A stretch of DNA of 64,000 bases from Syntrophorhabdaceae bacterium (GTDB taxonomy: Bacteria; Desulfobacterota; Syntrophorhabdia; Syntrophorhabdales; Syntrophorhabdaceae): NCBI GenBank assembly GCA_963665295.1, contig OY762209.1, positions 800,001 to 864,000 of the forward strand. The letters are read 5' to 3'. Each line of letters starts with the position of its first letter. The first letter of the stretch is position 1. Below the pieces are notes generated by a model. That model was not told where the DNA came from, ran no database searches, and worked only from the letters and a program-made list of their open reading frames with translations. Position numbers and translations under genes: made by a program. Below are positions 1 to 64,000 of the stretch, one piece after another.

Positions 1-1368
1 AACCCCGATTTTGCCAACATCGTTTGTAGATTCACCGATCTTGAACGAAACACCTTCGCTCCGTCCGTTTTTCAGCACCAGCCGGAAACGACCTTCTGAT
101 TCATCTGTGAAGACATTTCCCACTGTTTTCAACCATTCCAAAAACGATGCAGCATTCAATTCTGGGCCGTACCATTCGACATTCAACCCTTCAGTTGCTT
201 CAGCGGGACGTGAAAGGTATTCCTTCAACGTCACACCGCTTTTTCGTGCCTGCCAGTTTGAACTTCCGAGGAATTCTCGTGCTTCCTCTTCGGAAACAAA
301 CTCTTTTGCGCTGGTTTCAATGATCGCGTCGCTGTATGGTTTGATCGCTTCCGGATAGACCGCGTCCACGAACCACGCATACTTTTCGGAAGATTCCGGG
401 CACATCACGCACCCGACTCGGGACAGACCGTACCGGTAAGCACGGTTGATCATCAAATCATTGTCAAGCAGATAGAGCCACAATTCATGTGCACCCCAAT
501 CTAGAATCGGCATCAGATTGGCTTGAGACGATGTCTTTACCCCTTCACCGATGTCTTCGTAAACGAATCGGCTCAAGCTCTCCTCCCTCCTAACGCCAAG
601 AAACGCCGCCGCTTTGACCGATGTCACTCCTAACTTGTGTTTAAGCTCGATCAGCGCGGGCGCGCTCTTGTGAACAGAGCAACACCATCGGACTGACCGC
701 GACGGCGGGCCGAAGAGCCGCCAGTTTTCCAATGCCGAGGTCTTTGCCGAAACCTTCAAAAACAAGCGACCATCGTAGCGGTTTTGGATTTCTTCCCAAA
801 TGCGGTAGGTATCGGGTAGTTCCATATCTGTGTCACTGAAAACAACCGGTACGTCCAACGGTAGGACTTTGTGACACAGGTCGAGCAGAACCACCGAGTC
901 CTTGCCTCCGCTGAAGCCGATATAAACCGTGTCGCATTTTTTCACGTAGGCGTCGTACATTTCCTTGATACGCTTGAGCGTGTCCACCACCAGCGCGGTC
1001 ATTATGTCACGGTTCTTTGCCACCATCGCATCAACATCTACGGGGTCCAGCCTCTTTCTTTTTCGTGACATCGCGCCTTCGACTGAGCCTTCATCTCCGC
1101 GTATCGTGTCCTTCCATTCGATGTCCAACGGCTTGCCGTAACGCGTTTTGTGAAGTCTCACGATTTCTTCGCCGTGATACAGGTATACGTTCTGCTTCGC
1201 CCAGAGGAGCGGACGCCTCTCCTCGGGATCGAATGCCAACTGCATCTCCAACCCTGTGAGCGCCAGTTCTTCGGCAAAGACCGGGCGGATTTCGCTCGCC
1301 ACGAACTTCCCTGTCTGCGTTATCAGGAGGTACCCACGCGTACGCTTGTCCCACTCGTAACTATACAT
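1..1368 (-). CDS. PAPS-reductase-family protein, BrxP-like (type IV BREX / DNA phosphorothioation); runs off the window at its 3' end
   Basis: Not in the ORF track because there is no stop in the window. Manual translation: MYSYEWDKRTRGYLL...IGFSGGKDS...RWCCSVHKSAP...LGVRREES...RVGCVMCP. Start overlaps the upstream stop (ATGTATAG). Confidence 0.85.
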   Translation of the reverse strand, partial: MYSYEWDKRTRGYLLITQTGKFVASEIRPVFAEELALTGLEMQLAFDPEERRPLLWAKQNVYLYHGEEIVRLHKTRYGKPLDIEWKDTIRGDEGSVEGAMSRKRKRLDPVDVDAMVAKNRDIMTALVVDTLKRIKEMYDAYVKKCDTVYIGFSGGKDSVVLLDLCHKVLPLDVPVVFSDTDMELPDTYRIWEEIQNRYDGRLFLKVSAKTSALENWRLFGPPSRSVRWCCSVHKSAPALIELKHKLGVTSVKAAAFLGVRREESLSRFVYEDIGEGVKTSSQANLMPILDWGAHELWLYLLDNDLMINRAYRYGLSRVGCVMCPESSEKYAWFVDAVYPEAIKPYSDAIIETSAKEFVSEEEAREFLGSSNWQARKSGVTLKEYLSRPAEATEGLNVEWYGPELNAASFLEWLKTVGNVFTDESEGRFRLVLKNGRSEGVSFKIGESTNDVGKIGV

Positions 1369-2827
1369 CCGCGCCCCTCCCCGGCACGATCCCGTTCTTT
1401 TCACAGATAGCAAAATAACGATGACGATTTCCAATGTATTGCCTCACGGTCGAAACCGCGAGACCACTCTCGCTTGCAATATTCTCGATGCCTTCTCCGC
1501 TTTCGACGCGTCTAGCCCACTCCGAGACACGCGGACTGGTGCCGGCGCTTCTGAGTAACCGCCAAGTCGACGACGATAACGGCCGCCCCTCTGCGCCGAT
1601 GATGCTGCCTTCCGCCTCCTGTACTGCAGCGGGTGGCGGCTTCTCCTCGGCCTGATATTCGTCCTGTTTATCGGCCCGCTCCAGCCGCAACCGCCTGTCC
1701 CACAGCGTTTCACCTTCGTAACTAAAACGGTAAAATCCATTTGCAGAAGAAATATTTAACAAGTGCATGGCCAATTTCGAAATCGCCCACGCCTCGCCGC
1801 CGTATTCCACTTGATTCGAATCATCTAGCACAGTGCAAGTGATACGGCGGTCCTTTGTGAGGACCAGTTCCGCGCCAACCGGCACACCAAGGTCACAGAA
1901 ACGCGTGTTCTGACTGCGCACACGTTTGCCCGGCGCGGACAAATCATTCGTTCTTACGCGACGTTTCCTCGTATTTGGAAAGACATCCTCCTCGCCTTGA
2001 TATTGTTTTGCACAGACGCGCATGAAGGCGCCGTTATCTGTCAGGGCGTAAACCTCGCGGAGACGTATACGATAGAACAAATTCAACGCGAATTCTAAAT
2101 TTGCGGCAGACACTTTCTCTTCCAACGCAACTAGCGTATCCACGGCGGTTGTCACTTTTTCCGAAAAATCCTCCGGCAGGTGGATCGCGTCCGTACTAAA
2201 CCAGCAGGGTACCCCGCCGACTTCCGCCGCATGGACTTCCGGCAGGAGTTGCATGCGGATGCCCTCTAGCGCCTCAGCGGTCAGGTGCGGCATCGCCGCT
2301 TCGATTTCATGGAAGGTCATCGTGCCATCCGCCTCTTCAAGCCATTCGGCGATCGTTTCCGAGATTGCCGCCAGACTATCATCCAGGCTAGGTGGGGGCT
2401 GTAAACAAAAACAACCCTCCTTTTGCCACTCCTCGACCGTGAAACCCAAATGCCTCAGAAGTATTGCACAATCCTCAGGCGTGGCAATATGGGGGAGGGT
2501 ACCGCAAAAGCTTCCAAACAGCCGTTTGACCGAAAAGCAACCGTGTTCCACTAGCCATTCGATGGCCTGCCCTTCGAGTGCCAACCGGGCCTCATCGTCC
2601 AAAATCATCTCACGGGAAAACCACAACCCGTTCGCCAGTTCGAACATCTCAGTTTTCAGGTCTTCGATCTGCGAATCCTCGAACGGAACTCTTTGCCGCA
2701 AGAGCCGCACCGCCATCGGATCGAACGACACACCGTTGGGGCATTCCCGCATCAATGCCGCCAAAAGCTCAGCAGTCGTCATGCCGCCCTCCATTCGTGG
2801 ATCAGCAAGCATGGCATCAGATCGCAT
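1361..2827 (-). CDS. Hypothetical protein with a C-terminal RAMA-like (modified-DNA reader) domain
   Basis: 488-aa ORF; segment FCDLGVPVGAELVL...VEYGGEAWAISKLA...NGFYRFSYEGETLWDRR resembles RAMA domains. Coupled to the PAPS-reductase gene. Confidence 0.6.
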   Translation of the reverse strand: MRSDAMLADPRMEGGMTTAELLAALMRECPNGVSFDPMAVRLLRQRVPFEDSQIEDLKTEMFELANGLWFSREMILDDEARLALEGQAIEWLVEHGCFSVKRLFGSFCGTLPHIATPEDCAILLRHLGFTVEEWQKEGCFCLQPPPSLDDSLAAISETIAEWLEEADGTMTFHEIEAAMPHLTAEALEGIRMQLLPEVHAAEVGGVPCWFSTDAIHLPEDFSEKVTTAVDTLVALEEKVSAANLEFALNLFYRIRLREVYALTDNGAFMRVCAKQYQGEEDVFPNTRKRRVRTNDLSAPGKRVRSQNTRFCDLGVPVGAELVLTKDRRITCTVLDDSNQVEYGGEAWAISKLAMHLLNISSANGFYRFSYEGETLWDRRLRLERADKQDEYQAEEKPPPAAVQEAEGSIIGAEGRPLSSSTWRLLRSAGTSPRVSEWARRVESGEGIENIASESGLAVSTVRQYIGNRHRYFAICEKNGIVPGRGADV

Positions 2828-3786
2828 AAATAAACAAGGCTGTCTTTTCGATTCGGTGACATTGGAAAACCTTTCTAAAGCCCTGTCCTTTCCTCGCTCT
2901 TGTGTTTATTTCTGCACGGAGCGTCTTCGTTTAAATCACAGAGAAACACAGGTGGACGACCACTTTGCCTTATTAGTTCGGTGCTAATCTGTGGTTCTGA
3001 ACTATCTCCTTCGTTTTGAATGACCCCTCGATCCTCACCCAACACACCCAGTCATTCTTCTTTTTTACGGTCTTTTATGTCTATCGCGGTAAATGATTTT
3101 CTACTCGTTCGTGGCAACCGCTCATGCCGGGTCCTAACGGTTCCGGCAACGGCACACGGAAATCATATTTGCCTGTAGTGTAAAATGCAAACACATTCTG
3201 AGGCTCAACATGAATATTGAACTTGGAGATTTTATCCATACCACGACTTGTTCTGCCCTTCTTGAGCAAGATGACGGAATGCTGAAGATCCACGTCTGCC
3301 GTGACCCCTGCACAAGCATTTTCATTATATCTGATGAAACCTAGCCTTTGTCTCAGGTTGTACCACATATTTCCGGATATGACAACTTTTGTTAAAACTA
3401 TAACGAGAACTATCAATTAGGTCACAATATTAACAGGTCAAGGGTACATAGTAAACGATGCGACCTATTCAGAACAGGGAAAACGATCCTTCATTAAACT
3501 CTTCATCGGGGCATAGAGGTGAACTACAAGAAGCCTCGTCTCTAAAAGTCTGATCCCTCCCACAAGGCCTGTCTCTGCCAGTCACAAGGCGGTCAACGAA
3601 GAGAAACCTTTCTCGCTCCCCAGCGGTCTGCCTCCTCGCACTCGCCACGCCGCGTACGTCATGTCGCGATGCAGGGAGTCACTATTCAATTCCGGATGCC
3701 CTTCTCCTTTCTTTCCCCGAGGCTTTGTGAGGGAAAGAAAGTTTTTTTAAGGGGAAATACCCCTAAATTCCTGCAAGGAGGGCACT

Positions 3787-4620
3787 ATGAATACTGATTC
3801 AAGATTGGTTTCCATGACACTCGACCAGGTGCGCGCCGCTGCACCTTCCGTATTTGCGGATCACCCGTGGGAAGGGGTTTCAGAGAGATATGCTTTTATC
3901 CCTACCTCGTCGGTGGTTGAATCCCTTACAGCCGAGGGATGGAATATCACAGCGGCAAAACAACAAAGGGTACTCTTGGAGGATAGAAAAGCCTTTACCC
4001 GCCATATGCTGCGGTTTCGCCGGGATGATGCCCTTACTCTGGCCGTAGGAGATGTCTTCCCCGAGATAGCCCTTACCAACTCCCATGACAGAGGTTCGGC
4101 TTACCGGATGGATGCCGGATTATTCCGTCTCGTATGCACCAACGGCCTTGTGGTGGACGACGCCACTTTCGCAAGACTTTCTATCAGACACGCAGGGAAC
4201 GTGCTTGATGATGTCCGAAAGGGAGCGGACGACATTGCAAAAGAACTTCCAAGGATCATGGGAGAGGTCCGCGACATGCAGACCATAGAGCTTAGCCCTG
4301 ACGAAAGAGGAGTATTCGCAAAAGCCGCCATGTCCCTTAAATTTGATGAGTCGATACCCGTTGAACCGTACCAGGTCCTTGCCGCAAGGCGATATGGTGA
4401 TCAAAACTCAGACTTGTGGACCACTTTCAACGTAATCCAGGAAAACGTAACGAAGGGCGGCTTAAGGTATGTACTCCCCGCCCACACCACCGAGGACGGC
4501 ACCCGCGTTCGAGCCAGAAGAGCAAGGACCCGAGAGGTCAAAAGTATCCGGGAAGACACGAAGCTCAACAAGGCCCTTTGGATGCTGGCCGAGGAGATGA
4601 AACGGTTGAAGGTGGTCTGA
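3787..4620 (+). CDS. DUF932 (YafZ/YfjQ/YubP-like) mobile-element protein
   Basis: APSVFA...SERYAFIPT, NSHDRGSAY, GLFRLVCTNGLV, DLWTTFNVIQEN, LNKALW motifs; AGGAGG RBS. Confidence 0.9.
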   Translation: MNTDSRLVSMTLDQVRAAAPSVFADHPWEGVSERYAFIPTSSVVESLTAEGWNITAAKQQRVLLEDRKAFTRHMLRFRRDDALTLAVGDVFPEIALTNSHDRGSAYRMDAGLFRLVCTNGLVVDDATFARLSIRHAGNVLDDVRKGADDIAKELPRIMGEVRDMQTIELSPDERGVFAKAAMSLKFDESIPVEPYQVLAARRYGDQNSDLWTTFNVIQENVTKGGLRYVLPAHTTEDGTRVRARRARTREVKSIREDTKLNKALWMLAEEMKRLKVV

Positions 4621-4959
4621 CTATAAGCCCACCCGTGGGCATTGTACGCGGGCCGGACCCTTACGGGTCCGTAGTCTAGGCCTAAGATCCGCGCACACAA
4701 TACCAAGCGAGACCTAGGAGGGAAAGCCGATCTGTCTGCGCCGAGGTTTCCAGAAGGGGGTTTTGGTGTGTCCGAACCGTGACACGGATGACTGAAAAAC
4801 ACTGGACTAAACGGGGAGAATGAAAATTAATGCTCCGATGACGAATCCGTCACAAAAATCAAAATAGTTAGGCTCTTTAGCTGCAGTAGCAAACTAATGG
4901 GCTTAGATCGTTGCAAAAGCGAAATACGGATTGAATTTTACCGTTTGTTACATTTTTGC

Positions 4960-4988
4960 TTGAACTAAAATATCGAATGTATGATAAT
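4960..4988 (+). promoter_or_regulatory. Putative sigma-70 promoter of the PRTase / HD-KaiC operon
   Basis: TTGAAC-17 nt-GATAAT in an AT-rich intergenic stretch. Confidence 0.4.
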
Positions 4989-5183
4989 CACCAATAGTAT
5001 AATAAGAGCTATTAGCGTGGGAAAAGGGCGGAAAGGTTCAAAGAGCTAACATACCCCCGACCTTTCCCATCCGTTACACCTGCCGAGACCAGGCCAAAAA
5101 AAAGGTTGAGCAGCAGAGGACCGGGCTGTTGTTGTGCTGATCAAATAGTCTACTGCTGAACGTGCTTGTTTCCGGGAGTTGGG

Positions 5184-5236
5184 GTCTGCTGATAGAGGAG
5201 TCGTTTTTCCTCTATCAGCAGACAGAATCCTTTTTT
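5184..5236 (+). terminator. Perfect 16-bp hairpin with downstream T-tract in the operon leader (terminator or attenuator)
   Basis: GTCTGCTGATAGAGGA-8 nt-TCCTCTATCAGCAGAC, then AGAATCCTTTTTT. Confidence 0.55.
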
Positions 5237-5420
5237 CCTTAAAGTCCGTTTCTAAGAGAAACCTGTTTGCTCACGTCGATCTTCTTTTTTGGGGTCTCGA
5301 GAGACGTGCCGTAACGGACAAAGAGAAAGGCGGATCGGGCAACCAGATGTTGCTTTGTTGGTTGGGGAGTTCTCTGCGGCAGATCGTCTATTCGGTGATC
5401 CGAAACAACGAGGATGCTCG

Positions 5421-6020
5421 ATGGAAACAGTACTGACGATAGTCTTTGGTATTATTGGTGGCGTTGGCGCAGCGCTCACCGTCTACTACGGCCGAAAATC
5501 AGCTCGTCTTGAGCGCGAGCGTGAGACGCTCTCTTGGAATGACGTGCAACTCGCCGCTGACGACCTCGCAGAGGACATCCGCAAAAGCCGGTTCCAACCG
5601 CAATTCATACTTGCTCTTAACACACGTGGCGGAATTATTGCCGAATTTGTCGCGCAGAATATGGCCGATTCTTTGCCCATAGTGGTGGGCATTACGGAGT
5701 GGAGAGATTTTGGCTATAATGCATATGATCTGAAGCAGTACGATTCGTTTGAAACAACCAAATGGCGCGTATCCATCCCTTTAACGGTCTATGACAATAC
5801 AGACAAGAACGTATTGATTGTAGATGATCTGGTCATGTCCGGAGATGCGATGGAGGAAGCCCGGAAAAGACTTGCGGAGAGGGGATTTACGAAAGATGCA
5901 ATCAGGACTGCCGCCATTGTAGTCACCGACGTGGCAATCAAAACCCATAAGGCGCCGGACTACCATTGGCGCCAGACTGATTCGTCGAGTTTCTATTTTC
6001 CATGGGGTAAAGCACGTTGA
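5421..6020 (+). CDS. Type I phosphoribosyltransferase-fold protein with an N-terminal transmembrane helix
   Basis: METVLTIVFGIIGGVGAALTVYY hydrophobic N-terminus; SWNDV, TRGGII, PRPP loop VLIVDDLVMSGDAM, C-terminal FPW (Gpt/Hpt-like). Start placed at ATG 5421 after GAGG. Confidence 0.85.
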   Translation: METVLTIVFGIIGGVGAALTVYYGRKSARLERERETLSWNDVQLAADDLAEDIRKSRFQPQFILALNTRGGIIAEFVAQNMADSLPIVVGITEWRDFGYNAYDLKQYDSFETTKWRVSIPLTVYDNTDKNVLIVDDLVMSGDAMEEARKRLAERGFTKDAIRTAAIVVTDVAIKTHKAPDYHWRQTDSSSFYFPWGKAR

Positions 6021-6139
6021 GGCTAAAGAGGTGTTTGATCCAAGTAGATACGGTGAACCCTCTGATAAATCCTGCCCGGAAAAGACTTGCTCCGCTGCAG
6101 TCATGTCGTGGACTCAAATAATTGAGAGGGAGGGGTTGA

Positions 6140-9100
6140 ATGGACTCAGATGAAGTGAACTTCGAGATGAACGATGATAGGCACAGGGCTGTTTGGGACC
6201 AATTTTGTAACGGCGATCCAGGCCAAATAGATTTCAAGAACTATCAGAGTGTCCTTGAGACTCTCCTTGAAGACACCGATGCCGATCTGTACCCACAGTA
6301 TCGTAAGATCAAGGAGTTGATGCATGATGCGTACGAAAACGAGGATTTGCGCCTCCACTTTATCGACAAGAAGGATCATTCTCACGAAAATCGTATCCTC
6401 AATTATCTGGACAGATTCCTGTTTGAAGCCGGCCCCGTCGATGAAGCAGGAAAGTCCTTCCCCGTAGTAAAGCTTACGCCGGAACGCATCTTTGTGCTCC
6501 TCTGCGCAGTACAACTCCACGATTATGGCAAAACCCGCTGGCAGCTAACGATCTACTCCTTGATTAAGGACGTTGCGGATTGCATGAAGGATAATGATAA
6601 CAAATTATTCGTCAAGTACAACGAAAATGGTCAGATTCTTTTGACTATAAAGGCCAGGGCCAAGGATTTGCACGACGAAACCGAACAGTCTGACCTAAAG
6701 AATCTGGCGAAGCAGTTATCGGATCTCCACAGCTTGATGGATGCGGTCGATATAAATGACCTGGACATAGATGCTTTTGGACGCATAGAGGACTACCATT
6801 CGCACAACATACGCCATTTCTTGGACGCGATCATTGAGGCCAAAGACCCGAAGAAGCTGAAAAAGGGCTTCAAGGGAAAAGATTTTGTCCTTAGACATAT
6901 TATTCCAGGTGGCACTGATGAGGATAAGGCAGAAGCGAAGCTGGTCGACCACTTGGGCTCCTTAGACAATAAGCATCTGGAAAGGATCAAGTCCATAGCG
7001 AGTGCCCATAAACCCTTCAAGCGTCGTGAAGGCAAGGATGGGGTGGAAGACTGGTACTATAATCAAGCGGAAGACGAAGACAGATGGCTTTGCGCTTTGC
7101 TGCGCCTTTGCGACTCCCTCGACATGGACAGACGGAGAGTGATCGAGAAGAAAAAGAGAGATCTCACCTATCTGCTCGATGAATACTATAAACAGAAAAC
7201 GCCTAATGGAGAGGTGGTGGACGATAACAGGTTGCGCGTTTTTGCTATCTGGACCAGGTTTCTGTTGGTAAAGGAAATAGGCATTCTCCATTCGAACGAA
7301 GACAAGAAGAAACACCGTATTGACATATTGCTAACCTACTATCAATTCCCGAACGCAGACAAGTATTTCTTCCCCCTCCGTCACATGGTCGAAAAGGATT
7401 TCATGAATAAGAAATTCCTGCTCGACATACTGGATGATGGCCAGGGAAAGACAGGGGGTCTGAGAATAAACCTAATGTACCGTATTCTCATGGAAGAAAA
7501 CCCGGACTATCCGGCCATCAATATAGATGACAGAATGGGTAAAATATTCGAGAAGGCTGCGAACAAACATCCGACCCCGGATATCCGCGAGAATGGTGAG
7601 CCCGACAACCCGGTGAGAAAACACTTTACCCCGATCTCGGAAGACGATCTAAGGTTCGTAGCCTTTGAGCGTGACGCCATTGAGCTGATCGGTGAACCTG
7701 ACGAAGACAAGAAGTATCTTTATCTTCCCAACTCTCTCAACCTCTATTCTTTTCTTAACCATTTCAAGGACGGCGATAGGATATCGCCCGAACCGCTGTC
7801 GAGACACCTCTTTTCCAATTCCAAGGTAAATCCACTCAGTCATAACTATCTAAGAGACAATATAATTCGCCAGGCTGGCAATCTTCAGGAATACGTATTT
7901 GATGGACGCGTGCTGGAGATCATGGGTCCTCTTTTCCGCGTCGCGTATCGTCATCCTATTCTCCTTAAGAGCAAGATTGATGAAATAGAGAAGTTTCAGC
8001 ACATTATGCCATTCTCTAGAATGGATGGACCGAAACGTATTTCCAGCGGGATACCCGGCCTTCAGGAAGTGATCTCAGATTCGGAAGCTGGGGGAGGGAT
8101 AGTGCATTCAAGAAACATCCTGATTAAGGGCGGACCAGGAACGGGCAAAACGACAATAGCACTCCAGATCTTTCAGGAGAACTTGAAAGATAACTACCCA
8201 AGGTTCGCCGGGAGGCAGGTCCTTTATATAACCTTTGAAGAAAATCCGACGAGGATTGAGACGGAGTGCCGCAAGTGCTTTGGATGGTCAATCGAAAAAC
8301 ACCGGATATTGCAGCTCAGGATGAAGGAAGGCAACTTCCAGATGAGCGCTTCACAAGATTTACATTCAGAAGAAAACGCCAGGTTGGCTGCCAAGATTTT
8401 CATGAACATCGTGGATGACTACCATGCGGAAGTATTGTTTGTCGACAGCCTGAACCAGCTCTGCTCATTCTTGAGGAGTAAGGAGATTGATGGCAAGAAG
8501 GCGATAAAGTACATATTTGATGAGATGGAAATGCAGCACATAACTGCCTTCTATCTCCTTGAAGACGAAGAAGAAAACAGTTTTGAAGAGTACGCCGCGG
8601 ACGGGATCATCTATCTTGAAAACAAGAGGGGCAAAAGAACACTGGAAATACGTAAGTTGAGGATGCAGAAGTTCGTCCCAGGCAAGCACAGCTTCAGAAT
8701 AATGGATACCGCCGCACTAAAGGGTAAGCAGGAGATCGAAAGTAAGTGGCTGCAGCCGGGGGTCAATCTTTTTCCCAACGTAGAAACCTATGCCGAGCGG
8801 ACGTACGCCGAAATACCTCACGATTCAAGCCAGCGGATAGTCAAGACCGGCATCGAGGGGCTCGATGGACTGCTCCCCATTTCACCTGAGAGACCAAAGG
8901 AGGGGGGCTATCTCAGGGGCAGCGTTGTTCTCGTCATAGGAAGCCCCGGCAGTGGCAAAACAATATTCGGACTACAATTCGCCAAGCAGGGGATAATGGA
9001 GAAGAAGGAAGAGGGGAAATGCCTTTGGATCAGCTTTGAGGGCGGAAGAGCTGAGCTCCAGTTTGCTGTCGGGAGATTTCACCCGGGCCTCAGATTTAAC

Positions 9101-11746
9101 GAGATATTCAGCGATGAGGAGAAGTTTCTGTTTCGCTATTTCCCGCCGGCCCACTGCGACCCCGATGAACTGATCTATCTGATCCACAGGATTGTAAAGC
9201 CGGTGGATCATAAAGTCAGCAGAATTGTAATAGACAGTGTTTCTGAACTGGAAGAGTTGTTTGACGATAAGAATAGTTTCAAGAACTATATGGCCACCTT
9301 GATTCATGAATTGAAGCAACTAAATGTGACTACCATCTTTCTTTACCGTTCACCCGAGTTTTTCGGGTTTCAAAGGCGCACTAGCACGGTGATCTCCTCT
9401 CTTGTTGATACCATCATATCCATTAAGACCTTCGATATAAAAAACAGGATCAAGAAGGGGCTCTTCGTGTTGAAATCACGTGGCCGAGAACAGAAAAGCA
9501 ATCTCCAGACTATGGAGATTCTTTATGACAAGGGGATTGTGGTCTCGGATAGGGGCTGGGAACTGGAAGGACTCCTTGGAGGAGAGACAGGCGAAATTAA
9601 GGAACCCTATATCTTTCTCAAGCTTTTTTATGAGAATGCAGCAGAAACGAAGATTAACGACTATCTCATTAAGGATTTCAGGGAACGCTACCCCATGAGA
9701 AGCAACAGGCTCTTTGCAACTGTCAGAAAACCCCATATCTATCATGAGTTCTGGAGTTTCAAAGGGAATTACGGGGCGGGACACGCCAATATTCGCATCG
9801 TTTCACTTAACAAATATATGGTTGAAGCCTTTCGGGAAAACGACCGCCTCCACATTCTTGACGGATACTTTTCCAGCTCCCTTAAGGAAGAGATTGAGTC
9901 TGACATAAGATACAACAAGTACTACAACAAGGATAGAAGATTTGATTTTCTGCCCAGCTACAGTGATTTCGGTGTGCTCGTCTTCCAAAAGCATCTGGCA
10001 GAGAAAGCTCAGCCCGAGACCAAAGTAAAGGTCGAAGACAGCAGTTGGGGAGAAATCATCAAAACTCTCACGCCTCTGTGTGAAAGATTGAACACACAAC
10101 CGGACGGGAAGAACGTTTTCTACACTTTTGCCATGCCGCCCCTCGACAACATGACTGAGTTTGTGGCCTTCTTCATGGAGGTTCTCTGGAGCCACGGCGG
10201 TGATCTTTACTGGTTTCCTCCCTTTTCCGAGAGATTGCACGAACCTTCAAGTAACAGGCTTTCCTTCTATAAGCGCATGATTCTCAGGAATAAGCCATTG
10301 CGAAAAGAAGTGGAGTCTTTGATCAAAAACCTTGACCCTAAGGTGCCTGCAAACAAGATTACAATAGATGCAGTGGAGAAGACCCTTAGCGATTTTGCCA
10401 AAGACAGGTACGATATTCCTAACATGATAAGAATCAACGACCAAGAGGCAAAAGGAGCGATGGAGTTCATGTGTGATCTTGTCATCAATGGTCACTGTCC
10501 CAGTCCGGCCCAAGGCGATTTTAGACCCTATGCCCTCATATCGAGAAAGTGGTACAGCGAAGTGACAGAATTTCAGAGACACGTCTCATCGATCAAGTGT
10601 GGCCAAGAGGAGCGCTACAAGCTCTTCAGGGACGGGGTCAAGAAGGAAAGCCCCAAAGACACTAAAGGTGCCGACAACAACCCACCAGCTCTGGAACTCC
10701 ATAAGTTACCTTATTGCAGAGAGACCTTGAAAAGTGTTACGAACCAGGGCATATGGTGTCTGGGCATAATCAAAGAGGCACTTTCCCCCGAAATAGGATG
10801 GATATTCATAGATACCATGGTATCGCCCGAAATACGAAGGATGCGAGCAGTGGAGAAACTCGGCTTCCCTATCAAAATAGAAGACATTCGCTCCGACACA
10901 TACTCATGGGCGGACAAGGATGTCTATGACAAGGTGGCTTCCATCATGGAAACCGATACTGTTCTCGATCAAAAGACGGATAATCTGGCGGTACTCTTTT
11001 ATCTGGACTATGATCGGAAGGACCTGAGTGAGAGGGATCCGTTTGATGAAGCAGTGGAATACCTTGGGAAAGCGAACTGCGACGAGCACCAGATAGGGGA
11101 TATTATCCGTCAACTGCTAGAGGCGTTTCACAAGATTACGGAAAACAAGGTTCTTGCCGACTTAAAGAAGAGACTGGAAACAGGTGGCCGGGAGCAGAGA
11201 ACAATTGATGTGACCGAGGAGGACTTTCTCCTTCAAGATCCTGACGCGGCCAGAATTGAAGGCAAAGTGGATGGGTATCTCATAAAACAGTTCGTACGCC
11301 TCTATCGTGAGAGCGAAACAGACGATTCCAGGGGTACGAGGGCGAACCTGGAGACAATTATCAGAGAAAAGTCAGAAGTGGATATCAACAACTTCATTGA
11401 ACAGGAAAAAAAGAAACTATCTGACAAGATAATCCGTCTCTTCAAGTTTTTTTATAGTGCAACGGATGGCCATTTAGGCCCGATAAGCTCGGCAGAGCAG
11501 GTCGAAAGCTTCATTCGCGAAAACAAATGCACTTTCAACTACGGAAAAGTCGAAAAGCAGCCGATATACTGCTCGAAGCTGGCGGCGAACCGGCCCTATT
11601 TCTATCGTTTTGAACCGATCATTCATAAACACGTCAAGAGACTGTTCCCGGATACGGGAAGCCCCAAGAAGGAACTGATCAACGAGGTGCTCGACTCCAT
11701 GAGACAAGAGATGATTCTGGAAGTATTCAGCAATCCCGGACTGTGA
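6140..11746 (+). CDS. 1868-aa fusion: HD-CE-like phosphohydrolase, two KaiC/RecA-like ATPase domains, and a cytoplasmic sugar-ABC-type solute-binding domain
   Basis: HD motifs (DHSHENRIL, QLHDYGK, ALLRLCDSLD); Walker A GGPGTGKT and GSPGSGKT; YITFEE, VIDSV, ISSLVDTII, LKSRG. MalE/UgpB-like motifs (LPSYSDFGVLVFQKHL, SWGEI, VLWSHGGDL, AMEFMCDLV, GIWCLGI, GWIFIDTMVSPE). Confidence 0.85.
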   Translation: MDSDEVNFEMNDDRHRAVWDQFCNGDPGQIDFKNYQSVLETLLEDTDADLYPQYRKIKELMHDAYENEDLRLHFIDKKDHSHENRILNYLDRFLFEAGPVDEAGKSFPVVKLTPERIFVLLCAVQLHDYGKTRWQLTIYSLIKDVADCMKDNDNKLFVKYNENGQILLTIKARAKDLHDETEQSDLKNLAKQLSDLHSLMDAVDINDLDIDAFGRIEDYHSHNIRHFLDAIIEAKDPKKLKKGFKGKDFVLRHIIPGGTDEDKAEAKLVDHLGSLDNKHLERIKSIASAHKPFKRREGKDGVEDWYYNQAEDEDRWLCALLRLCDSLDMDRRRVIEKKKRDLTYLLDEYYKQKTPNGEVVDDNRLRVFAIWTRFLLVKEIGILHSNEDKKKHRIDILLTYYQFPNADKYFFPLRHMVEKDFMNKKFLLDILDDGQGKTGGLRINLMYRILMEENPDYPAINIDDRMGKIFEKAANKHPTPDIRENGEPDNPVRKHFTPISEDDLRFVAFERDAIELIGEPDEDKKYLYLPNSLNLYSFLNHFKDGDRISPEPLSRHLFSNSKVNPLSHNYLRDNIIRQAGNLQEYVFDGRVLEIMGPLFRVAYRHPILLKSKIDEIEKFQHIMPFSRMDGPKRISSGIPGLQEVISDSEAGGGIVHSRNILIKGGPGTGKTTIALQIFQENLKDNYPRFAGRQVLYITFEENPTRIETECRKCFGWSIEKHRILQLRMKEGNFQMSASQDLHSEENARLAAKIFMNIVDDYHAEVLFVDSLNQLCSFLRSKEIDGKKAIKYIFDEMEMQHITAFYLLEDEEENSFEEYAADGIIYLENKRGKRTLEIRKLRMQKFVPGKHSFRIMDTAALKGKQEIESKWLQPGVNLFPNVETYAERTYAEIPHDSSQRIVKTGIEGLDGLLPISPERPKEGGYLRGSVVLVIGSPGSGKTIFGLQFAKQGIMEKKEEGKCLWISFEGGRAELQFAVGRFHPGLRFNEIFSDEEKFLFRYFPPAHCDPDELIYLIHRIVKPVDHKVSRIVIDSVSELEELFDDKNSFKNYMATLIHELKQLNVTTIFLYRSPEFFGFQRRTSTVISSLVDTIISIKTFDIKNRIKKGLFVLKSRGREQKSNLQTMEILYDKGIVVSDRGWELEGLLGGETGEIKEPYIFLKLFYENAAETKINDYLIKDFRERYPMRSNRLFATVRKPHIYHEFWSFKGNYGAGHANIRIVSLNKYMVEAFRENDRLHILDGYFSSSLKEEIESDIRYNKYYNKDRRFDFLPSYSDFGVLVFQKHLAEKAQPETKVKVEDSSWGEIIKTLTPLCERLNTQPDGKNVFYTFAMPPLDNMTEFVAFFMEVLWSHGGDLYWFPPFSERLHEPSSNRLSFYKRMILRNKPLRKEVESLIKNLDPKVPANKITIDAVEKTLSDFAKDRYDIPNMIRINDQEAKGAMEFMCDLVINGHCPSPAQGDFRPYALISRKWYSEVTEFQRHVSSIKCGQEERYKLFRDGVKKESPKDTKGADNNPPALELHKLPYCRETLKSVTNQGIWCLGIIKEALSPEIGWIFIDTMVSPEIRRMRAVEKLGFPIKIEDIRSDTYSWADKDVYDKVASIMETDTVLDQKTDNLAVLFYLDYDRKDLSERDPFDEAVEYLGKANCDEHQIGDIIRQLLEAFHKITENKVLADLKKRLETGGREQRTIDVTEEDFLLQDPDAARIEGKVDGYLIKQFVRLYRESETDDSRGTRANLETIIREKSEVDINNFIEQEKKKLSDKIIRLFKFFYSATDGHLGPISSAEQVESFIRENKCTFNYGKVEKQPIYCSKLAANRPYFYRFEPIIHKHVKRLFPDTGSPKKELINEVLDSMRQEMILEVFSNPGL

Positions 11747-11845
11747 AAACTACAAGAGTCTCGATGGCGGAGAACTCGCATGGATACGGTTGACCGGGGG
11801 CTTCTCTTTGTCTGCACACTAGAAAACAATGGGCCTCCCAAGACC

Positions 11846-12075
11846 AAATAACCGAAATGCCTAGCAGGAGTCAGGGCATGTCCTCCTGAGGATTGCGGTG
11901 GTCCGGGAGGGTATGAGAATCTCCTAGAGATGATCTCAGACCCCTCTCACGAAGAATATGAGGATACCCTGGAGTGACTTGGAGGAGAATTCGACCCGGA
12001 AGAATACTTCAGCCCCCGGAGGTGCGCTTTGATAACCCAACCAAGCGATGGAAGATAGCCTTTTCGGACGATTGA
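11846..12075 (+). pseudogene. pRiA4b ORF-3-family 3' remnant
   Basis: K*PKCLAGVRACPPEDCGGPGGYENLL...TLE*LGGEFDPE, then a frameshift to EVRFDNPTKRWKIAF; in-frame stops. Confidence 0.8.
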
Positions 12076-12460
12076 ACAGGCGTACGCCGCTGGGGGAACC
12101 AACGGAGATCGGGCAGCTGTCGGGATCTGCTTCGATGTGCCCAGGAGTGGGAACGCTACGAAGCATGAGGGATGCGAGAAGATTTGTTGTGATAAAATCG
12201 TGATAGACAAGAATGAAAAAGACTGGATTAGATAGAATAGACCGGACTAGACGGAAATGAGAAATATGCTTTATTTCAGCAACTTACGGGAAATCAGCCA
12301 TGATATCAAGGGCTTCAATTTTCGTCTTTCTTGCTCTTCGAAACCAGTGGACCAGCGACGAATCGGCGGGCGGGCTTAATTTCCATTTACCCCATTATTC
12401 ATCACTCGTTACAATTCCGTTCTTCTAACCTCCGCAAACCCTTGCCAGTACTTATTCCAA

Positions 12461-12488
12461 GGGGGTTCGAATCCCCCTGGGAATCCCA
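12461..12488 (+). other. Degenerate tRNA 3'-end-like fragment (possible secondary att site)
   Basis: GGGGGTTCGAATCCCCCTGGGAATCCCA: T-arm plus CCA, no rest of a tRNA. Confidence 0.45.
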
Positions 12489-12542
12489 ATGTCTTCATGA
12501 CCAGAGAACTGACCTCATGGGCGGATCGATTTAGCAGGAAAA

Positions 12543-12758
12543 TTAATCATCCACGTTATCGGCCTTCTTTTCGAGCCGTCTGCAGAGTTCGTCAATTTCT
12601 TGCTCGCTCCATGCGCTTGTCCGTGGGGTCAGCTTGATGGGCTTCGGGAATATCCCCTTGCGAATTCCTGCCCACCAAGTGCTTTTTGATACGGGTATTC
12701 TTTCAAGGACTTGTGGTAGACGTAGGAAACGTCTTGGCTTGGACTCTTGGTCGGACAT
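12543..12758 (-). CDS. alpA: AlpA-family excisionase / regulator
   Basis: FLRLPQVLERIPVSKSTWWAGIRKGIFPKPIKLTPRTSAW; lies next to the att site. Confidence 0.9.
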   Translation of the reverse strand: MSDQESKPRRFLRLPQVLERIPVSKSTWWAGIRKGIFPKPIKLTPRTSAWSEQEIDELCRRLEKKADNVDD

Positions 12759-12995
12759 GATCGTTGCCTCTCTGTATCGGTTTTTGGACCTAATCCCGGG
12801 CCTGGCCTGCTCCTTCCATTGTCTTGTTTAGGCTGGCCGACTATAGAATTCATCATACCACGAAAGTAAGTGTTATATAATGCGCTAAGCGTCGCACGAA
12901 ATCGCACTACGTAATATCAATAACTTAGGTTAATAGTGCGAAAACTCAATTCTAGCACTATAATAATTTCAAATACTTACATTCCTATGAAGGGG

Positions 12996-13021
12996 GGGTT
13001 CGATTCCCGCCGCCTCCACCA
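12996..13021 (+). other. attR: displaced 3' end of tmRNA (or of a tRNA)
   Basis: GGGTTCGATTCCCGCCGCCTCCACCA, preceded by integrase-site-like ATATCAATAACTTA and ATTTCAAATACTTA boxes. Confidence 0.75.
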
Positions 13022-13048
13022 TTTTGGAATCCGATACGCAGCACATGG

Positions 13049-13078
13049 AACCCGCTGGAAACAGCGGGTTTTTTATTT
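13049..13078 (+). terminator. Rho-independent terminator (native terminator of the target RNA gene)
   Basis: AACCCGCTG-GAAA-CAGCGGGTT-TTTTATTT. Confidence 0.85.
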
Positions 13079-13264
13079 GCCAACGCCGCGTCATTTGATC
13101 TCGCCTAAGCTTTCCCAATATGCCATTGTCAAAGAGCAGTGCTTCCCATAATTCCCCATCCTGCTTTAGCGAAAGCGGTTTCCCGCCCTCCATCGACATT
13201 TCCCTGTTTGTGCCTCTTGTGAATAGTCGTGAAGGGGGGGGGTTGTCCTTTCGTTTTCCCGGAA

Positions 13265-13780
13265 TTATTGGGGTTCTATCTCCTCAAAAAAAGTGTCTAT
13301 CAGATTGAAGACCTGATGGACGAAAGCCTTATCGAGGGTTTCGGCTTTCGCGTGAATGGACTTTACGAACGCCTCCATGACTGCCGGGGCCGCGCAGTAC
13401 GTTTCCAGCTTAGGGTCCATCTTTTTATGAACGTCCGCGATGGCTTTCACGACGGCGGTGTAGGCATAGGTGGCCTGGACGTCAATCACCGTAGGCCCGA
13501 GGGTTTCGAAGAACCCCTCATACCGCTTTCTCTGGGCTTCAAGACCTGCGATAAGCCCGGTATCGTCTCTGTTCGCTTCTTTCATTGTCGTACCCTCTTT
13601 CTGTTCTCTCAGGGCGCGGGTCTTCCAGCCGCACCTGTCTCTCCATGCCGAGATCGTATTTCTGTGTATGACAAGCCCCTCTGCCGCGAGGCGCCGCGCC
13701 GCTTTCCTGGCGTTATACCCGCATTCCTTCCATCCGAGATATGCCTTTTCAGCCGTGTCTTCATCATACTGTACCCGCAT
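13265..13780 (-). CDS. HTH-containing phage-like protein (DUF1804 / terminase small-subunit-like)
   Basis: N-terminal HTH-like ARKAARRL...HRNTISAWRDRCGW followed by a helical region. Confidence 0.45.
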   Translation of the reverse strand: MRVQYDEDTAEKAYLGWKECGYNARKAARRLAAEGLVIHRNTISAWRDRCGWKTRALREQKEGTTMKEANRDDTGLIAGLEAQRKRYEGFFETLGPTVIDVQATYAYTAVVKAIADVHKKMDPKLETYCAAPAVMEAFVKSIHAKAETLDKAFVHQVFNLIDTFFEEIEPQ

Positions 13781-14025
13781 GGGAGCGCTCCTGCCGCTGG
13801 GTACTATTCATAAGGGACGTACCCAAAGCGTCTCGTGAAGACTAACAAAAGGGCCTCCCCAAGTCCTTTAAAGCAGTTGAATGACAGGGAAAAGATTGGG
13901 GCGCACAGGGCCTGTATGGCGCAGCGTTGAAAAGGTGCCGAATGTCAATTGTGAAGGACCGTCCCGTAAGATACCTTGACTGTCTCTTTTGCGACGCCAC
14001 GGCCATCGTTCCAGCCGGGAGTGTA

Positions 14026-14052
14026 AAATTGACACAAAAGGGCCCACCTGCG
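14026..14052 (+). repeat. 27-bp direct repeat, copy 1 (flanks the Fic unit)
   Basis: AAATTGACACAAAAGGGCCCACCTGCG; one mismatch to 15496-15522. Confidence 0.8.
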
Positions 14053-14186
14053 CCTCCGACGGTAGAGAGTCCGTAAGGCTGACAATCGTGACTGTCATAT
14101 ATCACGGAGTGCTCCGTTAAATGACAAGGAGGTGATAAAACATGGCAAAGACTATGCAAGAGATTAAGAATGAGGCTCCCGGCGCC

Positions 14187-14252
14187 TTATTAAATGTTTC
14201 TTGCATATCGTTTAATAAGCTTATACAATATGCAAGAAAGTTTAATAAGAAG
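14187..14252 (+). promoter_or_regulatory. Fic promoter/operator element, copy 1 of 3
   Basis: TTGCAT-17-TACAAT promoter overlapped by TTATTAAA/TTTAATAA boxes within an inverted repeat (TTTCTTGCATAT...ATATGCAAGAAA). Confidence 0.7.
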
Positions 14253-14272
14253 ATGCAACGAGGGGATGCGGT

Positions 14273-15439
14273 ATGCGTCGAGGATCGTCTGGTGATTATG
14301 TTACTGTCTCTACGGTCGGGGATGAGCGGGTAAGCGCGTTTGTGCCTCATCCGCTGCCGCCGGTTCCGCCGTTGGCGATCGACGACAACCTTCGTGACCT
14401 CATTGACCGGTCGCTTCTTGCCCTTGGCCGCCTCGATGGAGTTACCGCGCTGCTTCCCGATACCCGGCTCTTTCTTTATATGTACGTCCGTAAGGAAGCC
14501 GTATTGTCATCTCAAATAGAAGGCACCCAGTCTTCTCTTTCCGATCTTTTGCTCTTCGAGATCAAGCAAGCCCCCGGTGTTCCGCTTGGCGATGTGGTGG
14601 AGGTATCGAACTATGTCGCCGCCCTTGAACATGGCCTTTCTCGCTGTAGGGACGGCTTTCCCCTATCGAATCGACTGATAAAGGAAATACATGGAGTTCT
14701 GCTGCGAGAAGGGCGAGGCAGTGACAAATCGCCGGGAGAATTTCGCCGGTCCCAGAATTGGATAGGAGGCACGAGGCCTGGAAACGCCTTCTTTGTGCCA
14801 CCGCCACCCGACAGAATAGCCGATACAATGGGCGCTCTGGAATTGTTCCTTCATGATCAGCCCGTGAAGACTCCTGTCCTCATAAGAGCGGCACTCGCAC
14901 ATGCTCAGTTCGAGACCATCCACCCATTCCTTGACGGGAACGGAAGAGTCGGGAGACTTCTCGTGCCCCTTCTGCTGTGCATCGAAGGTATACTGAAGGA
15001 GCCGCTCCTCTATCTCAGCCTTTATTTCAAGGCCCATAGAGCCCAATACTATGATCTTCTTAACGGCATTCGCACTGAAGGGGATTGGGAGGCGTGGGTC
15101 TCGTTCTTTTTGGAGGGCGTGCGCCAGATGGCGGAAAGCGCCGTAATAGCGGCCCGTCGTCTGGCGGACATGATTGCGCGCGATCGTGAACGCATTCAGC
15201 GTCTGGGGCGCATTGCAGGTTCTTCCTTGCAGGTGCATCAGGCTCTCCAGGCAAGGCCCATCGCCACCATTGCGTCTCTTTCCTCCGAGACGGGTCTCTC
15301 AATGCCCACGGTAACCAAAGCCGTTCAGGCGCTTGAAGACGGAGGATTCGTAACGGAAATAACAGGCCGACGGAGGGGAAAGATTTACAATTACGGGGAA
15401 TACATGGATATCATGAATGAGGGGGCCAACCCGGAATAG
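14273..15439 (+). CDS. Fic-family protein with Fic_N domain and C-terminal winged HTH
   Basis: EAVLSSQIEGTQ, GEFRRSQNWIG, HPFLDGNGRVGR. Confidence 0.95.
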   Translation: MRRGSSGDYVTVSTVGDERVSAFVPHPLPPVPPLAIDDNLRDLIDRSLLALGRLDGVTALLPDTRLFLYMYVRKEAVLSSQIEGTQSSLSDLLLFEIKQAPGVPLGDVVEVSNYVAALEHGLSRCRDGFPLSNRLIKEIHGVLLREGRGSDKSPGEFRRSQNWIGGTRPGNAFFVPPPPDRIADTMGALELFLHDQPVKTPVLIRAALAHAQFETIHPFLDGNGRVGRLLVPLLLCIEGILKEPLLYLSLYFKAHRAQYYDLLNGIRTEGDWEAWVSFFLEGVRQMAESAVIAARRLADMIARDRERIQRLGRIAGSSLQVHQALQARPIATIASLSSETGLSMPTVTKAVQALEDGGFVTEITGRRRGKIYNYGEYMDIMNEGANPE

Positions 15440-15495
15440 TACAAAGATGGAGGGAAGAAATGTCTTTTCCTGACATCAAAAAGGTCTTCGTTGTG

Positions 15496-15522
15496 AAATT
15501 GACACAAAAGCGCCCACCTGCG
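15496..15522 (+). repeat. 27-bp direct repeat, copy 2
   Basis: AAATTGACACAAAAGCGCCCACCTGCG. Confidence 0.8.
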
Positions 15523-15864
15523 GCGCCATGGTCCGGCCGGTGCCCTTCGACGTATGGGAATATACGCCTGCGGTCCTCCTATGCTCCCCTGACACCACAT
15601 CCGGACCTTCCGGCCAATTCCACCCTCCACAGCAGGCGGCTCAAAGAGCTCATTTTGGTCAATTGGGGCAGGGGTTTGTTGTTGGGAAAGATATTTCTTG
15701 CAAAGTAATTGCAAATAATTGGAAAATAAGGGAGGAGGGGCATAGCTAATCTCCCCCAAAATGAGGTTCTGAATTTCTATAAAAGTGGCCGATAGAGGAT
15801 GTTATACAGAACTATTTTCTGTATATTTACTTGTTTGAAGTGAATTTATATCTTGGAGAAAGCT

Positions 15865-18387
15865 ATGAGCACAATCGTCCAGAACGTCAATGTTCATGTC
15901 AGTCATTCCGACATTCAATTCCTTAAATGGCTTCACATATCGGACTTACATTTCGGTCAGGGCAGATACGCCCATAGTCGCGTTGATCAGGAAATGGTCG
16001 TCGAAGAACTTCTTCACGACGCCACCCAAGTGAGAAAACTAATCGGTTCACCCGACTTCGTCTTCCTCACCGGAGACGTAGCGTTCAGCGCGGACCCCGC
16101 CGAGTATGCCGTAGCAGCGGCATGGACTGATCGACTACTTGAGCAGTTGGGCGTGGACCAGGAGAATTTGTACATCGTCCCAGGCAATCACGATGTAGAT
16201 CGCCGAAGAGCCTTGGATGGACCGACGCATAGGTTCATCCACACCGGGCTAAGACAGACTCCTGAGACGATTGATGACTATCTTGCTAGGCCAACTGAGT
16301 TGGAACAACTCTGGACAAAACTCAAGGCTTTCTCTGACTTCGCGAGGCCATATGGGCCAGTCCAGGTGTCTTACGACTTCCCGTTCTGGACGCACGCAGT
16401 TGATACACTAATGGGCCCCGTCGAGATCGTGGGTCTCAATACAGTCCTATTGAGCTTTGACGATGCAGACCGCGGTTCTCTGACTGTCGGTAAACACCAA
16501 CTCAAGGTCCTGCAAGACCGACAGCGGTTTCGCATAGTGCTTCAGCATCATCCACCTCAATGGCTGCGCGATGGCGACGAACTGAACAAAATACTAAGTA
16601 CTCGCCCACATGTTCTCCTGTGTGGCCACATTCACGAACAACAGGTCCAGGCTATTACCCCTATGGCACAAACCGGACTTCTGCGGTTCGTGGGAGGATC
16701 CGGTCATGAAGACGCAGCACGCCCTCTGCATGCGTACAACTGGGGGCGCGTATCCTCGGAAGGAATCGATTGGTTCCCCAGGCTGTGGAACCACAAGACC
16801 CGTTCGTTTGGGCCGGACTATTCGAATCCAAGCGTTGGTCGTGATCAGTACATCAGGTATACTCGTGAAGATATCCGGGCCTACTCACCTGCGACATTTG
16901 CGTGGCTTCCGGGACGGGATTCCTTTGTCCTGACGCATGTCGAGAGTTGGATAGCGGACAGCCGTGGGCAGTGGCATTTGACGACCGAGAAACCTGTGAA
17001 GGTGACGAAGGATTCTCTACCAGGAATCCTCGACGGACTCCGTGCTGCCGCAGAGGATGCGAACGTCAGCTACGTTGGGTCTGGCGACGACAATAGTTTA
17101 ATCTTCTCTGGTTCGGAGGATGGGTACGATACGCTAAGGCGGTCTCTTGAGTCCGACAGGCAGGCGCTATGCGAGACGCTGGGATTCGAGATCACCCGGA
17201 TTGACAGGGTACAGGGCGCAACTGTGCGGGCATCGGTTTCACAGGATCCTGGAGAGAGTCCACCAAGCCACTCTAAACCGTGGATATCCACGAGCGAGGA
17301 GTTCGTTCCTCCTTTGATTCGCGGATGCAGCATTAATCCGTCTCTGTCGACGGTATCTTTTATTATCGACACGGGAGATAAGGGGAAGCAAATCGACAAG
17401 GAGGAGTTCCAAACTCTGGTAAGTTACTTTTTCTCCTCCTTGTCGTTTCCAGAGGACGACTTTTGGGTTAATCTGTCGGCATATGAGAGCAGAAGAATGA
17501 TCCCACAGGCACTAGGGAGGACCAAGCTTGGTCGAGACATGCTAGCCCAAGACTGCGTTCTGAAGAAGCTGTGCGCCTCGCTTCTGCATCCATCTACCCC
17601 TACAGGTCAGCGGTACTGGGCAGAATTCCATTCGAGGGTGTGCACTTCAGATGGTGCCGCGAGTTGCTTCCAGAAGGTATGGATGCAACCAAAAGTCGCC
17701 ACAGTCTACGAAAAGCCGGCGGGAAAGGAAGAGCCTCAGTTAGAGGGGAACCTCAAAGTTCCCAAAGACCACAGCTTGGCGTATGTGTGTGAAGCCGAAA
17801 TCGGTATTTTCTGTGAGGAGGATGTCATTGCTGCTCACGCGGAATCCGCAAGTGGTGAGCCAGCTTTAGAATCTCGCCGCGCTCACGCCGCTCTCTTTCG
17901 GGATCTCATCGTGCCGGTCATCCATCGGGAAGTGAACAACGGCAGGAACTTCAGTGCAATGCGTCAGATATATAACGCAATGATCCTGGCGACGTGGTTC
18001 CGACTCAGCCATGGAAAGAGCCAGCACTCGCCTTCTTTCATTGGGAGCCGCGATAGTTCACTCGTCTTTGCGACGACAGGCGACCACTCTTTTGTCAGAG
18101 GGGAAAGCAGTATTATCTCTGATGGTTCCATGCAGATAGCCACATCTAACGACGGCATAGACCTCAACGAGTTGTACTACCAAGAGTACCTTCAGCTCTT
18201 CAGGGAAGGGCTTCGACAGACCGAACAGATCGTAGACGTAACCACCGGCCAAGTGACCAGAAGAACATATATGTCCGGCAGATCGGACTTGACGGAAATC
18301 GCGATTCGCTCAACATCATTTCCTTTCGGGCTTCGTTCTTTGCCGCTTCACTGCATAACGGTTCAGGTGAGGGAAGGGGACGGGTAA
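15865..18387 (+). CDS. Calcineurin-like metallophosphoesterase fused to an uncharacterised C-terminal domain
   Basis: SDLHFG, TGDVA, PGNHDV, QHHP, CGHIH motifs. C-terminal FWVNLSAYE...LGRDMLAQD...EVNNGRNF...RQIYNAMILATW...RTYMSG. Start at ATG after GGAGA. Confidence 0.85.
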   Translation: MSTIVQNVNVHVSHSDIQFLKWLHISDLHFGQGRYAHSRVDQEMVVEELLHDATQVRKLIGSPDFVFLTGDVAFSADPAEYAVAAAWTDRLLEQLGVDQENLYIVPGNHDVDRRRALDGPTHRFIHTGLRQTPETIDDYLARPTELEQLWTKLKAFSDFARPYGPVQVSYDFPFWTHAVDTLMGPVEIVGLNTVLLSFDDADRGSLTVGKHQLKVLQDRQRFRIVLQHHPPQWLRDGDELNKILSTRPHVLLCGHIHEQQVQAITPMAQTGLLRFVGGSGHEDAARPLHAYNWGRVSSEGIDWFPRLWNHKTRSFGPDYSNPSVGRDQYIRYTREDIRAYSPATFAWLPGRDSFVLTHVESWIADSRGQWHLTTEKPVKVTKDSLPGILDGLRAAAEDANVSYVGSGDDNSLIFSGSEDGYDTLRRSLESDRQALCETLGFEITRIDRVQGATVRASVSQDPGESPPSHSKPWISTSEEFVPPLIRGCSINPSLSTVSFIIDTGDKGKQIDKEEFQTLVSYFFSSLSFPEDDFWVNLSAYESRRMIPQALGRTKLGRDMLAQDCVLKKLCASLLHPSTPTGQRYWAEFHSRVCTSDGAASCFQKVWMQPKVATVYEKPAGKEEPQLEGNLKVPKDHSLAYVCEAEIGIFCEEDVIAAHAESASGEPALESRRAHAALFRDLIVPVIHREVNNGRNFSAMRQIYNAMILATWFRLSHGKSQHSPSFIGSRDSSLVFATTGDHSFVRGESSIISDGSMQIATSNDGIDLNELYYQEYLQLFREGLRQTEQIVDVTTGQVTRRTYMSGRSDLTEIAIRSTSFPFGLRSLPLHCITVQVREGDG

Positions 18388-18436
18388 TAATATAGAGGCA
18401 CAGCGCTGCAGAAGTCCGTCCAGAGAAAGCAGATTG

Positions 18437-18473
18437 GTAACCAGCCGCTCAACCGGACCGCCGAAAAAGCCCG
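18437..18473 (+). other. Possible left half of an integron attC site
   Basis: GTAACCAGCCGCTCAACCGGACCGCCGAAAAAGC about 50 nt after the stop codon; no complementary right half seen. Confidence 0.35.
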
Positions 18474-18613
18474 TTCCCTCATTGAACAGATGATACTTTT
18501 GGTCAATTCATGGGCTCATCTGCCTTGCTTGGTCTCTGCGTAAAAATCATTAGTTTTTTCCGCACCATTTTGGTGCCGTGCAAGTAGTCGATATCAAACC
18601 CTCTTCACAAGTG

Positions 18614-18732
18614 AAGGCATAGGGGTCAGCCCTTGACACGAGACAGATAGCTAACAACCACTTGAAAAACACAATGATTCAGGTCCTTTTACAGTAGATA
18701 TGTCCCGTGTCAAGGGCTGACCCCTATGCCTT
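18614..18732. repeat. MITE/REP-like element with long terminal inverted repeats
   Basis: AAGGCATAGGGGTCAGCCCTTGACACG...CGTGTCAAGGGCTGACCCCTATGCCTT (27-bp perfect arms). Confidence 0.85.
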
Positions 18733-19398
18733 TTCTCGTGATAGATCCTGCCTCCAGCATGACGGTGAGGCCGAGGATATCTCCTATGCCGGGCAGGGTG
18801 AGGAGGCCTTTGAATTCATCCCTGAGTTTCGCCTCTGCAAGGATCACCCCTTCGATGCGGTCTATCTCTTTGGTGAGTTCACGCATGATCGTAACGCTTG
18901 CGTTGACGGAGAGAAACAGATGTTCCTCCGGGAAGAGCTTTCTTACCTCAACCTCATCAAACTTCTTTACCACATCTCCCCTCACGATAATTCCCAAACT
19001 CCGGCTTATGATGTTCTTGATGCTCAGGATATGGGAAGATCGATGACGCACCAGATGCAACCGTTTTCTCAGGAGATCCCGGATGGGCCTCTCTTCCCTG
19101 GGATAAATATACCCTGTAGGCAATATCCCCAACCGTAAGAGATTGGCAAGCCAGAGGGCGCTTCTCTTATCGTCTATGTTCTTGAGTCCCTCATATTGTT
19201 TGATGGCTGCGGGATTGGCGAGACGCACCGTATATCCATTCTCCATGAGCCCATCCACGAACCAGTACCAGTTGAAGGTAGACTCCACCGCGATCGCGGA
19301 CACCTCTTTCCTGAACGGGTCCAATGTGCCAAGAACGGTCGGGAGATCATTATTCAGCTTCTTCTGAAAGATGACCTTATTTGCCTCGTCAACGATAC
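18733..19398 (-). pseudogene. IS110-family transposase fragment, truncated at both ends
   Basis: AVESTFNWYWFVDGL, LANPAAIKQYEGLK, DDKRSALWLA, LPGIGDI. Cut by IS630 at CTAG (5') and by the MITE (3'). Confidence 0.9.
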
Positions 19399-19803
19399 CT
19401 AGTGTAGTGTCTCAGTAACGCCTTTACAGCGATTCACTTTTTCAAGTATCTCCTCGGCCTTCCTGGTCCATACGAAGGGTTTGGGGTCTTCGTTGTTGCA
19501 GCGAATATATTCTTCGATGGCGGTCACCAGTTCCTGAACGCTTTTGAAGATGCCGCGACGAATTCTCTTTCGTGTGATCTCCCCGAACCAGCGCTCCACC
19601 AGGTTAAGCCACGACGAGCTTGTGGGTGTAAAGTGGGGAACGAAACGGGGGTGTTTTTCGAGCCATGCTTTCACATTGGGGTGGGTATGAGTTCCGTAGT
19701 TGTCGAGAATCATATGGACATCGAGGCCCTTTGGCACCTGACGGTCTATGGTACGCAGGAACTTAAGAAATTCGGTATTTCTGTGGCGGGGATAGCAGGA
19801 GCC
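19399..19803 (-). mobile_element. IS630 3' fragment matching the end of the intact copy at 27757
   Basis: Same sequence as 27757-28161; begins CTAGTGTAGTGTCTCAGTAA; interrupted by IS66 at CAGGAGCC. Confidence 0.95.
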
Positions 19804-19821
19804 GTAACAGTTTAGTCCCCC

Positions 19822-21342
19822 TCACGGAGCCCTCGCCCCATTGCGATACAGTGCCGCCTGTGCCGTCATGGTATCCGACACCAGAAGCGTCTCCAGGAAC
19901 TTCCGTGGATCGTTCCCTTGCCTCATGGAAGTAATGATGAGACTCGGCAGGATACTGTGGGTCTTCAGTCCCGTTGCCGACCGCGTACCGAACATGAGCT
20001 TCCTCATGATCACCAGGAAGCGGATCGACTGTTCTGCCTGGTTGTTGGTAGGTGGTACTCCCGGATAGCGAAGGAACGTGAAGAGAAACTTCCGGTCTTT
20101 GCCGGTAAGGAAGGTACGGAGCCCTTCCGCCGGCTTATACTTGAGGGGCTTTGCACATATCTTCCCGAGGGTTGCTCTCAATTGCTTCTCGATGCGGGGA
20201 GCATCTCCCCACTCTCTCTTTCCCTTAAGAAGATCCCCGCCCGCGGCGCAGGCATCCGAGAAGAGCCTCCCGACCGCATCACAGAACGCCTCCGCTTTTG
20301 TATCTCTTGTCTCCATGAGGACGAGCTCCCGGGTCAACTCCCTGGCCCTGGTGATAAGGTGGGCAAGGCATGTCTGCCTTTCTCTCGCATGAACTCCGTT
20401 ATACGCGGCATAGCGGTCGGTGATGAGCACCCCGTCGAAGTTGTCCCCGAGAAGATGTTGAGCCACGTCTGTCGAGCGGTGCCGGTCGATATGGAAGAGG
20501 GCAAGATCGGCGTTTCCCGCATACCACGCGTAATGACCGGTCCCGTCGTTCCTCCATGATGTCTCATCGGCATGAACTATTTCCGAGGCGCGTATCTTCT
20601 CCCGGAGGTCTTCATAAAGAGGTGTCCCCCTTTTCGCCGCAGCCCTGTCAAACCCCACTGCCGAAGCAGGGACAAAGGCAAGGCCGAAGATCTCCCTCAT
20701 AACTTCCTCTACCTTTCGATAGCTCATACCTATCCTGTACCGCAAGTATAAGGCAACGGATTTCGTAACCGGTCCGATAGGAGCATTCGGAAGTTCGTCG
20801 GGAGCCGCCTTCACCACAGAACGCCCGCAACGGCTACAGTATGCTTCCTTATGCACATACCGTCTCACCACCGTGCGGGGTCTTATGACAATGTCTTCCT
20901 GCACATGCTCACGGATCCCTTCCCCGGGGACAAGAGGGCCTGACCCGCAATGGGGGCATCGATCGGGAGCGGGCACGTGAACCGTCGCATCCACGCGGGC
21001 AGGCTCGGGCCTGAACCACCCGGGGTGTCCGACCGGAGCGCCGCGCTTCCTCCCTGCCAAAGAGACCGCATGCTCCGGTTTTTTGTTCGCCTTGAACTGT
21101 CTTCGATGCAATGCGGTATTCTTCGCCTTCAGTTCCTCGTTCTCCTTCTCTAAAAGACGGATACGCTTCATGGTGTCATCCAGCCTGTCCCGGAACACAT
21201 CGATAATCCGAAGATGCTCTTCGTACACCTCATGGGCCCGCTCATATTCTCCAAAGACCCATAGGGTGGAGAGAAAGTTAAGATGGGGGCAATTGTCCTT
21301 ATAAAGACAATCGTAGCCGTATGGAGGATAGACCCTCTTCAC
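19822..21342 (-). CDS. tnpC: IS66-family DDE transposase
   Basis: Coiled coil, CPHCG/CSRCG zinc ribbon, HADETSW, ITDRY, CLAHL, PTNNQAEQSIR. Confidence 0.95.
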   Translation of the reverse strand: MKRVYPPYGYDCLYKDNCPHLNFLSTLWVFGEYERAHEVYEEHLRIIDVFRDRLDDTMKRIRLLEKENEELKAKNTALHRRQFKANKKPEHAVSLAGRKRGAPVGHPGWFRPEPARVDATVHVPAPDRCPHCGSGPLVPGEGIREHVQEDIVIRPRTVVRRYVHKEAYCSRCGRSVVKAAPDELPNAPIGPVTKSVALYLRYRIGMSYRKVEEVMREIFGLAFVPASAVGFDRAAAKRGTPLYEDLREKIRASEIVHADETSWRNDGTGHYAWYAGNADLALFHIDRHRSTDVAQHLLGDNFDGVLITDRYAAYNGVHARERQTCLAHLITRARELTRELVLMETRDTKAEAFCDAVGRLFSDACAAGGDLLKGKREWGDAPRIEKQLRATLGKICAKPLKYKPAEGLRTFLTGKDRKFLFTFLRYPGVPPTNNQAEQSIRFLVIMRKLMFGTRSATGLKTHSILPSLIITSMRQGNDPRKFLETLLVSDTMTAQAALYRNGARAP

Positions 21343-21617
21343 TCGCTCTCCTGTTTCAGTATCTCCCAGTTGATCTTAGAAAGCTTCTGTATGAGAAGCC
21401 ACATCATCTTGTACCGCTTCGTCATCTCCTTCGCCTTCTCGGCAATCTGTTTTCTCACATACACGGTTACGGTCTTCCCCTTCACTTTTGTGGTAAGGGA
21501 GTGGCCCGTCATGGAAGGGGACTTGGCCACCGTCCCGATAAGGAAGAAATCCAGCTGTGCGACAATGTCCTCCTTAAGTCTCTCCCGCTGCCTTTTAAGA
21601 AGATCGATTTGTTCCAT
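21339..21617 (-). CDS. IS66 accessory small protein (DUF6788-like)
   Basis: 92 aa, LTTKVKGKTVTVYVR; stop overlaps the tnpC start (GTGA). Confidence 0.75.
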   Translation of the reverse strand: MEQIDLLKRQRERLKEDIVAQLDFFLIGTVAKSPSMTGHSLTTKVKGKTVTVYVRKQIAEKAKEMTKRYKMMWLLIQKLSKINWEILKQESE

Positions 21618-21770
21618 TGAACCCTCCGACTGAGTAGTAGTACTCCTATTATAATACCATCATGGAACAAGGAAATCAAAGGTTTTGTGGAAATTAGACA
21701 TAATATTTTGCTGGAAAAAGTTCCGGGGGGACTAAACTGTTACTGTATTCTTGTAACAGTTTAGTCCCCC

Positions 21771-23291
21771 TCACGGAGCCCTCGCCCCATTGCGATACAG
21801 TGCCGCCTGTGCCGTCATGGTATCCGACACCAGAAGCGTCTCCAGGAACTTCCGTGGATCGTTCCCTTGCCTCATGGAAGTAATGATGAGACTCGGCAGG
21901 ATACTGTGGGTCTTCAGTCCCGTTGCCGACCGCGTACCGAACATGAGCTTCCTCATGATCACCAGGAAGCGGATCGACTGTTCTGCCTGGTTGTTGGTAG
22001 GTGGTACTCCCGGATAGCGAAGGAACGTGAAGAGAAACTTCCGGTCTTTGCCGGTAAGGAAGGTACGGAGCCCTTCCGCCGGCTTATACTTGAGGGGCTT
22101 TGCACATATCTTCCCGAGGGTTGCTCTCAATTGCTTCTCGATGCGGGGAGCATCTCCCCACTCTCTCTTTCCCTTAAGAAGATCCCCGCCCGCGGCGCAG
22201 GCATCCGAGAAGAGCCTCCCGACCGCATCACAGAACGCCTCCGCTTTTGTATCTCTTGTCTCCATGAGGACGAGCTCCCGGGTCAACTCCCTGGCCCTGG
22301 TGATAAGGTGGGCAAGGCATGTCTGCCTTTCTCTCGCATGAACTCCGTTATACGCGGCATAGCGGTCGGTGATGAGCACCCCGTCGAAGTTGTCCCCGAG
22401 AAGATGTTGAGCCACGTCTGTCGAGCGGTGCCGGTCGATATGGAAGAGGGCAAGATCGGCGTTTCCCGCATACCACGCGTAATGACCGGTCCCGTCGTTC
22501 CTCCATGATGTCTCATCGGCATGAACTATTTCCGAGGCGCGTATCTTCTCCCGGAGGTCTTCATAAAGAGGCGCCCCCCTTTTCGCCGCAGCCCTGTCAA
22601 ACCCCACTGCCGAAGCAGGGACAAAGGCAAGGCCGAAGATCTCCCTCATAACTTCCTCTACCTTTCGATAGCTCATACCTATCCTGTACCGCAAGTATAA
22701 GGCAACGGATTTCGTAACCGGTCCGATAGGAGCATTCGGAAGTTCGTCGGGAGCCGCCTTCACCACAGAACGCCCGCAACGGCTACAGTATGCTTCCTTA
22801 TGCACATACCGTCTCACCACCGTGCGGGGTCTTATGACAATGTCTTCCTGCACATGCTCACGGATCCCTTCCCCGGGGACAAGAGGGCCTGACCCGCAAT
22901 GGGGGCATCGATCGGGAGCGGGCACGTGAACCGTCGCATCCACGCGGGCAGGCTCGGGCCTGAACCACCCGGGGTGTCCGACCGGAGCGCCGCGCTTCCT
23001 CCCTGCCAAAGAGACCGCATGCTCCGGTTTTTTGTTCGCCTTGAACTGTCTTCGATGCAATGCGGTATTCTTCGCCTTCAGTTCCTCGTTCTCCTTCTCT
23101 AAAAGACGGATACGCTTCATGGTGTCATCCAGCCTGTCCCGGAACACATCGATAATCCGAAGATGCTCTTCGTACACCTCATGGGCCCGCTCATATTCTC
23201 CAAAGACCCATAGGGTGGAGAGAAAGTTAAGATGGGGGCAATTGTCCTTATAAAGACAATCGTAGCCGTATGGAGGATAGACCCTCTTCAC
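21771..23291 (-). CDS. tnpC: IS66-family DDE transposase
   Basis: Identical to copy A except one T-to-A residue (KRGAPLY). Confidence 0.95.
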   Translation of the reverse strand: MKRVYPPYGYDCLYKDNCPHLNFLSTLWVFGEYERAHEVYEEHLRIIDVFRDRLDDTMKRIRLLEKENEELKAKNTALHRRQFKANKKPEHAVSLAGRKRGAPVGHPGWFRPEPARVDATVHVPAPDRCPHCGSGPLVPGEGIREHVQEDIVIRPRTVVRRYVHKEAYCSRCGRSVVKAAPDELPNAPIGPVTKSVALYLRYRIGMSYRKVEEVMREIFGLAFVPASAVGFDRAAAKRGAPLYEDLREKIRASEIVHADETSWRNDGTGHYAWYAGNADLALFHIDRHRSTDVAQHLLGDNFDGVLITDRYAAYNGVHARERQTCLAHLITRARELTRELVLMETRDTKAEAFCDAVGRLFSDACAAGGDLLKGKREWGDAPRIEKQLRATLGKICAKPLKYKPAEGLRTFLTGKDRKFLFTFLRYPGVPPTNNQAEQSIRFLVIMRKLMFGTRSATGLKTHSILPSLIITSMRQGNDPRKFLETLLVSDTMTAQAALYRNGARAP

Positions 23292-23566
23292 TCGCTCTCC
23301 TGTTTCAGTATCTCCCAGTTGATCTTAGAAAGCTTCTGTATGAGAAGCCACATCATCTTGTACCGCTTCGTCATCTCCTTCGCCTTCTCGGCAATCTGTT
23401 TTCTCACATACACGGTTACGGTCTTCCCCTTCACTTTTGTGGTAAGGGAGTGGCCCGTCATGGAAGGGGACTTGGCCACCGTCCCGATAAGGAAGAAATC
23501 CAGCTGTGCGACAATGTCCTCCTTAAGTCTCTCCCGCTGCCTTTTAAGAAGATCGATTTGTTCCAT
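23288..23566 (-). CDS. IS66 accessory small protein
   Basis: As in copy A. Confidence 0.75.
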   Translation of the reverse strand: MEQIDLLKRQRERLKEDIVAQLDFFLIGTVAKSPSMTGHSLTTKVKGKTVTVYVRKQIAEKAKEMTKRYKMMWLLIQKLSKINWEILKQESE

Positions 23567-23718
23567 TGAACCCTCCACATGAGTAGTAGTACTTCTATTA
23601 TAATACCATCATGGAACAAGGGAATCAAAGGTGTTGTGCAAATTAGACATAATATTTTGCTGGAAAAAGTTCCGAGAGGACTAAACTGTTACCAGGAGCC
23701 GTAACAGTTTAGTCCCCC

Positions 23719-25239
23719 TCACGGAGCCCTCGCCCCATTGCGATACAGTGCCGCCTGTGCCGTCATGGTATCCGACACCAGAAGCGTCTCCAGGAACTTC
23801 CGTGGATCGTTCCCTTGCCTCATGGAAGTAATGATGAGACTCGGCAGGATACTGTGGGTCTTCAGTCCCGTTGCCGACCGCGTACCGAACATGAGCTTCC
23901 TCATGATCACCAGGAAGCGGATCGACTGTTCTGCCTGGTTGTTGGTAGGTGGTACTCCCGGATAGCGAAGGAACGTGAAGAGAAACTTCCGGTCTTTGCC
24001 GGTAAGGAAGGTACGGAGCCCTTCCGCCGGCTTATACTTGAGGGGCTTTGCACATATCTTCCCGAGGGTTGCTCTCAATTGCTTCTCGATGCGGGGAGCA
24101 TCTCCCCACTCTCTCTTTCCCTTAAGAAGATCCCCGCCCGCGGCGCAGGCATCCGAGAAGAGCCTCCCGACCGCATCACAGAACGCCTCCGCTTTTGTAT
24201 CTCTTGTCTCCATGAGGACGAGCTCCCGGGTCAACTCCCTGGCCCTGGTGATAAGGTGGGCAAGGCATGTCTGCCTTTCTCTCGCATGAACTCCGTTATA
24301 CGCGGCATAGCGGTCGGTGATGAGCACCCCGTCGAAGTTGTCCCCGAGAAGATGTTGAGCCACGTCTGTCGAGCGGTGCCGGTCGATATGGAAGAGGGCA
24401 AGATCGGCGTTTCCCGCATACCACGCGTAATGACCGGTCCCGTCGTTCCTCCATGATGTCTCATCGGCATGAACTATTTCCGAGGCGCGTATCTTCTCCC
24501 GGAGGTCTTCATAAAGAGGTGTCCCCCTTTTCGCCGCAGCCCTGTCAAACCCCACTGCCGAAGCAGGGACAAAGGCAAGGCCGAAGATCTCCCTCATAAC
24601 TTCCTCTACCTTTCGATAGCTCATACCTATCCTGTACCGCAAGTATAAGGCAACGGATTTCGTAACCGGTCCGATAGGAGCATTCGGAAGTTCGTCGGGA
24701 GCCGCCTTCACCACAGAACGCCCGCAACGGCTACAGTATGCTTCCTTATGCACATACCGTCTCACCACCGTGCGGGGTCTTATGACAATGTCTTCCTGCA
24801 CATGCTCACGGATCCCTTCCCCGGGGACAAGAGGGCCTGACCCGCAATGGGGGCATCGATCGGGAGCGGGCACGTGAACCGTCGCATCCACGCGGGCAGG
24901 CTCGGGCCTGAACCACCCGGGGTGTCCGACCGGAGCGCCGCGCTTCCTCCCTGCCAAAGAGACCGCATGCTCCGGTTTTTTGTTCGCCTTGAACTGTCTT
25001 CGATGCAATGCGGTATTCTTCGCCTTCAGTTCCTCGTTCTCCTTCTCTAAAAGACGGATACGCTTCATGGTGTCATCCAGCCTGTCCCGGAACACATCGA
25101 TAATCCGAAGATGCTCTTCGTACACCTCATGGGCCCGCTCATATTCTCCAAAGACCCATAGGGTGGAGAGAAAGTTAAGATGGGGGCAATTGTCCTTATA
25201 AAGACAATCGTAGCCGTATGGAGGATAGACCCTCTTCAC
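23719..25239 (-). CDS. tnpC: IS66-family DDE transposase
   Basis: As in copy A. Confidence 0.95.
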   Translation of the reverse strand: MKRVYPPYGYDCLYKDNCPHLNFLSTLWVFGEYERAHEVYEEHLRIIDVFRDRLDDTMKRIRLLEKENEELKAKNTALHRRQFKANKKPEHAVSLAGRKRGAPVGHPGWFRPEPARVDATVHVPAPDRCPHCGSGPLVPGEGIREHVQEDIVIRPRTVVRRYVHKEAYCSRCGRSVVKAAPDELPNAPIGPVTKSVALYLRYRIGMSYRKVEEVMREIFGLAFVPASAVGFDRAAAKRGTPLYEDLREKIRASEIVHADETSWRNDGTGHYAWYAGNADLALFHIDRHRSTDVAQHLLGDNFDGVLITDRYAAYNGVHARERQTCLAHLITRARELTRELVLMETRDTKAEAFCDAVGRLFSDACAAGGDLLKGKREWGDAPRIEKQLRATLGKICAKPLKYKPAEGLRTFLTGKDRKFLFTFLRYPGVPPTNNQAEQSIRFLVIMRKLMFGTRSATGLKTHSILPSLIITSMRQGNDPRKFLETLLVSDTMTAQAALYRNGARAP

Positions 25240-25514
25240 TCGCTCTCCTGTTTCAGTATCTCCCAGTTGATCTTAGAAAGCTTCTGTATGAGAAGCCACA
25301 TCATCTTGTACCGCTTCGTCATCTCCTTCGCCTTCTCGGCAATCTGTTTTCTCACATACACGGTTACGGTCTTCCCCTTCACTTTTGTGGTAAGGGAGTG
25401 GCCCGTCATGGAAGGGGACTTGGCCACCGTCCCGATAAGGAAGAAATCCAGCTGTGCGACAATGTCCTCCTTAAGTCTCTCCCGCTGCCTTTTAAGAAGA
25501 TCGATTTGTTCCAT
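25236..25514 (-). CDS. IS66 accessory small protein
   Basis: As in copy A. Confidence 0.75.
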   Translation of the reverse strand: MEQIDLLKRQRERLKEDIVAQLDFFLIGTVAKSPSMTGHSLTTKVKGKTVTVYVRKQIAEKAKEMTKRYKMMWLLIQKLSKINWEILKQESE

Positions 25515-25650
25515 TGAACCCTCCACATGAGTAGTAGTACTTCTATTATAATACCATCATGGAACAAGGAAATCAAAGGTTTTGTGGAAATTAGACATAA
25601 TATTTTGCTGGAAAAAGTTCCGGGGGGACTAAACTGTTACCAGGAGCCTA

Positions 25651-26738
25651 GGGATACATTGGGGGACGACCGTAAATAAGTAAATAACCCTTGACATGCC
25701 CCTCTCCGCCTGATACCATCACCTATGCCGCGCCATGCCCGTCTGGACGCCGAAGGTGTGCTCCACCATATAATTGTCCGTGGCATCGAGCGACGGTTAA
25801 TCTTCCGTGATAATAGTGACAGAGACCGTTTTGCGGAGCGGATGGGGAAGATATTCGACGACACCCACACTCCCTGTTACGCATGGGCGCTCCTCGGCAA
25901 TCACGCCCACCTTTTACTCAAAACAGGCGAGACTCCTCTCCATACAGTCATGGCCCGTCTTCTTACGGGTCATGCAGTCACCTTCAATAAAAAATATCGC
26001 CGCCATGGTCAACTCTTTCAGAATCGATACAAGTCGATTCTCTGCCAGGAAGACGCCTATCTCACCGAACTGGTCTTATATATTCATCTCAATCCCATAA
26101 GGGCAGGAATCATCAAGGACCTTGCGGGGCTTTCAACCTACCCTTACTCCGGTCATGCCGTCCTCATGGGCAAGGTCCTTCATCCATGGCAGGATATGGA
26201 CTACGTGCTCCGTTATTTCGGCCTGAAGACTGCACGAGAGGCATACCTTTCCTCGATGGAGAACCGACTTCTCAGAGGGAAGAGGCCTGACCTGGTAGGC
26301 GGCGGACTGATAAGAAGTTATGGTTCGTGGGCAGAGGTGAAAAAGACCGGTCAACGCGTAAAAGGCGATGAACGCATACTGGGAGACAGCGATTTTGTTC
26401 AGAGGATGCTTACCGGAGAACCCCGCCGCATCACGGCCGACCCGGAAGGTCCGACCCTCGATTATCTCGCCGGACGGGTCCGCGAGCTCTATGGCATTAC
26501 CCTCGAGAGTCTCGGCAGTGGAAGTCGCAGGTCTGCCGTGGTGGAAGCTCGAAGTCTCTGGGCTCATCTCCACGGACGATTTCCTGCGGCCCGGATCGCC
26601 CGATTTCTCAACATGACTCCGCCGGGGATAGGATACGCAGTTGAACGGGGGGAGAGAATTGCTCGTGAGAAGGGCTATGTACTATGAGTTATTTAGTTAT
26701 TTACGGTCGGTTGCCAAAGCCACCCCCAAAGCCACCCC
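25651..26738 (+). mobile_element. Y1-HUH transposase element with terminal inverted repeats
   Basis: CGACCGTAAATAAGTAAATAAC (25667-25688) / GTTATTTAGTTATTTACGGTCG (26688-26709); tandem CCAAAGCCACCC x2 at the right end. Confidence 0.75.
25725..26687 (+). CDS. RAYT/TnpA-Y1 HUH transposase with C-terminal HTH
   Basis: MPRHAR, HHIIVRG, NHAHLL (HUH), GQLFQNRYKSIL, YIHLNPIRA. Confidence 0.9.
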   Translation: MPRHARLDAEGVLHHIIVRGIERRLIFRDNSDRDRFAERMGKIFDDTHTPCYAWALLGNHAHLLLKTGETPLHTVMARLLTGHAVTFNKKYRRHGQLFQNRYKSILCQEDAYLTELVLYIHLNPIRAGIIKDLAGLSTYPYSGHAVLMGKVLHPWQDMDYVLRYFGLKTAREAYLSSMENRLLRGKRPDLVGGGLIRSYGSWAEVKKTGQRVKGDERILGDSDFVQRMLTGEPRRITADPEGPTLDYLAGRVRELYGITLESLGSGSRRSAVVEARSLWAHLHGRFPAARIARFLNMTPPGIGYAVERGERIAREKGYVL

Positions 26739-26741
26739 ACT

Positions 26742-27725
26742 CTATGACAGGGAGTCTCTGTAGGCATTTATCTTCCAGATCTCGCGGCTGGCCTCCTTTT
26801 GTATCAGACGGTTATAAGACTTCATGCTCCGAACGACTTTCATGCGCCGGCGGTACTCGGGCGCCTCTCGCCAGCGTTCCAGCAAATGGCTATCTTGAAA
26901 TATGATCTCTTTGAAAGCATTGGAAATGCAGCGTCTCTTATATTCCTCAATTATTTCTTCTGAGACGCCTTGTTCCGTCATCCACAATTTATCCCAGTTT
27001 TCCCTCCTATCTATTGAGAGAAGCATCCTTGGAGACAGAGCTACCATAATGCTGTGCCCGTCGATAAGAATGGGGGACTCGGAAAGAGGAAACATATGTT
27101 CTTTCGTGACGTATATTGTCCACTTTGCAGTCGCAATCGGATTGACTACCTTAAACAAGAAGGATGGATCAGATAGTAGCCATCTAAGGTTAAGGTAGTA
27201 TTCAAACAACTGCATTCCAAGATGTTCTTGATAGAACTCTATCCCTGAGCGAAGAATCGCGTGACTTCGCATATTCTGGATCACAATAAAGCAGGCAAGT
27301 GGCGCCTTGTGTTTGCTGGACTCTAACTTCTCATTCGTAATTACAGTGATTAAGCTTTTATACGCGGAGGTTGTTGCTTCTATTCCTGTCCAGAAATCTT
27401 CGAAGTCCAACAAAAGAGTTTCCGGCCTCTCTTCCATATATTTCATGAAGTCGTCGTACTTCTCGGGATGATTTCTCTTGACAAAATCTTTCATAGCTTC
27501 TGGCGTAATTTCTGCGACCGCGAGACCTTTCTCCCAGTGAACATTTTCCACGTTTGTGGAGAGAACCTTGTCGCCTCGTAAGTTGAGGGAGAATACGCTC
27601 TGCTCTCGGGGCACAAGAACGTTCTCGCCGGCTCGCCTAGAGTTGTAGTAGTCGACGTTCCAGTAGGCTGTCCAAAAACAAGGATTAGAGTGACTTCGTT
27701 TGTTTAATCGTGCTATCTGGGACAT
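26742..27725 (-). CDS. DUF4238-like protein
   Basis: N-terminal HSNPCFW, FPLSESPIL, MVALSPRMLL resemble DUF4238 motifs; AT-rich. Confidence 0.5.
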   Translation of the reverse strand: MSQIARLNKRSHSNPCFWTAYWNVDYYNSRRAGENVLVPREQSVFSLNLRGDKVLSTNVENVHWEKGLAVAEITPEAMKDFVKRNHPEKYDDFMKYMEERPETLLLDFEDFWTGIEATTSAYKSLITVITNEKLESSKHKAPLACFIVIQNMRSHAILRSGIEFYQEHLGMQLFEYYLNLRWLLSDPSFLFKVVNPIATAKWTIYVTKEHMFPLSESPILIDGHSIMVALSPRMLLSIDRRENWDKLWMTEQGVSEEIIEEYKRRCISNAFKEIIFQDSHLLERWREAPEYRRRMKVVRSMKSYNRLIQKEASREIWKINAYRDSLS

Positions 27726-27756
27726 TTGCCAATCAACCTTTCGTAAAACGCCATTG

Positions 27757-28839
27757 CTAGTGTAGTGTCTCAGTAACGCCTTTACAGCGATTCACTTTTT
27801 CAAGTATCTCCTCGGCCTTCCTGGTCCATACGAAGGGTTTGGGGTCTTCGTTGTTGCAGCGAATATATTCTTCGATGGCGGTCACCAGTTCCTGAACGCT
27901 TTTGAAGATGCCGCGACGAATTCTCTTTCGTGTGATCTCCCCGAACCAGCGCTCCACCAGGTTAAGCCACGACGAGCTTGTGGGTGTAAAGTGGGGAACG
28001 AAACGGGGGTGTTTTTCGAGCCATGCTTTCACATTGGGGTGGGTATGAGTTCCGTAGTTGTCGAGAATCATATGGACATCGAGGCCCTTTGGCACCTGAC
28101 GGTCTATGGTACGCAGGAACTTAAGAAATTCGGTATTTCTGTGGCGGGGATAGCAGGAGCCTATGACTTTTCCTTCCAGAACATTGAGGGCGGCAAAAAG
28201 ACAGGTAGTGCCGTTCCTTTTGTAGTCGTGGGTCATCGTGCCGCAGCGCCCCTTCTTCATCGGTAATCCCGGCTGGGTCCGGTCCAGGGCCTGCACCTGG
28301 CTTTTCTCATCCACACAGAGTACCACCGCTTTGTCGGGAGGATTGAGATAGACGCCCACCACATCGGTCAGTTTCTCCACGAACTTCTTGTCTCTGGACA
28401 GCTTGAAAGTTTCTACCCGATGGGGCTGTAGTCCATGGGCATCCCAGATGCGCTGCACGGTGGCATGGCTCACGCCCTTCTCCTTTGCCATGGTGCGGGT
28501 GGACCAATGAGTTGCATCTTTGGGAGTTGTATGGAGTGTGGCTTCCACGATGGTGCGCACTATCTCCGGGTTAAGGCGCCTTGAACTCGGCCCATGGGGT
28601 GCGTCCTCTGATAAGCCCGAGGGACCTTGTTCTTTGAACCTGCCTACCCACAATATCACCGTAGGGCGGGAGGTATTGAGCCTCTTCACTATGGCGTTAT
28701 GGGACATCCCTTCTGCCGCGAGCAGGCAGATGCGGGAGCGTAGAACCACCCTTTGGGGAGTCTTCTTTGCTTTGACCCATGTTTCCAATGTCTTTCTCTG
28801 CTCTTCCGTCATGTCTAGCGTACTGGCTGGATTCCACAT
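27757..28839 (-). CDS. IS630-family transposase
   Basis: HWSTRTMA, CVDEKSQVQALDR, DYKRNGT, ILDNYGTH, SWLNLVERWF. Confidence 0.95.
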   Translation of the reverse strand: MWNPASTLDMTEEQRKTLETWVKAKKTPQRVVLRSRICLLAAEGMSHNAIVKRLNTSRPTVILWVGRFKEQGPSGLSEDAPHGPSSRRLNPEIVRTIVEATLHTTPKDATHWSTRTMAKEKGVSHATVQRIWDAHGLQPHRVETFKLSRDKKFVEKLTDVVGVYLNPPDKAVVLCVDEKSQVQALDRTQPGLPMKKGRCGTMTHDYKRNGTTCLFAALNVLEGKVIGSCYPRHRNTEFLKFLRTIDRQVPKGLDVHMILDNYGTHTHPNVKAWLEKHPRFVPHFTPTSSSWLNLVERWFGEITRKRIRRGIFKSVQELVTAIEEYIRCNNEDPKPFVWTRKAEEILEKVNRCKGVTETLH

Positions 28840-28897
28840 GCACTATGATAGCATAGCCAAGGGTAATTGTAAAGCTATTAGTGAGCCAGTACACTAG
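27757..28897 (-). mobile_element. Intact IS630-family element
   Basis: Bounded by CTAG at both ends; IR TAGTGTAGTGTCTCAGTAA / TTAGTGAGCCAGTACACTA. Confidence 0.95.
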
Positions 28898-28917
28898 TGC
28901 ACATACTACGGAGCGCT

Positions 28918-29124
28918 AACATAGGTCCTGCTATCAACGAATTATTGAGAAAATTTTTCGCCTCAAAGAAATAGAAAGATCATTAAAGACCTCAAATTGA
29001 CGTGCTGCCTGATGAATGCGGGCGCTGCAAATATGTGGTCCGATGCGCCGGCGGCTGCCGCAAGCCCTACGGGCTGGTTCAGTACAACGGCAAATTGATC
29101 GATTACTTGGTGGGATTTATTTAA
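28918..29124 (+). pseudogene. Radical-SAM SPASM-domain 3' remnant
   Basis: ...VLPDECGRCKYVVRCAGGCRKP...GFI*: CxxCx5CxGGC motif with in-frame stops upstream; next to the IS630 end. Confidence 0.6.
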
Positions 29125-30545
29125 ATCCTTTTGCTTCCTATCAGAAATTCTCCAACCGATGTCTCGGTGTAGTAGTCGAGCCCTGTCGCCCCGGCAAAAA
29201 GATCGGAATCGGCGCCGCCCAGGGCGCAGGGAGCCAGGTCCATTGCTGTTGCAACAAGGTACATGGTCTGATAGAGAACTCCGACGTTCTTCAGTGTAAG
29301 GTTGTATGCCATGGATTCATACTTCCAAGAGAGACGCTGGAATCTGGCTGCGATGGTAATGAGAATCTGTGGGTTATCATCCATTGCCGCTGAACCCTTG
29401 GCGTCTTTTAACAGCGCATCCGTTGCCTCTGTGGGATCGGATATTTTTTCAAGAACATGCCTATCCGGACGGTAGTGGTACAAGCCTGAGGGGATACCCC
29501 GGCATTCATTCACAATTATATAAAGCTCCAGTTCGTAAATAGCTCCTCCACCCGGATATGGCCGTATGCTCAAATCCTGATATTCATTTTTCCGTATTGC
29601 TTTTACTCTTGCGGTTCGGTAGAGGAATTCTCCGAGCTGGCGCTCGGTAACAGGCTCTTTTGCATATTCCCGGATGGATTTTCTCTCTTCCATGACGAGA
29701 GTGAAGGGGTGATCCTTCTCCCTCAAGGAGTCAATATCGGGTCGGTAGAGTGGAATGGTTTTTTCTCCTGCGGGCGGTTTGATTACAGGCAAAGACTCAA
29801 TTTTATAAAGAAAACGATAGGTGCCGCCATAGGGGTTCGAGTGCCTTCCAAGCCGGCTTCCGGCATGGAAAAGGAGGTCGTGGAAATCCCACTGGACAAG
29901 CGCTTCGTTTTCTTCAGGATATGCAGCGTGCGGTTTTACTTCGCACGCAAAACCGCTGCCGACGAGCATTCGCAAGAAGAGGACGATTGTATCGGACGGC
30001 AAATCCGGCAGCCTGCCGTATAACGAGGCGATGGTCTGCGGTCCGGCCAGTTCAGCGGCAATTACGAAGGTCATCTTTCCGTGCAGGGTGATTGTGCCGT
30101 GGGCAAGAGGAGATTCCATGACCATCTCCTGCCTTTTCCGGTGAATGTAAGCAAACCGGGAAAGAATGTATTCTGCCTCGGGATTGACAGGCTCAGGAGA
30201 AAAACTGAAAGAGGCGGATGCAGGACAAAGAGTGGCAAATCGTTGTCCGTTACAGTCAACGCTGTAACACAGAATCCGGTGTTCGGTGAAGATCTTCAAT
30301 AAGTAGTAGAGCTTCGGAAGTACACCCGTACCATCTTTTTCCAGAACATTGCCGGCAAGTTTGTCTTCTGTTGCCCCGGTCGAGGCAAGAATGTCGATGG
30401 CATCTCTCAGTCCGGGGGATAGTTCACCAAGGGCAAGTTCCTTGTAAGTGACAGGCATCCCGACAACAATGCGATCCGCCGATGGCGTTTTGACCTCAAC
30501 TCCTTTTACAAAAGAAAGCACATAGTGTACCGGCGGAGAAGTCAT
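29121..30545 (-). CDS. SagB/ThcOx-type FMN-dependent azoline dehydrogenase
   Basis: WDFHDLLFH, ERKSIREY, RPYPGGGAIYELE, SWKYESMAY, QTMYLVATAMDLAPCALG. Confidence 0.95.
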   Translation of the reverse strand: MTSPPVHYVLSFVKGVEVKTPSADRIVVGMPVTYKELALGELSPGLRDAIDILASTGATEDKLAGNVLEKDGTGVLPKLYYLLKIFTEHRILCYSVDCNGQRFATLCPASASFSFSPEPVNPEAEYILSRFAYIHRKRQEMVMESPLAHGTITLHGKMTFVIAAELAGPQTIASLYGRLPDLPSDTIVLFLRMLVGSGFACEVKPHAAYPEENEALVQWDFHDLLFHAGSRLGRHSNPYGGTYRFLYKIESLPVIKPPAGEKTIPLYRPDIDSLREKDHPFTLVMEERKSIREYAKEPVTERQLGEFLYRTARVKAIRKNEYQDLSIRPYPGGGAIYELELYIIVNECRGIPSGLYHYRPDRHVLEKISDPTEATDALLKDAKGSAAMDDNPQILITIAARFQRLSWKYESMAYNLTLKNVGVLYQTMYLVATAMDLAPCALGGADSDLFAGATGLDYYTETSVGEFLIGSKRI

Positions 30546-32242
30546 AATATTTTGTACTCCCGATGCCGGAAAGCGTAAAACATTTCGTGGGCCTTAAAAA
30601 TCATGCCGCCAATCACCAGTGCAACGGTAACAGAGACTATGATGCCCCAGATCGTAAAATGACGGTTGGTTATCCACAAATCCAGCAGCCGCCAGAATGG
30701 CAGGAGGATACAGAAAAAGGACATGAATCCGCTTAATATTCCGTAAATCACATAGATTCGCTTTTCACGGGAGGGCGGTACAGGCCCGGTAGCAGGCCCA
30801 GGTCTCCTGAACCATCCGAGAATGCCGGTCTTAAGATAATCGAATGATTTCTTCTGCAGATTGGGGATTTCCGTCCAGTCCATGAGCATGTAATAGGAAT
30901 CCATCTTGATAAGGGGGTTGAAGTTCATGAGGAGGTTGAAGGCACCCATAATGGTAAGTGCGATCCATAGTGTGGCCCATGTACTTCCGGAAGCGGTGGT
31001 TATGCCGGCACACCATGCCGTTAACCCGAAAACAGCCCAGGAAACGAGCGGTCCCGCGAGAGACACCCATATCCGATGTGATTTCTTAGGGAAAGTCCAT
31101 GTCGACGTGGTATCGCAAAAGAAGATGAACATCGCCATGTACCACATAATGCCGAGTTTCCTGATTTGTCCGCCGAAATGTTTGCATGTCACCCCGTGGG
31201 CGAATTCGTGAAGTAGTGCATGTATAAGCATACACAGGTAGATCATCGCGATCATGGCGGGGTTTTGGAGGAACAGATTGTCTATGTGCTGAAATATATG
31301 AACGATGGCGTTCCGGTTCATGAAAAGAGGAATCAGCCCGGATAATCCGATTAAAATCATAACGGCTATGCTTAAAGGGTGAAACATGAAGCGCGTGTGT
31401 CTGTAGACCCAGGTTACCGCCGCATCGGGATGGGGAATACTGAATGTTGGTGAAAGCCATCGCCGCAATCGCTTCTTTCCCTGCTCCTTTTCCGATGCAC
31501 CTGCCAGCATGCCTGCAGCTTCCAATGTCTCGTAGAGTCTTTTGATATGTTCAGGTGAAATAAGTCCCAACTCCACGGAATGTTCCAGATAGATGTCTTT
31601 CAGTGTGTTCTTTCCATCAAGGCGGGTAAGAATAAACGTATCGGAGGGTGACAGTTTGAGCACTTTCTGGCTTCTGGTGTCATGGATAATGGCATCGCCT
31701 TGTTGACGGCCATCCGTTTTATCTTTCTGATACTCGATTGTCAGGTTTGTCCGCAGCTTCGGTGTGAGACCCATAACCCATAATTGTTTGGCCTGCCGCT
31801 CCGGACGGCAATACCGCATCATTACCAGCGAGGCGCGATTGCCGTCAATTCGAAAAAACACCCGGTCCATCGTGCGCTTGATAATGTGGAGCCACAACCC
31901 TTCAAGCGTGTCTTCAGAGTCTTCTTCGGCTGAGGGAACCTCGTAATCAGGTTCCTTATGGGGATTGAGCGGGATGGAGGCGTCATAAATAAAATGCACC
32001 TGCACCAGCTCATCCTTCCAGGCGAAACCCACCTCAAAATGCGCTGAAGCATTCTGCTCCGTACAAAGAGCAATGAGCCGTTCCGCTGCTTCAACGACGG
32101 CCGCGCCGGTTTGATCTATCAGCTTACCCGGAAAGGCCCTGGTAGTCAGATAAGAGCGCGTTGTGTCTTCTATCGTCCGAACCCAGGGAAACTCAGGTCT
32201 CACACTGATTACAATATCAAACTCACGGCCCGTATTGTTCAT
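30542..32242 (-). CDS. Degenerate HATPase (RsbW-like) domain, PqqD/RRE-like domain and M50 site-2 metalloprotease
   Basis: LHEFAH, SLAGP, NFNPLIKMDSYY and TM helices; RRE-like FILTRLDGKNTLKDI; N-terminal AVVEAAER...GLWLHIIKRTMDRV. Confidence 0.85.
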   Translation of the reverse strand: MNNTGREFDIVISVRPEFPWVRTIEDTTRSYLTTRAFPGKLIDQTGAAVVEAAERLIALCTEQNASAHFEVGFAWKDELVQVHFIYDASIPLNPHKEPDYEVPSAEEDSEDTLEGLWLHIIKRTMDRVFFRIDGNRASLVMMRYCRPERQAKQLWVMGLTPKLRTNLTIEYQKDKTDGRQQGDAIIHDTRSQKVLKLSPSDTFILTRLDGKNTLKDIYLEHSVELGLISPEHIKRLYETLEAAGMLAGASEKEQGKKRLRRWLSPTFSIPHPDAAVTWVYRHTRFMFHPLSIAVMILIGLSGLIPLFMNRNAIVHIFQHIDNLFLQNPAMIAMIYLCMLIHALLHEFAHGVTCKHFGGQIRKLGIMWYMAMFIFFCDTTSTWTFPKKSHRIWVSLAGPLVSWAVFGLTAWCAGITTASGSTWATLWIALTIMGAFNLLMNFNPLIKMDSYYMLMDWTEIPNLQKKSFDYLKTGILGWFRRPGPATGPVPPSREKRIYVIYGILSGFMSFFCILLPFWRLLDLWITNRHFTIWGIIVSVTVALVIGGMIFKAHEMFYAFRHREYKIL

Positions 32243-32418
32243 TGTCAGTTGATCTCATCGCGCAGCAATATGCCCGGAGGAGGCCGGACAGCCTTGTTTT
32301 CCGCAAAGGAGGTGTCGAGGATTATCTTTTCTTTTCCCTCAAAAATTGCAGACCGCCGTTTTATCGAGACATTCCATCGCATCAGTGAACCGTTGAAGTG
32401 TGGGCACGCAGGCACATG

Positions 32419-32568
32419 CTAAGGGGCAACACGAGATTCCATGTCTTCATCTGTCATACTTATGTCCTGAGGCTTTGCCGGAATTACAAAGCAGAATGTC
32501 TTTTCAGTCTGTTCAGCTGCTTTCACCTCCGCACCTTCAAGCACCTAAATTCCTTCAGCTTCCAATAA
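32419..32568 (-). pseudogene. Second NHLP-leader precursor remnant
   Basis: Manual translation LLEAEGI*VLEGAEVKAAEQTEKTFCFVIPAKPQDISMTDEDMESRVAP* aligns with the intact precursor at 35451. Confidence 0.8.
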
Positions 32569-32594
32569 ATTACATTTCCGGGATAACGTGTCTC

Positions 32595-32623
32595 ATGTTA
32601 TCAAGAGAGACAGGTGTTGTCAA
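32595..32623 (-). promoter_or_regulatory. Internal sigma-70 promoter upstream of the precursor remnant and M50/SagB genes
   Basis: TTGACA-17 nt-TAACAT on the minus strand. Confidence 0.55.
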
Positions 32624-32938
32624 TCTGATTCGGAAGCAGGCCGGCAAATACGTCACAGACATATTGACCGCTCTGGAAACGCAGAGTATGCCGGGCGTGC
32701 AGCGCACCCGGAGAACCGAATGCCCGGCACAATCACCCTGACCACCTGAAGAATATAGATTTTTAAAAACTGTATCCTTTGTGTAAAGTTTTCATCAGGA
32801 AGCCCCGGATATAAAGCTGCCTGTTTCCGGATGGAGACTATCTAACTCTGCCCTGTGGGCCCAGAGAAGTCAGCGGCAGGGTGCACAAAGGGAAATGAGA
32901 GCGATGGCGCTTAAGTCCGGTCCTTAAATGTTCTTTAA

Positions 32939-35188
32939 TTAAAGAAACATCGGAATAGGATTCAGTTCTTCTTCAACAAGGGGCCTGTCCAGCCGGCCCA
33001 TTGCTGCCGGCACATCGTAAAGCCTGCCGGGCGCGTAGCGTGCCCAGAAATGGCGAAGACCCGGCACAATCACCTTGACTACCGGCATACTTATGTCGGG
33101 ACGGGTTTGGTCAAGGACCAGCACTTCCATGCCTCGTTCCTCTACGCGGCGGCGGCATTCCATAATGTCCCGAAGAAGATCGCCGCTATGGAGCACACGG
33201 TAATCGTTCAGGGTGCGCGGCGGTACTCCTGCATCCGGGACTACATAAGGCCGGTTGGCGCGGGTTGCAGTTGTGAGCCACGACAGCACTTCATCATCCT
33301 CAATAATGAGTTCACCCTGTCGGTCTTTCTCACGGGCAATACCGAGCATCTGGTTCATCTCCGCCAGGGCGCGCTGAAGGGCGATGCGGGTGTCGAGGTG
33401 ACAGCCGAGGCCGAAAAGAATGCGCTCCTCCGGCCCGTCTCTCAATGCTGAGAATGCCGCAAAGGCGGGAATGCCGAGGTCGCTTGTGATGTCGAGGGCC
33501 CACAGATCACGTCCCAATGTCCTGTAATGGACGGCAAGGTCGGTAAACCAGGGTACACTGAAGCCTGATATGTCCACTCCCGGTTTTGGCAGCATATTGT
33601 ACCACCAGAGAGCCGTTGCATCACGCTCTACAAGTTCGAGAAAGCCCTGCAAGACTGCTTCCTCAAGGGTATTACCCGAAGCGTTGCCGTTGGAACATCC
33701 GATGCAGTAACGGGTATCGCAATCCTCCCCAGCCCTGGCCCTGAAGTAGAGGATCTGGGTGGGTAGATATTTGTGGCGTTCTTCCGTGAGCGACCAGACT
33801 GGGGTCCAATCAACACGGACTTCCTCGTCGAAGGGTTCGGGAACACTGTTGAATTTGGATTTGCGGGCGTTCCAGGCTTCTCGTTCGGCATACTGCCGAT
33901 CACTGTAACGCATTACCGTGTTCGGGTGGATTACCGACTCGCCGTATCGAGCCCGCATTTCCTGAAAGCTGCCCGGTATCCGGATCTCCGAGCCGTCCGC
34001 CTCGCCGCAGTAACGTTCCAATGCCTCGCACAGGGCACTGGCCCGTGCCTGGGTTTCAGAGGCTCCCTTGCCTGCACTTGCGTTTCGCAACCCCATTTTC
34101 AGGTCATCCAGTCGATCCAGCCTCATTGCGAAATTGTGTCCGGCCGTGTAAACATGGACAACGCCGTCGGCGCCGAAGGCGCACTCAAGCGCACTGACAA
34201 TTCCTGTAATGGGGCTGACCAGATGTTCGTATTTCTTTAAGGTCGCTTCGGGCGGGACGGTGCGGTGCCCTCCGTCCTCGGCAAATGTCACGCTTGCACT
34301 CTCCAGTCTCACGGGTGAGGCAGCACGAGGAGGCGGATTGCCGCAGATTGGGCAGGAGGGGTTGCGGATGAGATCATGGGTACGCGAAGCCCAGGTGCGT
34401 GTATCAAGGGAAAGTATCCTGCCTTTGAGTCCGTCCGCTGCCCCGGCTATTGCCTTGGCAACTTCGATGGTGGCAAACTCGCAGGCGGCCCGTATACTTC
34501 CGTGTAAATTAGTTAGCGGCAGTTCGGTCTTGATACCCTTGGCTGCAATGAAGCCCTGTATCAGGCGATGGCGTGCCAGTTTGTGCCTCAGACATGCAAG
34601 GCAGCCTGTTTCTCCCGGAACGAAAAGGGGGCCTATCCATATCTCGAAACCGGCAGGACGAAGAAGCAGCAAGCGCCGTCCTGCTGCCCGGGCTTCCAGG
34701 GCAATATTCTGCAGTTCATCGCGCAGATAGTCATCTACCGCCACTATGTCGAAGGTGCTTTCATTCTCATTTCGGGTCACGTGAATTTTTAAATCCGAGA
34801 GGGAATCAAGAAGAGGTTTCGGTTCCAGGCTGCCGACAGTCAGAATCCGCACTTTCGAAGCGCGCAGAGCGGCCTCAGACGAGTCCGGGTCGAGTCCGAG
34901 TCCGTGCCAGAAGCCTGCATGTGCTGCTTCCATCCCAGGCCTGCTTTCGGTAATATATCCCTTTTTTTCCAGGAGTATCAGGGCATAATAAACTTTGGAG
35001 GCATCAATTTCCTCTGACAGGATTTCAGCAATGTCGTCTGCGCTGCGCACCCCGTCGATTAGAGGCACTACACGTTCGAAAAGTACGCTGTGAAGGGCAG
35101 CAGCGTTTTCCTCAGAGAGTACAAGAACACCTTCATCAGGAATTGGCACAGGCTGCAAGTGTGCTTTGAATGCCGGAACTCTGATCAT
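32939..35188 (-). CDS. Fused TOMM cyclodehydratase (RRE + E1-like + YcaO)
   Basis: GPLFVPGETGCLAC, SAGKG, CEALERY, SNGNASGNTLEEA, ELVERDA, C-terminal NPIPMFL. Confidence 0.95.
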   Translation of the reverse strand: MIRVPAFKAHLQPVPIPDEGVLVLSEENAAALHSVLFERVVPLIDGVRSADDIAEILSEEIDASKVYYALILLEKKGYITESRPGMEAAHAGFWHGLGLDPDSSEAALRASKVRILTVGSLEPKPLLDSLSDLKIHVTRNENESTFDIVAVDDYLRDELQNIALEARAAGRRLLLLRPAGFEIWIGPLFVPGETGCLACLRHKLARHRLIQGFIAAKGIKTELPLTNLHGSIRAACEFATIEVAKAIAGAADGLKGRILSLDTRTWASRTHDLIRNPSCPICGNPPPRAASPVRLESASVTFAEDGGHRTVPPEATLKKYEHLVSPITGIVSALECAFGADGVVHVYTAGHNFAMRLDRLDDLKMGLRNASAGKGASETQARASALCEALERYCGEADGSEIRIPGSFQEMRARYGESVIHPNTVMRYSDRQYAEREAWNARKSKFNSVPEPFDEEVRVDWTPVWSLTEERHKYLPTQILYFRARAGEDCDTRYCIGCSNGNASGNTLEEAVLQGFLELVERDATALWWYNMLPKPGVDISGFSVPWFTDLAVHYRTLGRDLWALDITSDLGIPAFAAFSALRDGPEERILFGLGCHLDTRIALQRALAEMNQMLGIAREKDRQGELIIEDDEVLSWLTTATRANRPYVVPDAGVPPRTLNDYRVLHSGDLLRDIMECRRRVEERGMEVLVLDQTRPDISMPVVKVIVPGLRHFWARYAPGRLYDVPAAMGRLDRPLVEEELNPIPMFL

Positions 35189-35450
35189 TGCGATATCTCC
35201 TTTGACTGTGTTTGAATTATACTATTGCAGTGTTTCTTTTTTCAAATCCTCCGCAATCTGCCCGGCCTTTCCTTCAGAATTTATCGCGTCAACATATTCG
35301 GCAGCCGGTTCGGGTGCAAAATTTAAAGCTCTTTGCTGAACCTGCCGCCGGAGATTTTACATTGATGTTTTTTCGATGATAATATATAAAGCTGAGGACA
35401 GGTAAAACAGCTCGATCAGATTGTCACTGAACTAAAAAAGGAGGGTAATA

Positions 35451-35729
35451 ATGGAAGAAGAAAAGAATGAACAGAGCAAAAAAGTGGCGAAGCTGATCGC
35501 CATGGCTTGGAGTGATGAATCCTTCAAGGAGAGGCTCATGGCAGATCCCCGCGCAGTATTGGAGGCTGAGGGAATTAGTGTTCCACAGGGGGTTGATGTC
35601 AAGGTTGTGGAGCAGACAGACACACAGATCTTTTTCGTGATTCCGAGACCACCAGACAGTGTCAGTGTCACGGATGTTGACACTCGACGTCCTGCCTTCC
35701 CTATGTTATCTAGTTATACTTGTCAATAA
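35451..35729 (+). CDS. NHLP-leader RiPP precursor peptide
   Basis: LIAMAWSDESFKERLMADPRAVL..EGISVP...VKVVEQT...FVIP; short Ser/Thr/Cys tail SSYTCQ; AGGAG RBS. Confidence 0.9.
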   Translation: MEEEKNEQSKKVAKLIAMAWSDESFKERLMADPRAVLEAEGISVPQGVDVKVVEQTDTQIFFVIPRPPDSVSVTDVDTRRPAFPMLSSYTCQ

Positions 35730-35823
35730 ATATGCCATTTTTTACTGTGCAACTGTAGAGAAACGACAGAGACGGTCAAGTCCTTTTAGACAATCCCCGA
35801 CAGCGTTTGCGTGGAGGGAAGTG

Positions 35824-35903
35824 GGGTCAAATCTTTATTCTTGACAAAAGGCGTTTCAGCCGGCCAAAAGTCAAGAATAAACATGAGAATAAAGATTTGA
35901 CCC
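35824..35903. repeat. REP/MITE-like inverted repeat
   Basis: GGGTCAAATCTTTATTC(TTGAC)...(GTCAAGAATAAA)...GAATAAAGATTTGACCC. Confidence 0.75.
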
Positions 35904-36226
35904 TTGGCCCCCGCTCGCCTAGATATTCCCGGTGCCCTTCCCCAAGTCAACTAAGGCTCGTTGGACTATCGAGGAACATTGTTTGGGGGGAACATACGGG
36001 ACGCTCTTGAACTGTTGATTTCTGAGAAGTAAGTGGCGTTGGCGTGGCTTTCTTGCGCAATATCTAAGGCATATTACCGACCACGCGAGAAATTACTACA
36101 TCCAAACGATCGGATAGACCGGGGGACAGGGCTTGTACTCATCCGCTTCCGCTCCTTTCGCCACGGGTGATTGGTGATAGCGGATTATTTGTTATGCCTG
36201 GCGCGTCTCCTAAAATTACTTAGCGC

Positions 36227-36255
36227 TTGCCGTCTAACGCGGGCCGTTATACAAT
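36227..36255 (+). promoter_or_regulatory. higBA promoter with palindromic operator
   Basis: TTGCCG-17-TACAAT containing TAACG...CGTTA. Confidence 0.65.
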
Positions 36256-36269
36256 GAGGCAATAAGGGG

Positions 36270-36551
36270 ATGATAAAGTCATTTAGAGATAAAAAGACTG
36301 AGAAGGTATATACCCGTGAAGGTTCACACAAGCTGCCCCCGGATATGCAGCAGGTGGCACTCAGGAAGCTCCGGATGATAAACAATGCCAAAAGCATGGA
36401 CGATCTGAGAGTGCCTCCCGCAGATAGGCTTGAAAAGCTGAAGGGCGACCGGGATGGGCAACTCGGTATAAGAATCAACGACCAATGGCGTATCTGCTTT
36501 GTCTGGAAGGACGACGACGCCGGCGAAGTTGAGATAAGGGACTATCATTAG
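36270..36551 (+). CDS. higB: HigB (RelE-fold) toxin
   Basis: MIKSFRDKKTE, DLRVPP.RLEKLKGDR.GQ..IRINDQWRICF, DYH. Confidence 0.95.
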   Translation: MIKSFRDKKTEKVYTREGSHKLPPDMQQVALRKLRMINNAKSMDDLRVPPADRLEKLKGDRDGQLGIRINDQWRICFVWKDDDAGEVEIRDYH

Positions 36552-36561
36552 GAGGAGTGTC

Positions 36562-36873
36562 ATGAAGAAAGCTCTGCACCCGGTGCATCCCGGAGAGGTC
36601 CTTTTGGAGGAATTCCTAAAGCCTCTCGACATAAGCCAAAACAGGCTCGCCCTCTCCATTGGCGTACCTGCACGCCGGATAAATGAGATAGTGCTCGAAA
36701 AAAGGCGTGTTACCGCCGATACGGCCTTGAGGCTCGCGCGGTTTTTCGGCAACTCCGCCGAATTCTGGCTGGGCCTCCAGGCGCAGTATGACCTCGATCT
36801 CGCCGCAGAGGCCCTGGGTGACCGCCTCACCAAGGAGGTGAGGACCTACGCGGATACCGGGACCGGGACATAG
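36562..36873 (+). CDS. higA: HigA antitoxin
   Basis: HPGEVLLEEFLKP, RRINEIV, TADTALRLARFFG, FWLGLQ. Confidence 0.95.
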   Translation: MKKALHPVHPGEVLLEEFLKPLDISQNRLALSIGVPARRINEIVLEKRRVTADTALRLARFFGNSAEFWLGLQAQYDLDLAAEALGDRLTKEVRTYADTGTGT

Positions 36874-36962
36874 GATTCAAATAGGATGATGTAATGTAAA
36901 CAACCTTATCTTACCGCGCTCACGTGTGAGGCGTGCGTCGATTGGACGAGCCGGTGTGCGCG

Positions 36963-37028
36963 TTATTAAAGGCTTGTGCCGTATCGTTTAATACGCATAT
37001 CCAACACGCAAGAAAGTTTATTAAGAAG
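36963..37028 (+). repeat. Fic promoter/operator element, decayed orphan copy 2
   Basis: TTATTAAA...TATCGTTTAATA...GCAAGAAAGTTTATTAAGAAG; homologous to 14187-14252. Confidence 0.7.
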
Positions 37029-37048
37029 GCCGTCTCAAAATCGACAAA

Positions 37049-37201
37049 TAGCCACAGCATTCTGCCGAGCCTTGTGCTTACCTCCTTGAGCCGAGGGAGT
37101 TCCTGGAGATACTTCTCACTTCCGACACGAAGACCGCACAGAGGGCCTGTATCGCAGTTCAAGTTGATGAGTTGATCGGAGGTGGAGGACTAAACTGTTA
37201 C
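37049..37201 (+). pseudogene. 3' remnant of a divergent IS66 relative
   Basis: SHSILPSLVLTS...EFLEILLTSDTKTAQ...LYR, ending in the same IR GGACTAAACTGTTAC. Confidence 0.75.
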
Positions 37202-37275
37202 ATCAGGGAGGGGTACGGATGTCAAGGGAATTTGATTATTTCACGGACGTCCCTAATGTCCCCCCTAATGTCCCC
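37202..37275 (-). repeat. Isolated left end of a Y1-HUH element
   Basis: Reverse complement matches the upstream regions at 48939-48989 and 60436-60486; tandem CCCTAATGTCCC repeats. Confidence 0.8.
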
Positions 37276-37555
37276 CTTCACGTTCCTTCGCTATCCGGGA
37301 GTACCACCTACCAACAACCAGGCAGAACAGTCGATCCGCTTCCTGGTGATCATGAGGAAGCTCATGTTCGGTACGCGGTCGGCAACGGGACTGAAGACCC
37401 ACAGTATCCTGCCGAGTCTCATCATTACTTCCATGAGGCAAGGGAACGATCCACGGAAGTTCCTGGAGACGCTCCTGGTGTCGGATACCGTGACGGCACA
37501 GGCGGCACTGTATCGCAATGGGGCGAGGGCTCCGTGAGGGGGACTAAACTGTTAC
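37276..37555 (+). mobile_element. IS66 3' fragment of the same element as copies A-D
   Basis: FTFLRYPGVPPTNNQAEQ...GARAP plus terminal IR. Confidence 0.95.
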
Positions 37556-37759
37556 AGGATAAAAGGAATCAAACCTGCCCCCGCAGGGGGCTATTACAAC
37601 ATTCGGGACTGGTTCATTTCCTCACCATAGAGTCAGGGGCTCGGGAAAACCTCTTAGCGACGGGTAACTGTCCCTACTCCGGAAAAAGGGCGCAATGGTG
37701 TTCATAACCCCTCTGCCTTGAAGAAATGCTCTTGCTCATGTGTCAGCTTCGAAAGCTCT

Positions 37760-37865
37760 TCTGACGGAATTGTATACCATTTCTGATAGTTCCGTCAGAC
37801 GAACTGCGTTCTCTTATCATAACATAGTGATTTTACACCATTTATCATTCAGGCATAATTCTTGC
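37760..37865 (+). promoter_or_regulatory. Sigma-54 promoter with upstream activator palindrome and IHF-like site
   Basis: AGGCATAATTCTTGC (GG-N10-GC) at 37851-37865; TCTGACGGAA...TTCCGTCAGA at 37760-37799; TAACATAGTGATT between them. Confidence 0.75.
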
Positions 37866-38022
37866 CTCTGACAATTGACATGCCGCTGGCACATGACAAT
37901 CGGGAATCTCGAAAATGCGGGTACAGTGGACGGTCGGGAAACGGGCCTTGGGTGGCGGCAAAGGAGCCCGCTTGACGAGGCATTTATGTGCCGCATTCAT
38001 ACGCAACTGACGAGGAAGACAA

Positions 38023-38712
38023 ATGGGTAAGAATGGAAATGCAGGGTTATGTAAGATCGGGGTCTACATCTGTAATTGCGGCGCAAACTTCGGACCGGCC
38101 GCGGACGTGCACGCAATCTCCGAGTTCGCCTTCACCCTTCCCGGAGTGGCGCTGGTAAGGGAACAGCAGTACATATGTGCGGAGGGGGGACAACAGATCA
38201 TCCGCCAGGACATACCAGTCTCTCTTCTCGACCGGTTACTCATTGTAGCCTGCTCTCCGCAGGCCTACCAGGCGGCCATCTTGGACGCTGCCGCGCGGGC
38301 GGGTCTGAACCCGTTCTATGTCGCTATGGTGAATATCTGGGGACTCGAGACTACGACGGTAATCCGCCTGGTAAAGGCCACCGTCGCCCGCCTGGCGAGG
38401 ATGGAAGATCTGCTCCTGCGCAACAAGCCGGTGATGCCGGTCGCAGTGGTGGTTGCCGGTGACCAGGCCGGGATCGAGTCCGCACGAAATATGGCAGATG
38501 ACGGCTATAAGGTTTATCTGGTGGTAACCCGACCGTCGGCGGCCGGGCCTGATACTCAGCCCGGCGGAAAGTGTCCTCTCCCTTTTAATCCGGAGTGTAC
38601 CGAGTGCTGGATAGGTCCGGAAAACGTGATGGACGCCTGCCGGCATCCCAATATTACGCTGCTTACGTGCAGCGAATCAGGTTCACGGGTGGTGTTCATG
38701 GAAAACATGTAA
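38023..38712 (+). CDS. Truncated HdrA-like protein (N-terminal part only)
   Basis: KIGVYICNCGAN, YICAEGGQ, IVACSP, AGLNPF, RHPNITLLT.SE; Rossmann motif degenerate (VVAGDQAG). Confidence 0.8.
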   Translation: MGKNGNAGLCKIGVYICNCGANFGPAADVHAISEFAFTLPGVALVREQQYICAEGGQQIIRQDIPVSLLDRLLIVACSPQAYQAAILDAAARAGLNPFYVAMVNIWGLETTTVIRLVKATVARLARMEDLLLRNKPVMPVAVVVAGDQAGIESARNMADDGYKVYLVVTRPSAAGPDTQPGGKCPLPFNPECTECWIGPENVMDACRHPNITLLTCSESGSRVVFMENM

Positions 38713-38841
38713 CGGCCGGAGCTTCAGACACCCCGGCCTTTAGATTGATCGCAGGAAAGCATAACGGTGTCCGCTCCGCCGCATCCAAAGCGGCGAAGAA
38801 AGAGCCGTCTCACATCGGATCCCGCAGGAGGTGCTAAGAAC

Positions 38842-39663
38842 ATGCATATCATCGTTTGTATCAAAATGGTTCCGGATACGACACAGGTCAAAATCGACCC
38901 GGTCACAAACACATTGGTGCGGGAGGGCATCCCGTTCATAACGAATCCCTTTGACGCCCCCGCGGTTGAAGAAGCCCTGAAGATAAAGGACCAACACGGG
39001 GCCAAAGTAACTATTCTCTCCATGGGGCCGCCCACCGCCGACGCCGTGATACGTAAGGCAATCGCCATGGGCGCCGACGAAGGCGTTCTCCTGAGCGACA
39101 GGGTATTCGGAGGCGCCGACACGCTCGCCACGAGCAAGGTCCTCGCCCACGCGATAAGTGAACTGTCCAAGGCGGACATGGTTGACATTGTGATGTGCGG
39201 CCGGCAAACCATAGACGGGGATACCGCCCAGGTGGGTCCGGGTATTGCAACCCGGCTCGGCTTTTCACAGATTACGCTGGTCGACAAGGTAATTTCAGTG
39301 GACAGCGAAGGAAAGAAGATAACGGTAAGAAGGAAGACGGACGAGTATCACGAGGTTGTCGAAGCCAAATGGCCCGCCCTGATCACCATAGAAAGGGAGG
39401 CAAATACGCCCCGGTATCCCTCCATTCCCCGTCGCCTGTACGCCGAAGACGTGACTATCCCCGTGTGGAACAACTATTTCTTCAGACTGGATCCCGAGAC
39501 CATCGGCTTGAAGGGCTCTCCGACCTTCGTGAAACGCATCTTTGCCCCGGAGGTAAGAAAAGGCGAGATCTTCACAGGAAACGGGGAAGGCCCTCAGGGG
39601 ATGGCAAACGTGATCCTGGAGAAGCTTGACGAATGGAAGGTGACGAATGTCGACCACAGGTAA
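38842..39663 (+). CDS. etfB: Electron transfer flavoprotein beta subunit
   Basis: MHIIVCIKMVPDT, NPFD, SMGPP, GGADTLAT, DGDTAQVG; AGGAGG RBS. Confidence 0.95.
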   Translation: MHIIVCIKMVPDTTQVKIDPVTNTLVREGIPFITNPFDAPAVEEALKIKDQHGAKVTILSMGPPTADAVIRKAIAMGADEGVLLSDRVFGGADTLATSKVLAHAISELSKADMVDIVMCGRQTIDGDTAQVGPGIATRLGFSQITLVDKVISVDSEGKKITVRRKTDEYHEVVEAKWPALITIEREANTPRYPSIPRRLYAEDVTIPVWNNYFFRLDPETIGLKGSPTFVKRIFAPEVRKGEIFTGNGEGPQGMANVILEKLDEWKVTNVDHR

Positions 39664-40945
39664 GAAGAAAAGGGCGAAGTGGCAGATACGGCTGGCGCCG
39701 GACAAGTGTATTGCCTGCGGGAAATGTGAGCCCATCTGTCCCGCGGATGCGGTGGAGTATGATCTGAAGGGTGTGCCGGTCATCGATGCCGAAAAGTGTA
39801 CCGGCTGCAGAAAGTGCGTAAGGATGTGCCCTGCCGAATGCCTTGAAGCATTGGCGCTTGCCGGGGAGGGTCCTGTGGGCGCTGAAGAAACCGACGCTCC
39901 CGAGGTTGAATCGGCTGCTCCCACAAACGGGTCTTGGAAAGGCGTGTGGGTATTCGTCGAGCTTCAGGACGGGAAAGCGAACCAGGTCTCCTGGGAACTG
40001 CTGGGGGTAGGGAAGACGCTGGCCCGGGATCTCGACGTGGATCTCTCGGCGGTGATTCTCGGCGACAGGGTGGAGCACTTTATCATGGAGGCTTTCGGGT
40101 ATGGGGCCGACAAGGTCTACGTCATTGACGACCCGGTTCTGAAGCTCTACCGGACCAAGCCCTACCTTGACAGTTTGGTATATCTGGCCAACAAGCATCG
40201 CCCGGAGATTGTTCTTATAGGAGCTACGCCGCAGGGGCGGGACCTCGCCGGAGCCATTTCGACCGTGCTCAATACAGGGCTCACCGCCGACTGTACGGGT
40301 CTCGGCATAGACAAAGCCAGAAGGCTCCTGGAGCAGACGCGTCCCGCCTTCGGCGGCAATGTAATGGCCACAATTCTTACCGAGCACGCTCGTCCCCAGA
40401 TGGCGTCGGTCAGGCCCAGGGTCATGCCCGTGCCCCCATTTCTTGAGGGGAGGGCGGGCGAGCTTATCAGGGAGTCGATTATTCTCAACGAGGAAGATAT
40501 TGCAACAAAAATCCTTGAAATGACACGTATAAGGTCTGAAACGGACGTAGACATCCGTGCCACAGATATTATTGTGAGCGGCGGGAAAGGCATGCTGGAG
40601 AAAAAGAACTTCGCCTTGCTCGAGGAACTCGCCGGCGTGCTCGGGGGAGTCGTAGGAGCATCCAGGTGCGCGGTGGACGCGGGATGGATGTCCTACGACA
40701 GACAGGTAGGCCAGACAGGCAAAACGGTGCGTCCGAAACTCTATGTCGCGTGCGGCATCTCGGGAGCCATTCAGCACCTGGTGGGGATGCAGAACGCCGA
40801 ACACATCATCGCGATCAACAAAGACAGGAATGCGCCCATATTTGAAGTCGCTCACGTGGGGATAGTGGGCGACCTGTTTGAGATTATACCGAGCCTCCTT
40901 GACAGCCTGAAAAGAAAAGGCGGAGAGGCCATCCCAAAAACGTGA
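39647..40945 (+). CDS. etfA: ETF alpha subunit with N-terminal 2x[4Fe-4S] ferredoxin domain
   Basis: CIACGKCEPICP, CTGCRKCVRMCP, GLTADCT, QVGQTGKTVRP, GISGAIQH. Confidence 0.95.
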   Translation: MSTTGKKKRAKWQIRLAPDKCIACGKCEPICPADAVEYDLKGVPVIDAEKCTGCRKCVRMCPAECLEALALAGEGPVGAEETDAPEVESAAPTNGSWKGVWVFVELQDGKANQVSWELLGVGKTLARDLDVDLSAVILGDRVEHFIMEAFGYGADKVYVIDDPVLKLYRTKPYLDSLVYLANKHRPEIVLIGATPQGRDLAGAISTVLNTGLTADCTGLGIDKARRLLEQTRPAFGGNVMATILTEHARPQMASVRPRVMPVPPFLEGRAGELIRESIILNEEDIATKILEMTRIRSETDVDIRATDIIVSGGKGMLEKKNFALLEELAGVLGGVVGASRCAVDAGWMSYDRQVGQTGKTVRPKLYVACGISGAIQHLVGMQNAEHIIAINKDRNAPIFEVAHVGIVGDLFEIIPSLLDSLKRKGGEAIPKT

Positions 40946-40958
40946 GAAAGGAGCCTGT

Positions 40959-43025
40959 ATGACAACGCTTGAATCAGTTATTTTTGCGGTGCTGCTGCTG
41001 ATTTGTCTCGTCATATTTCTAAGGAGGCTCTACACGCTTGTGGCGCTGGTCTCTCTCGGGAAGTGGGAAAACAGATTCGATCATTTGTGGCAGAGGCTCA
41101 ACGGAATGGTGAGTTACGGTTTTTTTCAGAAACGTGTCATCAAAAGACCTTTCGGCCTGAACCACTTCTTCCTCTTCTGGGGTTTTGTGGTGTTGTTTCT
41201 TGTGAACGTGGAGTTTGTCGTGGCCGGTATATTTCCGAAGTTTTCTCTCGATTTTATCGGGGAGGGGCCTTACAGGGCGCTCTTTTCCCTTGCGGATATA
41301 ATGTCGGTGGTAGTGTTGGCCGCTGTGGTAATTGCCGTCGCAAGGAGGACATTTTTCAGGCCTCCCTATATAGAGGCAACCCCTGAAGCCTACGTGATTC
41401 TCTCAGCTGTGGGCATGCTGATGATCGCCTTTTTCGGGATGAATGCGGCGGCGGCGGCCATAAGCCCCGGGTCGCGTGCCTACATGCCGGTCTCTTCGGC
41501 CCTGTCGGTCCTTATCCCTGCGAACACCGGCCACGACACCTTAAGCCTTTTATCGAGAGTGTTCTGGTGGGCACATGCCGCCGTGTTTCTCTTCTTTCTG
41601 GACTTCATTCCCTTCAGCAAACATCTCCATATTCTCGCTTCTCTTCCCAACTGTTTCTTCCGGAGCCTCTCGTTTGTCAGTTCCCTGCCCAGGATGGTCT
41701 TCCGGGCAAACTCTGCGTTCGGGGTCTCCAGGATCAACCAATTCTCCTGGAAAGATCTCCTTGATTTCCTGGCGTGCACTGAGTGCGGGAGATGTCAGTC
41801 CGTCTGTCCCGCCGGCGCGGCGGGCAAGACGCTGAACCCCAGGGAAGTAATTCTCCACGGCAAGAAGAATCTCTTTGACAACGGCAGCAGTTTACTGGCG
41901 TCGAGGCCGTCCGACACATTGGGAAGAGTCGGCGAGACCATCGATGTGAACGTGCCTATCATCGGAAGCGGCGAGGCGACCATCCCTCCTGAGGCCTTGT
42001 GGGCGTGCACCACCTGTGGTGCGTGCATGGACGTATGCCCTGTATTCATAGAGCACACGCCGAAACTCTTGTGGATGAGAAGGCATCTTGTGATGGAGAA
42101 GGTTGAGTTCCCGGGCGAGCTTACTTCTTTCTTCGAAAACATGGAACAGAGGTCGAATCCATGGGGCCTTGCGCCGTCTGACAGGGCGAAGTGGACCCAG
42201 AACCTTTCCGTGCCCCACTTTTCCGAAAAAGAAGGGCATGAGTACCTTCTGTATACCGGGTGCCTGGGGGCGTATGATTCCCGGGCAAAGAAGGTGACGG
42301 TGGCTCTCGTGGAGGTTCTTCGGGACGCCGGCATATCCTTCGGCATTCTCGGCTCCGAGGAAATGTGCTGCGGCGACGCCATGAGAAGGCTGGGCAACGA
42401 GTACATCTTCGACAGGATGGCCCGTGCGAACGTGAGCCTGTTCAGAAAAATAGGGGCCCGCAAGGTCATCACGACATGCCCCCACTGTTACAATACCCTT
42501 AAGAACGACTATCGGGAGTATGGGGCCGACTTCGACGTCTTTCACCACAGCGAGATAATAGACAGAGTCTCTAAGAAAGGCATCTTCAAGGCCAATGACA
42601 AGTTCAAAAACGAGCGCATAGTTATCCATGACTCATGCTATCTTGCCCGCTACAACGACAAAGTTGAGGAACCGCGGCGCGTTATCCGGAGTGTGGCCGG
42701 CAAACCACCCATAGAAATGCGGAACAATGGACGGGACGGGTTTTGCTGTGGCGCCGGCGGAGGAAGGATGTGGCTGGAAGAAACCCCGGACGCCAGAGTG
42801 AACAGGGAGCGCACAAGGCAGGCCCTGAAGGAAAAGCCCACGATTGTGGCGGTGTCCTGTCCGTTCTGCATAACCATGTTCGAGGATGGTCTGAAAGAAG
42901 ACGACGCGGCAGGGACAATAAGGGTAATGGATATCGGGGAGCTTTTTCATGAAGGCATGGCGTGTATGACCGCAAAAGAAACAGAAACGGATAGGATGAA
43001 CCGGAAAGGGGTTGTCAATGGGTGA
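40959..43025 (+). CDS. Membrane FeS/CCG oxidoreductase (ETF:quinone oxidoreductase, EMO/FadF/HdrF-like)
   Basis: TM cytochrome-b-like region with SKHLH; CTECGRCQSVCP, CTTCGACMDVCP, CCGD, HDSCYL, CCGAGGG. Confidence 0.9.
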   Translation: MTTLESVIFAVLLLICLVIFLRRLYTLVALVSLGKWENRFDHLWQRLNGMVSYGFFQKRVIKRPFGLNHFFLFWGFVVLFLVNVEFVVAGIFPKFSLDFIGEGPYRALFSLADIMSVVVLAAVVIAVARRTFFRPPYIEATPEAYVILSAVGMLMIAFFGMNAAAAAISPGSRAYMPVSSALSVLIPANTGHDTLSLLSRVFWWAHAAVFLFFLDFIPFSKHLHILASLPNCFFRSLSFVSSLPRMVFRANSAFGVSRINQFSWKDLLDFLACTECGRCQSVCPAGAAGKTLNPREVILHGKKNLFDNGSSLLASRPSDTLGRVGETIDVNVPIIGSGEATIPPEALWACTTCGACMDVCPVFIEHTPKLLWMRRHLVMEKVEFPGELTSFFENMEQRSNPWGLAPSDRAKWTQNLSVPHFSEKEGHEYLLYTGCLGAYDSRAKKVTVALVEVLRDAGISFGILGSEEMCCGDAMRRLGNEYIFDRMARANVSLFRKIGARKVITTCPHCYNTLKNDYREYGADFDVFHHSEIIDRVSKKGIFKANDKFKNERIVIHDSCYLARYNDKVEEPRRVIRSVAGKPPIEMRNNGRDGFCCGAGGGRMWLEETPDARVNRERTRQALKEKPTIVAVSCPFCITMFEDGLKEDDAAGTIRVMDIGELFHEGMACMTAKETETDRMNRKGVVNG

Positions 43026-43378
43026 AGATGCCCGGTCCGTGATATGGTCTGCGGTGAAGAATTCTGTGATTCGCGGCGTACCGCAGGTGATCGTCTTCCT
43101 CATCGACAGTGTTATTGCGGGAGAAAAAGCGAGCAACCAGATTTGGCAGTCATCCGGGCTCACGGCGCCTGCATTCCGACGGGGAAGCGGGCAGCCTTTC
43201 CTCCCGGCCTTGAATCGGCTGACAACGGGCCTCGGCCTTCCCCCTGGTCCGGGCTAATGTATCTTCTGTGGTGCTTGCACCTCCCGATTGCGACCTCGCG
43301 GACAGGCCGGAAGAGTCAACGCGGGGTGATGAACGGAAAGAGAAGAAGGATGAAGAATACTATCAGGAGGTAACCGAG

Positions 43379-45109
43379 ATGGCAGAGAGTGTAATTATGC
43401 GCCAACAATCACCTAATGAACCATCGGGAAAGGAGAAGGCGGGCGTTACAGAAACACAGCCGGAACCCGACGGCCGCCTCTCCTTAGGCCACGGATCGGA
43501 AATGATGGAACCGATTTACAGTCCGGGGAACGGCGCGACTATTCCCGACGATTTCATGACCCTCGTGAACAGGGACTACGCTTACGAATTCGCCAGCGAC
43601 GCCTACTGCAGCATCCTCGGGAGAGCCCGGCATCACGTAATCAAGAATTCCATGATGAACGTGTGGGGAGAAGAGACATTCACCACGGTCATAAAGAAGT
43701 GCCTGGACAGATGTTTTGCGGGCGAAGAAGTCCACCAGGAAGGCTGGGTCTATCTCCCCGGCCAGGGACTGAGATACTTTCATGCCTCATATTACCCGTA
43801 TTTTGATGACCAGGGCGGCATCACCCATGCGGTGGCGGGTCTGTATGACAACACGGAGCGTAAAGTCGAGGAGGAGACACTCAAGAAGGGCGAGGCACAC
43901 TTCAGGATGATGCTGAAGCAAATGCATTTCGGCGTGTTCTCATTCGATGCCGAAGGGTGGTTCACTTTTGTAAATGACGTGGTCGTCGAAAGGACAGGAT
44001 ATCCTCGGGAATGGTTCGCGGCAAGAAGCCTGGTCGGTTTCGTGCGCCGTGAGGAAAGGGATGAGGTAAGGCGCCATTTTGAGGCCTCACTGCGAGGAGC
44101 GCTGGTGCCGCCATATGAATTTGCCTACTATGACGCTCAGGGGAACCTTGTCTGGGTTGAGGTCAATACTACCCCGATTCGTGAAGCAGGACAGGTGACG
44201 GGAGTCCTCGGCGTGTTACTCGATATTACGAGACGCAAGAAAGCGGATCAGGCCCTGAAAGAGAGCGAAGAGAAGTTCAGAATGCTCTTCGAAGACTCGA
44301 AGGATGCCATATTTATTGCAAACCGAAAAGGCCTGCTCACTGATGTCAACAGGTCATATCTGGAACTCTTCAGATGCAAACGAGAAGAAGCGATCGGGAC
44401 GGATGTCGTCCACGCGTACGTAAACTCCGGTGATAGGGAGGAGTGCGTGAGGGCAATCGAAGAAAAGGGTTTTGTGAAAGATTTTGAGTTGAAGTTGAAG
44501 AAGAGCAACGGATCGGTCATGGACTGCCTCCTCACCGGAACTGCCCAACGCGACGCTTACGGAACCATCGTGAGGTACCAGGGTATCATAAGGGATGTAA
44601 CGGAGCAGAAAAGAATGGAACAGGCGCTGCTGGACAGCGAACAGAAACTGACGAACATAGTCTGCGGATCGCCGATCCCCCAGTTCGTGATCGACAAGAA
44701 CCACACAGTGACGCATTGGAACAAAGCACTCGAACTGCTGAGCGGGATCAAGGCGGCGGAAGTGGTGGGGACAAAGCGGCACTGGAAGGCGTTCTACCGG
44801 TGCGAAAGGCCCTGCATTGCCGATCTGCTCGTAGATACAGCCCTGGAGGAGGCGCCCAGGTGGTACGAGAATGGGGACCGCAATTCCGAAACAATGGATG
44901 ACGCATACAGAGCCATAGAATTTTTCCGGGAAATTGGAGACAAAGGAAAATGGCTGTATTTCACGGCCGCGGCGCTCAGGGACTCCAAGGGAAAAGTGGT
45001 GGGAGCGCTGGAGACCCTGGAAGATATCACCGACCACAAGCTTGCGGAGGAAGCGGTCAGGAAGGCCGCTGACAATGCAACGGTAATGCTTTCAGTAATT
45101 GATAGATAG
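43379..45109 (+). CDS. Multi-PAS sensor protein without an output domain
   Basis: About four PAS/PAC units (DNTERK, DITRRK, DVTEQK, DITDHK); ends with no kinase or cyclase domain. Confidence 0.85.
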   Translation: MAESVIMRQQSPNEPSGKEKAGVTETQPEPDGRLSLGHGSEMMEPIYSPGNGATIPDDFMTLVNRDYAYEFASDAYCSILGRARHHVIKNSMMNVWGEETFTTVIKKCLDRCFAGEEVHQEGWVYLPGQGLRYFHASYYPYFDDQGGITHAVAGLYDNTERKVEEETLKKGEAHFRMMLKQMHFGVFSFDAEGWFTFVNDVVVERTGYPREWFAARSLVGFVRREERDEVRRHFEASLRGALVPPYEFAYYDAQGNLVWVEVNTTPIREAGQVTGVLGVLLDITRRKKADQALKESEEKFRMLFEDSKDAIFIANRKGLLTDVNRSYLELFRCKREEAIGTDVVHAYVNSGDREECVRAIEEKGFVKDFELKLKKSNGSVMDCLLTGTAQRDAYGTIVRYQGIIRDVTEQKRMEQALLDSEQKLTNIVCGSPIPQFVIDKNHTVTHWNKALELLSGIKAAEVVGTKRHWKAFYRCERPCIADLLVDTALEEAPRWYENGDRNSETMDDAYRAIEFFREIGDKGKWLYFTAAALRDSKGKVVGALETLEDITDHKLAEEAVRKAADNATVMLSVIDR

Positions 45110-45221
45110 AAGGCTGAGCAGAGCGTGCATGATGGGACCTGAGGATCATATTTTTCTTGCAAAAAGAAATAGAAAGTGTCAATGTCACATTAGGGACAGT
45201 CTGTACGTCCGGAGGTAATCC

Positions 45222-46811
45222 ATGGACTCACCTGCGAGTCATGAAGCTGCTTTGGGCAACTTTCAAAATCACGACATCAGCCTGAGCCAGTTCTTTACCG
45301 AGCTTACCCTGAACATTTGCGGGAGCCTCGATATAGAGAAAGCCCTGTGGAAATCCCTCGTATATATCCGCAACGTCATGCCGGCCGATGAGATCGTGCT
45401 TACCTCCTATGACGCGGAACTGGGGGCTCTGGAACTCGTTGCGACCGCAACGGTAGACGGCGGGATCAGTCATTCCGAGAAGATTCATCTGTCGCAAAAG
45501 CAGAGAGAAGAGATCGAGCGGCCGGAGCGCCTGCCGCGGGTCAGAATCGCAGACTCTCTTCATGACAGTTTCTTCCGGCCCGTGGCGAATCGCCTCAATT
45601 GGGAACCCTCAGATATCATGATCGGCAGGCTCATACTGGAGGGCAAGTACATAGGCGCTCTCACCGTTCGGGCCGCAGGGCGGGGGAGATACAGCGAATG
45701 GCACAAAGCCCTCTGGAAGATGCTCAACGAACCTGCTGCGATTGCGCTGGCCAACAGCAAGAGATACAGGGAGTTGGAGAAGCTGAAAGACCGACTTGTC
45801 GACGACAAACGGTATCTTCAAAACGAACTCCGGCGGACGTCCGGGGTGCAGGTGGTAGGAGCTTCATTCGGTCTCAGAAGTGTTATGGAGCAGGTCCGTA
45901 AAGTCGCCACCTTACCCAGCGCGGTTCTGCTGCATGGAGAGACGGGGACGGGCAAAGAGGTAATCGCCAACATGATCCATAGCCTTTCGCAGCGCGCCGA
46001 TGGACCTTTTGTGAAAATAAATTGCGGCGCTATTCCCGAAAGTCTTATGGACAGCGAGCTTTTCGGTCACGAAAAGGGCGCGTTTACGGGAGCACTGACC
46101 CAGAAGCCGGGACGCTTCGAGAGGGCCAACGGGGGCACGATCTTCCTGGATGAAGTAAGCGAGCTGACACTTCAGGCTCAGGTAAGATTGCTTCGCGTAA
46201 TACAGGAAAAGGAGATAGAGCGCATCGGCGGCACGTCCCCCATCAAGACCGATGCGCGGATAATCTCCGCCACAAACCGCGATCTGGAGAAGCTTACCGT
46301 AAGTGGAGAGTTCAGAAAAGATCTTTACTTCCGGCTGAAAGTATTCCCTATTTTTATTCCGCCGCTCAGAGACCGCAAGAATGATATACCTGAGCTGGCA
46401 AAACATTTTGTTTTAAAAAAATCCCAGGAAATGGCCCTTCCCAAAACGCCAATTCTGAGTCCCGGTGCCATCGATACCCTCATGTCCTACGACTGGCCCG
46501 GAAACGTAAGAGAGCTTGAAAACGCGGTGGAGCGGGCCATAATCCTCTCCGGCGGCCTTCCGCTCCAATTCGATGCCATTCTCGGATCTGCCCCGCCGCG
46601 GGCTTATCTTGAGGAACAGGACGGGCCGCTGGCCTTCAAAGACGTGGAGAGGAGCCTTTTCCGTCGCGCCCTCGAAGCGGCACGGGGCAAAATAGAGGGT
46701 CCGGGCGGGGCGGCGGAACTCGTCGGGCTTCCGCCGTGGACTCTGAGGCGGAAGCTCAGGAGGCTGGGCATGGATTTCGGGAGAAAGAAAGGCCCCTTCG
46801 GCCACTGCTGA
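45222..46811 (+). CDS. Sigma-54-dependent enhancer-binding protein (GAF-AAA+-HTH)
   Basis: GETGTGKE, GAFTGA, FLDEV, WPGNVREL. Confidence 0.95.
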   Translation: MDSPASHEAALGNFQNHDISLSQFFTELTLNICGSLDIEKALWKSLVYIRNVMPADEIVLTSYDAELGALELVATATVDGGISHSEKIHLSQKQREEIERPERLPRVRIADSLHDSFFRPVANRLNWEPSDIMIGRLILEGKYIGALTVRAAGRGRYSEWHKALWKMLNEPAAIALANSKRYRELEKLKDRLVDDKRYLQNELRRTSGVQVVGASFGLRSVMEQVRKVATLPSAVLLHGETGTGKEVIANMIHSLSQRADGPFVKINCGAIPESLMDSELFGHEKGAFTGALTQKPGRFERANGGTIFLDEVSELTLQAQVRLLRVIQEKEIERIGGTSPIKTDARIISATNRDLEKLTVSGEFRKDLYFRLKVFPIFIPPLRDRKNDIPELAKHFVLKKSQEMALPKTPILSPGAIDTLMSYDWPGNVRELENAVERAIILSGGLPLQFDAILGSAPPRAYLEEQDGPLAFKDVERSLFRRALEAARGKIEGPGGAAELVGLPPWTLRRKLRRLGMDFGRKKGPFGHC

Positions 46812-46994
46812 CAAAGAAAAGCAAACTGTCTGGTTCGACCCGAAATAGCCCAAATGTAGACTGTATTGGTGGGGTGGAATCAATTGGGCTGCCTGAGCAA
46901 GCAATCGAGTATTACAACAAGGCCTAGCCCGACTTCGCGGATTCACCCCCTAAAACGACCATTTTCACTTTTTCTGGTAACAGTTTAGTCCCCC

Positions 46995-48515
46995 TCACGG
47001 AGCCCTCGCCCCATTGCGATACAGCGCCGCCTGTGCCGTCATGGTATCCGACACCAGAAGCGTCTCCAGGAACTTCCGTGGATCGTTCCCTTGCCTCATG
47101 GAAGTAATGATGAGACTCGGCAGGATACTGTGGGTCTTCAGTCCCGTTGCCGACCGCGTACCGAACATGAGCTTCCTCATGATCACCAGGAAGCGGATCG
47201 ACTGTTCTGCCTGGTTGTTGGTAGGTGGTACTCCCGGATAGCGAAGGAACGTGAAGAGAAACTTCCGGTCTTTGCCGGTAAGGAAGGTACGGAGCACTTC
47301 CGCCGGCTTATACTTGAGGGGCTTTGCACATATCTTCCCGAGGGTTGCTCTCAATTGCTTCTCGATGCGGGGAGCATCTCCCCACTCTCTCTTTCCCTTA
47401 AGAAGATCCCCGCCCGCGGCGCAGGCATCCGAGAAGAGCCTCCCGACCGCATCACAGAACGCCTCCGCTTTTGTATCTCTTGTCTCCATGAGGACGAGAT
47501 CCCGGGTCAATTCTCCGGCCCTGGTGATAAGGTGGGCAAGGCATGTCTGCCTTTCTCTCGCATGAACTCCGTTATACGCGGCATAGCGGTCGGTGATGAG
47601 CACCCCGTCGAAGTTGTCCCCGAGAAGATGTTGAGCCACTTCTGTCGAGCGGTGCCGGTCGATATGGAAGAGGGCAAGATCGGCGTTTCCCGCATACCAC
47701 GCGTAATGACCGGTCCCGTCGTTCCTCCATGATGTCTCATCGGCATGAACTATTTCCGAGGCGCGTATCTTCTCCCGGAGGTCTTCATAAAGAGGTGTCC
47801 CCCTTTTCGCCGCAGCCCTGTCAAACCCCACTGCCGACGCAGGGACAAAGGGTATACCAAAGACCTCCCTCATAACTTCCTCTACCTTTCGATAGCTCAT
47901 ACCTATCCTGTACCGCAAGTATAAGGCAACGGATTTCGTAACCGGTCCGATAGGAGCATTCGGAAGTTCGTCGGGAGCCGCCTTCACCACAGAACGCCCG
48001 CAACGGCTACAGTATGCTTCCTTATGCACATACCGTCTCACCACCGTGCGGGGTCTTATGACAATGTCTTCCTGCACATGCTCACGGATCCCTTCCCCGG
48101 GGACAAGAGGGCCTGACCCGCAATGGGGGCATCGATCGGGAGCGGGCACGTGAACCGTCGCATCCACGCGGGCAGGCTCGGGCCTGAACCACCCGGGGTG
48201 TCCGACCGGAGCGCCGCGCTTCCTCCCTGCCAAAGAGACCGCATGCTCCGGTTTTTTGTTCGCCTTGAACTGTCTTCGATGCAATGCGGTATTCTTCGCC
48301 TTCAGTTCCTCGTTCTCCTTCTCTAAAAGACGGATACGCTTCATGGTGTCATCCAGCCTGTCCCGGAACACATCGATAATCCGAAGATGCTCTTCGTACA
48401 CCTCATGGGCCCGCTCATATTCTCCAAAGACCCATAGGGTGGAGAGAAAGTTAAGATGGGGGCAATTGTCCTTATAAAGACAATCGTAGCCGTATGGAGG
48501 ATAGACCCTCTTCAC
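46995..48515 (-). CDS. tnpC: IS66-family DDE transposase (slightly diverged allele)
   Basis: As in copy A with a few substitutions (EVFGIPF, AGELTRDL). Confidence 0.95.
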   Translation of the reverse strand: MKRVYPPYGYDCLYKDNCPHLNFLSTLWVFGEYERAHEVYEEHLRIIDVFRDRLDDTMKRIRLLEKENEELKAKNTALHRRQFKANKKPEHAVSLAGRKRGAPVGHPGWFRPEPARVDATVHVPAPDRCPHCGSGPLVPGEGIREHVQEDIVIRPRTVVRRYVHKEAYCSRCGRSVVKAAPDELPNAPIGPVTKSVALYLRYRIGMSYRKVEEVMREVFGIPFVPASAVGFDRAAAKRGTPLYEDLREKIRASEIVHADETSWRNDGTGHYAWYAGNADLALFHIDRHRSTEVAQHLLGDNFDGVLITDRYAAYNGVHARERQTCLAHLITRAGELTRDLVLMETRDTKAEAFCDAVGRLFSDACAAGGDLLKGKREWGDAPRIEKQLRATLGKICAKPLKYKPAEVLRTFLTGKDRKFLFTFLRYPGVPPTNNQAEQSIRFLVIMRKLMFGTRSATGLKTHSILPSLIITSMRQGNDPRKFLETLLVSDTMTAQAALYRNGARAP

Positions 48516-48790
48516 TCGCTCTCCTGTTTCAGTATCTCCCAGTTGATCTTAGAAAGCTTCTGTATGAGAAGCCACATCATCTTGTACCGCTTCGTCATCT
48601 CCTTCGCCTTCTCGGCAATCTGTTTTCTCACATACACGGTTACGGTCTTCCCCTTCACTTTTGTGGTAAGGGAGTGGCCCGTCATGGAAGGGGACTTGGC
48701 CACCGTCCCGATAAGGAAGAAATCCAGCTGTGCGACAATGTCCTCCTTAAGTCTCTCCCGCTGCCTTTTAAGAAGATCGATTTGTTCCAT
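48512..48790 (-). CDS. IS66 accessory small protein
   Basis: As in copy A. Confidence 0.75.
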   Translation of the reverse strand: MEQIDLLKRQRERLKEDIVAQLDFFLIGTVAKSPSMTGHSLTTKVKGKTVTVYVRKQIAEKAKEMTKRYKMMWLLIQKLSKINWEILKQESE

Positions 48791-49000
48791 TGAACCCTCC
48801 GACTGAGTAGTAGTACTCCTATTATAATACCATCATGGAACAAGGGAATCAAAGGTGTTGTGCAAATTAGACATAATATTTTGCTGGAAAAAGTTCCGAG
48901 AGGACTAAACTGTTACCAAAGAACCTGGGGGACCATGAGGGACGCTCATTAATTAATCAATTCCATTGACATCCGTACCCCTCCCTGATACCATATCTTC

Positions 49001-49939
49001 ATGCCGAGAAAAGCTCGCATTGATGTTCCTGGGGCGGTGCATCATCTTATGGTGCGGAGTATCGCCCGAAGCGTCCTCTTCCGTGACGACACAGACAGAA
49101 ATAGATTCATTGACCGCGCTGCAACGGTCTTCACGGAAGGCAAAGCGGGCTGCTACGCCTTCGCCCTTCTTTCAAACCATGTGCATCTCCTTGTCAGGAC
49201 CGGCATTGTTCCTCTATCGACCCTCATGACACGGATCCTGACGGGTTACGCAGTCTCTTTCAACAAACGGCATAAGAGGTACGGCCACCTTTTTCAGAAC
49301 CGCTACAAATCGATCCTCTGCGAGGAAGATCCCTATTTCAACGAGTTGGTCCGTTACATCCATCTGAAGCCGCTCCGGGCGCGCCTTATTCCCGACCTCA
49401 ATACCCTCGACTCCTATCCCTACTCAGGCCATGCAACGCTCATGGGGCGATACGAAAGATCATGGCTCGATACGGACTATGTCCTTTCCCGGTTCGGCTC
49501 GAAAACCCTCTACAGAGCATTTGTGGAGGCAGGCATAAAAGAGGGAAGGCGACATGATCTCACCAGGGCGAATATCAAGGGCGATGAGCGCATCCTGGGG
49601 AGCACGCGTTTTGTCCTTGAAGTAATGAAGTCCGCGGGGGAGGCATGGGAACACACCCAGCGCCTCAAAGTAGAGGGCGTTGATTTCGAGGCTGTCTTAT
49701 CTCACGTGGAGAAGCAGTTCGGTCTTGACCCCGGGGAGCTTCTTCGTCCAGGCAAGTATCCTCGTCGCGTCGCCGCCCGCAGCGTCCTCTGCTATTTTCT
49801 CGTAAGAGAGCTTCACATGACCGCAACAGCAGTGGCCGGGAGGCTGGGTCTAGGTCAGCCCGCAGTAAGCATTGCAGTCGCAAGAGGCGAAGCCCTGGTG
49901 CGAGAGAAAGGCTATAGCATGGCTGATTTGATGGGTTAA
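49001..49939 (+). CDS. RAYT/TnpA-Y1 HUH transposase (element about 48927-49962), possibly impaired
   Basis: NHVHLL, GHLFQNRYKSIL; YIHLKP instead of YIHxNP and a 12-bp deletion relative to the 60498 copy. Confidence 0.9.
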   Translation: MPRKARIDVPGAVHHLMVRSIARSVLFRDDTDRNRFIDRAATVFTEGKAGCYAFALLSNHVHLLVRTGIVPLSTLMTRILTGYAVSFNKRHKRYGHLFQNRYKSILCEEDPYFNELVRYIHLKPLRARLIPDLNTLDSYPYSGHATLMGRYERSWLDTDYVLSRFGSKTLYRAFVEAGIKEGRRHDLTRANIKGDERILGSTRFVLEVMKSAGEAWEHTQRLKVEGVDFEAVLSHVEKQFGLDPGELLRPGKYPRRVAARSVLCYFLVRELHMTATAVAGRLGLGQPAVSIAVARGEALVREKGYSMADLMG

Positions 49940-49962
49940 TGGAGGTCTCTGTGTCCCCCCCC

Positions 49963-50149
49963 TTTTGAAGTTAAATTCGCCGTCCTTACGCGAATCCCCG
50001 TCTCCAAAAGCACATGGTGGGCCGGAATCCGTGAAGGCCGATTTCCCAAACCGGTCAAATTGAGTACCCGGGCGACGGCATGGCTGGAGGCAGATATTGA
50101 TGCGTTGTGTGAAGCCCTGTGCGCTGAAAGCGGGAACCAAAGAAATTGA
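49963..50149 (+). pseudogene. alpA: 5'-truncated alpA
   Basis: AVLTRIPVSKSTWWAGIREGRFPKPVKLSTRATAWLEADID; start replaced by the Y1 element end. Confidence 0.85.
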
Positions 50150-50173
50150 CACCACATTGCCATGTGGTATACT
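50146..50173 (+). promoter_or_regulatory. TA promoter with operator palindrome
   Basis: TTGACA-16-TATACT enclosing ACCACAT-N4-ATGTGGT. Confidence 0.7.
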
Positions 50174-50234
50174 TCTCGTTAAGAGATAAGCCATGGAGAA
50201 AAGGCCACCCTCTAAGCCGCAAGGAAGGTGAATT

Positions 50235-50483
50235 ATGTCAACCGCGCAAAGACGTTCAAGTGACCCGATCAAGATCAAGCAGTTTGTTACCAATCCAAAG
50301 GGCCACAGGATCGCCGTCACCATCGATATAAAGGAATATGAGAGATTGGAGAAAATATTGAAGCTCATTCCTTCCTCTGAGGCATGGCTTTATGAGAACT
50401 CCGAGGCCCTGGAAAGCGTCGGGAAAGGGTTGCAGGACGCGGCGCAGGGAAAGGTTTCCAAGCTCAACCTGAAAGACCTGTAG
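50235..50483 (+). CDS. Putative type II antitoxin
   Basis: 82 aa, IPSSEAWLYENSEALESVGKGLQDAAQGKV; upstream of a RelE-like gene. Confidence 0.7.
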   Translation: MSTAQRRSSDPIKIKQFVTNPKGHRIAVTIDIKEYERLEKILKLIPSSEAWLYENSEALESVGKGLQDAAQGKVSKLNLKDL

Positions 50484-50490
50484 GCCCCTC

Positions 50491-50784
50491 TTGTTCGAAA
50501 TCTACCTTACCGACCACGCAAGGGAACAACTCAACACGCTTAAGGCCGACAAGGGCCTCCTCAAAAGGCATAAGGCAGTCGTGAAGACTATCCGCCTTCT
50601 CGCCGACAACCCCCGTCACCCGGGGCTGTCAACCCATGAATTTACGACTCTCAAAGGCCCCAAGGGTGAGAAGATTTTCGAAGCCTATGCAGAACAAAGG
50701 ACACCGGCTGCCTACCGTATTTTCTGGTACTACGGTCCCGGCGAAGGCCGGATCACCGTCGTTGCCGTTACTCCACACCCGTAG
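50491..50784 (+). CDS. RelE/ParE-fold toxin
   Basis: NPRHPGLSTHE, FEAYAEQRTPAAYRIFWYYGP. Confidence 0.75.
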   Translation: MFEIYLTDHAREQLNTLKADKGLLKRHKAVVKTIRLLADNPRHPGLSTHEFTTLKGPKGEKIFEAYAEQRTPAAYRIFWYYGPGEGRITVVAVTPHP

Positions 50785-50870
50785 GCCGGGAAGCACCACT
50801 TGTATGCTCCTTGCTCTGCCGAACGGGTCCGATGTCCTGGACAATCCGTCCGCCAAGACTTATCCCAGGT

Positions 50871-51131
50871 CTATTTTTCGTAAAACAGGTTGCGAAACGC
50901 ACAACATTCTGCTAAATAGGCCAGCCTGAAGGTATCCGTGATGATGTCGGCTCTACTAATATTTGAATCAATTTCGGAGTCCCACTTTTGGCCAGGGACG
51001 ATCTTTCTGTCATGCCACGTTTCGACAAGGTCTTGGCGCTTCAAGATGGCCAAGTGTGTCTCAAGTTCATCCTTATAGATTTCGTCTTTATGAGAGTAGC
51101 TATAGAAAACTCGAAGCTTGGTTATCGTCAT
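50871..51131 (-). pseudogene. Truncated TIR-domain gene
   Basis: VFYSYSHKDE..LETHL...WHDRKIVPGQKWDSEID..ADII, then similarity is lost before the catalytic Glu helix. Confidence 0.8.
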
Positions 51132-51475
51132 AGGCCTTGTTGGGAACGTCCCTCGTTGTCTTGACTCGCCGCATGGGTTTACCAACTCGCCAGCGTCAGG
51201 ATATCATATTCTATCGATTACCATTTGAAGAACTGGATGTCCAGAAGAATTAGTAGAAGGTCGCGCTCGGGAGCCGATCGGAGTCGGCTGGGTCGGCTTC
51301 TGCGTGTTATGATGGAATCTGAGTGACTTGTTTGTTTTTGGGGGTAGTAACATGCTTGGCACGTATGATAATGATACATGTCTAACATCAATATGTTACG
51401 CCACTAATGCGATAGACGCCGCCGAAATGGATTGGGCCCTTCCGGGCCTATGATTTGAGGGCTTCAAGCAAGAAT

Positions 51476-51578
51476 AAGAAAGGACATAGGGGGTCGCCCT
51501 TGACGCAGGGCGGACACCCGACGGCCACTTGCAATGATTTTGGCTCTTTCACGGCTTATGTGCCCTATGTCCTTTCTT
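51476..51578. repeat. Degenerate relative of the MITE at 18614
   Basis: Arms AAGAAAGGACATAGG / CCTATGTCCTTTCTT; shares GGGTC.CCCTTGAC, CCACTTG and CAATGATT internal blocks. Confidence 0.65.
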
Positions 51579-52212
51579 ATTCTTGCTTTTCCGCGAAATA
51601 AATGGTCCCTATGCCATAGCGTGTTTCTACGGCACGAAAGCCATTTTTCTGAAACATCTCATAAATTGTTTCCGGGGCGAGAAATTCGTAGCTGAAACCT
51701 TCTTCGAGAATGATTTTATTACCTTCAACCCGTGGCGAAAAACCGTTTTGACGATAGAAAGTATTCAATTCATCGGCGGCGTCTTGACGATAGACGCTGA
51801 TCAGAAAACGCCTGGTCGAACGGGCAATCGTCTCAAATACGCGTTTATGCCCATTGATAATGGGTAAAATACAATAGCAAATGGTGCAGTCGAAATGATC
51901 GGCGGGAAAGGCCAATTCTCGAATATCCGCATGGATAAGCGTGACTTTGTGGGCAACTTTCCGAGCCGCAATCTCAATCATTTCTTGCGTATAATCTACT
52001 CCAACTGCCCGAATAGACGGATATTGGTCAAGAATATACATCAAATGTTGACCCGTACCGCAGCCGATATCCAGAACAGATTGTTTTCCATTCAACACAT
52101 CAAGAGCATGTTTCGCTTCTGCATCACGAAATATCTGTAAATTAGGCGTATAGAGCGTCGCATCATAGTTGTGTGCGGACTGTGAGTAAAATTGCTGTAA
52201 TTCATCTTTCAT
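51577..52212 (-). CDS. Class I SAM-dependent methyltransferase
   Basis: VLDIGCGTG, GVDYTQEMI, ADIRELAF; start placed at MKDELQ. Confidence 0.9.
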   Translation of the reverse strand: MKDELQQFYSQSAHNYDATLYTPNLQIFRDAEAKHALDVLNGKQSVLDIGCGTGQHLMYILDQYPSIRAVGVDYTQEMIEIAARKVAHKVTLIHADIRELAFPADHFDCTICYCILPIINGHKRVFETIARSTRRFLISVYRQDAADELNTFYRQNGFSPRVEGNKIILEEGFSYEFLAPETIYEMFQKNGFRAVETRYGIGTIYFAEKQE

Positions 52213-52681
52213 ATATTCTTCTCCTTCACTGAATACACCTCGTTCGGTTTGTACGACGGCTGACTCAAGTATACAGAAAACCGTCTCCATAATCATGAGG
52301 AAAATTGCAGCGCAAATTCAGAAATTTCCGACCCGAAATACAGAGATAATTCTGTATAGCTGAAACACGTTTCACAGGTCCTTTCATTTTTCCGCGATAA
52401 TTCAATTTATCGATGAAGTGAAGGTGTTCACCGCCCCCCGGACAGGCCGGAGGAGCTTTCCGCGTTTCCGGGGCACAATCGGCAGAGTCGGCGATTATGA
52501 TTGACATACAACCGAATTTGCCCTAACGTATTTCCGCGGTATGTGAGTCTTTAGTGTTCACCAAGCGTGAGGTGTCTATGGGCGATCCCCAGCGTCTCGA
52601 AGGCGCTCTTTCGATTCTTCGTCAAGGCAATTACGGTCGGTTTTTGGCTGTTGTAAAGTACGATAGTGTGGTGCAGGATCC

Positions 52682-53629
52682 ATGAACCCATTTCAGATAA
52701 AAAGAGCAGAATCAGACACGGGGCTGCAAAAGCCGCCCGACGATGAGAGCCGCCTCTATCGCATGATGCTGTGGGCTTACATAACGGTGCTGCCCGCAGC
52801 AGCCTTGTTCTTCATTACGGCGGCCATCTCGAATTCCATTGCCCTCTTCGTGTATCTCGCGTGGTATTCCATCAGCTTCGCAGTGCAGACATTCTCCCTC
52901 TATGCCGTTCGGCAGACGATCAGGGCCAACTCCAACCGTTTTCCCTATGGCACCGGCAAACTCGAAAACTTCTCGGCCTTTCTTGACGGCGCGTTATACG
53001 TGCCCATCGGGCTATACCTGGCCTATGACGCCTCAAATCGCCTCTTCACGCCTCTGCCCGTCGGTTACGCCCTGGGCATGATCCCCGTTATTATCACGGG
53101 AGTGCGTATGGCGGTCTTCTACCTCGTGTGCCGCCGAATGATCGGTGCGGTTGCTGCGCCTTCGCCTATCCTGCAGGCGTATACCGTCGCCTTCAGGGTA
53201 GCCCTGCTCAGCAATCTGGGCGTACTTTGTGCGTTTATGACGGCCTACACCCTGATTCATTTCGGATTACCTGCGATCGGCAATCGCGTGGATCCGGCGA
53301 CGGGACTGGTACTGGCTGCGTATATGGTGTTTTCCGGCAGCCGGCTGGTGTGGCGCAACTTCCGATCCTTGATGGACCTGCCGCTGAAAGAGGATGAGCA
53401 GTTGCGCGTGATGAGGGTTCTTGCCGCACACTATGACGACTACGAGGGCGTTGGGACCATTTACACGCGGACCAGCGGCAAGGAGAATTTCGTGGAGTTG
53501 GAACTCTTCTTCCCTGCCTATACAACGCTCGGAGATATTCAGGCGCTGGAAAAGACCATGAAGCAAACGCTGGAACGGGAACTGCCGGGGCTCACGTTCA
53601 GGATCATCCCCGTCACGCTTCCCCGATAG
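52682..53629 (+). CDS. Cation diffusion facilitator-like transporter with atypical metal site
   Basis: Six TM segments, FPYGTGKLE, VDP, LMD, RTSG dimerisation domain. Confidence 0.8.
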   Translation: MNPFQIKRAESDTGLQKPPDDESRLYRMMLWAYITVLPAAALFFITAAISNSIALFVYLAWYSISFAVQTFSLYAVRQTIRANSNRFPYGTGKLENFSAFLDGALYVPIGLYLAYDASNRLFTPLPVGYALGMIPVIITGVRMAVFYLVCRRMIGAVAAPSPILQAYTVAFRVALLSNLGVLCAFMTAYTLIHFGLPAIGNRVDPATGLVLAAYMVFSGSRLVWRNFRSLMDLPLKEDEQLRVMRVLAAHYDDYEGVGTIYTRTSGKENFVELELFFPAYTTLGDIQALEKTMKQTLERELPGLTFRIIPVTLPR

Positions 53630-53697
53630 GTTTCAAGATCCGACTCCGTTGCGCCACGGGCCCTGAAAGACGACTCTCTTTCGAGCCGCAGACTCCG

Positions 53698-55203
53698 CTA
53701 AAGCCCGTCAAGGGTGAACCCTTTTTCCCTGAACAACTTCACGCATACCTCCACAACTCCGGGGTCATAAAGGATGCCGCTGTTTTTCTCAATCTCCTCC
53801 AGGGCTACCTGTATGCCCCTGGAGGGTCTGTAGGGACGATGGGAGGCAATCGCTTCCACCACGTCCGCTACGGCAAGGATTTGCGCTTCGAGGAGGATTT
53901 GTGCCCTCTTGAGGTTCTTGGGGTAACCCGACCCGTCCAACCTCTCGTGGTGCTGGAGGACCATCTCGGCTACGGGATAGGGCAATCCGATATCCTTTAA
54001 TATGCCGTACCCGGACTGGGAGTGGACCTTGACGAGGGCAAATTCCGTCTCAGTGAGCGTGGTAGGCTTCACCAGGATCTCTGCGGGGACGGCCATTTTG
54101 CCGATATCGTGAATGGCTCCCGCCATGGAAATACTATCGACCATTTCACAAGAGTAGTTCATTTCCTGAGCGATAGTGCGGGCAATGTACGATACCCTTC
54201 GCTGGTGACCCGCGGTATAGGGGTCCCGCATCTCGACGATCATCGAGATGACCTGAATGGTGCCCGCCAGGCTCTTCCTCAATTCCTCGGCTGTTTGATT
54301 CAGTTTCTCTTCCGCCCTCTTCCGCTCGGTAATATCTTCCGAGATGCCGAGGAGATAGCGGATCCTCCCTTCTCTTTCGACAATAGGAATTTTCCTGGTA
54401 TGCAATATCCTTATGCCCGGCCCCTCCGTCTCGATGCGCTGCTCGGCGATATCGACGGGGCGCCGGGTGTCGAGGACTTCCCGGTCCTTTTCAGTGAAGA
54501 GATCCGCCTGGCCCTCCGGGAAGATGTCATGGGAAGTCTTCCCGATCAAATCGCGCCTGTTCCGCCCGACAAGTTCTTCCCCTGCCCTGTTGAACCTTAC
54601 AAAACGAAGAGTTTCCGCCTCTTTCACAAAGAGCATATTGGGAATATTCTCGATGATGCTGTCGAGAAATTCCTCATCCTTCTTGAGGGCCTCCTCCTTC
54701 ACCTTCAGTTCCTTATTTGCGGCCTCCAGGTCTGCCATCTTTTTCTCAAGTTTGTTGAAAAGCACTTCATTATACTGCCTGGAGAATTCCATTTCGTCTC
54801 CAAGGGGCTTAGCCGATTTGGATTCTCCTTTGTACTCCTCCCCGATCAGTTCTCCCACCATCCCGATGATCGTCTCGGGCTTCGCGGGCTTCACAACGAA
54901 CCTGTCCGCCCCGAGGTCCAAGGCAAGCTTTTCATCTTTCGGGTCGGTATAGGTGGCAGTGTAGAATACGAAGGGTATGTGCATGAGGCGCTCGTGCGTC
55001 TTCCATGTCCGGCAGAGGCTGAAGCCGTCCATGACCGGCATGAGAATATCGCTGATAATCAGATCGGGTGGTGCTTCGAGGGCGGATTCCAGTGCTTCCG
55101 ACCCGTCCCTGGCCGCCGCTACCTCAAACCCGTTTGCCTTCAGCAAGACCTCCAGGAGGTAGAGGTTCTGGAAGTTGTCGTCCACAATAAGGATCTTTGC
55201 CAT
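53698..55203 (-). CDS. Response regulator REC-PAS-HD-GYP phosphodiesterase
   Basis: ILIVDD, SDILMPVMDG, PAS, RDPYTAGHQRRV, HDIGK, HHERLDGSGYP, HRPYR. Confidence 0.95.
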   Translation of the reverse strand: MAKILIVDDNFQNLYLLEVLLKANGFEVAAARDGSEALESALEAPPDLIISDILMPVMDGFSLCRTWKTHERLMHIPFVFYTATYTDPKDEKLALDLGADRFVVKPAKPETIIGMVGELIGEEYKGESKSAKPLGDEMEFSRQYNEVLFNKLEKKMADLEAANKELKVKEEALKKDEEFLDSIIENIPNMLFVKEAETLRFVRFNRAGEELVGRNRRDLIGKTSHDIFPEGQADLFTEKDREVLDTRRPVDIAEQRIETEGPGIRILHTRKIPIVEREGRIRYLLGISEDITERKRAEEKLNQTAEELRKSLAGTIQVISMIVEMRDPYTAGHQRRVSYIARTIAQEMNYSCEMVDSISMAGAIHDIGKMAVPAEILVKPTTLTETEFALVKVHSQSGYGILKDIGLPYPVAEMVLQHHERLDGSGYPKNLKRAQILLEAQILAVADVVEAIASHRPYRPSRGIQVALEEIEKNSGILYDPGVVEVCVKLFREKGFTLDGL

Positions 55204-55226
55204 GATGGAGCACCTCCATGTCCCTC

Positions 55227-55415
55227 TCAAGCGAGGTGTTGTTCGATTTGTCGAAAAGGGGTACCAGGGTTGACCGGCGTCTCCATGTACCCGTTATACC
55301 CCGCCTCGACCGTTTTCTCCCGGTCTCCCGCCGTGGCGCACGAGGTTACGGCATTAATGGGAACCCCGGCGAGGCCTTCCTTTGCCCTGAGCCGTCTCGC
55401 CACGGCATAACCGTC
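55227..55415 (-). pseudogene. DivK-like single-domain response regulator, C-terminal remnant
   Basis: DGYAVARRLR...VPINAVTSCATAGDREKTVEAGYNGYMETPVNP; N-terminus missing. Confidence 0.75.
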
Positions 55416-55639
55416 CGTGAGGGGACGGCTTTCAATAATGCAATCGCTTTCACCCTTCTTACTCCTTCTATTCTCCTCTTGAGCCGAAACAATGTCAACT
55501 GATTCCTGATATGAGGACCATCACCGGACCGTACGAACCGGCCCGGGGGAATGTCTATCATCCTCCGTCCTAACTGCCTATCTCGATAATTGAAATATTG
55601 AAAGGTGTCCCCTTGGACATTAACGAGCCTCTTGGAGTG

Positions 55640-55705
55640 TTATTAAATGTTTCCTGCATATCGTTTAATAAGCTCATAGACTATGCAAGAAAGTTTGGTA
55701 AGAAG
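55640..55705 (+). repeat. Fic promoter/operator element, orphan copy 3
   Basis: TTATTAAATGTTTCCTGCATATCGTTTAATAAGCTCATAGACTATGCAAGAAAGTTTGGTAAGAAG. Confidence 0.85.
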
Positions 55706-55866
55706 ACTCAACGAGAGTTCCTTCCTTGCCTCGCCGGGGACGGACCGGACGAGGGCTCCGTCCCTTGGGATGCGCTCATTCTAGGGGGTGGGCTCCCGCC
55801 TTTTTTGTGCCTATTCCCGACGTCAAAAGGTGGTGGTTATTCGACTGATGGATGTCCCCTATCCCC

Positions 55867-57333
55867 TTACCGTTTGGCAGCCGGGACAGCTTTCGTTTTG
55901 GGGTCCGCCGGCAGGACGGTAAAGGTCCCGGAGTATGTAGTCGAAGCCACTTTGTTGTTCACTTTCAGCGTGTACTGCCCCGGGGGCATGCGGTTGGGAA
56001 TTATAAAGCCTGCGATGCTTCCGCCGGTCTCGGGGCCCATGTACCAGGCTTCGATCGCGCACTCGCGGTCGCCGAGGTAGATGTCTCCTTCCTTGGCACC
56101 GAAATACAGGCCCGCGACCTTGATCACGTCCCCCGGGGCGCCCTCGAGGGGTTCCACGCCCTGTATCTCCGGCGTCTTTATATTGAAAGGCACATCATAG
56201 GTGGTAAAGGATTTCTCACCCTGACGCTTCACCAACACGGGATGCCAACCGGGAGACACCACCCGGTTGATCTGAAAAACGATGGCGAAGTCCGCCCACA
56301 CGAGGATATTCATTTGATCATTCGGATCGTCCCCCAGTCCCACCGTTCCCTTCTTGTTGCCGAAGCCCGGGCCCACGAGGACTGCGTGTGATCCCATGGT
56401 GCCTTTCAACTCCACAAGAGGCGATACTTGAAGGTACCAGGAATCGGTCTCCAGCTCATGATGTGAATTTTCGCCCACCGCCTTCACCGTGCTGTCGGAT
56501 TTGAGGCCCACGGTGTGGTTATGACCCGCCGCCGCGTCTATGATATCCGTCCAGGAGCCGACGTTCAGTTGACCACAACCATTATTGCCCGTTGCCGTCA
56601 TTGTGCCGTCGGATTTGAGGCCGATAATGTGGAACGCGCCGCCTGCGACCCGGCTGATACCCGTCCAGGAGCCGACGTCAAACGGATTTCCCCTATCATC
56701 AGTGCCCGCCACCACCACCGTGCCGTCGGATTTGAGGCCCACGGTGAAAAACCAGCCTGCTCCCACCTGTATGATGTTCGTCCAGGAGCCGACGTTCAGT
56801 TGACCGTGGGAATTATCGCCCGTTGCCACCACCGTGCCGTCGGATTTGAGGCCCACGGTGTGGCTGCTGTTCGCTGCAATCCGGCTGATGTTCGTCCAGG
56901 AGCCGACGTTCAGTTGACCGCTATAAAGCTCGCCCACCGCCACCACCTTGCCGTCGGATTTGAGGCCCACGGTGTGCTCATAGCCGGCCGCGACCTGTAC
57001 TATATTCGTCCAGGAACCGACGTTCAGTTGACCGCGGGAATTGCCGCCCACCGCCACCACCGTGCCGTCGGATTTGAGGCCCAGGGTGTGGGTGCTGCCG
57101 GCTGCCACCTGTATGATATCCGTCCAGGAACCGACGTTCAGTTGACCCAACCTGTTTGTGCCCGTTGCCACCACCGTGCCGTCGGATTTGAGGCCCACGG
57201 TGTGCCCATTGCCCGCCGCGACCTGGGGCGTTATCGCTCCTGCGTGGGACCATGAGATAAGGAGAAACGCGAGCATCAGGAGGAAAACCTCCGGTCTTGA
57301 GTGCCGGTTCCTTGTTGTCTCTTTCATTCTCAT
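55867..57333 (-). CDS. Secreted RCC1/BLIP-II beta-propeller protein with C-terminal IPT/TIG-like domains
   Basis: Signal peptide; about seven 37-aa repeats HTVGLKSDGTVVA.G.N..GQLNVGSWT; G..FG IPT motifs. Confidence 0.9.
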   Translation of the reverse strand: MRMKETTRNRHSRPEVFLLMLAFLLISWSHAGAITPQVAAGNGHTVGLKSDGTVVATGTNRLGQLNVGSWTDIIQVAAGSTHTLGLKSDGTVVAVGGNSRGQLNVGSWTNIVQVAAGYEHTVGLKSDGKVVAVGELYSGQLNVGSWTNISRIAANSSHTVGLKSDGTVVATGDNSHGQLNVGSWTNIIQVGAGWFFTVGLKSDGTVVVAGTDDRGNPFDVGSWTGISRVAGGAFHIIGLKSDGTMTATGNNGCGQLNVGSWTDIIDAAAGHNHTVGLKSDSTVKAVGENSHHELETDSWYLQVSPLVELKGTMGSHAVLVGPGFGNKKGTVGLGDDPNDQMNILVWADFAIVFQINRVVSPGWHPVLVKRQGEKSFTTYDVPFNIKTPEIQGVEPLEGAPGDVIKVAGLYFGAKEGDIYLGDRECAIEAWYMGPETGGSIAGFIIPNRMPPGQYTLKVNNKVASTTYSGTFTVLPADPKTKAVPAAKR

Positions 57334-57600
57334 AGGTCTATCCCTCCTCATGAACGTGATAATTCCCGGTTTAAGGGCGGCACGCACAACCCGTCCCTCC
57401 TCCCGTGGCGGTCACAGCCGTCGGCACACCGACTATTTTCTTCCACGCCATGGGCAATGTCAAGGAAATAGCTCTTTCAGCGGGATGGGGACCGCCATGG
57501 TAAGGCGGCAGAGGCTTGCGTTCGCGCCTCACCCTTTGTGGAGGATGCAATAATGTGATAAATCGGATTTTCGGACAGTCCGTCTTTGAAACGAGTCACG

Positions 57601-58548
57601 TCACCTGACTTCATTGCCGTATGCATGGGCAGGCGTGAAGATGTCCGGGAAATCAGGACGCAGGAAATCACGCACGTGCAGGCACAGGTGACACCCACCG
57701 CAATAATATTTCAAAGGGCTATAACCACGCATCATTGCATAATCGAAAAGGCCGCGGACGCCTTTGACATGAAAGGCCGCAACAAGCTCATTCCCCAAAA
57801 TATTCTCTTCGCAAATGATGTCCTTGAATTCCATGGCATGAAGGTCTCCGGGGTATGCAAACCCCGGACAGATGGAAACCTTGCCCTCGGCGCCGACGGT
57901 ATAGTACGAAGGGGTTACGATATCCTCAGGGCCGGAATCACGCAGGGCTTCATCGGGGGTCATTCGCGGCGCATAGGTTCTCAGGCCGGATATGGCCCGC
58001 CCCATGAAGGAGACTCTGGGCCTGATATCGAGGATCAATCGCGACTGACGGTTCAGCACGCTCAGGAGCCCTTCAGTCCGCCGGTCAACCGGAAAACCCT
58101 TCTGCCTGTCAACGAAGGTGACCGCCACTTTGATTGTCCGTACCCCGGCGTCTTGAAGGGCTCGGAGAGCAGACAATACCGAATCGAAAGGGACAAACTC
58201 CTGATGCAGAGCATCGACACTGATATTGGCGCGCGTAAGGCCGCTTGCAACCATGTCGTGGGCAAATTTCACCGCAAAATCAGGGTTCTTGCCCCACGAA
58301 CCATTTGATGCCAGCCAGCTGTCGATGCCGAAGGCCTTCGCAACCCTCATGCCATGGAGAACGACCTCGGGAGCGAGCGAAGCCTCGCCGCCGGTAAAGA
58401 GAACGCACTCGCTTGGGCGGGCTTGCGCGATAATCCGCTCGACGTCGCCTGCCGTCAAAAGGGCCCCGTCCCTATTTGTGGCGCAATACATGCAGTGCCT
58501 GCAGCAAGAGGTGCACCTGTAGGTGACTTGCAGCAAGAGTCTGTTCAT
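57601..58548 (-). CDS. Radical SAM protein with C-terminal Cys cluster
   Basis: CTSCCRHC, FTGGE, SNGSWG, ISVDALHQEFVP, CGGCHLC. Confidence 0.9.
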   Translation of the reverse strand: MNRLLLQVTYRCTSCCRHCMYCATNRDGALLTAGDVERIIAQARPSECVLFTGGEASLAPEVVLHGMRVAKAFGIDSWLASNGSWGKNPDFAVKFAHDMVASGLTRANISVDALHQEFVPFDSVLSALRALQDAGVRTIKVAVTFVDRQKGFPVDRRTEGLLSVLNRQSRLILDIRPRVSFMGRAISGLRTYAPRMTPDEALRDSGPEDIVTPSYYTVGAEGKVSICPGFAYPGDLHAMEFKDIICEENILGNELVAAFHVKGVRGLFDYAMMRGYSPLKYYCGGCHLCLHVRDFLRPDFPDIFTPAHAYGNEVR

Positions 58549-58566
58549 GGATTCCGTCTCCTGTTC

Positions 58567-59138
58567 CTATGGCCGCCCATCGTTCGCATACCCGGCTTTT
58601 GCCGACGCCCTTCCTTCGCGGGACAACCCGTTCCGGTTCATGCAATGCGTTCTGTTCAGATACAGAAGCCGGATAACCTCGGGTCTGCCTACCGCGTCTA
58701 CGAGGGCCCCGGCCTCCTTATAGGCTTGTATATAGGCCTTGTCCACATCCCTGCAATGGGAGAGATCATGCCACATAGCCTCCGAATCGCACCATTCGGT
58801 TATCCCGGCAATGCTCCCGGCAAATTTGGCGTGGAGGGCAGGACTCACCTCACTCATGATCAGCATTCCCAGCCCTTCCTCCAGCCACATCGGCACATCC
58901 TGTCTTTCCTTGCGCTTCATGGCAAAAATGGTGGAGTGTGAGATGTCCGTGACAAAATGATGAGTAATCTCGTGGGCCGACACGGCTGATAAGCGGTCTT
59001 CGTCGGCGTTCCTGCCGCCCGATAGAGGCCAATGCCCTTCAGGGGACCGTACCGGTTCAGCCCATATACGCCCTCAGGTTCTCTACCGGCGAAATCAGCC
59101 GCACCCACGACGTTTCGACCGAATTGCCCGTTGTTCAT
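58567..59138 (-). pseudogene. Gluzincin (peptidase MA-like) fragment, probably frameshifted
   Basis: AHEITHH...PMWLEEGL; no good start, upstream portion in another frame. Confidence 0.5.
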
Positions 59139-59244
59139 TATGTTGCTTCATCCACATCGCCGTATCATTTACCGCTGCTTCCGGCATGTTCCCGGTGTCA
59201 TGGGCGATTCGTTCCTTGCCATGCCGTCCCCGTCCTTTTCAAAA

Positions 59245-60300
59245 TCACAGGGGCGGAAGATTCCGTAGAATCCTCTCCGCGTCCTGATCCGTTACTGTTT
59301 TGCCGTACACTTCGGAATAGAACGTCTTCATCTCCTCGATCATATCCCAGTCTTTGAATAAATCGGGATGAAACGTCTTCGCCATATAGATCATGAGAAG
59401 TATGCCTTCGCCGCTTGCGTGGTCCCATGGGTAGATCCCTCTGGGAATGGGATAGACCTTCCCGTTCTTGACGGCCTTCACGGAAGCCCAACCGGGATCT
59501 TTCTTCACGGTGTCAACGGAATCAACATATCCGCTGAGAAAAATGACATCCGGGTCCCACGACAATACCTGCTGCATAGTCGCCTTCGCATGGTTGTCGT
59601 CCAGGGCCTGCGGCAAGTAATTGCCTCCGGAGACTTCGGTATTCCAGTGCATAACGCTGCCCTTCCCCTGACTGTTCAACATGCTGGAGCGCAGGCCGCC
59701 GTAGTACACGGCGGGCCTCTCCTTCTTGTCTATCTTTGATGTTATGGAAAGAATCCGGGCAACCTTCTCATCGAAGTACCTGTTGTATCTGTCCGCTTTC
59801 GCTTTCGCGTCCGACCCCAGAAGGTCACCGAACAGGGTTATCTGTCCTTTGAAGTTCTTCCTGAATTCATCAAGGCTCATGGGTCGCGTGTCGGCCGAGA
59901 AGGCGCATACGGTCTTTAAGCCGGCCGCGCTATAGAGTTCGCCTTTCGTCATCCCGGGTGTATAAAGCACAAGGTCTATTTTCATATCCACCATCTGCTT
60001 CGGGGTAACGCCCTTGTTCGTGTGAGCGTGTTTTATTTCCGGATAGAGCTTGTAGGCCCATGGAGATTGTTCCGCCATCAGGCTTATGAGATTGCCCTTA
60101 CCCAGGGTCATTATCTTTTCCGGAGAAACACAATGCATGCATGCTATTCTCTCGGGGTTGACCGGCACCTCAACTCTCTTGCCGCACATGTCGGTTATGG
60201 CCCTGTAATCTCCGGCATAGAGCGGACTGCCATGCGCACCTGCCCCGATTAACAGGGTCAATGCCGCAATGAGTGCAAAAACGAGCCTTTTTTCATTCAT
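59245..60300 (-). CDS. Class III (helical-backbone) ABC substrate-binding protein
   Basis: Signal peptide; ITDMCGKRVEVP..PERI, WDPDVIF, KAVKNGKVYPIP. Confidence 0.9.
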   Translation of the reverse strand: MNEKRLVFALIAALTLLIGAGAHGSPLYAGDYRAITDMCGKRVEVPVNPERIACMHCVSPEKIMTLGKGNLISLMAEQSPWAYKLYPEIKHAHTNKGVTPKQMVDMKIDLVLYTPGMTKGELYSAAGLKTVCAFSADTRPMSLDEFRKNFKGQITLFGDLLGSDAKAKADRYNRYFDEKVARILSITSKIDKKERPAVYYGGLRSSMLNSQGKGSVMHWNTEVSGGNYLPQALDDNHAKATMQQVLSWDPDVIFLSGYVDSVDTVKKDPGWASVKAVKNGKVYPIPRGIYPWDHASGEGILLMIYMAKTFHPDLFKDWDMIEEMKTFYSEVYGKTVTDQDAERILRNLPPL

Positions 60301-60387
60301 CTTCTCCTCCACGCATCATACATATCAATAGACATCTCCTCCGGGTCCGCCGCTAAAAGGGCAGCATATCGACGGGCCCGCATCGAT

Positions 60388-60415
60388 ATGCTTATATATC
60401 ATCGGATATAACGGT
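60388..60415. promoter_or_regulatory. ModE-like operator upstream of the SBP gene
   Basis: ATGCTTATATA-N6-GATATAACGGT versus consensus ATCGTTATATA-N6-TATATAACGAT. Confidence 0.55.
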
Positions 60416-60497
60416 CTGTAAAGAAAAATGCGTTAGGGACGCTCATTAATTAATCAATTCCATTGACATCCCTACCCCTCCCTGATACCATATCTTC

Positions 60498-61448
60498 ATG
60501 CCGAGAAAAGCTCGCATTGATGTTGCAGGGGCGGTGCATCATCTTATGGTGCGGGGTATCGCCCGAAGCGTCCTCTTCCGTGACGACACGGACAGGGATA
60601 GATTCATTGACCGCGCTGCAACGGTCTTCACGGAAGGCAAAGCGGGCTGCTACGCCTTCTCCCTTCTTTCGAACCATGTGCATCTCCTTGTCAGGACCGG
60701 CATTGTTCCTCTATCGACCCTCATGACACGGATCCTGACAGGTTACGCAGTCTCTTTCAACAAACGGCATAAGAGGTCCGGCCACCTTTTTCAGAACCGC
60801 TACAAATCGATCCTCTGCGAGGAAGATCCCTATTTCAACGAGTTGGTCCGTTACATCCATGTGAATCCCCTCCGGGCGCGCCTTATTCCCGACCTCAATA
60901 CCCTGGACTCTTATCCCTACTCAGGCCATGCAACGATCATGGGGCGATATGAAAGACCATGGCTCGATACGGACTATGTCCTTTCCCGGTTCGGCTCGAA
61001 GACCCTCTACAGAGCATTTGTGGAGGCAGGCATAAAAGAGGGAAGGCGACATGATCTCACCGGGGGCAACCCTGCGACGAATATCAGGGGCGATGAGCGC
61101 ATCCTGGGGAGCACGCGTTTTGTCCTTGAAGTAATGAAGTCCGCGGGGGAGGCATGGGAACACGCCCATTGCCTCAAGGCAAAGGGCGTTGATTTCGAGG
61201 CTGTCTTATCTCACGTGGAGAAGCAGTTCGGTCTTGACCCCGGGGAGCTTCTTCGTCCCGGCAAGTACCCCCGTCGCGTCGCCGCCCGCAGCGTCCTCTG
61301 CTATTTTCTCGTAAGAGAGCTTCACATGACCGCAACGGCAGTGGCCGGGAGGCTGGGTCTAGGTCAGCCCGCAGTAAGCATTGCAGTCGCAAGAGGCGAA
61401 GCCCTGGTGCGAGAGAAAGGTTATAGCATGGCTGATTTGATGGGTTAA
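60498..61448 (+). CDS. RAYT/TnpA-Y1 HUH transposase (element about 60436-61483)
   Basis: NHVHLL, YIHVNPLRA; near-identical to the 49001 copy; imperfect terminal IRs. Confidence 0.9.
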   Translation: MPRKARIDVAGAVHHLMVRGIARSVLFRDDTDRDRFIDRAATVFTEGKAGCYAFSLLSNHVHLLVRTGIVPLSTLMTRILTGYAVSFNKRHKRSGHLFQNRYKSILCEEDPYFNELVRYIHVNPLRARLIPDLNTLDSYPYSGHATIMGRYERPWLDTDYVLSRFGSKTLYRAFVEAGIKEGRRHDLTGGNPATNIRGDERILGSTRFVLEVMKSAGEAWEHAHCLKAKGVDFEAVLSHVEKQFGLDPGELLRPGKYPRRVAARSVLCYFLVRELHMTATAVAGRLGLGQPAVSIAVARGEALVREKGYSMADLMG

Positions 61449-61483
61449 TGGACGGCCCTATTGTTCCACGTCCCTGTTGCCCC

Positions 61484-61738
61484 AAGAACTTCGTGCCGGC
61501 CCTGATCGAGGAAGGGGATGAGCTATACCCAAACGGAATATTCGTTTTCAACATCACCAAGATGCTCACGTTCATACAAAGCCATCCTGAGAAGTTCATT
61601 CCTGAGAGGGTAGCGATAAGGGATTATACACACGGGCTCCCCTCTATCAAGGAAGCCGACCCCACGGATACCTCCGGCGTGGCGGGTGCCAAGAGGCAAA
61701 CCTTAATGGAGCGAGAAAGCGCAAGGGTTGATGGTTGA
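61484..61738 (+). pseudogene. Fragment of a hypothetical protein truncated by the Y1 element
   Basis: FVPALIEEGDELYPNGIFVFNITKM reads as coding, but its ATG lies inside the element end. Confidence 0.4.
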
Positions 61739-61847
61739 TGATTCCCCCAACAATATAAGGGGATACTGCGGTTGATTATCCGTCGGGCCTTATTAAACTC
61801 GCGAACGCTTGCTTTGGTGTGCGTACAGACTATCTGAGCATTTCTGT

Positions 61848-64000
61848 CTAATAGTACTGTCGGATGTATCCGTAGGCTTTGTCGAAAAGCTCCTGATCAG
61901 TATGGAGCTTATACCTAAGGAGGGTTAGCCTCAGCTCTTTTTGCACCAGCCGCTCTCCCTGGCTTGTATGCTGCCAATCGGGGAAGCGAACCTTTTTGAC
62001 TATGTCGTCGATGTCCGCGACGATGCGCTCGACGATAATGTGGGTATTCTTGCCCTTGGCCTCCTGAAAGAGTTCGGTCAAAGCCTCCTTTGCCCGATCC
62101 CGTTCTTCCTCGGGGTCGGTCTCACGCTCAGATTCCAGTACATCCTTGGCGACTTCGAGGATGGCCTTCAGGAATTCAAGGCTCGTGAGGAAACCCTGCT
62201 CATGCCGCTCTTTAATCTTCTCAAGCCTTTCTCCCAGGGCGGTAAATTTGGGGTTGCCAAGGTGCTTGCGCAGGCGCACAATAAGCTGAATCTCTATTTC
62301 ACGGGCCTTCTTTGCGGGTTCGGCGTCCTTCAGTATCTCTTCCAGCACCTGGGCATCCATTACAAGGGTCTCCACATCGTCACGGATGGACTCGACATGG
62401 ACGTTCTCGTTGATCAGCTCCACAGTCTTCGCTCCCAGTGCGTGCCAGAGAAGCTTGCCGTTGCCGCTTGGCGGTTTTACCGATTCATAGACTTGCGTGA
62501 GCCAGCGGTAATCTTTTTCATAGGGGCTCAGCACGGGGTCCGGAGAAAGGGCCTCCCAGATGGTTCCGATCACTATGTACCGGGCGGCGAACTTGTCGCG
62601 CGCCTCGTTGTTAGGCAGGCATTGCTGCGCAGCCATCAGGCCCTCGTAGCCACCCACGCTCCGGTCCACGCCCGGGAAGAAGGCAAGGCATCTCTGCATT
62701 TGCACGGGCAATGCCTTCCGCAACTCATCGATGTTCGACACCACCTGCTGCACGGCTTTCTCGTCGAAGTCGAGCGCCCGCGCCACGTCGTCAAAGATGC
62801 CGATATAGTCCACGATCAGGCCGTGGGTCTTCTCCTGACCGAAGGTCCGGTTGGTCCGGCAGATGGCCTGGAGAAGGTTATGGTCCTTCATGGGTTTGTC
62901 GAGATACATGACCTGCAGGATCGGGGCGTCAAATCCGGTGAGGAGCTTGCTCGTTACGATGACGAACCGGAGCGGGTCGGTAGGGTCGCGGAAGCGGTCG
63001 AGGAGCTTCTCTTCTGCGTCCTTGTCCCGGACGTGCTCCTTCCACCCGGATGGGTCTCCCTGAGCTGCGGTCATGACAATGGCGCTCGCTTCAGGACCGA
63101 CCAGTTCGTCCATCACGGCCTTGTAGAGCACGCAGCACTCCCGGTCGAGTACGACCACCTGAGCCTTGAACCCGCTCGGCTCCACCTTGGTCCGGAAGTG
63201 ATTGACCATGTGGCTCACCACCGCCCGGACTCGCTCGGGGTTCTTGACGAGGACCGCCATCTTTGCCGCCCGTTTGGCGAGGTCGTCCCTGTCCTGCTCG
63301 CTCAGGTTCCCCGTTATCTCCTTATAGGCCTCGTCGATGGCCGTCTTGTCTATCTTCAGCTTCACTTCCGGCGCCTCGAAGTGGAGCGGAAGGGTTGCCT
63401 TGTCACGGATGGAATCCTGGAAGGAGTAGCGGCTCATGTAGCCTTTCTCGTCTTCGTCCGCTCCGAAGGCCCAGTAAGTATTTCGGTCCGCACGGTTGAT
63501 GGGCGTACCGGTGAGGCCAAAGAGAAAGGCATTGGGCAATGCCTCCCGCATCTTGCGGCCGAGATCGCCCTCCTGGGTCCTGTGCGCCTCGTCAACCATT
63601 ACAATGATGTTCGAGCGTTCATTGAGCCTGCCGTCCGCCTCGCCGAACTTGTGAATGGTGGTGATGAGCACCTTCCGCACATCCTGCGCGAGGAGGGTTT
63701 GCAACTCCTGGCGGGTAGCGACACCCACCATGTTGGGCACATCCGAGGCATTGAATGTGGCGGTGATCTGCGTGTCGAGGTCGATGCGGTCCACCACGAT
63801 GATTACCGTAGGGTTTCCGAGCCTCGGGTGCATTCTCAGTTTTTGGGCGGCAAAGACCATGAGCAGAGACTTCCCGCTTCCCTGAAAGTGCCAGATAAGG
63901 CCCTTCTTCGGGTAGCCCTTCACCACCCGTTCAACGATCTGATTTGTGGTGAAATATTGCTGATATCGGCAGATGATCTTGATGCGCCGGTGTTTCTTAT
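61848..64000 (-). CDS. hsdR: Type I restriction enzyme R subunit (5' part outside the window)
   Basis: IWHFQGSGKS, VDRIDLD, DEAHR, TGTP, LLTGFDAP, QAICRTNR. Confidence 0.95.
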   Translation of the reverse strand, partial: KKHRRIKIICRYQQYFTTNQIVERVVKGYPKKGLIWHFQGSGKSLLMVFAAQKLRMHPRLGNPTVIIVVDRIDLDTQITATFNASDVPNMVGVATRQELQTLLAQDVRKVLITTIHKFGEADGRLNERSNIIVMVDEAHRTQEGDLGRKMREALPNAFLFGLTGTPINRADRNTYWAFGADEDEKGYMSRYSFQDSIRDKATLPLHFEAPEVKLKIDKTAIDEAYKEITGNLSEQDRDDLAKRAAKMAVLVKNPERVRAVVSHMVNHFRTKVEPSGFKAQVVVLDRECCVLYKAVMDELVGPEASAIVMTAAQGDPSGWKEHVRDKDAEEKLLDRFRDPTDPLRFVIVTSKLLTGFDAPILQVMYLDKPMKDHNLLQAICRTNRTFGQEKTHGLIVDYIGIFDDVARALDFDEKAVQQVVSNIDELRKALPVQMQRCLAFFPGVDRSVGGYEGLMAAQQCLPNNEARDKFAARYIVIGTIWEALSPDPVLSPYEKDYRWLTQVYESVKPPSGNGKLLWHALGAKTVELINENVHVESIRDDVETLVMDAQVLEEILKDAEPAKKAREIEIQLIVRLRKHLGNPKFTALGERLEKIKERHEQGFLTSLEFLKAILEVAKDVLESERETDPEEERDRAKEALTELFQEAKGKNTHIIVERIVADIDDIVKKVRFPDWQHTSQGERLVQKELRLTLLRYKLHTDQELFDKAYGYIRQYY

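Follow-up and report, generated by a model that had tools for sequence, protein, structure and literature searches.

The locus and its mobile surroundings

The window, a stretch of 64,000 nt from a Syntrophorhabdaceae bacterium, carries a PRTase gene and, 119 nt downstream in the same orientation, a large gene whose ATG is preceded by an RBS-like GGAGG (Table 1). The latter is one uninterrupted open reading frame encoding a protein of 1868 residues, P0001. The pair is placed at the attR end of an ICE of about 63.5 kb that is integrated in ssrA (genome positions 749179-749532). An integrase gene sits beside ssrA, and T4SS genes, a TrwC relaxase and a TrwB coupling protein are found between the two ends of the element. 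The "tmRNA island" of the original prediction is real, even though the window itself contains no tmRNA; the last 25-26 nt of ssrA recur there as an exact copy, with 0 matches in 100 shuffles. The hairpin just past attR (11-pair stem with 6 GC pairs) is likely the gene's own terminator, separated from ssrA by the insertion. G+C is lower here (0.45-0.49) than in the flanks (0.51-0.55).

Table 1. Positions of genes, domains and sites in the window
Feature	Position	Strand	Basis
brxP 5' part; brxP opens a BREX type-4-like operon running leftward off the window	1..1434	-	Pfam PAPS_reduct, PADLOC
Type I PRTase, 199 aa, N-terminal TM helix anchor	5421..6020	+	Pfam Pribosyltran, sequence
HD-CE / linker / KaiC x2 / SBP-fold gene (P0001)	6140..11746	+	ORF, translation, domain matches
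HD-superfamily phosphohydrolase domain, HD-CE type, residues ~43-460	6266..7519	+	Pfam, invariant columns, model, VIA-align, Atlas
Linker with alpha/beta elements, residues ~496-620	7625..7999	+	Secondary structure of model
KaiC-type RecA-like domain 1 (CI-like)	8033..8719	+	NCBIfam PRK09302, GvpD P-loop match, column counts
KaiC-type domain 2 (CII-like)	8840..9589	+	Pfam KaiC 901-1137, alignment to KaiC chains
Complete two-lobe MalE-type solute-binding fold, residues 1159-1868	9614..11743	+	Profile vs PDB, model, Foldseek, VIA-align
attR, exact copy of ssrA (tmRNA) 3' end	about 12996/12997..13021	+	Last 25-26 nt of ssrA; shuffles
Strong terminator-like hairpin and T run	13047..13072	+	Stem and GC pairs

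The island is rich in defence genes. The BREX type-4-like operon, about 4.7 kb from the PRTase/P0001 pair, was recognized by PADLOC through BrxP (E 5.8e-247), BrxC (BrxC/PglY, E 0), PglZ (E 0) and BrxL (E 1.3e-227). A PDC-S02 nuclease and a PDC-S57-like gene were found by PADLOC on the island side as well, and SoFic (E 1.3e-117) and a PDC-S60-like phosphoesterase just beyond attR. DUF932 and other cargo adjoin the P0001 gene; ABC permease or ATPase genes do not. As had been noted from the sequence, neither kaiA nor kaiB is nearby, and the two kaiB genes of the genome lie about 480 kb off, beside a separate kaiC (a kaiC-kaiB-kaiB locus).

Architecture and distribution of P0001

P0001 comprises four parts: an N-terminal HD domain of the HD-CE type, a linker that may be a winged helix, a pair of KaiC domains and, last, the MalE-type fold. 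ORF, Pfam matches and models agree that this architecture is real, and all features claimed for the large gene were recovered at their positions.

The N-terminal match to the HD-CE family (PF24391; CE, conflict effector; Nicastro et al. 2023, NAR 51:11479) is borderline. In Pfam hmmscan it covers residues 79-334 with 23.9 bits, i.e. below the 27-bit cut-off; the score was 26.4 bits in the genome search and 28.7 bits with neighbouring stretches included, and 9 of 31 homologues scanned exceed the cut-off. H82, H127-D128, H220, H290-K291 and D325 are invariant in an alignment of 27 sequences, which upholds the predicted retention of the H/HD/D residues (metal ligands H82, H127-D128, H290 and D325). 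The top VIA-align matches of the domain model (pLDDT 81.4) are all HD-superfamily enzymes: the PPX/GppA C-domain (Z 8.9), YhaM (8.6), PDE9A (8.5) and the Rel hydrolase (8.0). In the Atlas, the clusters closest to it consist of HD-CE proteins 276-519 aa long, which are short and stand alone, whereas in P0001 the HD-CE domain is fused to KaiC2-SBP. The linker that follows is possibly a winged-helix-like module, judging from the model; its one local structural match is weak (SSO1393, of the Csx1 family; Z 6.1, 61 residues).

KaiC (PF06745) is found twice in P0001 (Pfam, E 1.3e-62), the match to NCBIfam PRK09302 covers residues 632-1154, and a GvpD P-loop match lies at residues 658-842 (Pfam). Both Walker A loops sit where they had been read, GGPGTGKT from residue 664 (nt 8129-8152) and GSPGSGKT from residue 934 (nt 8939-8962), and column counts show both to be conserved among homologues. 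The EE of domain 1 is the catalytic pair E700-E701, kept in 13-14 of 15 homologues; in domain 2, the invariant E967 has G968 next to it. A residue-by-residue alignment also confirms the KaiC-like ISSLVD region of domain 2, placing I-S1086-S1087-L-V-D on the I-S-T-I-T-D stretch of KaiC CII, the site of the S431/T432 phosphosites. S1086-S1087 (nt 9395-9400) align with S431/T432 themselves, and serine or threonine occupies position 1086 in 12 and position 1087 in 14 of 15 homologues.

P0001 thus shares with the circadian KaiC of Synechococcus and Thermosynechococcus (PDB 1tf7, 1u9i, 7dy1 and others) two tandem RecA-like domains with a Walker A loop each, the EE of domain 1 and hydroxyl residues at the S431/T432 position, and the family profile matches KaiC chains over both domains (E 1e-69 to 1e-85). 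It differs, however, in equivalog scores that fall far short of the thresholds (172.7 bits against 408, 92.7 against 546), in having E-G in domain 2 where CII has E-E, in the lack of an adjacent kaiB or kaiA, and in about 630 extra N-terminal and about 710 extra C-terminal residues.

Pfam has no match for the C-terminal 708 residues themselves; in two homologues (P0014, P0016) it matches SBP_bac_1/8. Against the PDB the family profile found the trehalose/maltose-binding protein 1eu8 (E 1.5e-13) and 6dtq (E 6.4e-11). The AlphaFold model of the domain (pLDDT 87.2, pTM 0.90) matched 1eu8 in Foldseek (E 7.4e-12) and superposes on MalE-type proteins in VIA-align with Z 27.5 and rmsd 2.9 A over 376 of 403 residues. 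The whole two-lobe fold is common to P0001 and the ABC-importer proteins 1eu8, 6j9w and 6dtq (Z 27.4-27.5 and rmsd about 2.9-3.0 A over 376-381 aligned residues, with 13-19% identity). In contrast to these, the P0001 domain carries about 330 residues of insertions, mostly helical, and is fused to an ATPase; because it is internal it has neither signal peptide nor lipobox and should be cytoplasmic, in agreement with the original prediction. The best fold matches being sugar-binding proteins, a metabolic sensor would fit this domain equally well.

PADLOC, Pfam, NCBIfam and the searchable literature, a scope that excludes the HD-CE-defining paper, gave no name for this architecture; within these sources the claim that no such system had been described holds. 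A PADLOC check, suggested earlier, returned no model for P0001 itself, the matches being confined to the P-loop (mad8, E 1.7e-9, residues 657-728; GajB, residues 656-680).

Homologues of the same architecture do exist. Whole-protein searches gave 16 proteins, query included, and searches with the C-terminal domain 65 representatives among 1.84 billion proteins; in nearly all full-length matches this domain directly follows two KaiC domains. The P0001 architecture is a conserved, rare family. Custom HMMs detected the HD domain in 27 of 71 family proteins, and some 19 proteins, roughly 900-1650 aa long, carry KaiC-KaiC-SBP but no HD; the core is therefore KaiC2-SBP, to which the effector was added. 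At one locus (L018), HD-KaiC2 and SBP form two adjacent ORFs with the break at the domain border.

Proposed role of P0001 and alternative readings

P0001 is probably a rare stand-alone ligand-triggered switch and not a partner of the adjoining PRTase, and a logic of sensor, switch and effector accounts for it most economically. As the best reading, at about even odds, we regard a stand-alone sensor-NTPase-effector whose binding domain would gate a KaiC-type hexamer controlling a nucleotide-targeting HD effector, probably in defence. Homology with KaiC suggests that its two RecA-like domains would stack into a double hexameric ring. The binding domain begins about 10 residues past the point aligning with KaiC residue 493, the A-loop/C-terminal tail via which KaiA controls KaiC; for this reason ligand closure is proposed to alter ring 2. 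Closure upon a small ligand, probably a glycoside- or nucleoside-like metabolite, would change ATP turnover in ring 2 and perhaps autophosphorylation at S1086/S1087, and the change would be relayed to ring 1, switching on the six N-terminal HD-CE domains. Since the HD-CE family was reportedly predicted by Nicastro and colleagues in 2023 to degrade nucleotides, the proposed output would be the collapse of a nucleotide pool or of a signal nucleotide.

Two known systems invite comparison. The PUA-Calcineurin-CE-HAD system is a precedent for the proposed mechanism: a small-molecule sensor is likewise fused to a conflict-effector phosphoesterase in a ligand-sensing hexamer, which was shown experimentally to deplete dNTPs, the output being a collapse of nucleotide pools (bioRxiv 10.64898/2026.01.15.699771). 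Its sensor is PUA-like and its effector calcineurin-like; an NTPase ring is absent, and a HAD protein is required as separate partner. Sequence kinship with P0001 is not expected. STAND/Avs antiviral NTPases share by logic the order of N-terminal enzymatic effector, central oligomerising NTPase and C-terminal sensor in a single gene, and the location in defence islands. The NTPase of P0001, however, is a double RecA/KaiC and not a STAND NOD (Pfam nSTAND/NACHT matches are confined to the P-loop), and its sensor is a Venus-flytrap small-molecule-binding fold instead of a TPR or protein-recognition domain.

Judged from sequence and context, the most likely role of P0001 is anti-phage or anti-mobile-element defence, as cargo of the ICE. 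A PADLOC-type neighbour is present in 4 of 9 homologous loci with flanks, a raw count and no enrichment, from a set that leaves out the closest relatives, P0003-P0007 (43-52% identity): HsdR lies directly upstream of the homologue in L025, a UvrD/GajB-like helicase nearby in L016, and DrmD and MzaA fragments near those in L014 and L021, the former also flanked by transposases. The other five (L011, L012, L013, L022, L023) have no defence-type neighbour, and ordinary genes adjoin some of them (chorismate synthase, MscS, an MFS transporter, an enolase-like gene). This tells against the defence reading, as do the sub-threshold hmmscan score of the HD-CE domain, the E-G of domain 2, the missing PADLOC model and the sugar-binding proteins among the fold matches.

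The original prediction had joined PRTase and P0001 in a two-gene unit. In such a system the membrane-anchored PRTase would make or use a ribonucleotide that is sensed by the binding domain or dephosphorylated by the HD domain. Gene 1 is indeed a hydrophobic N-terminal helix, followed by RKSAR, and a PRTase (Pribosyltran PF00156, E 2.4e-10) with an intact PRPP loop, VLIVDDLVMSGD. The terminator scan lists no terminator-like site between the genes, and by eye (absent from the scan list) a hairpin with a T-rich stretch can be read 5' of the PRTase gene at about 5187-5245; moreover, both proteins belong to rare families. In 19 of 35 loci, relatives of the PRTase are accompanied by an IMPase or a HAD phosphatase, the usual partner of the family, for which an HD phosphohydrolase could in principle substitute, and a fragment of the uridine-kinase family, also a salvage enzyme, lies upstream in L018. 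The proposed check of conserved linkage nevertheless speaks against the unit: tblastn (E<1) found the PRTase in 0 of 13 loci with P0001 homologues, upstream ORFs encode a Pribosyltran domain in 0/8 loci with 750 nt or more of upstream DNA, and a P0001 relative occurs in 0 of the 35 PRTase loci. In the PRTase tree the window's own clade (P0073-P0078, L027-L029) has varied neighbours, without a phosphatase or HD gene beside it, and Pfam places the PRTase in the general Pribosyltran family alone, its matches including no PRTase-CE model. A two-gene system is thus improbable; because the linkage is not conserved, the PRTase is probably independent cargo, and most likely an unrelated cargo gene.

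Somewhat doubtful, although conceivable, is a signalling role outside defence, with a KaiC-like hub that senses a cytoplasmic sugar or compatible solute and tunes the HD domain on a signal nucleotide, e.g. in stress or dormancy, the gene being ICE cargo only. Trehalose-, maltose- and sulfoquinovose-binding proteins as best fold matches would suit it, as would the (p)ppGpp, c-di-GMP and c-di-AMP hydrolases within the HD superfamily and among the structural matches, and several P0001 homologues are placed among housekeeping genes. KaiC-like ATPases have also been proposed as archaeal signal-transduction hubs (Makarova et al. 2017, as cited in PMC13700489). Such a role is at odds with a family that is very rare, patchy over unrelated phyla and absent from 60/60 genomes of the same genus, family and order, with an HD domain that matches the conflict-effector branch and not the HD-GYP or RelA/SpoT models, and with a window copy placed between BREX and attR. 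Very improbable is a P0001 that serves the ICE itself (addiction or stabilisation, exclusion of rival elements, countering of host defences) and not the host against phages. The extreme attR position amid other cargo would allow it, and conjugative elements are reported to carry solo PRTases as well as other domains acting on nucleotides (PMC5512222). Homologues, however, also occur in loci where 6-8 kb of surrounding sequence shows nothing of a conjugative element, and viral contigs gave no P0001 relatives except one weak KaiC-only match. Mobile elements often carry defence genes, so the findings that favour a service to the element are common to a host-defence role.

Domain architecture of the fusion protein

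Gene 2 is a single open frame of 1868 codons with a GGAGG ribosome-binding site just upstream, and we rate its product as built on the conflict-system plan of effector, NTPase and sensor, with KaiC as the core and a binding protein in the sensor's place. The Pfam KaiC model (PF06745, E 1.3e-62) matches in two stretches and, as in clock KaiC, there are two tandem RecA-like domains with a Walker A loop in each (GGPGTGKT from residue 664, nt 8129; GSPGSGKT from residue 934, nt 8939). The clock-KaiC NCBIfam models (NF006799 / TIGR02655) align over residues 632-1154, yet with 172.7 bits against a cut-off of 408 and 92.7 against 546.25 the protein stays below both; judged by sequence, it belongs to the KaiC/RecA-like superfamily and is no clock KaiC equivalog. 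Domain 1 carries a Glu-Glu pair as in KaiC (E700-E701), whereas domain 2 has E967-G968 where KaiC CII has E-E; the G is shared by 12 of 15 homologues. When aligned to KaiC CII, S1086-S1087 fall on I-S-T, a position that we take to be that of the autophosphorylation sites S431/T432, and a serine or threonine is kept at 1086 in 12 and at 1087 in 14 of the 15 homologues; by this alignment the pair is a candidate phosphosite. Unlike clock KaiC, gene 2 has no kaiB or kaiA partner among its window neighbours. Both kaiB matches of the genome (96.5 and 85.5 bits) belong to a conventional module elsewhere on the contig, where they follow a separate 572-aa kaiC-like ORF.

The Pfam model of the HD-CE domain (PF24391) scores 23.9 bits over residues 79-334 of the big protein (hmmscan; gathering cut-off 27) and 26.4 bits in a six-frame genome search, or 28.7 with neighbouring stretches. 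A Pfam scan of 31 homologues (E<=1e-5) found KaiC in 28, HD-CE above cut-off in nine (28.8-46.1 bits) and SBP models in two. Across 27 aligned sequences no change is seen at H82, H127-D128, H220, H290-K291 and D325 of the HD domain. With the AlphaFold model of residues 1-632 (pLDDT 81.4, pTM 0.87) Foldseek gave no match at E<=0.001; VIA-align against structure representatives returned at the top almost only HD-superfamily enzymes, with Z values that are middling by the tool's own caveat (PPX/GppA C-terminal domain 8.9, YhaM 8.6, PDE9A 8.5, Rel hydrolase domain 8.0, HD-GYP 6.7, SAMHD1 6.0). Because this list is consistent and the metal ligands are invariant, we assign the domain to the HD superfamily; fold and H...HD...D ligands are both present in the big protein. 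The closest Atlas clusters are stand-alone HD-CE proteins. HD-CE was reportedly defined by Nicastro et al. 2023, who are said to have predicted a nucleotide-degrading effector in immune systems. The small alpha/beta region made by residues ~496-620 has a single, weak match, which is winged-helix-like (Z 6.1).

In the C-terminal region of the big protein a Pfam scan at E<=0.1 gave no SBP_bac_1 or SBP_bac_8 match; homologues match SBP_bac_8 / SBP_bac_1 in the equivalent region (P0014, E 1.2e-6; P0016, E 1.1e-13), and the family profile finds the trehalose/maltose-binding protein 1eu8 (E 1.5e-13) and MalE3 (E 6.4e-11) in the PDB. The model of this region (pLDDT 87.2, pTM 0.90) was superposed by VIA-align on 6j9w with Z 27.5 and an rmsd of 2.9 A over 376 of 403 residues, and on 1eu8 with Z 27.4 over 381 of 407 residues; the best folds are alpha-glycoside-, trehalose/maltose- and sulfoquinovosyl-binding proteins (Z 27.1-27.5, rmsd 2.8-3.0 A, 362-381 residues). 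Superposed residues span model positions 1-706, and the two-lobe Venus-flytrap fold is complete, with both lobes and about 330 inserted, mainly helical residues. Since the KaiC alignment stops at residue 1149 (KaiC residue 493) and the first strand of the binding fold begins at residue 1159, the sensor is joined at the position of the KaiC A-loop/C-terminal tail, where KaiA presumably acts. Unlike transport SBPs, the domain has no export signal, starting inside a cytoplasmic ATPase fusion, and no permease or ABC ATPase gene lies among the neighbours of gene 2; it has an SBP fold and is not a transport SBP. From the structural matches a glycoside- or nucleoside-like ligand might be guessed, and this is only a guess.

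The original prediction had named the Walker A loops at exactly these positions, the Glu-Glu pair of domain 1, a KaiC-like phosphosite region in domain 2, an HD domain retaining its H/HD/D residues, a MalE/UgpB-like C-terminal domain lacking a signal peptide, and the absence of kaiA and kaiB nearby. All of these observations hold, the last for the window neighbourhood.

The family of the big protein is rare and conserved. Among 5.8 billion proteins, a word-indexed search gave 16 matches including the query, eight of them near full length at 31-52% identity; when 1.84 billion representatives were searched exhaustively by phmmer with the last 708 residues as query, 65 proteins matched (55 at E<=1e-10, 35 at E<=1e-30). 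HMMs built from our own alignments place the HD domain in 27 of the 71 proteins of the family; about 19, roughly 900-1650 aa long and in some cases perhaps truncated by contig ends, have KaiC-KaiC-SBP and lack HD. Named hosts of relatives are Thermoanaerobaculia, Aminicenantes and Poribacteria MAGs, and all 60 genomes compared from the same genus, family or order as the window lack the C-terminal domain. When genome contigs were searched for related loci, the big protein as single query gave none, P0010 gave the same contig again only, and an alignment query gave three loci; viral contigs held one weak KaiC-only match to the big protein and none to the PRTase. On one metagenome contig (L018) adjacent ORFs encode HD-KaiC2 (1121 aa) and SBP (771 aa), split at the KaiC/SBP border; the split may reflect a frameshift or a genuine two-subunit form.

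A possible KaiC-based immune switch

We regard it as an even call that gene 2 alone encodes a KaiC-based switch whose effector is the HD domain and whose role is probably defence. The BREX operon and the other defence-type genes around it in the window and on the island speak for such a role. A defence-type neighbour is found at four of the nine homologous loci with flanks (PADLOC-type; raw count): HsdR lies directly upstream of the homologue in L025, a divergent 1172-aa UvrD/GajB-like helicase upstream in L016, and L014 and L021 have DrmD and MzaA fragments no more than 8 kb away, L014 also being flanked by transposases. The other five flanked loci lack such neighbours, and ordinary genes stand beside some. 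Neither protein has a full-length match in PADLOC-DB v2.0.0; the best matches of the big protein, mad8 (E 1.7e-9) and GajB (E 1.3e-7), cover the Walker A region only. The earlier observation of a PRTase gene beside an HD/double-KaiC/SBP fusion is confirmed, and its reading as a possible anti-phage system is partly supported: the architecture and the defence-rich island stand, and the PRTase link, absent from the 13 homologous loci compared, is not supported.

Homology to KaiC suggests that the two RecA-like domains would form stacked hexameric rings. Six binding domains would hang off ring 2, where KaiA acts on KaiC, and six HD-CE domains, each with its small linker domain, off ring 1. Ligand-driven closure of the binding domain would alter ATP turnover in ring 2, and possibly also phosphorylation of S1086/S1087, and coupling between the rings would release or assemble the HD domains, which would then hydrolyse nucleotides. 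A precedent for such ligand sensing and nucleotide-pool collapse is PUA-Calcineurin-CE-HAD, described with experimental support in a preprint as a ligand-sensing hexamer whose CE ('conflict effector') phosphoesterase collapses dNTP pools (bioRxiv 10.64898/2026.01.15.699771). In an immune setting the MalE-fold domain would sense an infection-derived small molecule and the six HD-CE domains would destroy a nucleotide pool. Tentatively, a KaiC-type autophosphorylating double ring may be the switch, possibly the timer, of an innate immune protein with a MalE-fold receptor and a nucleotide-destroying HD-CE.

The HD-KaiC2-SBP architecture has no name in Pfam, NCBIfam or PADLOC, and source annotations call its relatives 'ATPase domain-containing protein' or 'KaiC'. 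No description of it was found in the searchable literature, in line with the original statement that no such system is described; no paper there joins KaiC with HD-CE, nor KaiC with 'defense system', 'HD domain' and phage. The paper defining HD-CE may bear on this, as may the survey of KaiC-like fusions that Makarova et al. 2017 is said to contain. Kaur et al. 2020 (PMC7159879) mentions neither KaiC nor PRTase, and a 2026 ParA preprint does not mention KaiC.

If the immune reading is true, the big protein would be the first immune sensor based on KaiC and the first case of a transport-type binding-protein fold serving as an intracellular immune receptor, and the STAND/Avs plan of effector, NTPase and sensor would have arisen independently with KaiC as the scaffold and a small-molecule Venus-flytrap as the sensor. 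Prokaryotic immunity would gain a new NTPase class, and KaiC-like proteins a role beyond clocks and archaeal signalling. Because the binding-protein domain can be screened directly for ligands, the protein would also give a practical way into a question still open in defence biology: what metabolite announces an infection. With a conserved slow ATPase and phosphosite, an immune response timed in the manner of an hourglass would become an idea to consider. Should the protein serve metabolic signalling instead, it would still be an undescribed coupling of sugar sensing to an HD hydrolase.

The neighbouring phosphoribosyltransferase gene

Gene 1 encodes 199 residues, with a hydrophobic N-terminal helix, then RKSAR, and a type I PRTase core (PF00156 Pribosyltran, E 2.4e-10) with an intact VLIVDD PRPP loop, which bears out the predicted TM helix and PRTase with a DD loop. 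Its best named NCBIfam match, xanthine PRTase, reaches 25.5 bits against a cut-off of 138. In Pfam at E<=0.1, with PRTase-CE models assumed to be included, gene 1 matched only PF00156 and, weakly, UPRTase, and not PRTase-CE, which one article uses among Pfam family names (PMC13712802). The PADLOC model PRTase_III-A matches at E 2.7e-4 only, confined to the PRPP loop. The gene 1 family is rare, with 20 proteins that all have the TM helix, a DDxxMSGD loop and a C-terminal FYFPWGKAR motif.

Encoded 119 nt apart on the same strand, the PRTase and the big protein were originally taken for a two-gene unit; we consider such a partnership improbable. When the PRTase was run by tblastn against 15 fetched loci, nothing better than E 1.2 was found, so that it is absent from all 13 with true relatives of the big protein (the other two, L019 and L020, are plain KaiC), and in reverse none of 35 genome loci with a PRTase relative (Pseudomonadota, Acidobacteriota, Bacillota, Bacteroidota, Actinomycetota, Chloroflexota, archaea) has a relative of the big protein; because the contigs of the closest relatives, which are P0003-P0007 at 43-52% identity to the big protein and P0074-P0077 at 52-68% to the PRTase, are too short or out of reach, this linkage test does not see relatives closer than about 50% identity. 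The lack of a PRTase-CE match also speaks against partnership. At eight loci the sequence upstream of the big gene extends for 750 nt or more, and the upstream ORF was scanned with Pfam in seven: MscS/chorismate synthase, an MFS transporter, a transposase, a UvrD-type helicase, HsdR, a uridine-kinase-family fragment and a low-complexity 169-aa ORF were found, and no Pribosyltran domain in any of the seven (L023 has the equivalent 169-aa ORF). As a PRTase counterpart the low-complexity 169-aa ORF of L021 and L023 was rejected (hhalign probability 0.25%) and treated as non-genic. A predicted complex of the HD/linker part (residues 1-632) with the PRTase (28-199) scored 0.00 (mark 0.32), that is, it gave no answer.

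Elsewhere the PRTase family keeps other company. Among the 35 loci (L027-L061), 19 have an adjacent co-oriented phosphatase (13 IMPase-family, four HAD_2, two Cof-type), for which pairing no name was found; it may be an undescribed two-step module leading from base to riboside-5'-phosphate to riboside. The pairing spans bacteria and archaea, and in L044 and L046 the two ORFs overlap or may be fused. The window PRTase belongs, by a FastTree phylogeny, to a clade made up of P0073-P0078 and L027-L029; three loci of this clade are visible, none of them with a phosphatase, and the PRTase of L027 sits between inositol-1-phosphate synthase and a Dcm-Vsr-MvaI restriction system. A substitution of the HD domain for the family's usual phosphatase partner was considered and set aside, because the window PRTase clade has neither phosphatase nor HD neighbours elsewhere.

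The integrative element and its surroundings

Scans of the window for tmRNA, tRNA and Rfam families (ARAGORN, Rfam) found nothing. The putative tmRNA island of the original prediction is nevertheless real and was seen only by whole-genome search, ssrA lying outside the window. The last 25-26 nt of ssrA are repeated exactly behind gene 2 (0 matches in 100 shuffles), followed by a strong terminator hairpin. Between the two repeats lie type IV secretion genes (VirB4/TrbE, TrbC pilin, TrbL, VirB8, CagX, TrbI, VirB11-like ATPase), a TrwC relaxase, a TrwB coupling protein and several IS copies. Given the ssrA repeats, the integrase, the secretion genes and the relaxase, genes 1 and 2 are carried as cargo by an integrative conjugative element (ICE) of ~63.5 kb, at its attR end. 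G+C is 0.45-0.49 over the two genes against 0.51-0.55 in the flanks.

Coordinates of features on and around the ICE and at related loci (window, or whole contig C1)
Feature	Coordinates	Strand	Score	Remark
ssrA (tmRNA gene)	C1:749179-749532			51 kb ahead of window start
Tyrosine integrase	C1:749535-750752			directly beside ssrA
IS3-type element, 2 copies	C1:755436-756829, 782799-784192			rve + HTH_Tnp_1
IS630-type element, 3 copies	C1:758377-759508, 767789-768920, 779905-781036			DDE_3 + HTH_32
PDC-S02 (YhcG-type) PDDEXK nuclease	C1:789646-790779		PADLOC	beside BREX operon
BREX operon	C1:791187-801434 (window 1-1434)	-	PADLOC: BrxP E 5.8e-247; BrxC/PglY E 0; PglZ E 0; BrxL E 1.3e-227	on ICE, left of genes 1 and 2
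488-aa ORF, C-terminal half PDC-S57-like	window 1361-2827	-	E 4e-18	between BREX and PRTase
DUF932 gene	window 3787-4620	+	E 3.7e-42	between BREX and PRTase
Gene 1 (PRTase)	window 5421-6020	+		
Gene 2 (big protein)	window 6140-11746	+		
tRNA T-arm-like stretch	window 12463-12480			between gene 2 end and attR
Repeat of ssrA end (attR)	window 12996-13021 (C1:812996-813021)			
Terminator hairpin	window 13047-13072			after ssrA-end repeat
SoFic-type Fic/HTH protein	window 14273-15439	+	PADLOC E 1.3e-117	just past attR
PDC-S60-like calcineurin-type metallophosphoesterase, 844 aa	window 15853-18387	+	PADLOC	past attR
IS110, DDE_3, IS66 transposase genes or fragments	window 18710-21342	-		beyond PDC-S60-like gene
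KaiC-KaiB module (L002, L067, L068)	C1:1290035-1292351			about 480 kb from island
Two kaiB genes of this module	C1:1291753-1292351			
Split HD-KaiC2 and SBP ORFs	L018:759-6478			metagenome contig
PRTase-phosphatase pairs, examples	L034:9001-10438, L050:9001-10418, L054:1268-2650			

The BREX operon is complete and type-4-like. The ~800-nt non-coding stretch after the DUF932 gene has no Rfam match within 4500-6200, and its first 180 nt (4621-4800) fold no better than shuffles (z -0.45). Past attR, the SoFic, PDC-S60-like and transposase genes may belong to another island that entered this site earlier. The T-arm-like stretch, GGGGGTTCGAATCCCCC, has no ARAGORN tRNA call and may be the remnant of another attachment site. 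The two IS3-type copies on the ICE have identical domain scores, as do two of the IS630-type copies, the third being near-identical, and the row of type IV secretion genes is interrupted by one IS copy.

Follow-up and report, generated by a model that had tools for sequence, protein, structure and literature searches.

A metallophosphoesterase-TRADD-N-like protein that shares its C-terminal domain with exported proteins of Omnitrophota: a probable conflict protein in a Syntrophorhabdaceae bacterium

In bacteria, TRADD-N conflict proteins follow a common plan in which a variable N-terminal effector is succeeded by a TRADD-N domain, with an RRM-like fold and the uS motif in its beta2-beta3 turn, and then by a C-terminal domain; the available text of Kaur et al. 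2021 (eLife, PMC8195603) includes TIR and calcineurin-like phosphoesterase among the effectors and names pentapeptide, TPR, HEAT, STAND, caspase, PAS, GUN4, bDLD3 and HTH as C-terminal domains. On the Omnitrophota side, the available parts of two preprints describe 'Archaeovorins' whose N-terminal regions 'generally lack identifiable domains' (West-Roberts et al. 2023, 10.1101/2023.11.21.568195) and 'multi-enzyme' long proteins (2026, 10.64898/2026.06.07.730766). The window considered here, a 64,000-nucleotide stretch of DNA from a Syntrophorhabdaceae bacterium, encodes a protein with the architecture MPE (metallophosphoesterase; 26-283), TRADD-N-like domain (365-467) and a C-terminal domain, here called X (478-814), that belongs to a family prevalent in Omnitrophota. 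It probably joins sensor, adaptor and effector in a single cytoplasmic chain and serves in conflict with invaders, as a member of the bacterial TRADD-N class, the assignment to defence resting on domain types and neighbourhood.

The gene occupies 15865..18387 of the forward strand in the list of open reading frames and encodes 840 aa plus a stop, the form found in the database (P0002); if translation began instead at the in-frame TTG at 15853, the protein would gain 4 residues (ORF 15853/15865..18387, +). Direct reading of the sequence places a GGAGA ribosome-binding site at 15855..15859 (+), with a spacing of 5 nt to the ATG at 15865. Given that the alignment with an 842-aa orthologue, P0003 (70% identical), reaches to within 4 residues of the C-terminus, the gene has not been truncated by the IS elements downstream, and the reading frame 15865-18387 is real and intact. 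Neither a signal peptide nor a TM segment was found in the protein (maximum KD19 1.36), and with a Cys-containing X it is predicted to be cytoplasmic.

Calcineurin-like metallophosphoesterases share the metal-binding motif list DxH / GD / GNH[DE] / H / GHxH. The effector domain (aa 26-283, P0001 numbering; 15928..16701, +) was recognised by Pfam, NCBIfam, PADLOC and PDB matches and by motifs: Pfam Metallophos PF00149 covers aa 26-262 at 45.1 bits against a gathering threshold of 21.5, and all five motifs are in place (DLH 31-33, GD 74-75, GNHD 111-114, HH 232-233 and GHIH 258-261, P0001 numbering), so the original prediction of a complete calcineurin-like MPE holds. That such domains serve as effectors in conflict systems was likewise borne out, both by the effector list in the available text of Kaur et al. 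2021 (PMC8195603) and by two defence profiles that match the N-terminal part, namely NCBIfam DS8_antiphage (NF053861; 2.5e-25, profile positions 1-250 of 994) and PADLOC PDC-S60 (PDLC05051; 5.8e-27, profile positions 1-257 of 1027). With DS-8 and PDC-S60 the window protein has a homologous N-terminal MPE domain in common, but the remainder of those proteins is unrelated to it; the full-length DS8 cut-off was missed (88.4 bits against 790), and the window protein reached no named defence family of NCBIfam or PADLOC at the full-length cut-off.

A PDB sequence search with the whole protein returned MPE matches only, SbcD at 6.4e-5 and Rv0805 at 5e-4. The SbcD/Mre11 nucleases and the class III cNMP phosphodiesterases (PDB 4lty, 2hy1) belong to the same fold family and carry the same metal-binding motifs, but they match only weakly (E 6e-5 to 5e-4) and over no more than the first ~100 residues, and the window protein has neither an SbcC/Rad50 partner nor a capping domain. 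That these are the nearest solved MPEs would suit a housekeeping or signalling phosphoesterase with a regulatory tail, one that repairs DNA or turns over cyclic nucleotides, for instance. Such a role is nonetheless very improbable for a singleton gene that is missing from 300 further genomes of its phylum, 7 of them from its own family, that lies in a defence island between SoFic and IS elements, and whose closest X relatives bear TIR instead of MPE.

Between the MPE and the C-terminal region the original prediction had seen a linker. This stretch is more than that, for it contains a TRADD-N-like adaptor domain of RRM fold (aa 365-467; 16945..17253, +) with the order beta-alpha-beta-beta-alpha-alpha-beta, a two-layer alpha+beta sandwich built on a four-stranded sheet. 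A V-G-S-G stretch lies between model strands 52-56 and 61-66, that is, in the beta2-beta3 turn where the uS motif belongs, and G-S or S-G is found in the same turn of aligned short-turn relatives such as P0004, P0007, P0010, P0035, P0062 and P0168. Pfam TRADD-like_N matched neither the whole window protein (E<=1) nor aa 290-479 (E<=10), because the window protein is too divergent for the Pfam model; the region is, however, homologous to domains that do match PF20694 TRADD-like_N. TRADD itself was absent among the best 50 structural matches to the domain. The module order, the RRM-fold middle domain and the G-S turn are thus those given for bacterial TRADD-N conflict proteins in the available text of PMC8195603, where, as among the relatives of the window protein, effectors are exchanged between close relatives. 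X, by contrast, does not figure in that text's list of C-terminal domains, source-data tables aside.

Domain X (aa 478-814; 17284..18294, +) was recognised from its homology to an Omnitrophota 'head' domain and has an AF2 model of pLDDT 76.3 and pTM 0.77. Every C-terminal motif previously listed is present, and in the order claimed, the motifs starting at PPLIRG 486, FIIDTGD 503, WVNLS 538, LGRDMLAQD 559, FQKVW 606, EVNNGRNF 693, MRQIYN 703, YYQEYLQLF 775 and RTYMSG 804. A variable, low-confidence loop spans aa 721-769 (18013..18159, +; pLDDT <50 at model residues 272-293), and at this loop the two halves of X are separated by Pfam TPR repeats in P0005, P0007, P0035, P0064 and P0168. No characterised family accounts for the domain: X matched none in Pfam (E<=10), NCBIfam, PADLOC or PHROGs, its Omnitrophota members matched none in Pfam or NCBIfam, and PDB gave no match to X by sequence or fold, a 48-row X profile against PDB sequences returning prohibitin alone at E 0.78. 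The ESM Atlas held no usable match either to X or to TRADD-N-X as found in P0006. The fold predicted for X would be a new one. The literature searched gives no description of X, though supplements or source data may list such an architecture; it contains no paper in which 'Omnitrophota' and 'TIR domain' occur together, and the available parts of West-Roberts et al. 2023 (10.1101/2023.11.21.568195) and of the 2026 preprint (10.64898/2026.06.07.730766) do not describe X.

Across 48 sequences of X, 27 columns are invariant and about 39 nearly so, the 27 being common to the window protein and the Omnitrophota copies, and many of these columns are polar (including N71, T88, D93, D98, K102, E224, N226, R235 and Q236, X numbering). 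Such a pattern raises the prospect that X is itself an enzyme, with, for example, a precursor of the envelope or a nucleotide-linked compound as its substrate, and that the window protein is a two-enzyme effector; the mean column identity of 39%, set against great divergence elsewhere in the proteins, and the retention of the conserved residues in exported and cytoplasmic forms alike, point in the same direction. This is judged unlikely. The many invariant charged residues of X would be as compatible with catalysis as with a binding pocket.

By sequence comparison X is clearly homologous to a module that stands behind the signal peptide in large proteins of Omnitrophota. The predicted resemblance to an unnamed domain recurring in that phylum is confirmed by matches at E 1e-32 to 1e-57 and by 7,166 cluster representatives at E<=1e-3 (4,589 at E<=1e-30) in 1.84 billion proteins. 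Omnitrophota dominate the taxonomic breakdown: 9 of 10 organism-bearing source names of X matches are Omnitrophota or Omnitrophica (the tenth is 'bacterium'), and among the best 80 genome loci with X, 55 are so titled and 3 more fall in Omnitrophota genera. The domain had also been called the core of very large proteins. It is instead an N-terminal module, starting at median aa 39 in the Omnitrophota type, with an N-terminal hydrophobic segment in 126 of 169, and its carriers are indeed large but not giants only, with open frames of 315-7,487 aa.

The Omnitrophota proteins, with a ~340-aa X that has the same invariant residues as the window protein, follow a plan of signal peptide, Cys-free X, swappable cargo (HEAT, PGK, PFK, NAD synthase, GGDEF and others) and conserved 'GGID...PVIINI' tail, in 8-78 copies per genome in the four Omnitrophota genomes searched. 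In the window protein, by contrast, X is C-terminal, starting at aa 478, contains 8 Cys in 365 residues, and comes without signal peptide or tail and as a single copy. The differences extend to its whole clade. Cys is absent from X in 154 of 163 Omnitrophota-type copies and makes up 0.55-2.56% of it in all 29 clade members, and the tail HMM, which matches 138 of 206 proteins searched at E<=1e-3, matches 0 of the 29 at E<=10. Against five multi-copy Omnitrophota genomes the TRADD-N region of the window protein gave no match, in a search that had no positive control.

In an unrooted tree of X (192 tips) the window protein falls in a clade of 29 (SH-like support 1.0, stem 0.39), comprising all 23 C-terminal-X proteins and 6 N-truncated fragments with a TRADD-N remnant. 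Its members are effector-TRADD-N-X proteins of 650-840 aa, with Cys and without a signal peptide. Most relatives of the window protein have TIR in place of MPE, and MPE forms stand at three separate places among the TIR forms; TRADD-N-X is a constant chassis on top of which TIR and MPE N-termini are exchanged. Midpoint rooting was dropped, as the root fell inside the clade, and the tree was used for its unrooted split only.

These relationships bear on the origin of the fusion, which the original prediction ascribed to a defence-type effector having acquired the Omnitrophota domain by a rare transfer. One half of that stands, in that the gene came to the host lineage from outside, and the other does not, as the fusion is no one-off. 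That a rare, recent transfer made this particular fusion is in keeping with a domain that is overwhelmingly of Omnitrophota, with its single copy in a phylum otherwise without it, and with a host that looks like one of the syntroph-type Desulfobacterota, bacteria that have anoxic habitats in common with Omnitrophota. At least 29 cluster representatives carry TRADD-N-X, however, in one clade on a long stem, and apart from the 70% orthologue they are only 26-34% identical to the window protein; the clade is old and diverse, and the fusion therefore far older than the window gene. Further, the tree being unrooted, Omnitrophota could equally be the recipient. A recent transfer as the source of this fusion is thus quite improbable.

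At the level of the genome, X occurs once in 5.5 Mb and is missing from the 300 further genomes of the phylum, which marks the gene as an acquired singleton; it stands in a defence island. Its immediate upstream neighbour is SoFic (E 1.3e-117), and the window also holds BrxP (6.7e-155), a PDC-S57-like gene and a type I restriction subunit, together with many IS elements and AlpA. IS fragments directly downstream leave no conserved partner gene visible here. In relative L082 the gene lies 30 nt upstream of a DUF4062-STAND-TPR gene, an adjacency also described for TRADD-N proteins in the available text of PMC8195603, and in relative L084 it lies between a ThsB-type TIR gene, an 8xMP gene and a TPR-CHAT gene. 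In the three neighbourhoods inspected, clade members are in defence-type surroundings.

As a conflict protein, the window protein might work as follows. X is presumed to be the sensing or regulatory module, given its position and the constancy of the chassis, and would bind a ligand or partner through a putative pocket of many invariant polar residues. Binding would alter how the protein assembles, by way of X and the TRADD-N adaptor, and so turn on the N-terminal MPE as a nuclease or nucleotide phosphodiesterase, and the active MPE would destroy nucleic acid or nucleotides of invader or host in an immunity of the abortive-infection type. In the sister proteins it would be a TIR NADase that this switch sets off.

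Plant NLRs carry integrated decoys, and a bacterial analogue can be imagined in which the cytoplasmic effector-TRADD-N-X proteins of bacteria such as this one are immune receptors against Omnitrophota, which are suspected of preying on or parasitising other microbes and which place X at the front of dozens of exported proteins. The receptor's own X would be a replica of that head domain and would co-assemble with delivered head-bearing proteins or compete for their ligand, whereupon the MPE or TIR would fire. This must be considered a long shot. In a weaker form, X could recognise one common cellular ligand in its exported and cytoplasmic settings; if that were true, the small cytoplasmic proteins would reveal the ligand.

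The implications for the Omnitrophota head domain are practical. There it sits in many large proteins per genome, in unculturable hosts and in proteins too large to handle, and here it is found, its invariant residues intact, in cytoplasmic proteins of 650-840 aa whose partner modules, TIR, MPE and TRADD-N, offer readable outputs in NAD+ loss, nuclease activity and cell death. The recognition target of the head domain thereby becomes an ordinary problem of expression, pull-down and structure, and the earlier suggestion of a small tractable model for X is reasonable. For the TRADD-N class of bacterial conflict proteins, X would be a new C-terminal module, one that links the class to a lineage of suspected predators, the Omnitrophota.

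Metagenomes were scanned in two ways. With the whole protein as query, 69 pattern stretches matched and 0 were relatives; with alignment A2, 78 loci were obtained, of which only three, L082, L083 and L084, were taken as clear effector-TRADD-N-X genes. A scan of viral contigs gave 3 loci, all of them X-only matches without the TRADD-N part. At one metagenome locus, L136, a stop interrupts the matched frame.

The plus strand carries a single long open reading frame that ends at 18387 and starts at 15853 or 15865, with GGAGA, read in the sequence at 15855-15859, preceding the ATG at 15865; the database form of the protein (P0002) has 840 residues, and the numbering used here follows an 844-residue read (P0001). 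Residues 26-262 match Pfam Metallophos with 45.1 bits (cut-off 21.5), and all five metal-binding motifs are present (DLH 31, GD 74, GNHD 111, HH 232 and GHIH 258), which bears out the complete metallophosphoesterase (MPE) of the original prediction. No hydrophobic segment was found in the protein (maximum 19-residue Kyte-Doolittle mean, 1.36), and it therefore looks cytoplasmic. The nine motifs quoted for the C-terminal part were likewise all found, in the order stated. That part contains the domain here called X, which spans residues ~478-814. X had been proposed to be an unnamed domain, and it indeed matched no characterised family in Pfam (E<=10), NCBIfam, PADLOC or PHROGs, nor, by single-sequence or 48-row profile search, any PDB sequence; it is also not described in the main-text passages of the literature searched.

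An X-only query against 1.84 billion cluster representatives returned 7,166 proteins at E<=1e-3, of which 4,589 reach E<=1e-30. In word-indexed searches, which gave 36 matches of 464-1,477 residues and 21 of 1,478-4,220, nine of ten organism-bearing source names were Omnitrophota or Omnitrophica and the tenth merely 'bacterium'. When each GTDB species was represented by one genome, scanning yielded at least 617 X-encoding stretches; among the best 80 of these, 55 are titled Omnitrophota or Omnitrophica, three come from Ca. Zapsychrus or Ca. Aceula (Omnitrophota at NCBI), 18 are titled 'uncultured Planctomycetales' (among them genome G304, which was also sampled from the phylum of a genome titled Omnitrophota), three (L021, L028 and L042) belong to one MAG titled Ca. 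Elulimicrobium, and one is titled 'uncultured Bacteroidales'. The Ca. Elulimicrobium loci (NCBI: Elulimicrobiota, Patescibacteria group) reflect either a difference in labelling or the presence of the family in a second phylum. Four of these genomes hold 78, 40, 39 and 8 copies, and the Bacteroidales-labelled bin holds one; among 151 genomes sampled from the phylum to which the Omnitrophota-titled G301 belongs, only 15 carry X, which is thus lineage-restricted and hugely expanded where present. Both the search and the taxonomic breakdown agree with the likeness to a recurring Omnitrophota domain that had been proposed, and on sequence similarity X is that domain. X-only matches of the Omnitrophota type, at 30-32% identity, also occur on three IMG/VR contigs classed as viral (L160-L162).

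In proteins of the Omnitrophota type, X starts at a median residue of 39 and is directly preceded by a hydrophobic N-terminal segment in 126 of 169. The cargo behind it is unrelated and includes HEAT repeats, PGK, PFK, TIM, NAD-synthesis enzymes, GGDEF and radical SAM domains, among others. These proteins close with a conserved 'GGID...PVIINI...LLG' tail, recognised by regular expression in 79 of 177 and by an HMM in 138 of 206 proteins searched; its fuller pattern, 'GGID(L/M)N ... DGF.PVIINI.PV.NLPLLLG', occupies the last ~75 residues (e.g., P0043, P0082 and P0156). A simple hydrophobicity scan wrongly takes this tail for a transmembrane helix. X contains no cysteine in 154 of 163 such proteins.

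Among 203 proteins compared, X is N-terminal in 183 and C-terminal in 20, and the latter have no signal peptide. Their N-termini carry TIR in 14 of 22 scanned and MPE in P0003 (a 70%-identical orthologue of the window protein), P0007 and P0010, and a region of ~100 residues directly ahead of X is common to them, and in P0010, P0062 and P0078 this region scores 29-31 bits with Pfam TRADD-like_N (cut-off 23.7). TRADD-N has an RRM-like fold, akin to those of ACT and dystroglycan domains, and carries at its beta2-beta3 turn a conserved motif of a tiny residue and Ser; bacterial forms are laid out as a variable N-terminal effector (TIR, calcineurin-like phosphoesterase or others), TRADD-N and a C-terminal domain (Kaur et al. 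2021, PMC8195603). The window protein has G-S at this turn and, by its architecture, belongs with the bacterial conflict proteins of the TRADD-N class, like which it is predicted to work; X is missing from the C-terminal domains named for bacterial TRADD-N proteins in the parts of Kaur et al. 2021 (PMC8195603) consulted. With DS-8 and PDC-S60 the protein has only the MPE domain in common, and with the Omnitrophota family X alone, whereas that family's signal peptide, GGID tail and lack of cysteine are all missing from it. The window protein is of a different architectural class from the Omnitrophota-type proteins, and presents, in a small, apparently cytoplasmic protein open to assay, a domain that is intractable elsewhere. 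In P0005, P0007, P0035, P0064 and P0168, TPR arrays lie inside X at a low-confidence loop, disordered in the model (X residues ~252-300); an additional recognition module is apparently tolerated, or put to use, at this position.

The same division appears in an unrooted tree of 192 X cores (FastTree, LG+gamma, 297 columns), whose sample is biased by its origin in the 150 best matches and the word-search matches. All 23 proteins with C-terminal X, plus six N-truncated fragments with a TRADD-N remnant, fall in a single 29-tip clade (SH-like support 1.0, stem 0.39 substitutions per site); a midpoint root fell inside this clade and was discarded. Across the clade, identity to the window protein is only 26-34%, apart from P0003 and its two cluster mates, and the GGID tail occurs in 0 of the 29. 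MPE forms stand at three places among TIR forms, and the effector has thus been swapped on a constant TRADD-N-X chassis. Cysteine makes up 0.55-2.56% of X in all 29 (median 1.45%), whereas the Omnitrophota type has a median of 0; as the sequences are akin rather than independent, a statistical test exaggerates this difference. The contrast fits a cytoplasmic location for the clade and an exported one for the Omnitrophota type.

The window lies on a single 5.5-Mb contig. Its genome has one copy of X, and none of 300 further genomes from the phylum, seven of the same family included, carries the domain. Since the best named relatives of its ETF-alpha gene are from Syntrophobacterales (85% identity) and Syntrophorhabdaceae, the host is Desulfobacterota-like, not Omnitrophota. 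A SoFic-type Fic/DOC gene (14273-15439, plus strand; PADLOC SoFic model, full length, E 1.3e-117) lies directly upstream on the same strand, across a 414-bp gap. Minus-strand genes at 1-2827 encode a BrxP-type PAPS reductase (E 6.7e-155; frame incomplete at the window edge) and a PDC-S57-like protein, and one at the far end (61848-63926) a type I restriction R subunit; AlpA, five IS66 copies and IS110, IS630 and IS200-like elements are also present, and the window has the look of a defence island interspersed with mobile elements. The first IS fragments lie 320 bp past the stop codon, so a partner gene downstream may have been lost. Neighbourhoods of relatives were read at three metagenomic loci. 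In L082 a TIR-TRADD-N-X gene (800-2812) ends 30 nt before one encoding DUF4062-STAND(NACHT-like)-TPR (2842-5718), and pairing of a TRADD-N gene with a STAND-TPR gene is the two-gene arrangement of some TRADD-N proteins (Kaur et al. 2021, PMC8195603). L084 has the order ThsB-type TIR, TIR-TRADD-N-X, 8xMP membrane protein and TPR-CHAT, and the neighbours of the effector-TRADD-N-X gene in L083 are uninformative.

Three modules, an effector swap on a constant chassis, the lack of export signals and a defence-island setting are established for the window protein. X may sense a ligand or partner and, with the TRADD-N adaptor, alter the assembly state, which would turn on the MPE, or TIR in sister proteins, with an abortive-infection-type response as the outcome; we consider this sequence of events, taken together, somewhat probable. 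The many invariant polar residues of X would suit the main alternative, that X is itself catalytic, which we regard as unlikely beside a sensing X relayed through TRADD-N.

The copies read as IS66-family transposases are five minus-strand open reading frames of equal length, 506 residues (19822-21342, 21771-23291, 23719-25239, 46995-48515 and 55867-57387), with Pfam applied to one of them; two translations compared differ at one residue. Three copies stand head-to-tail ~1,949 bp apart, with a DUF6788-like 92-residue frame after the first. A plus-strand gene at 6140-11746, flanked by DUF932 and PRTase genes and by AlpA, encodes an 1,868-residue protein with a KaiC-type ATPase core (residues 901-1137) and a second P-loop region weakly matching STAND, GajB and mad8 models. 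Finally, a YcaO cyclodehydratase (749 residues), a HATPase-like protein (566) and a ThcOx-type oxidase (474) are encoded in a row on the minus strand (29121-35188), likely an azoline/azole peptide-modification cluster.
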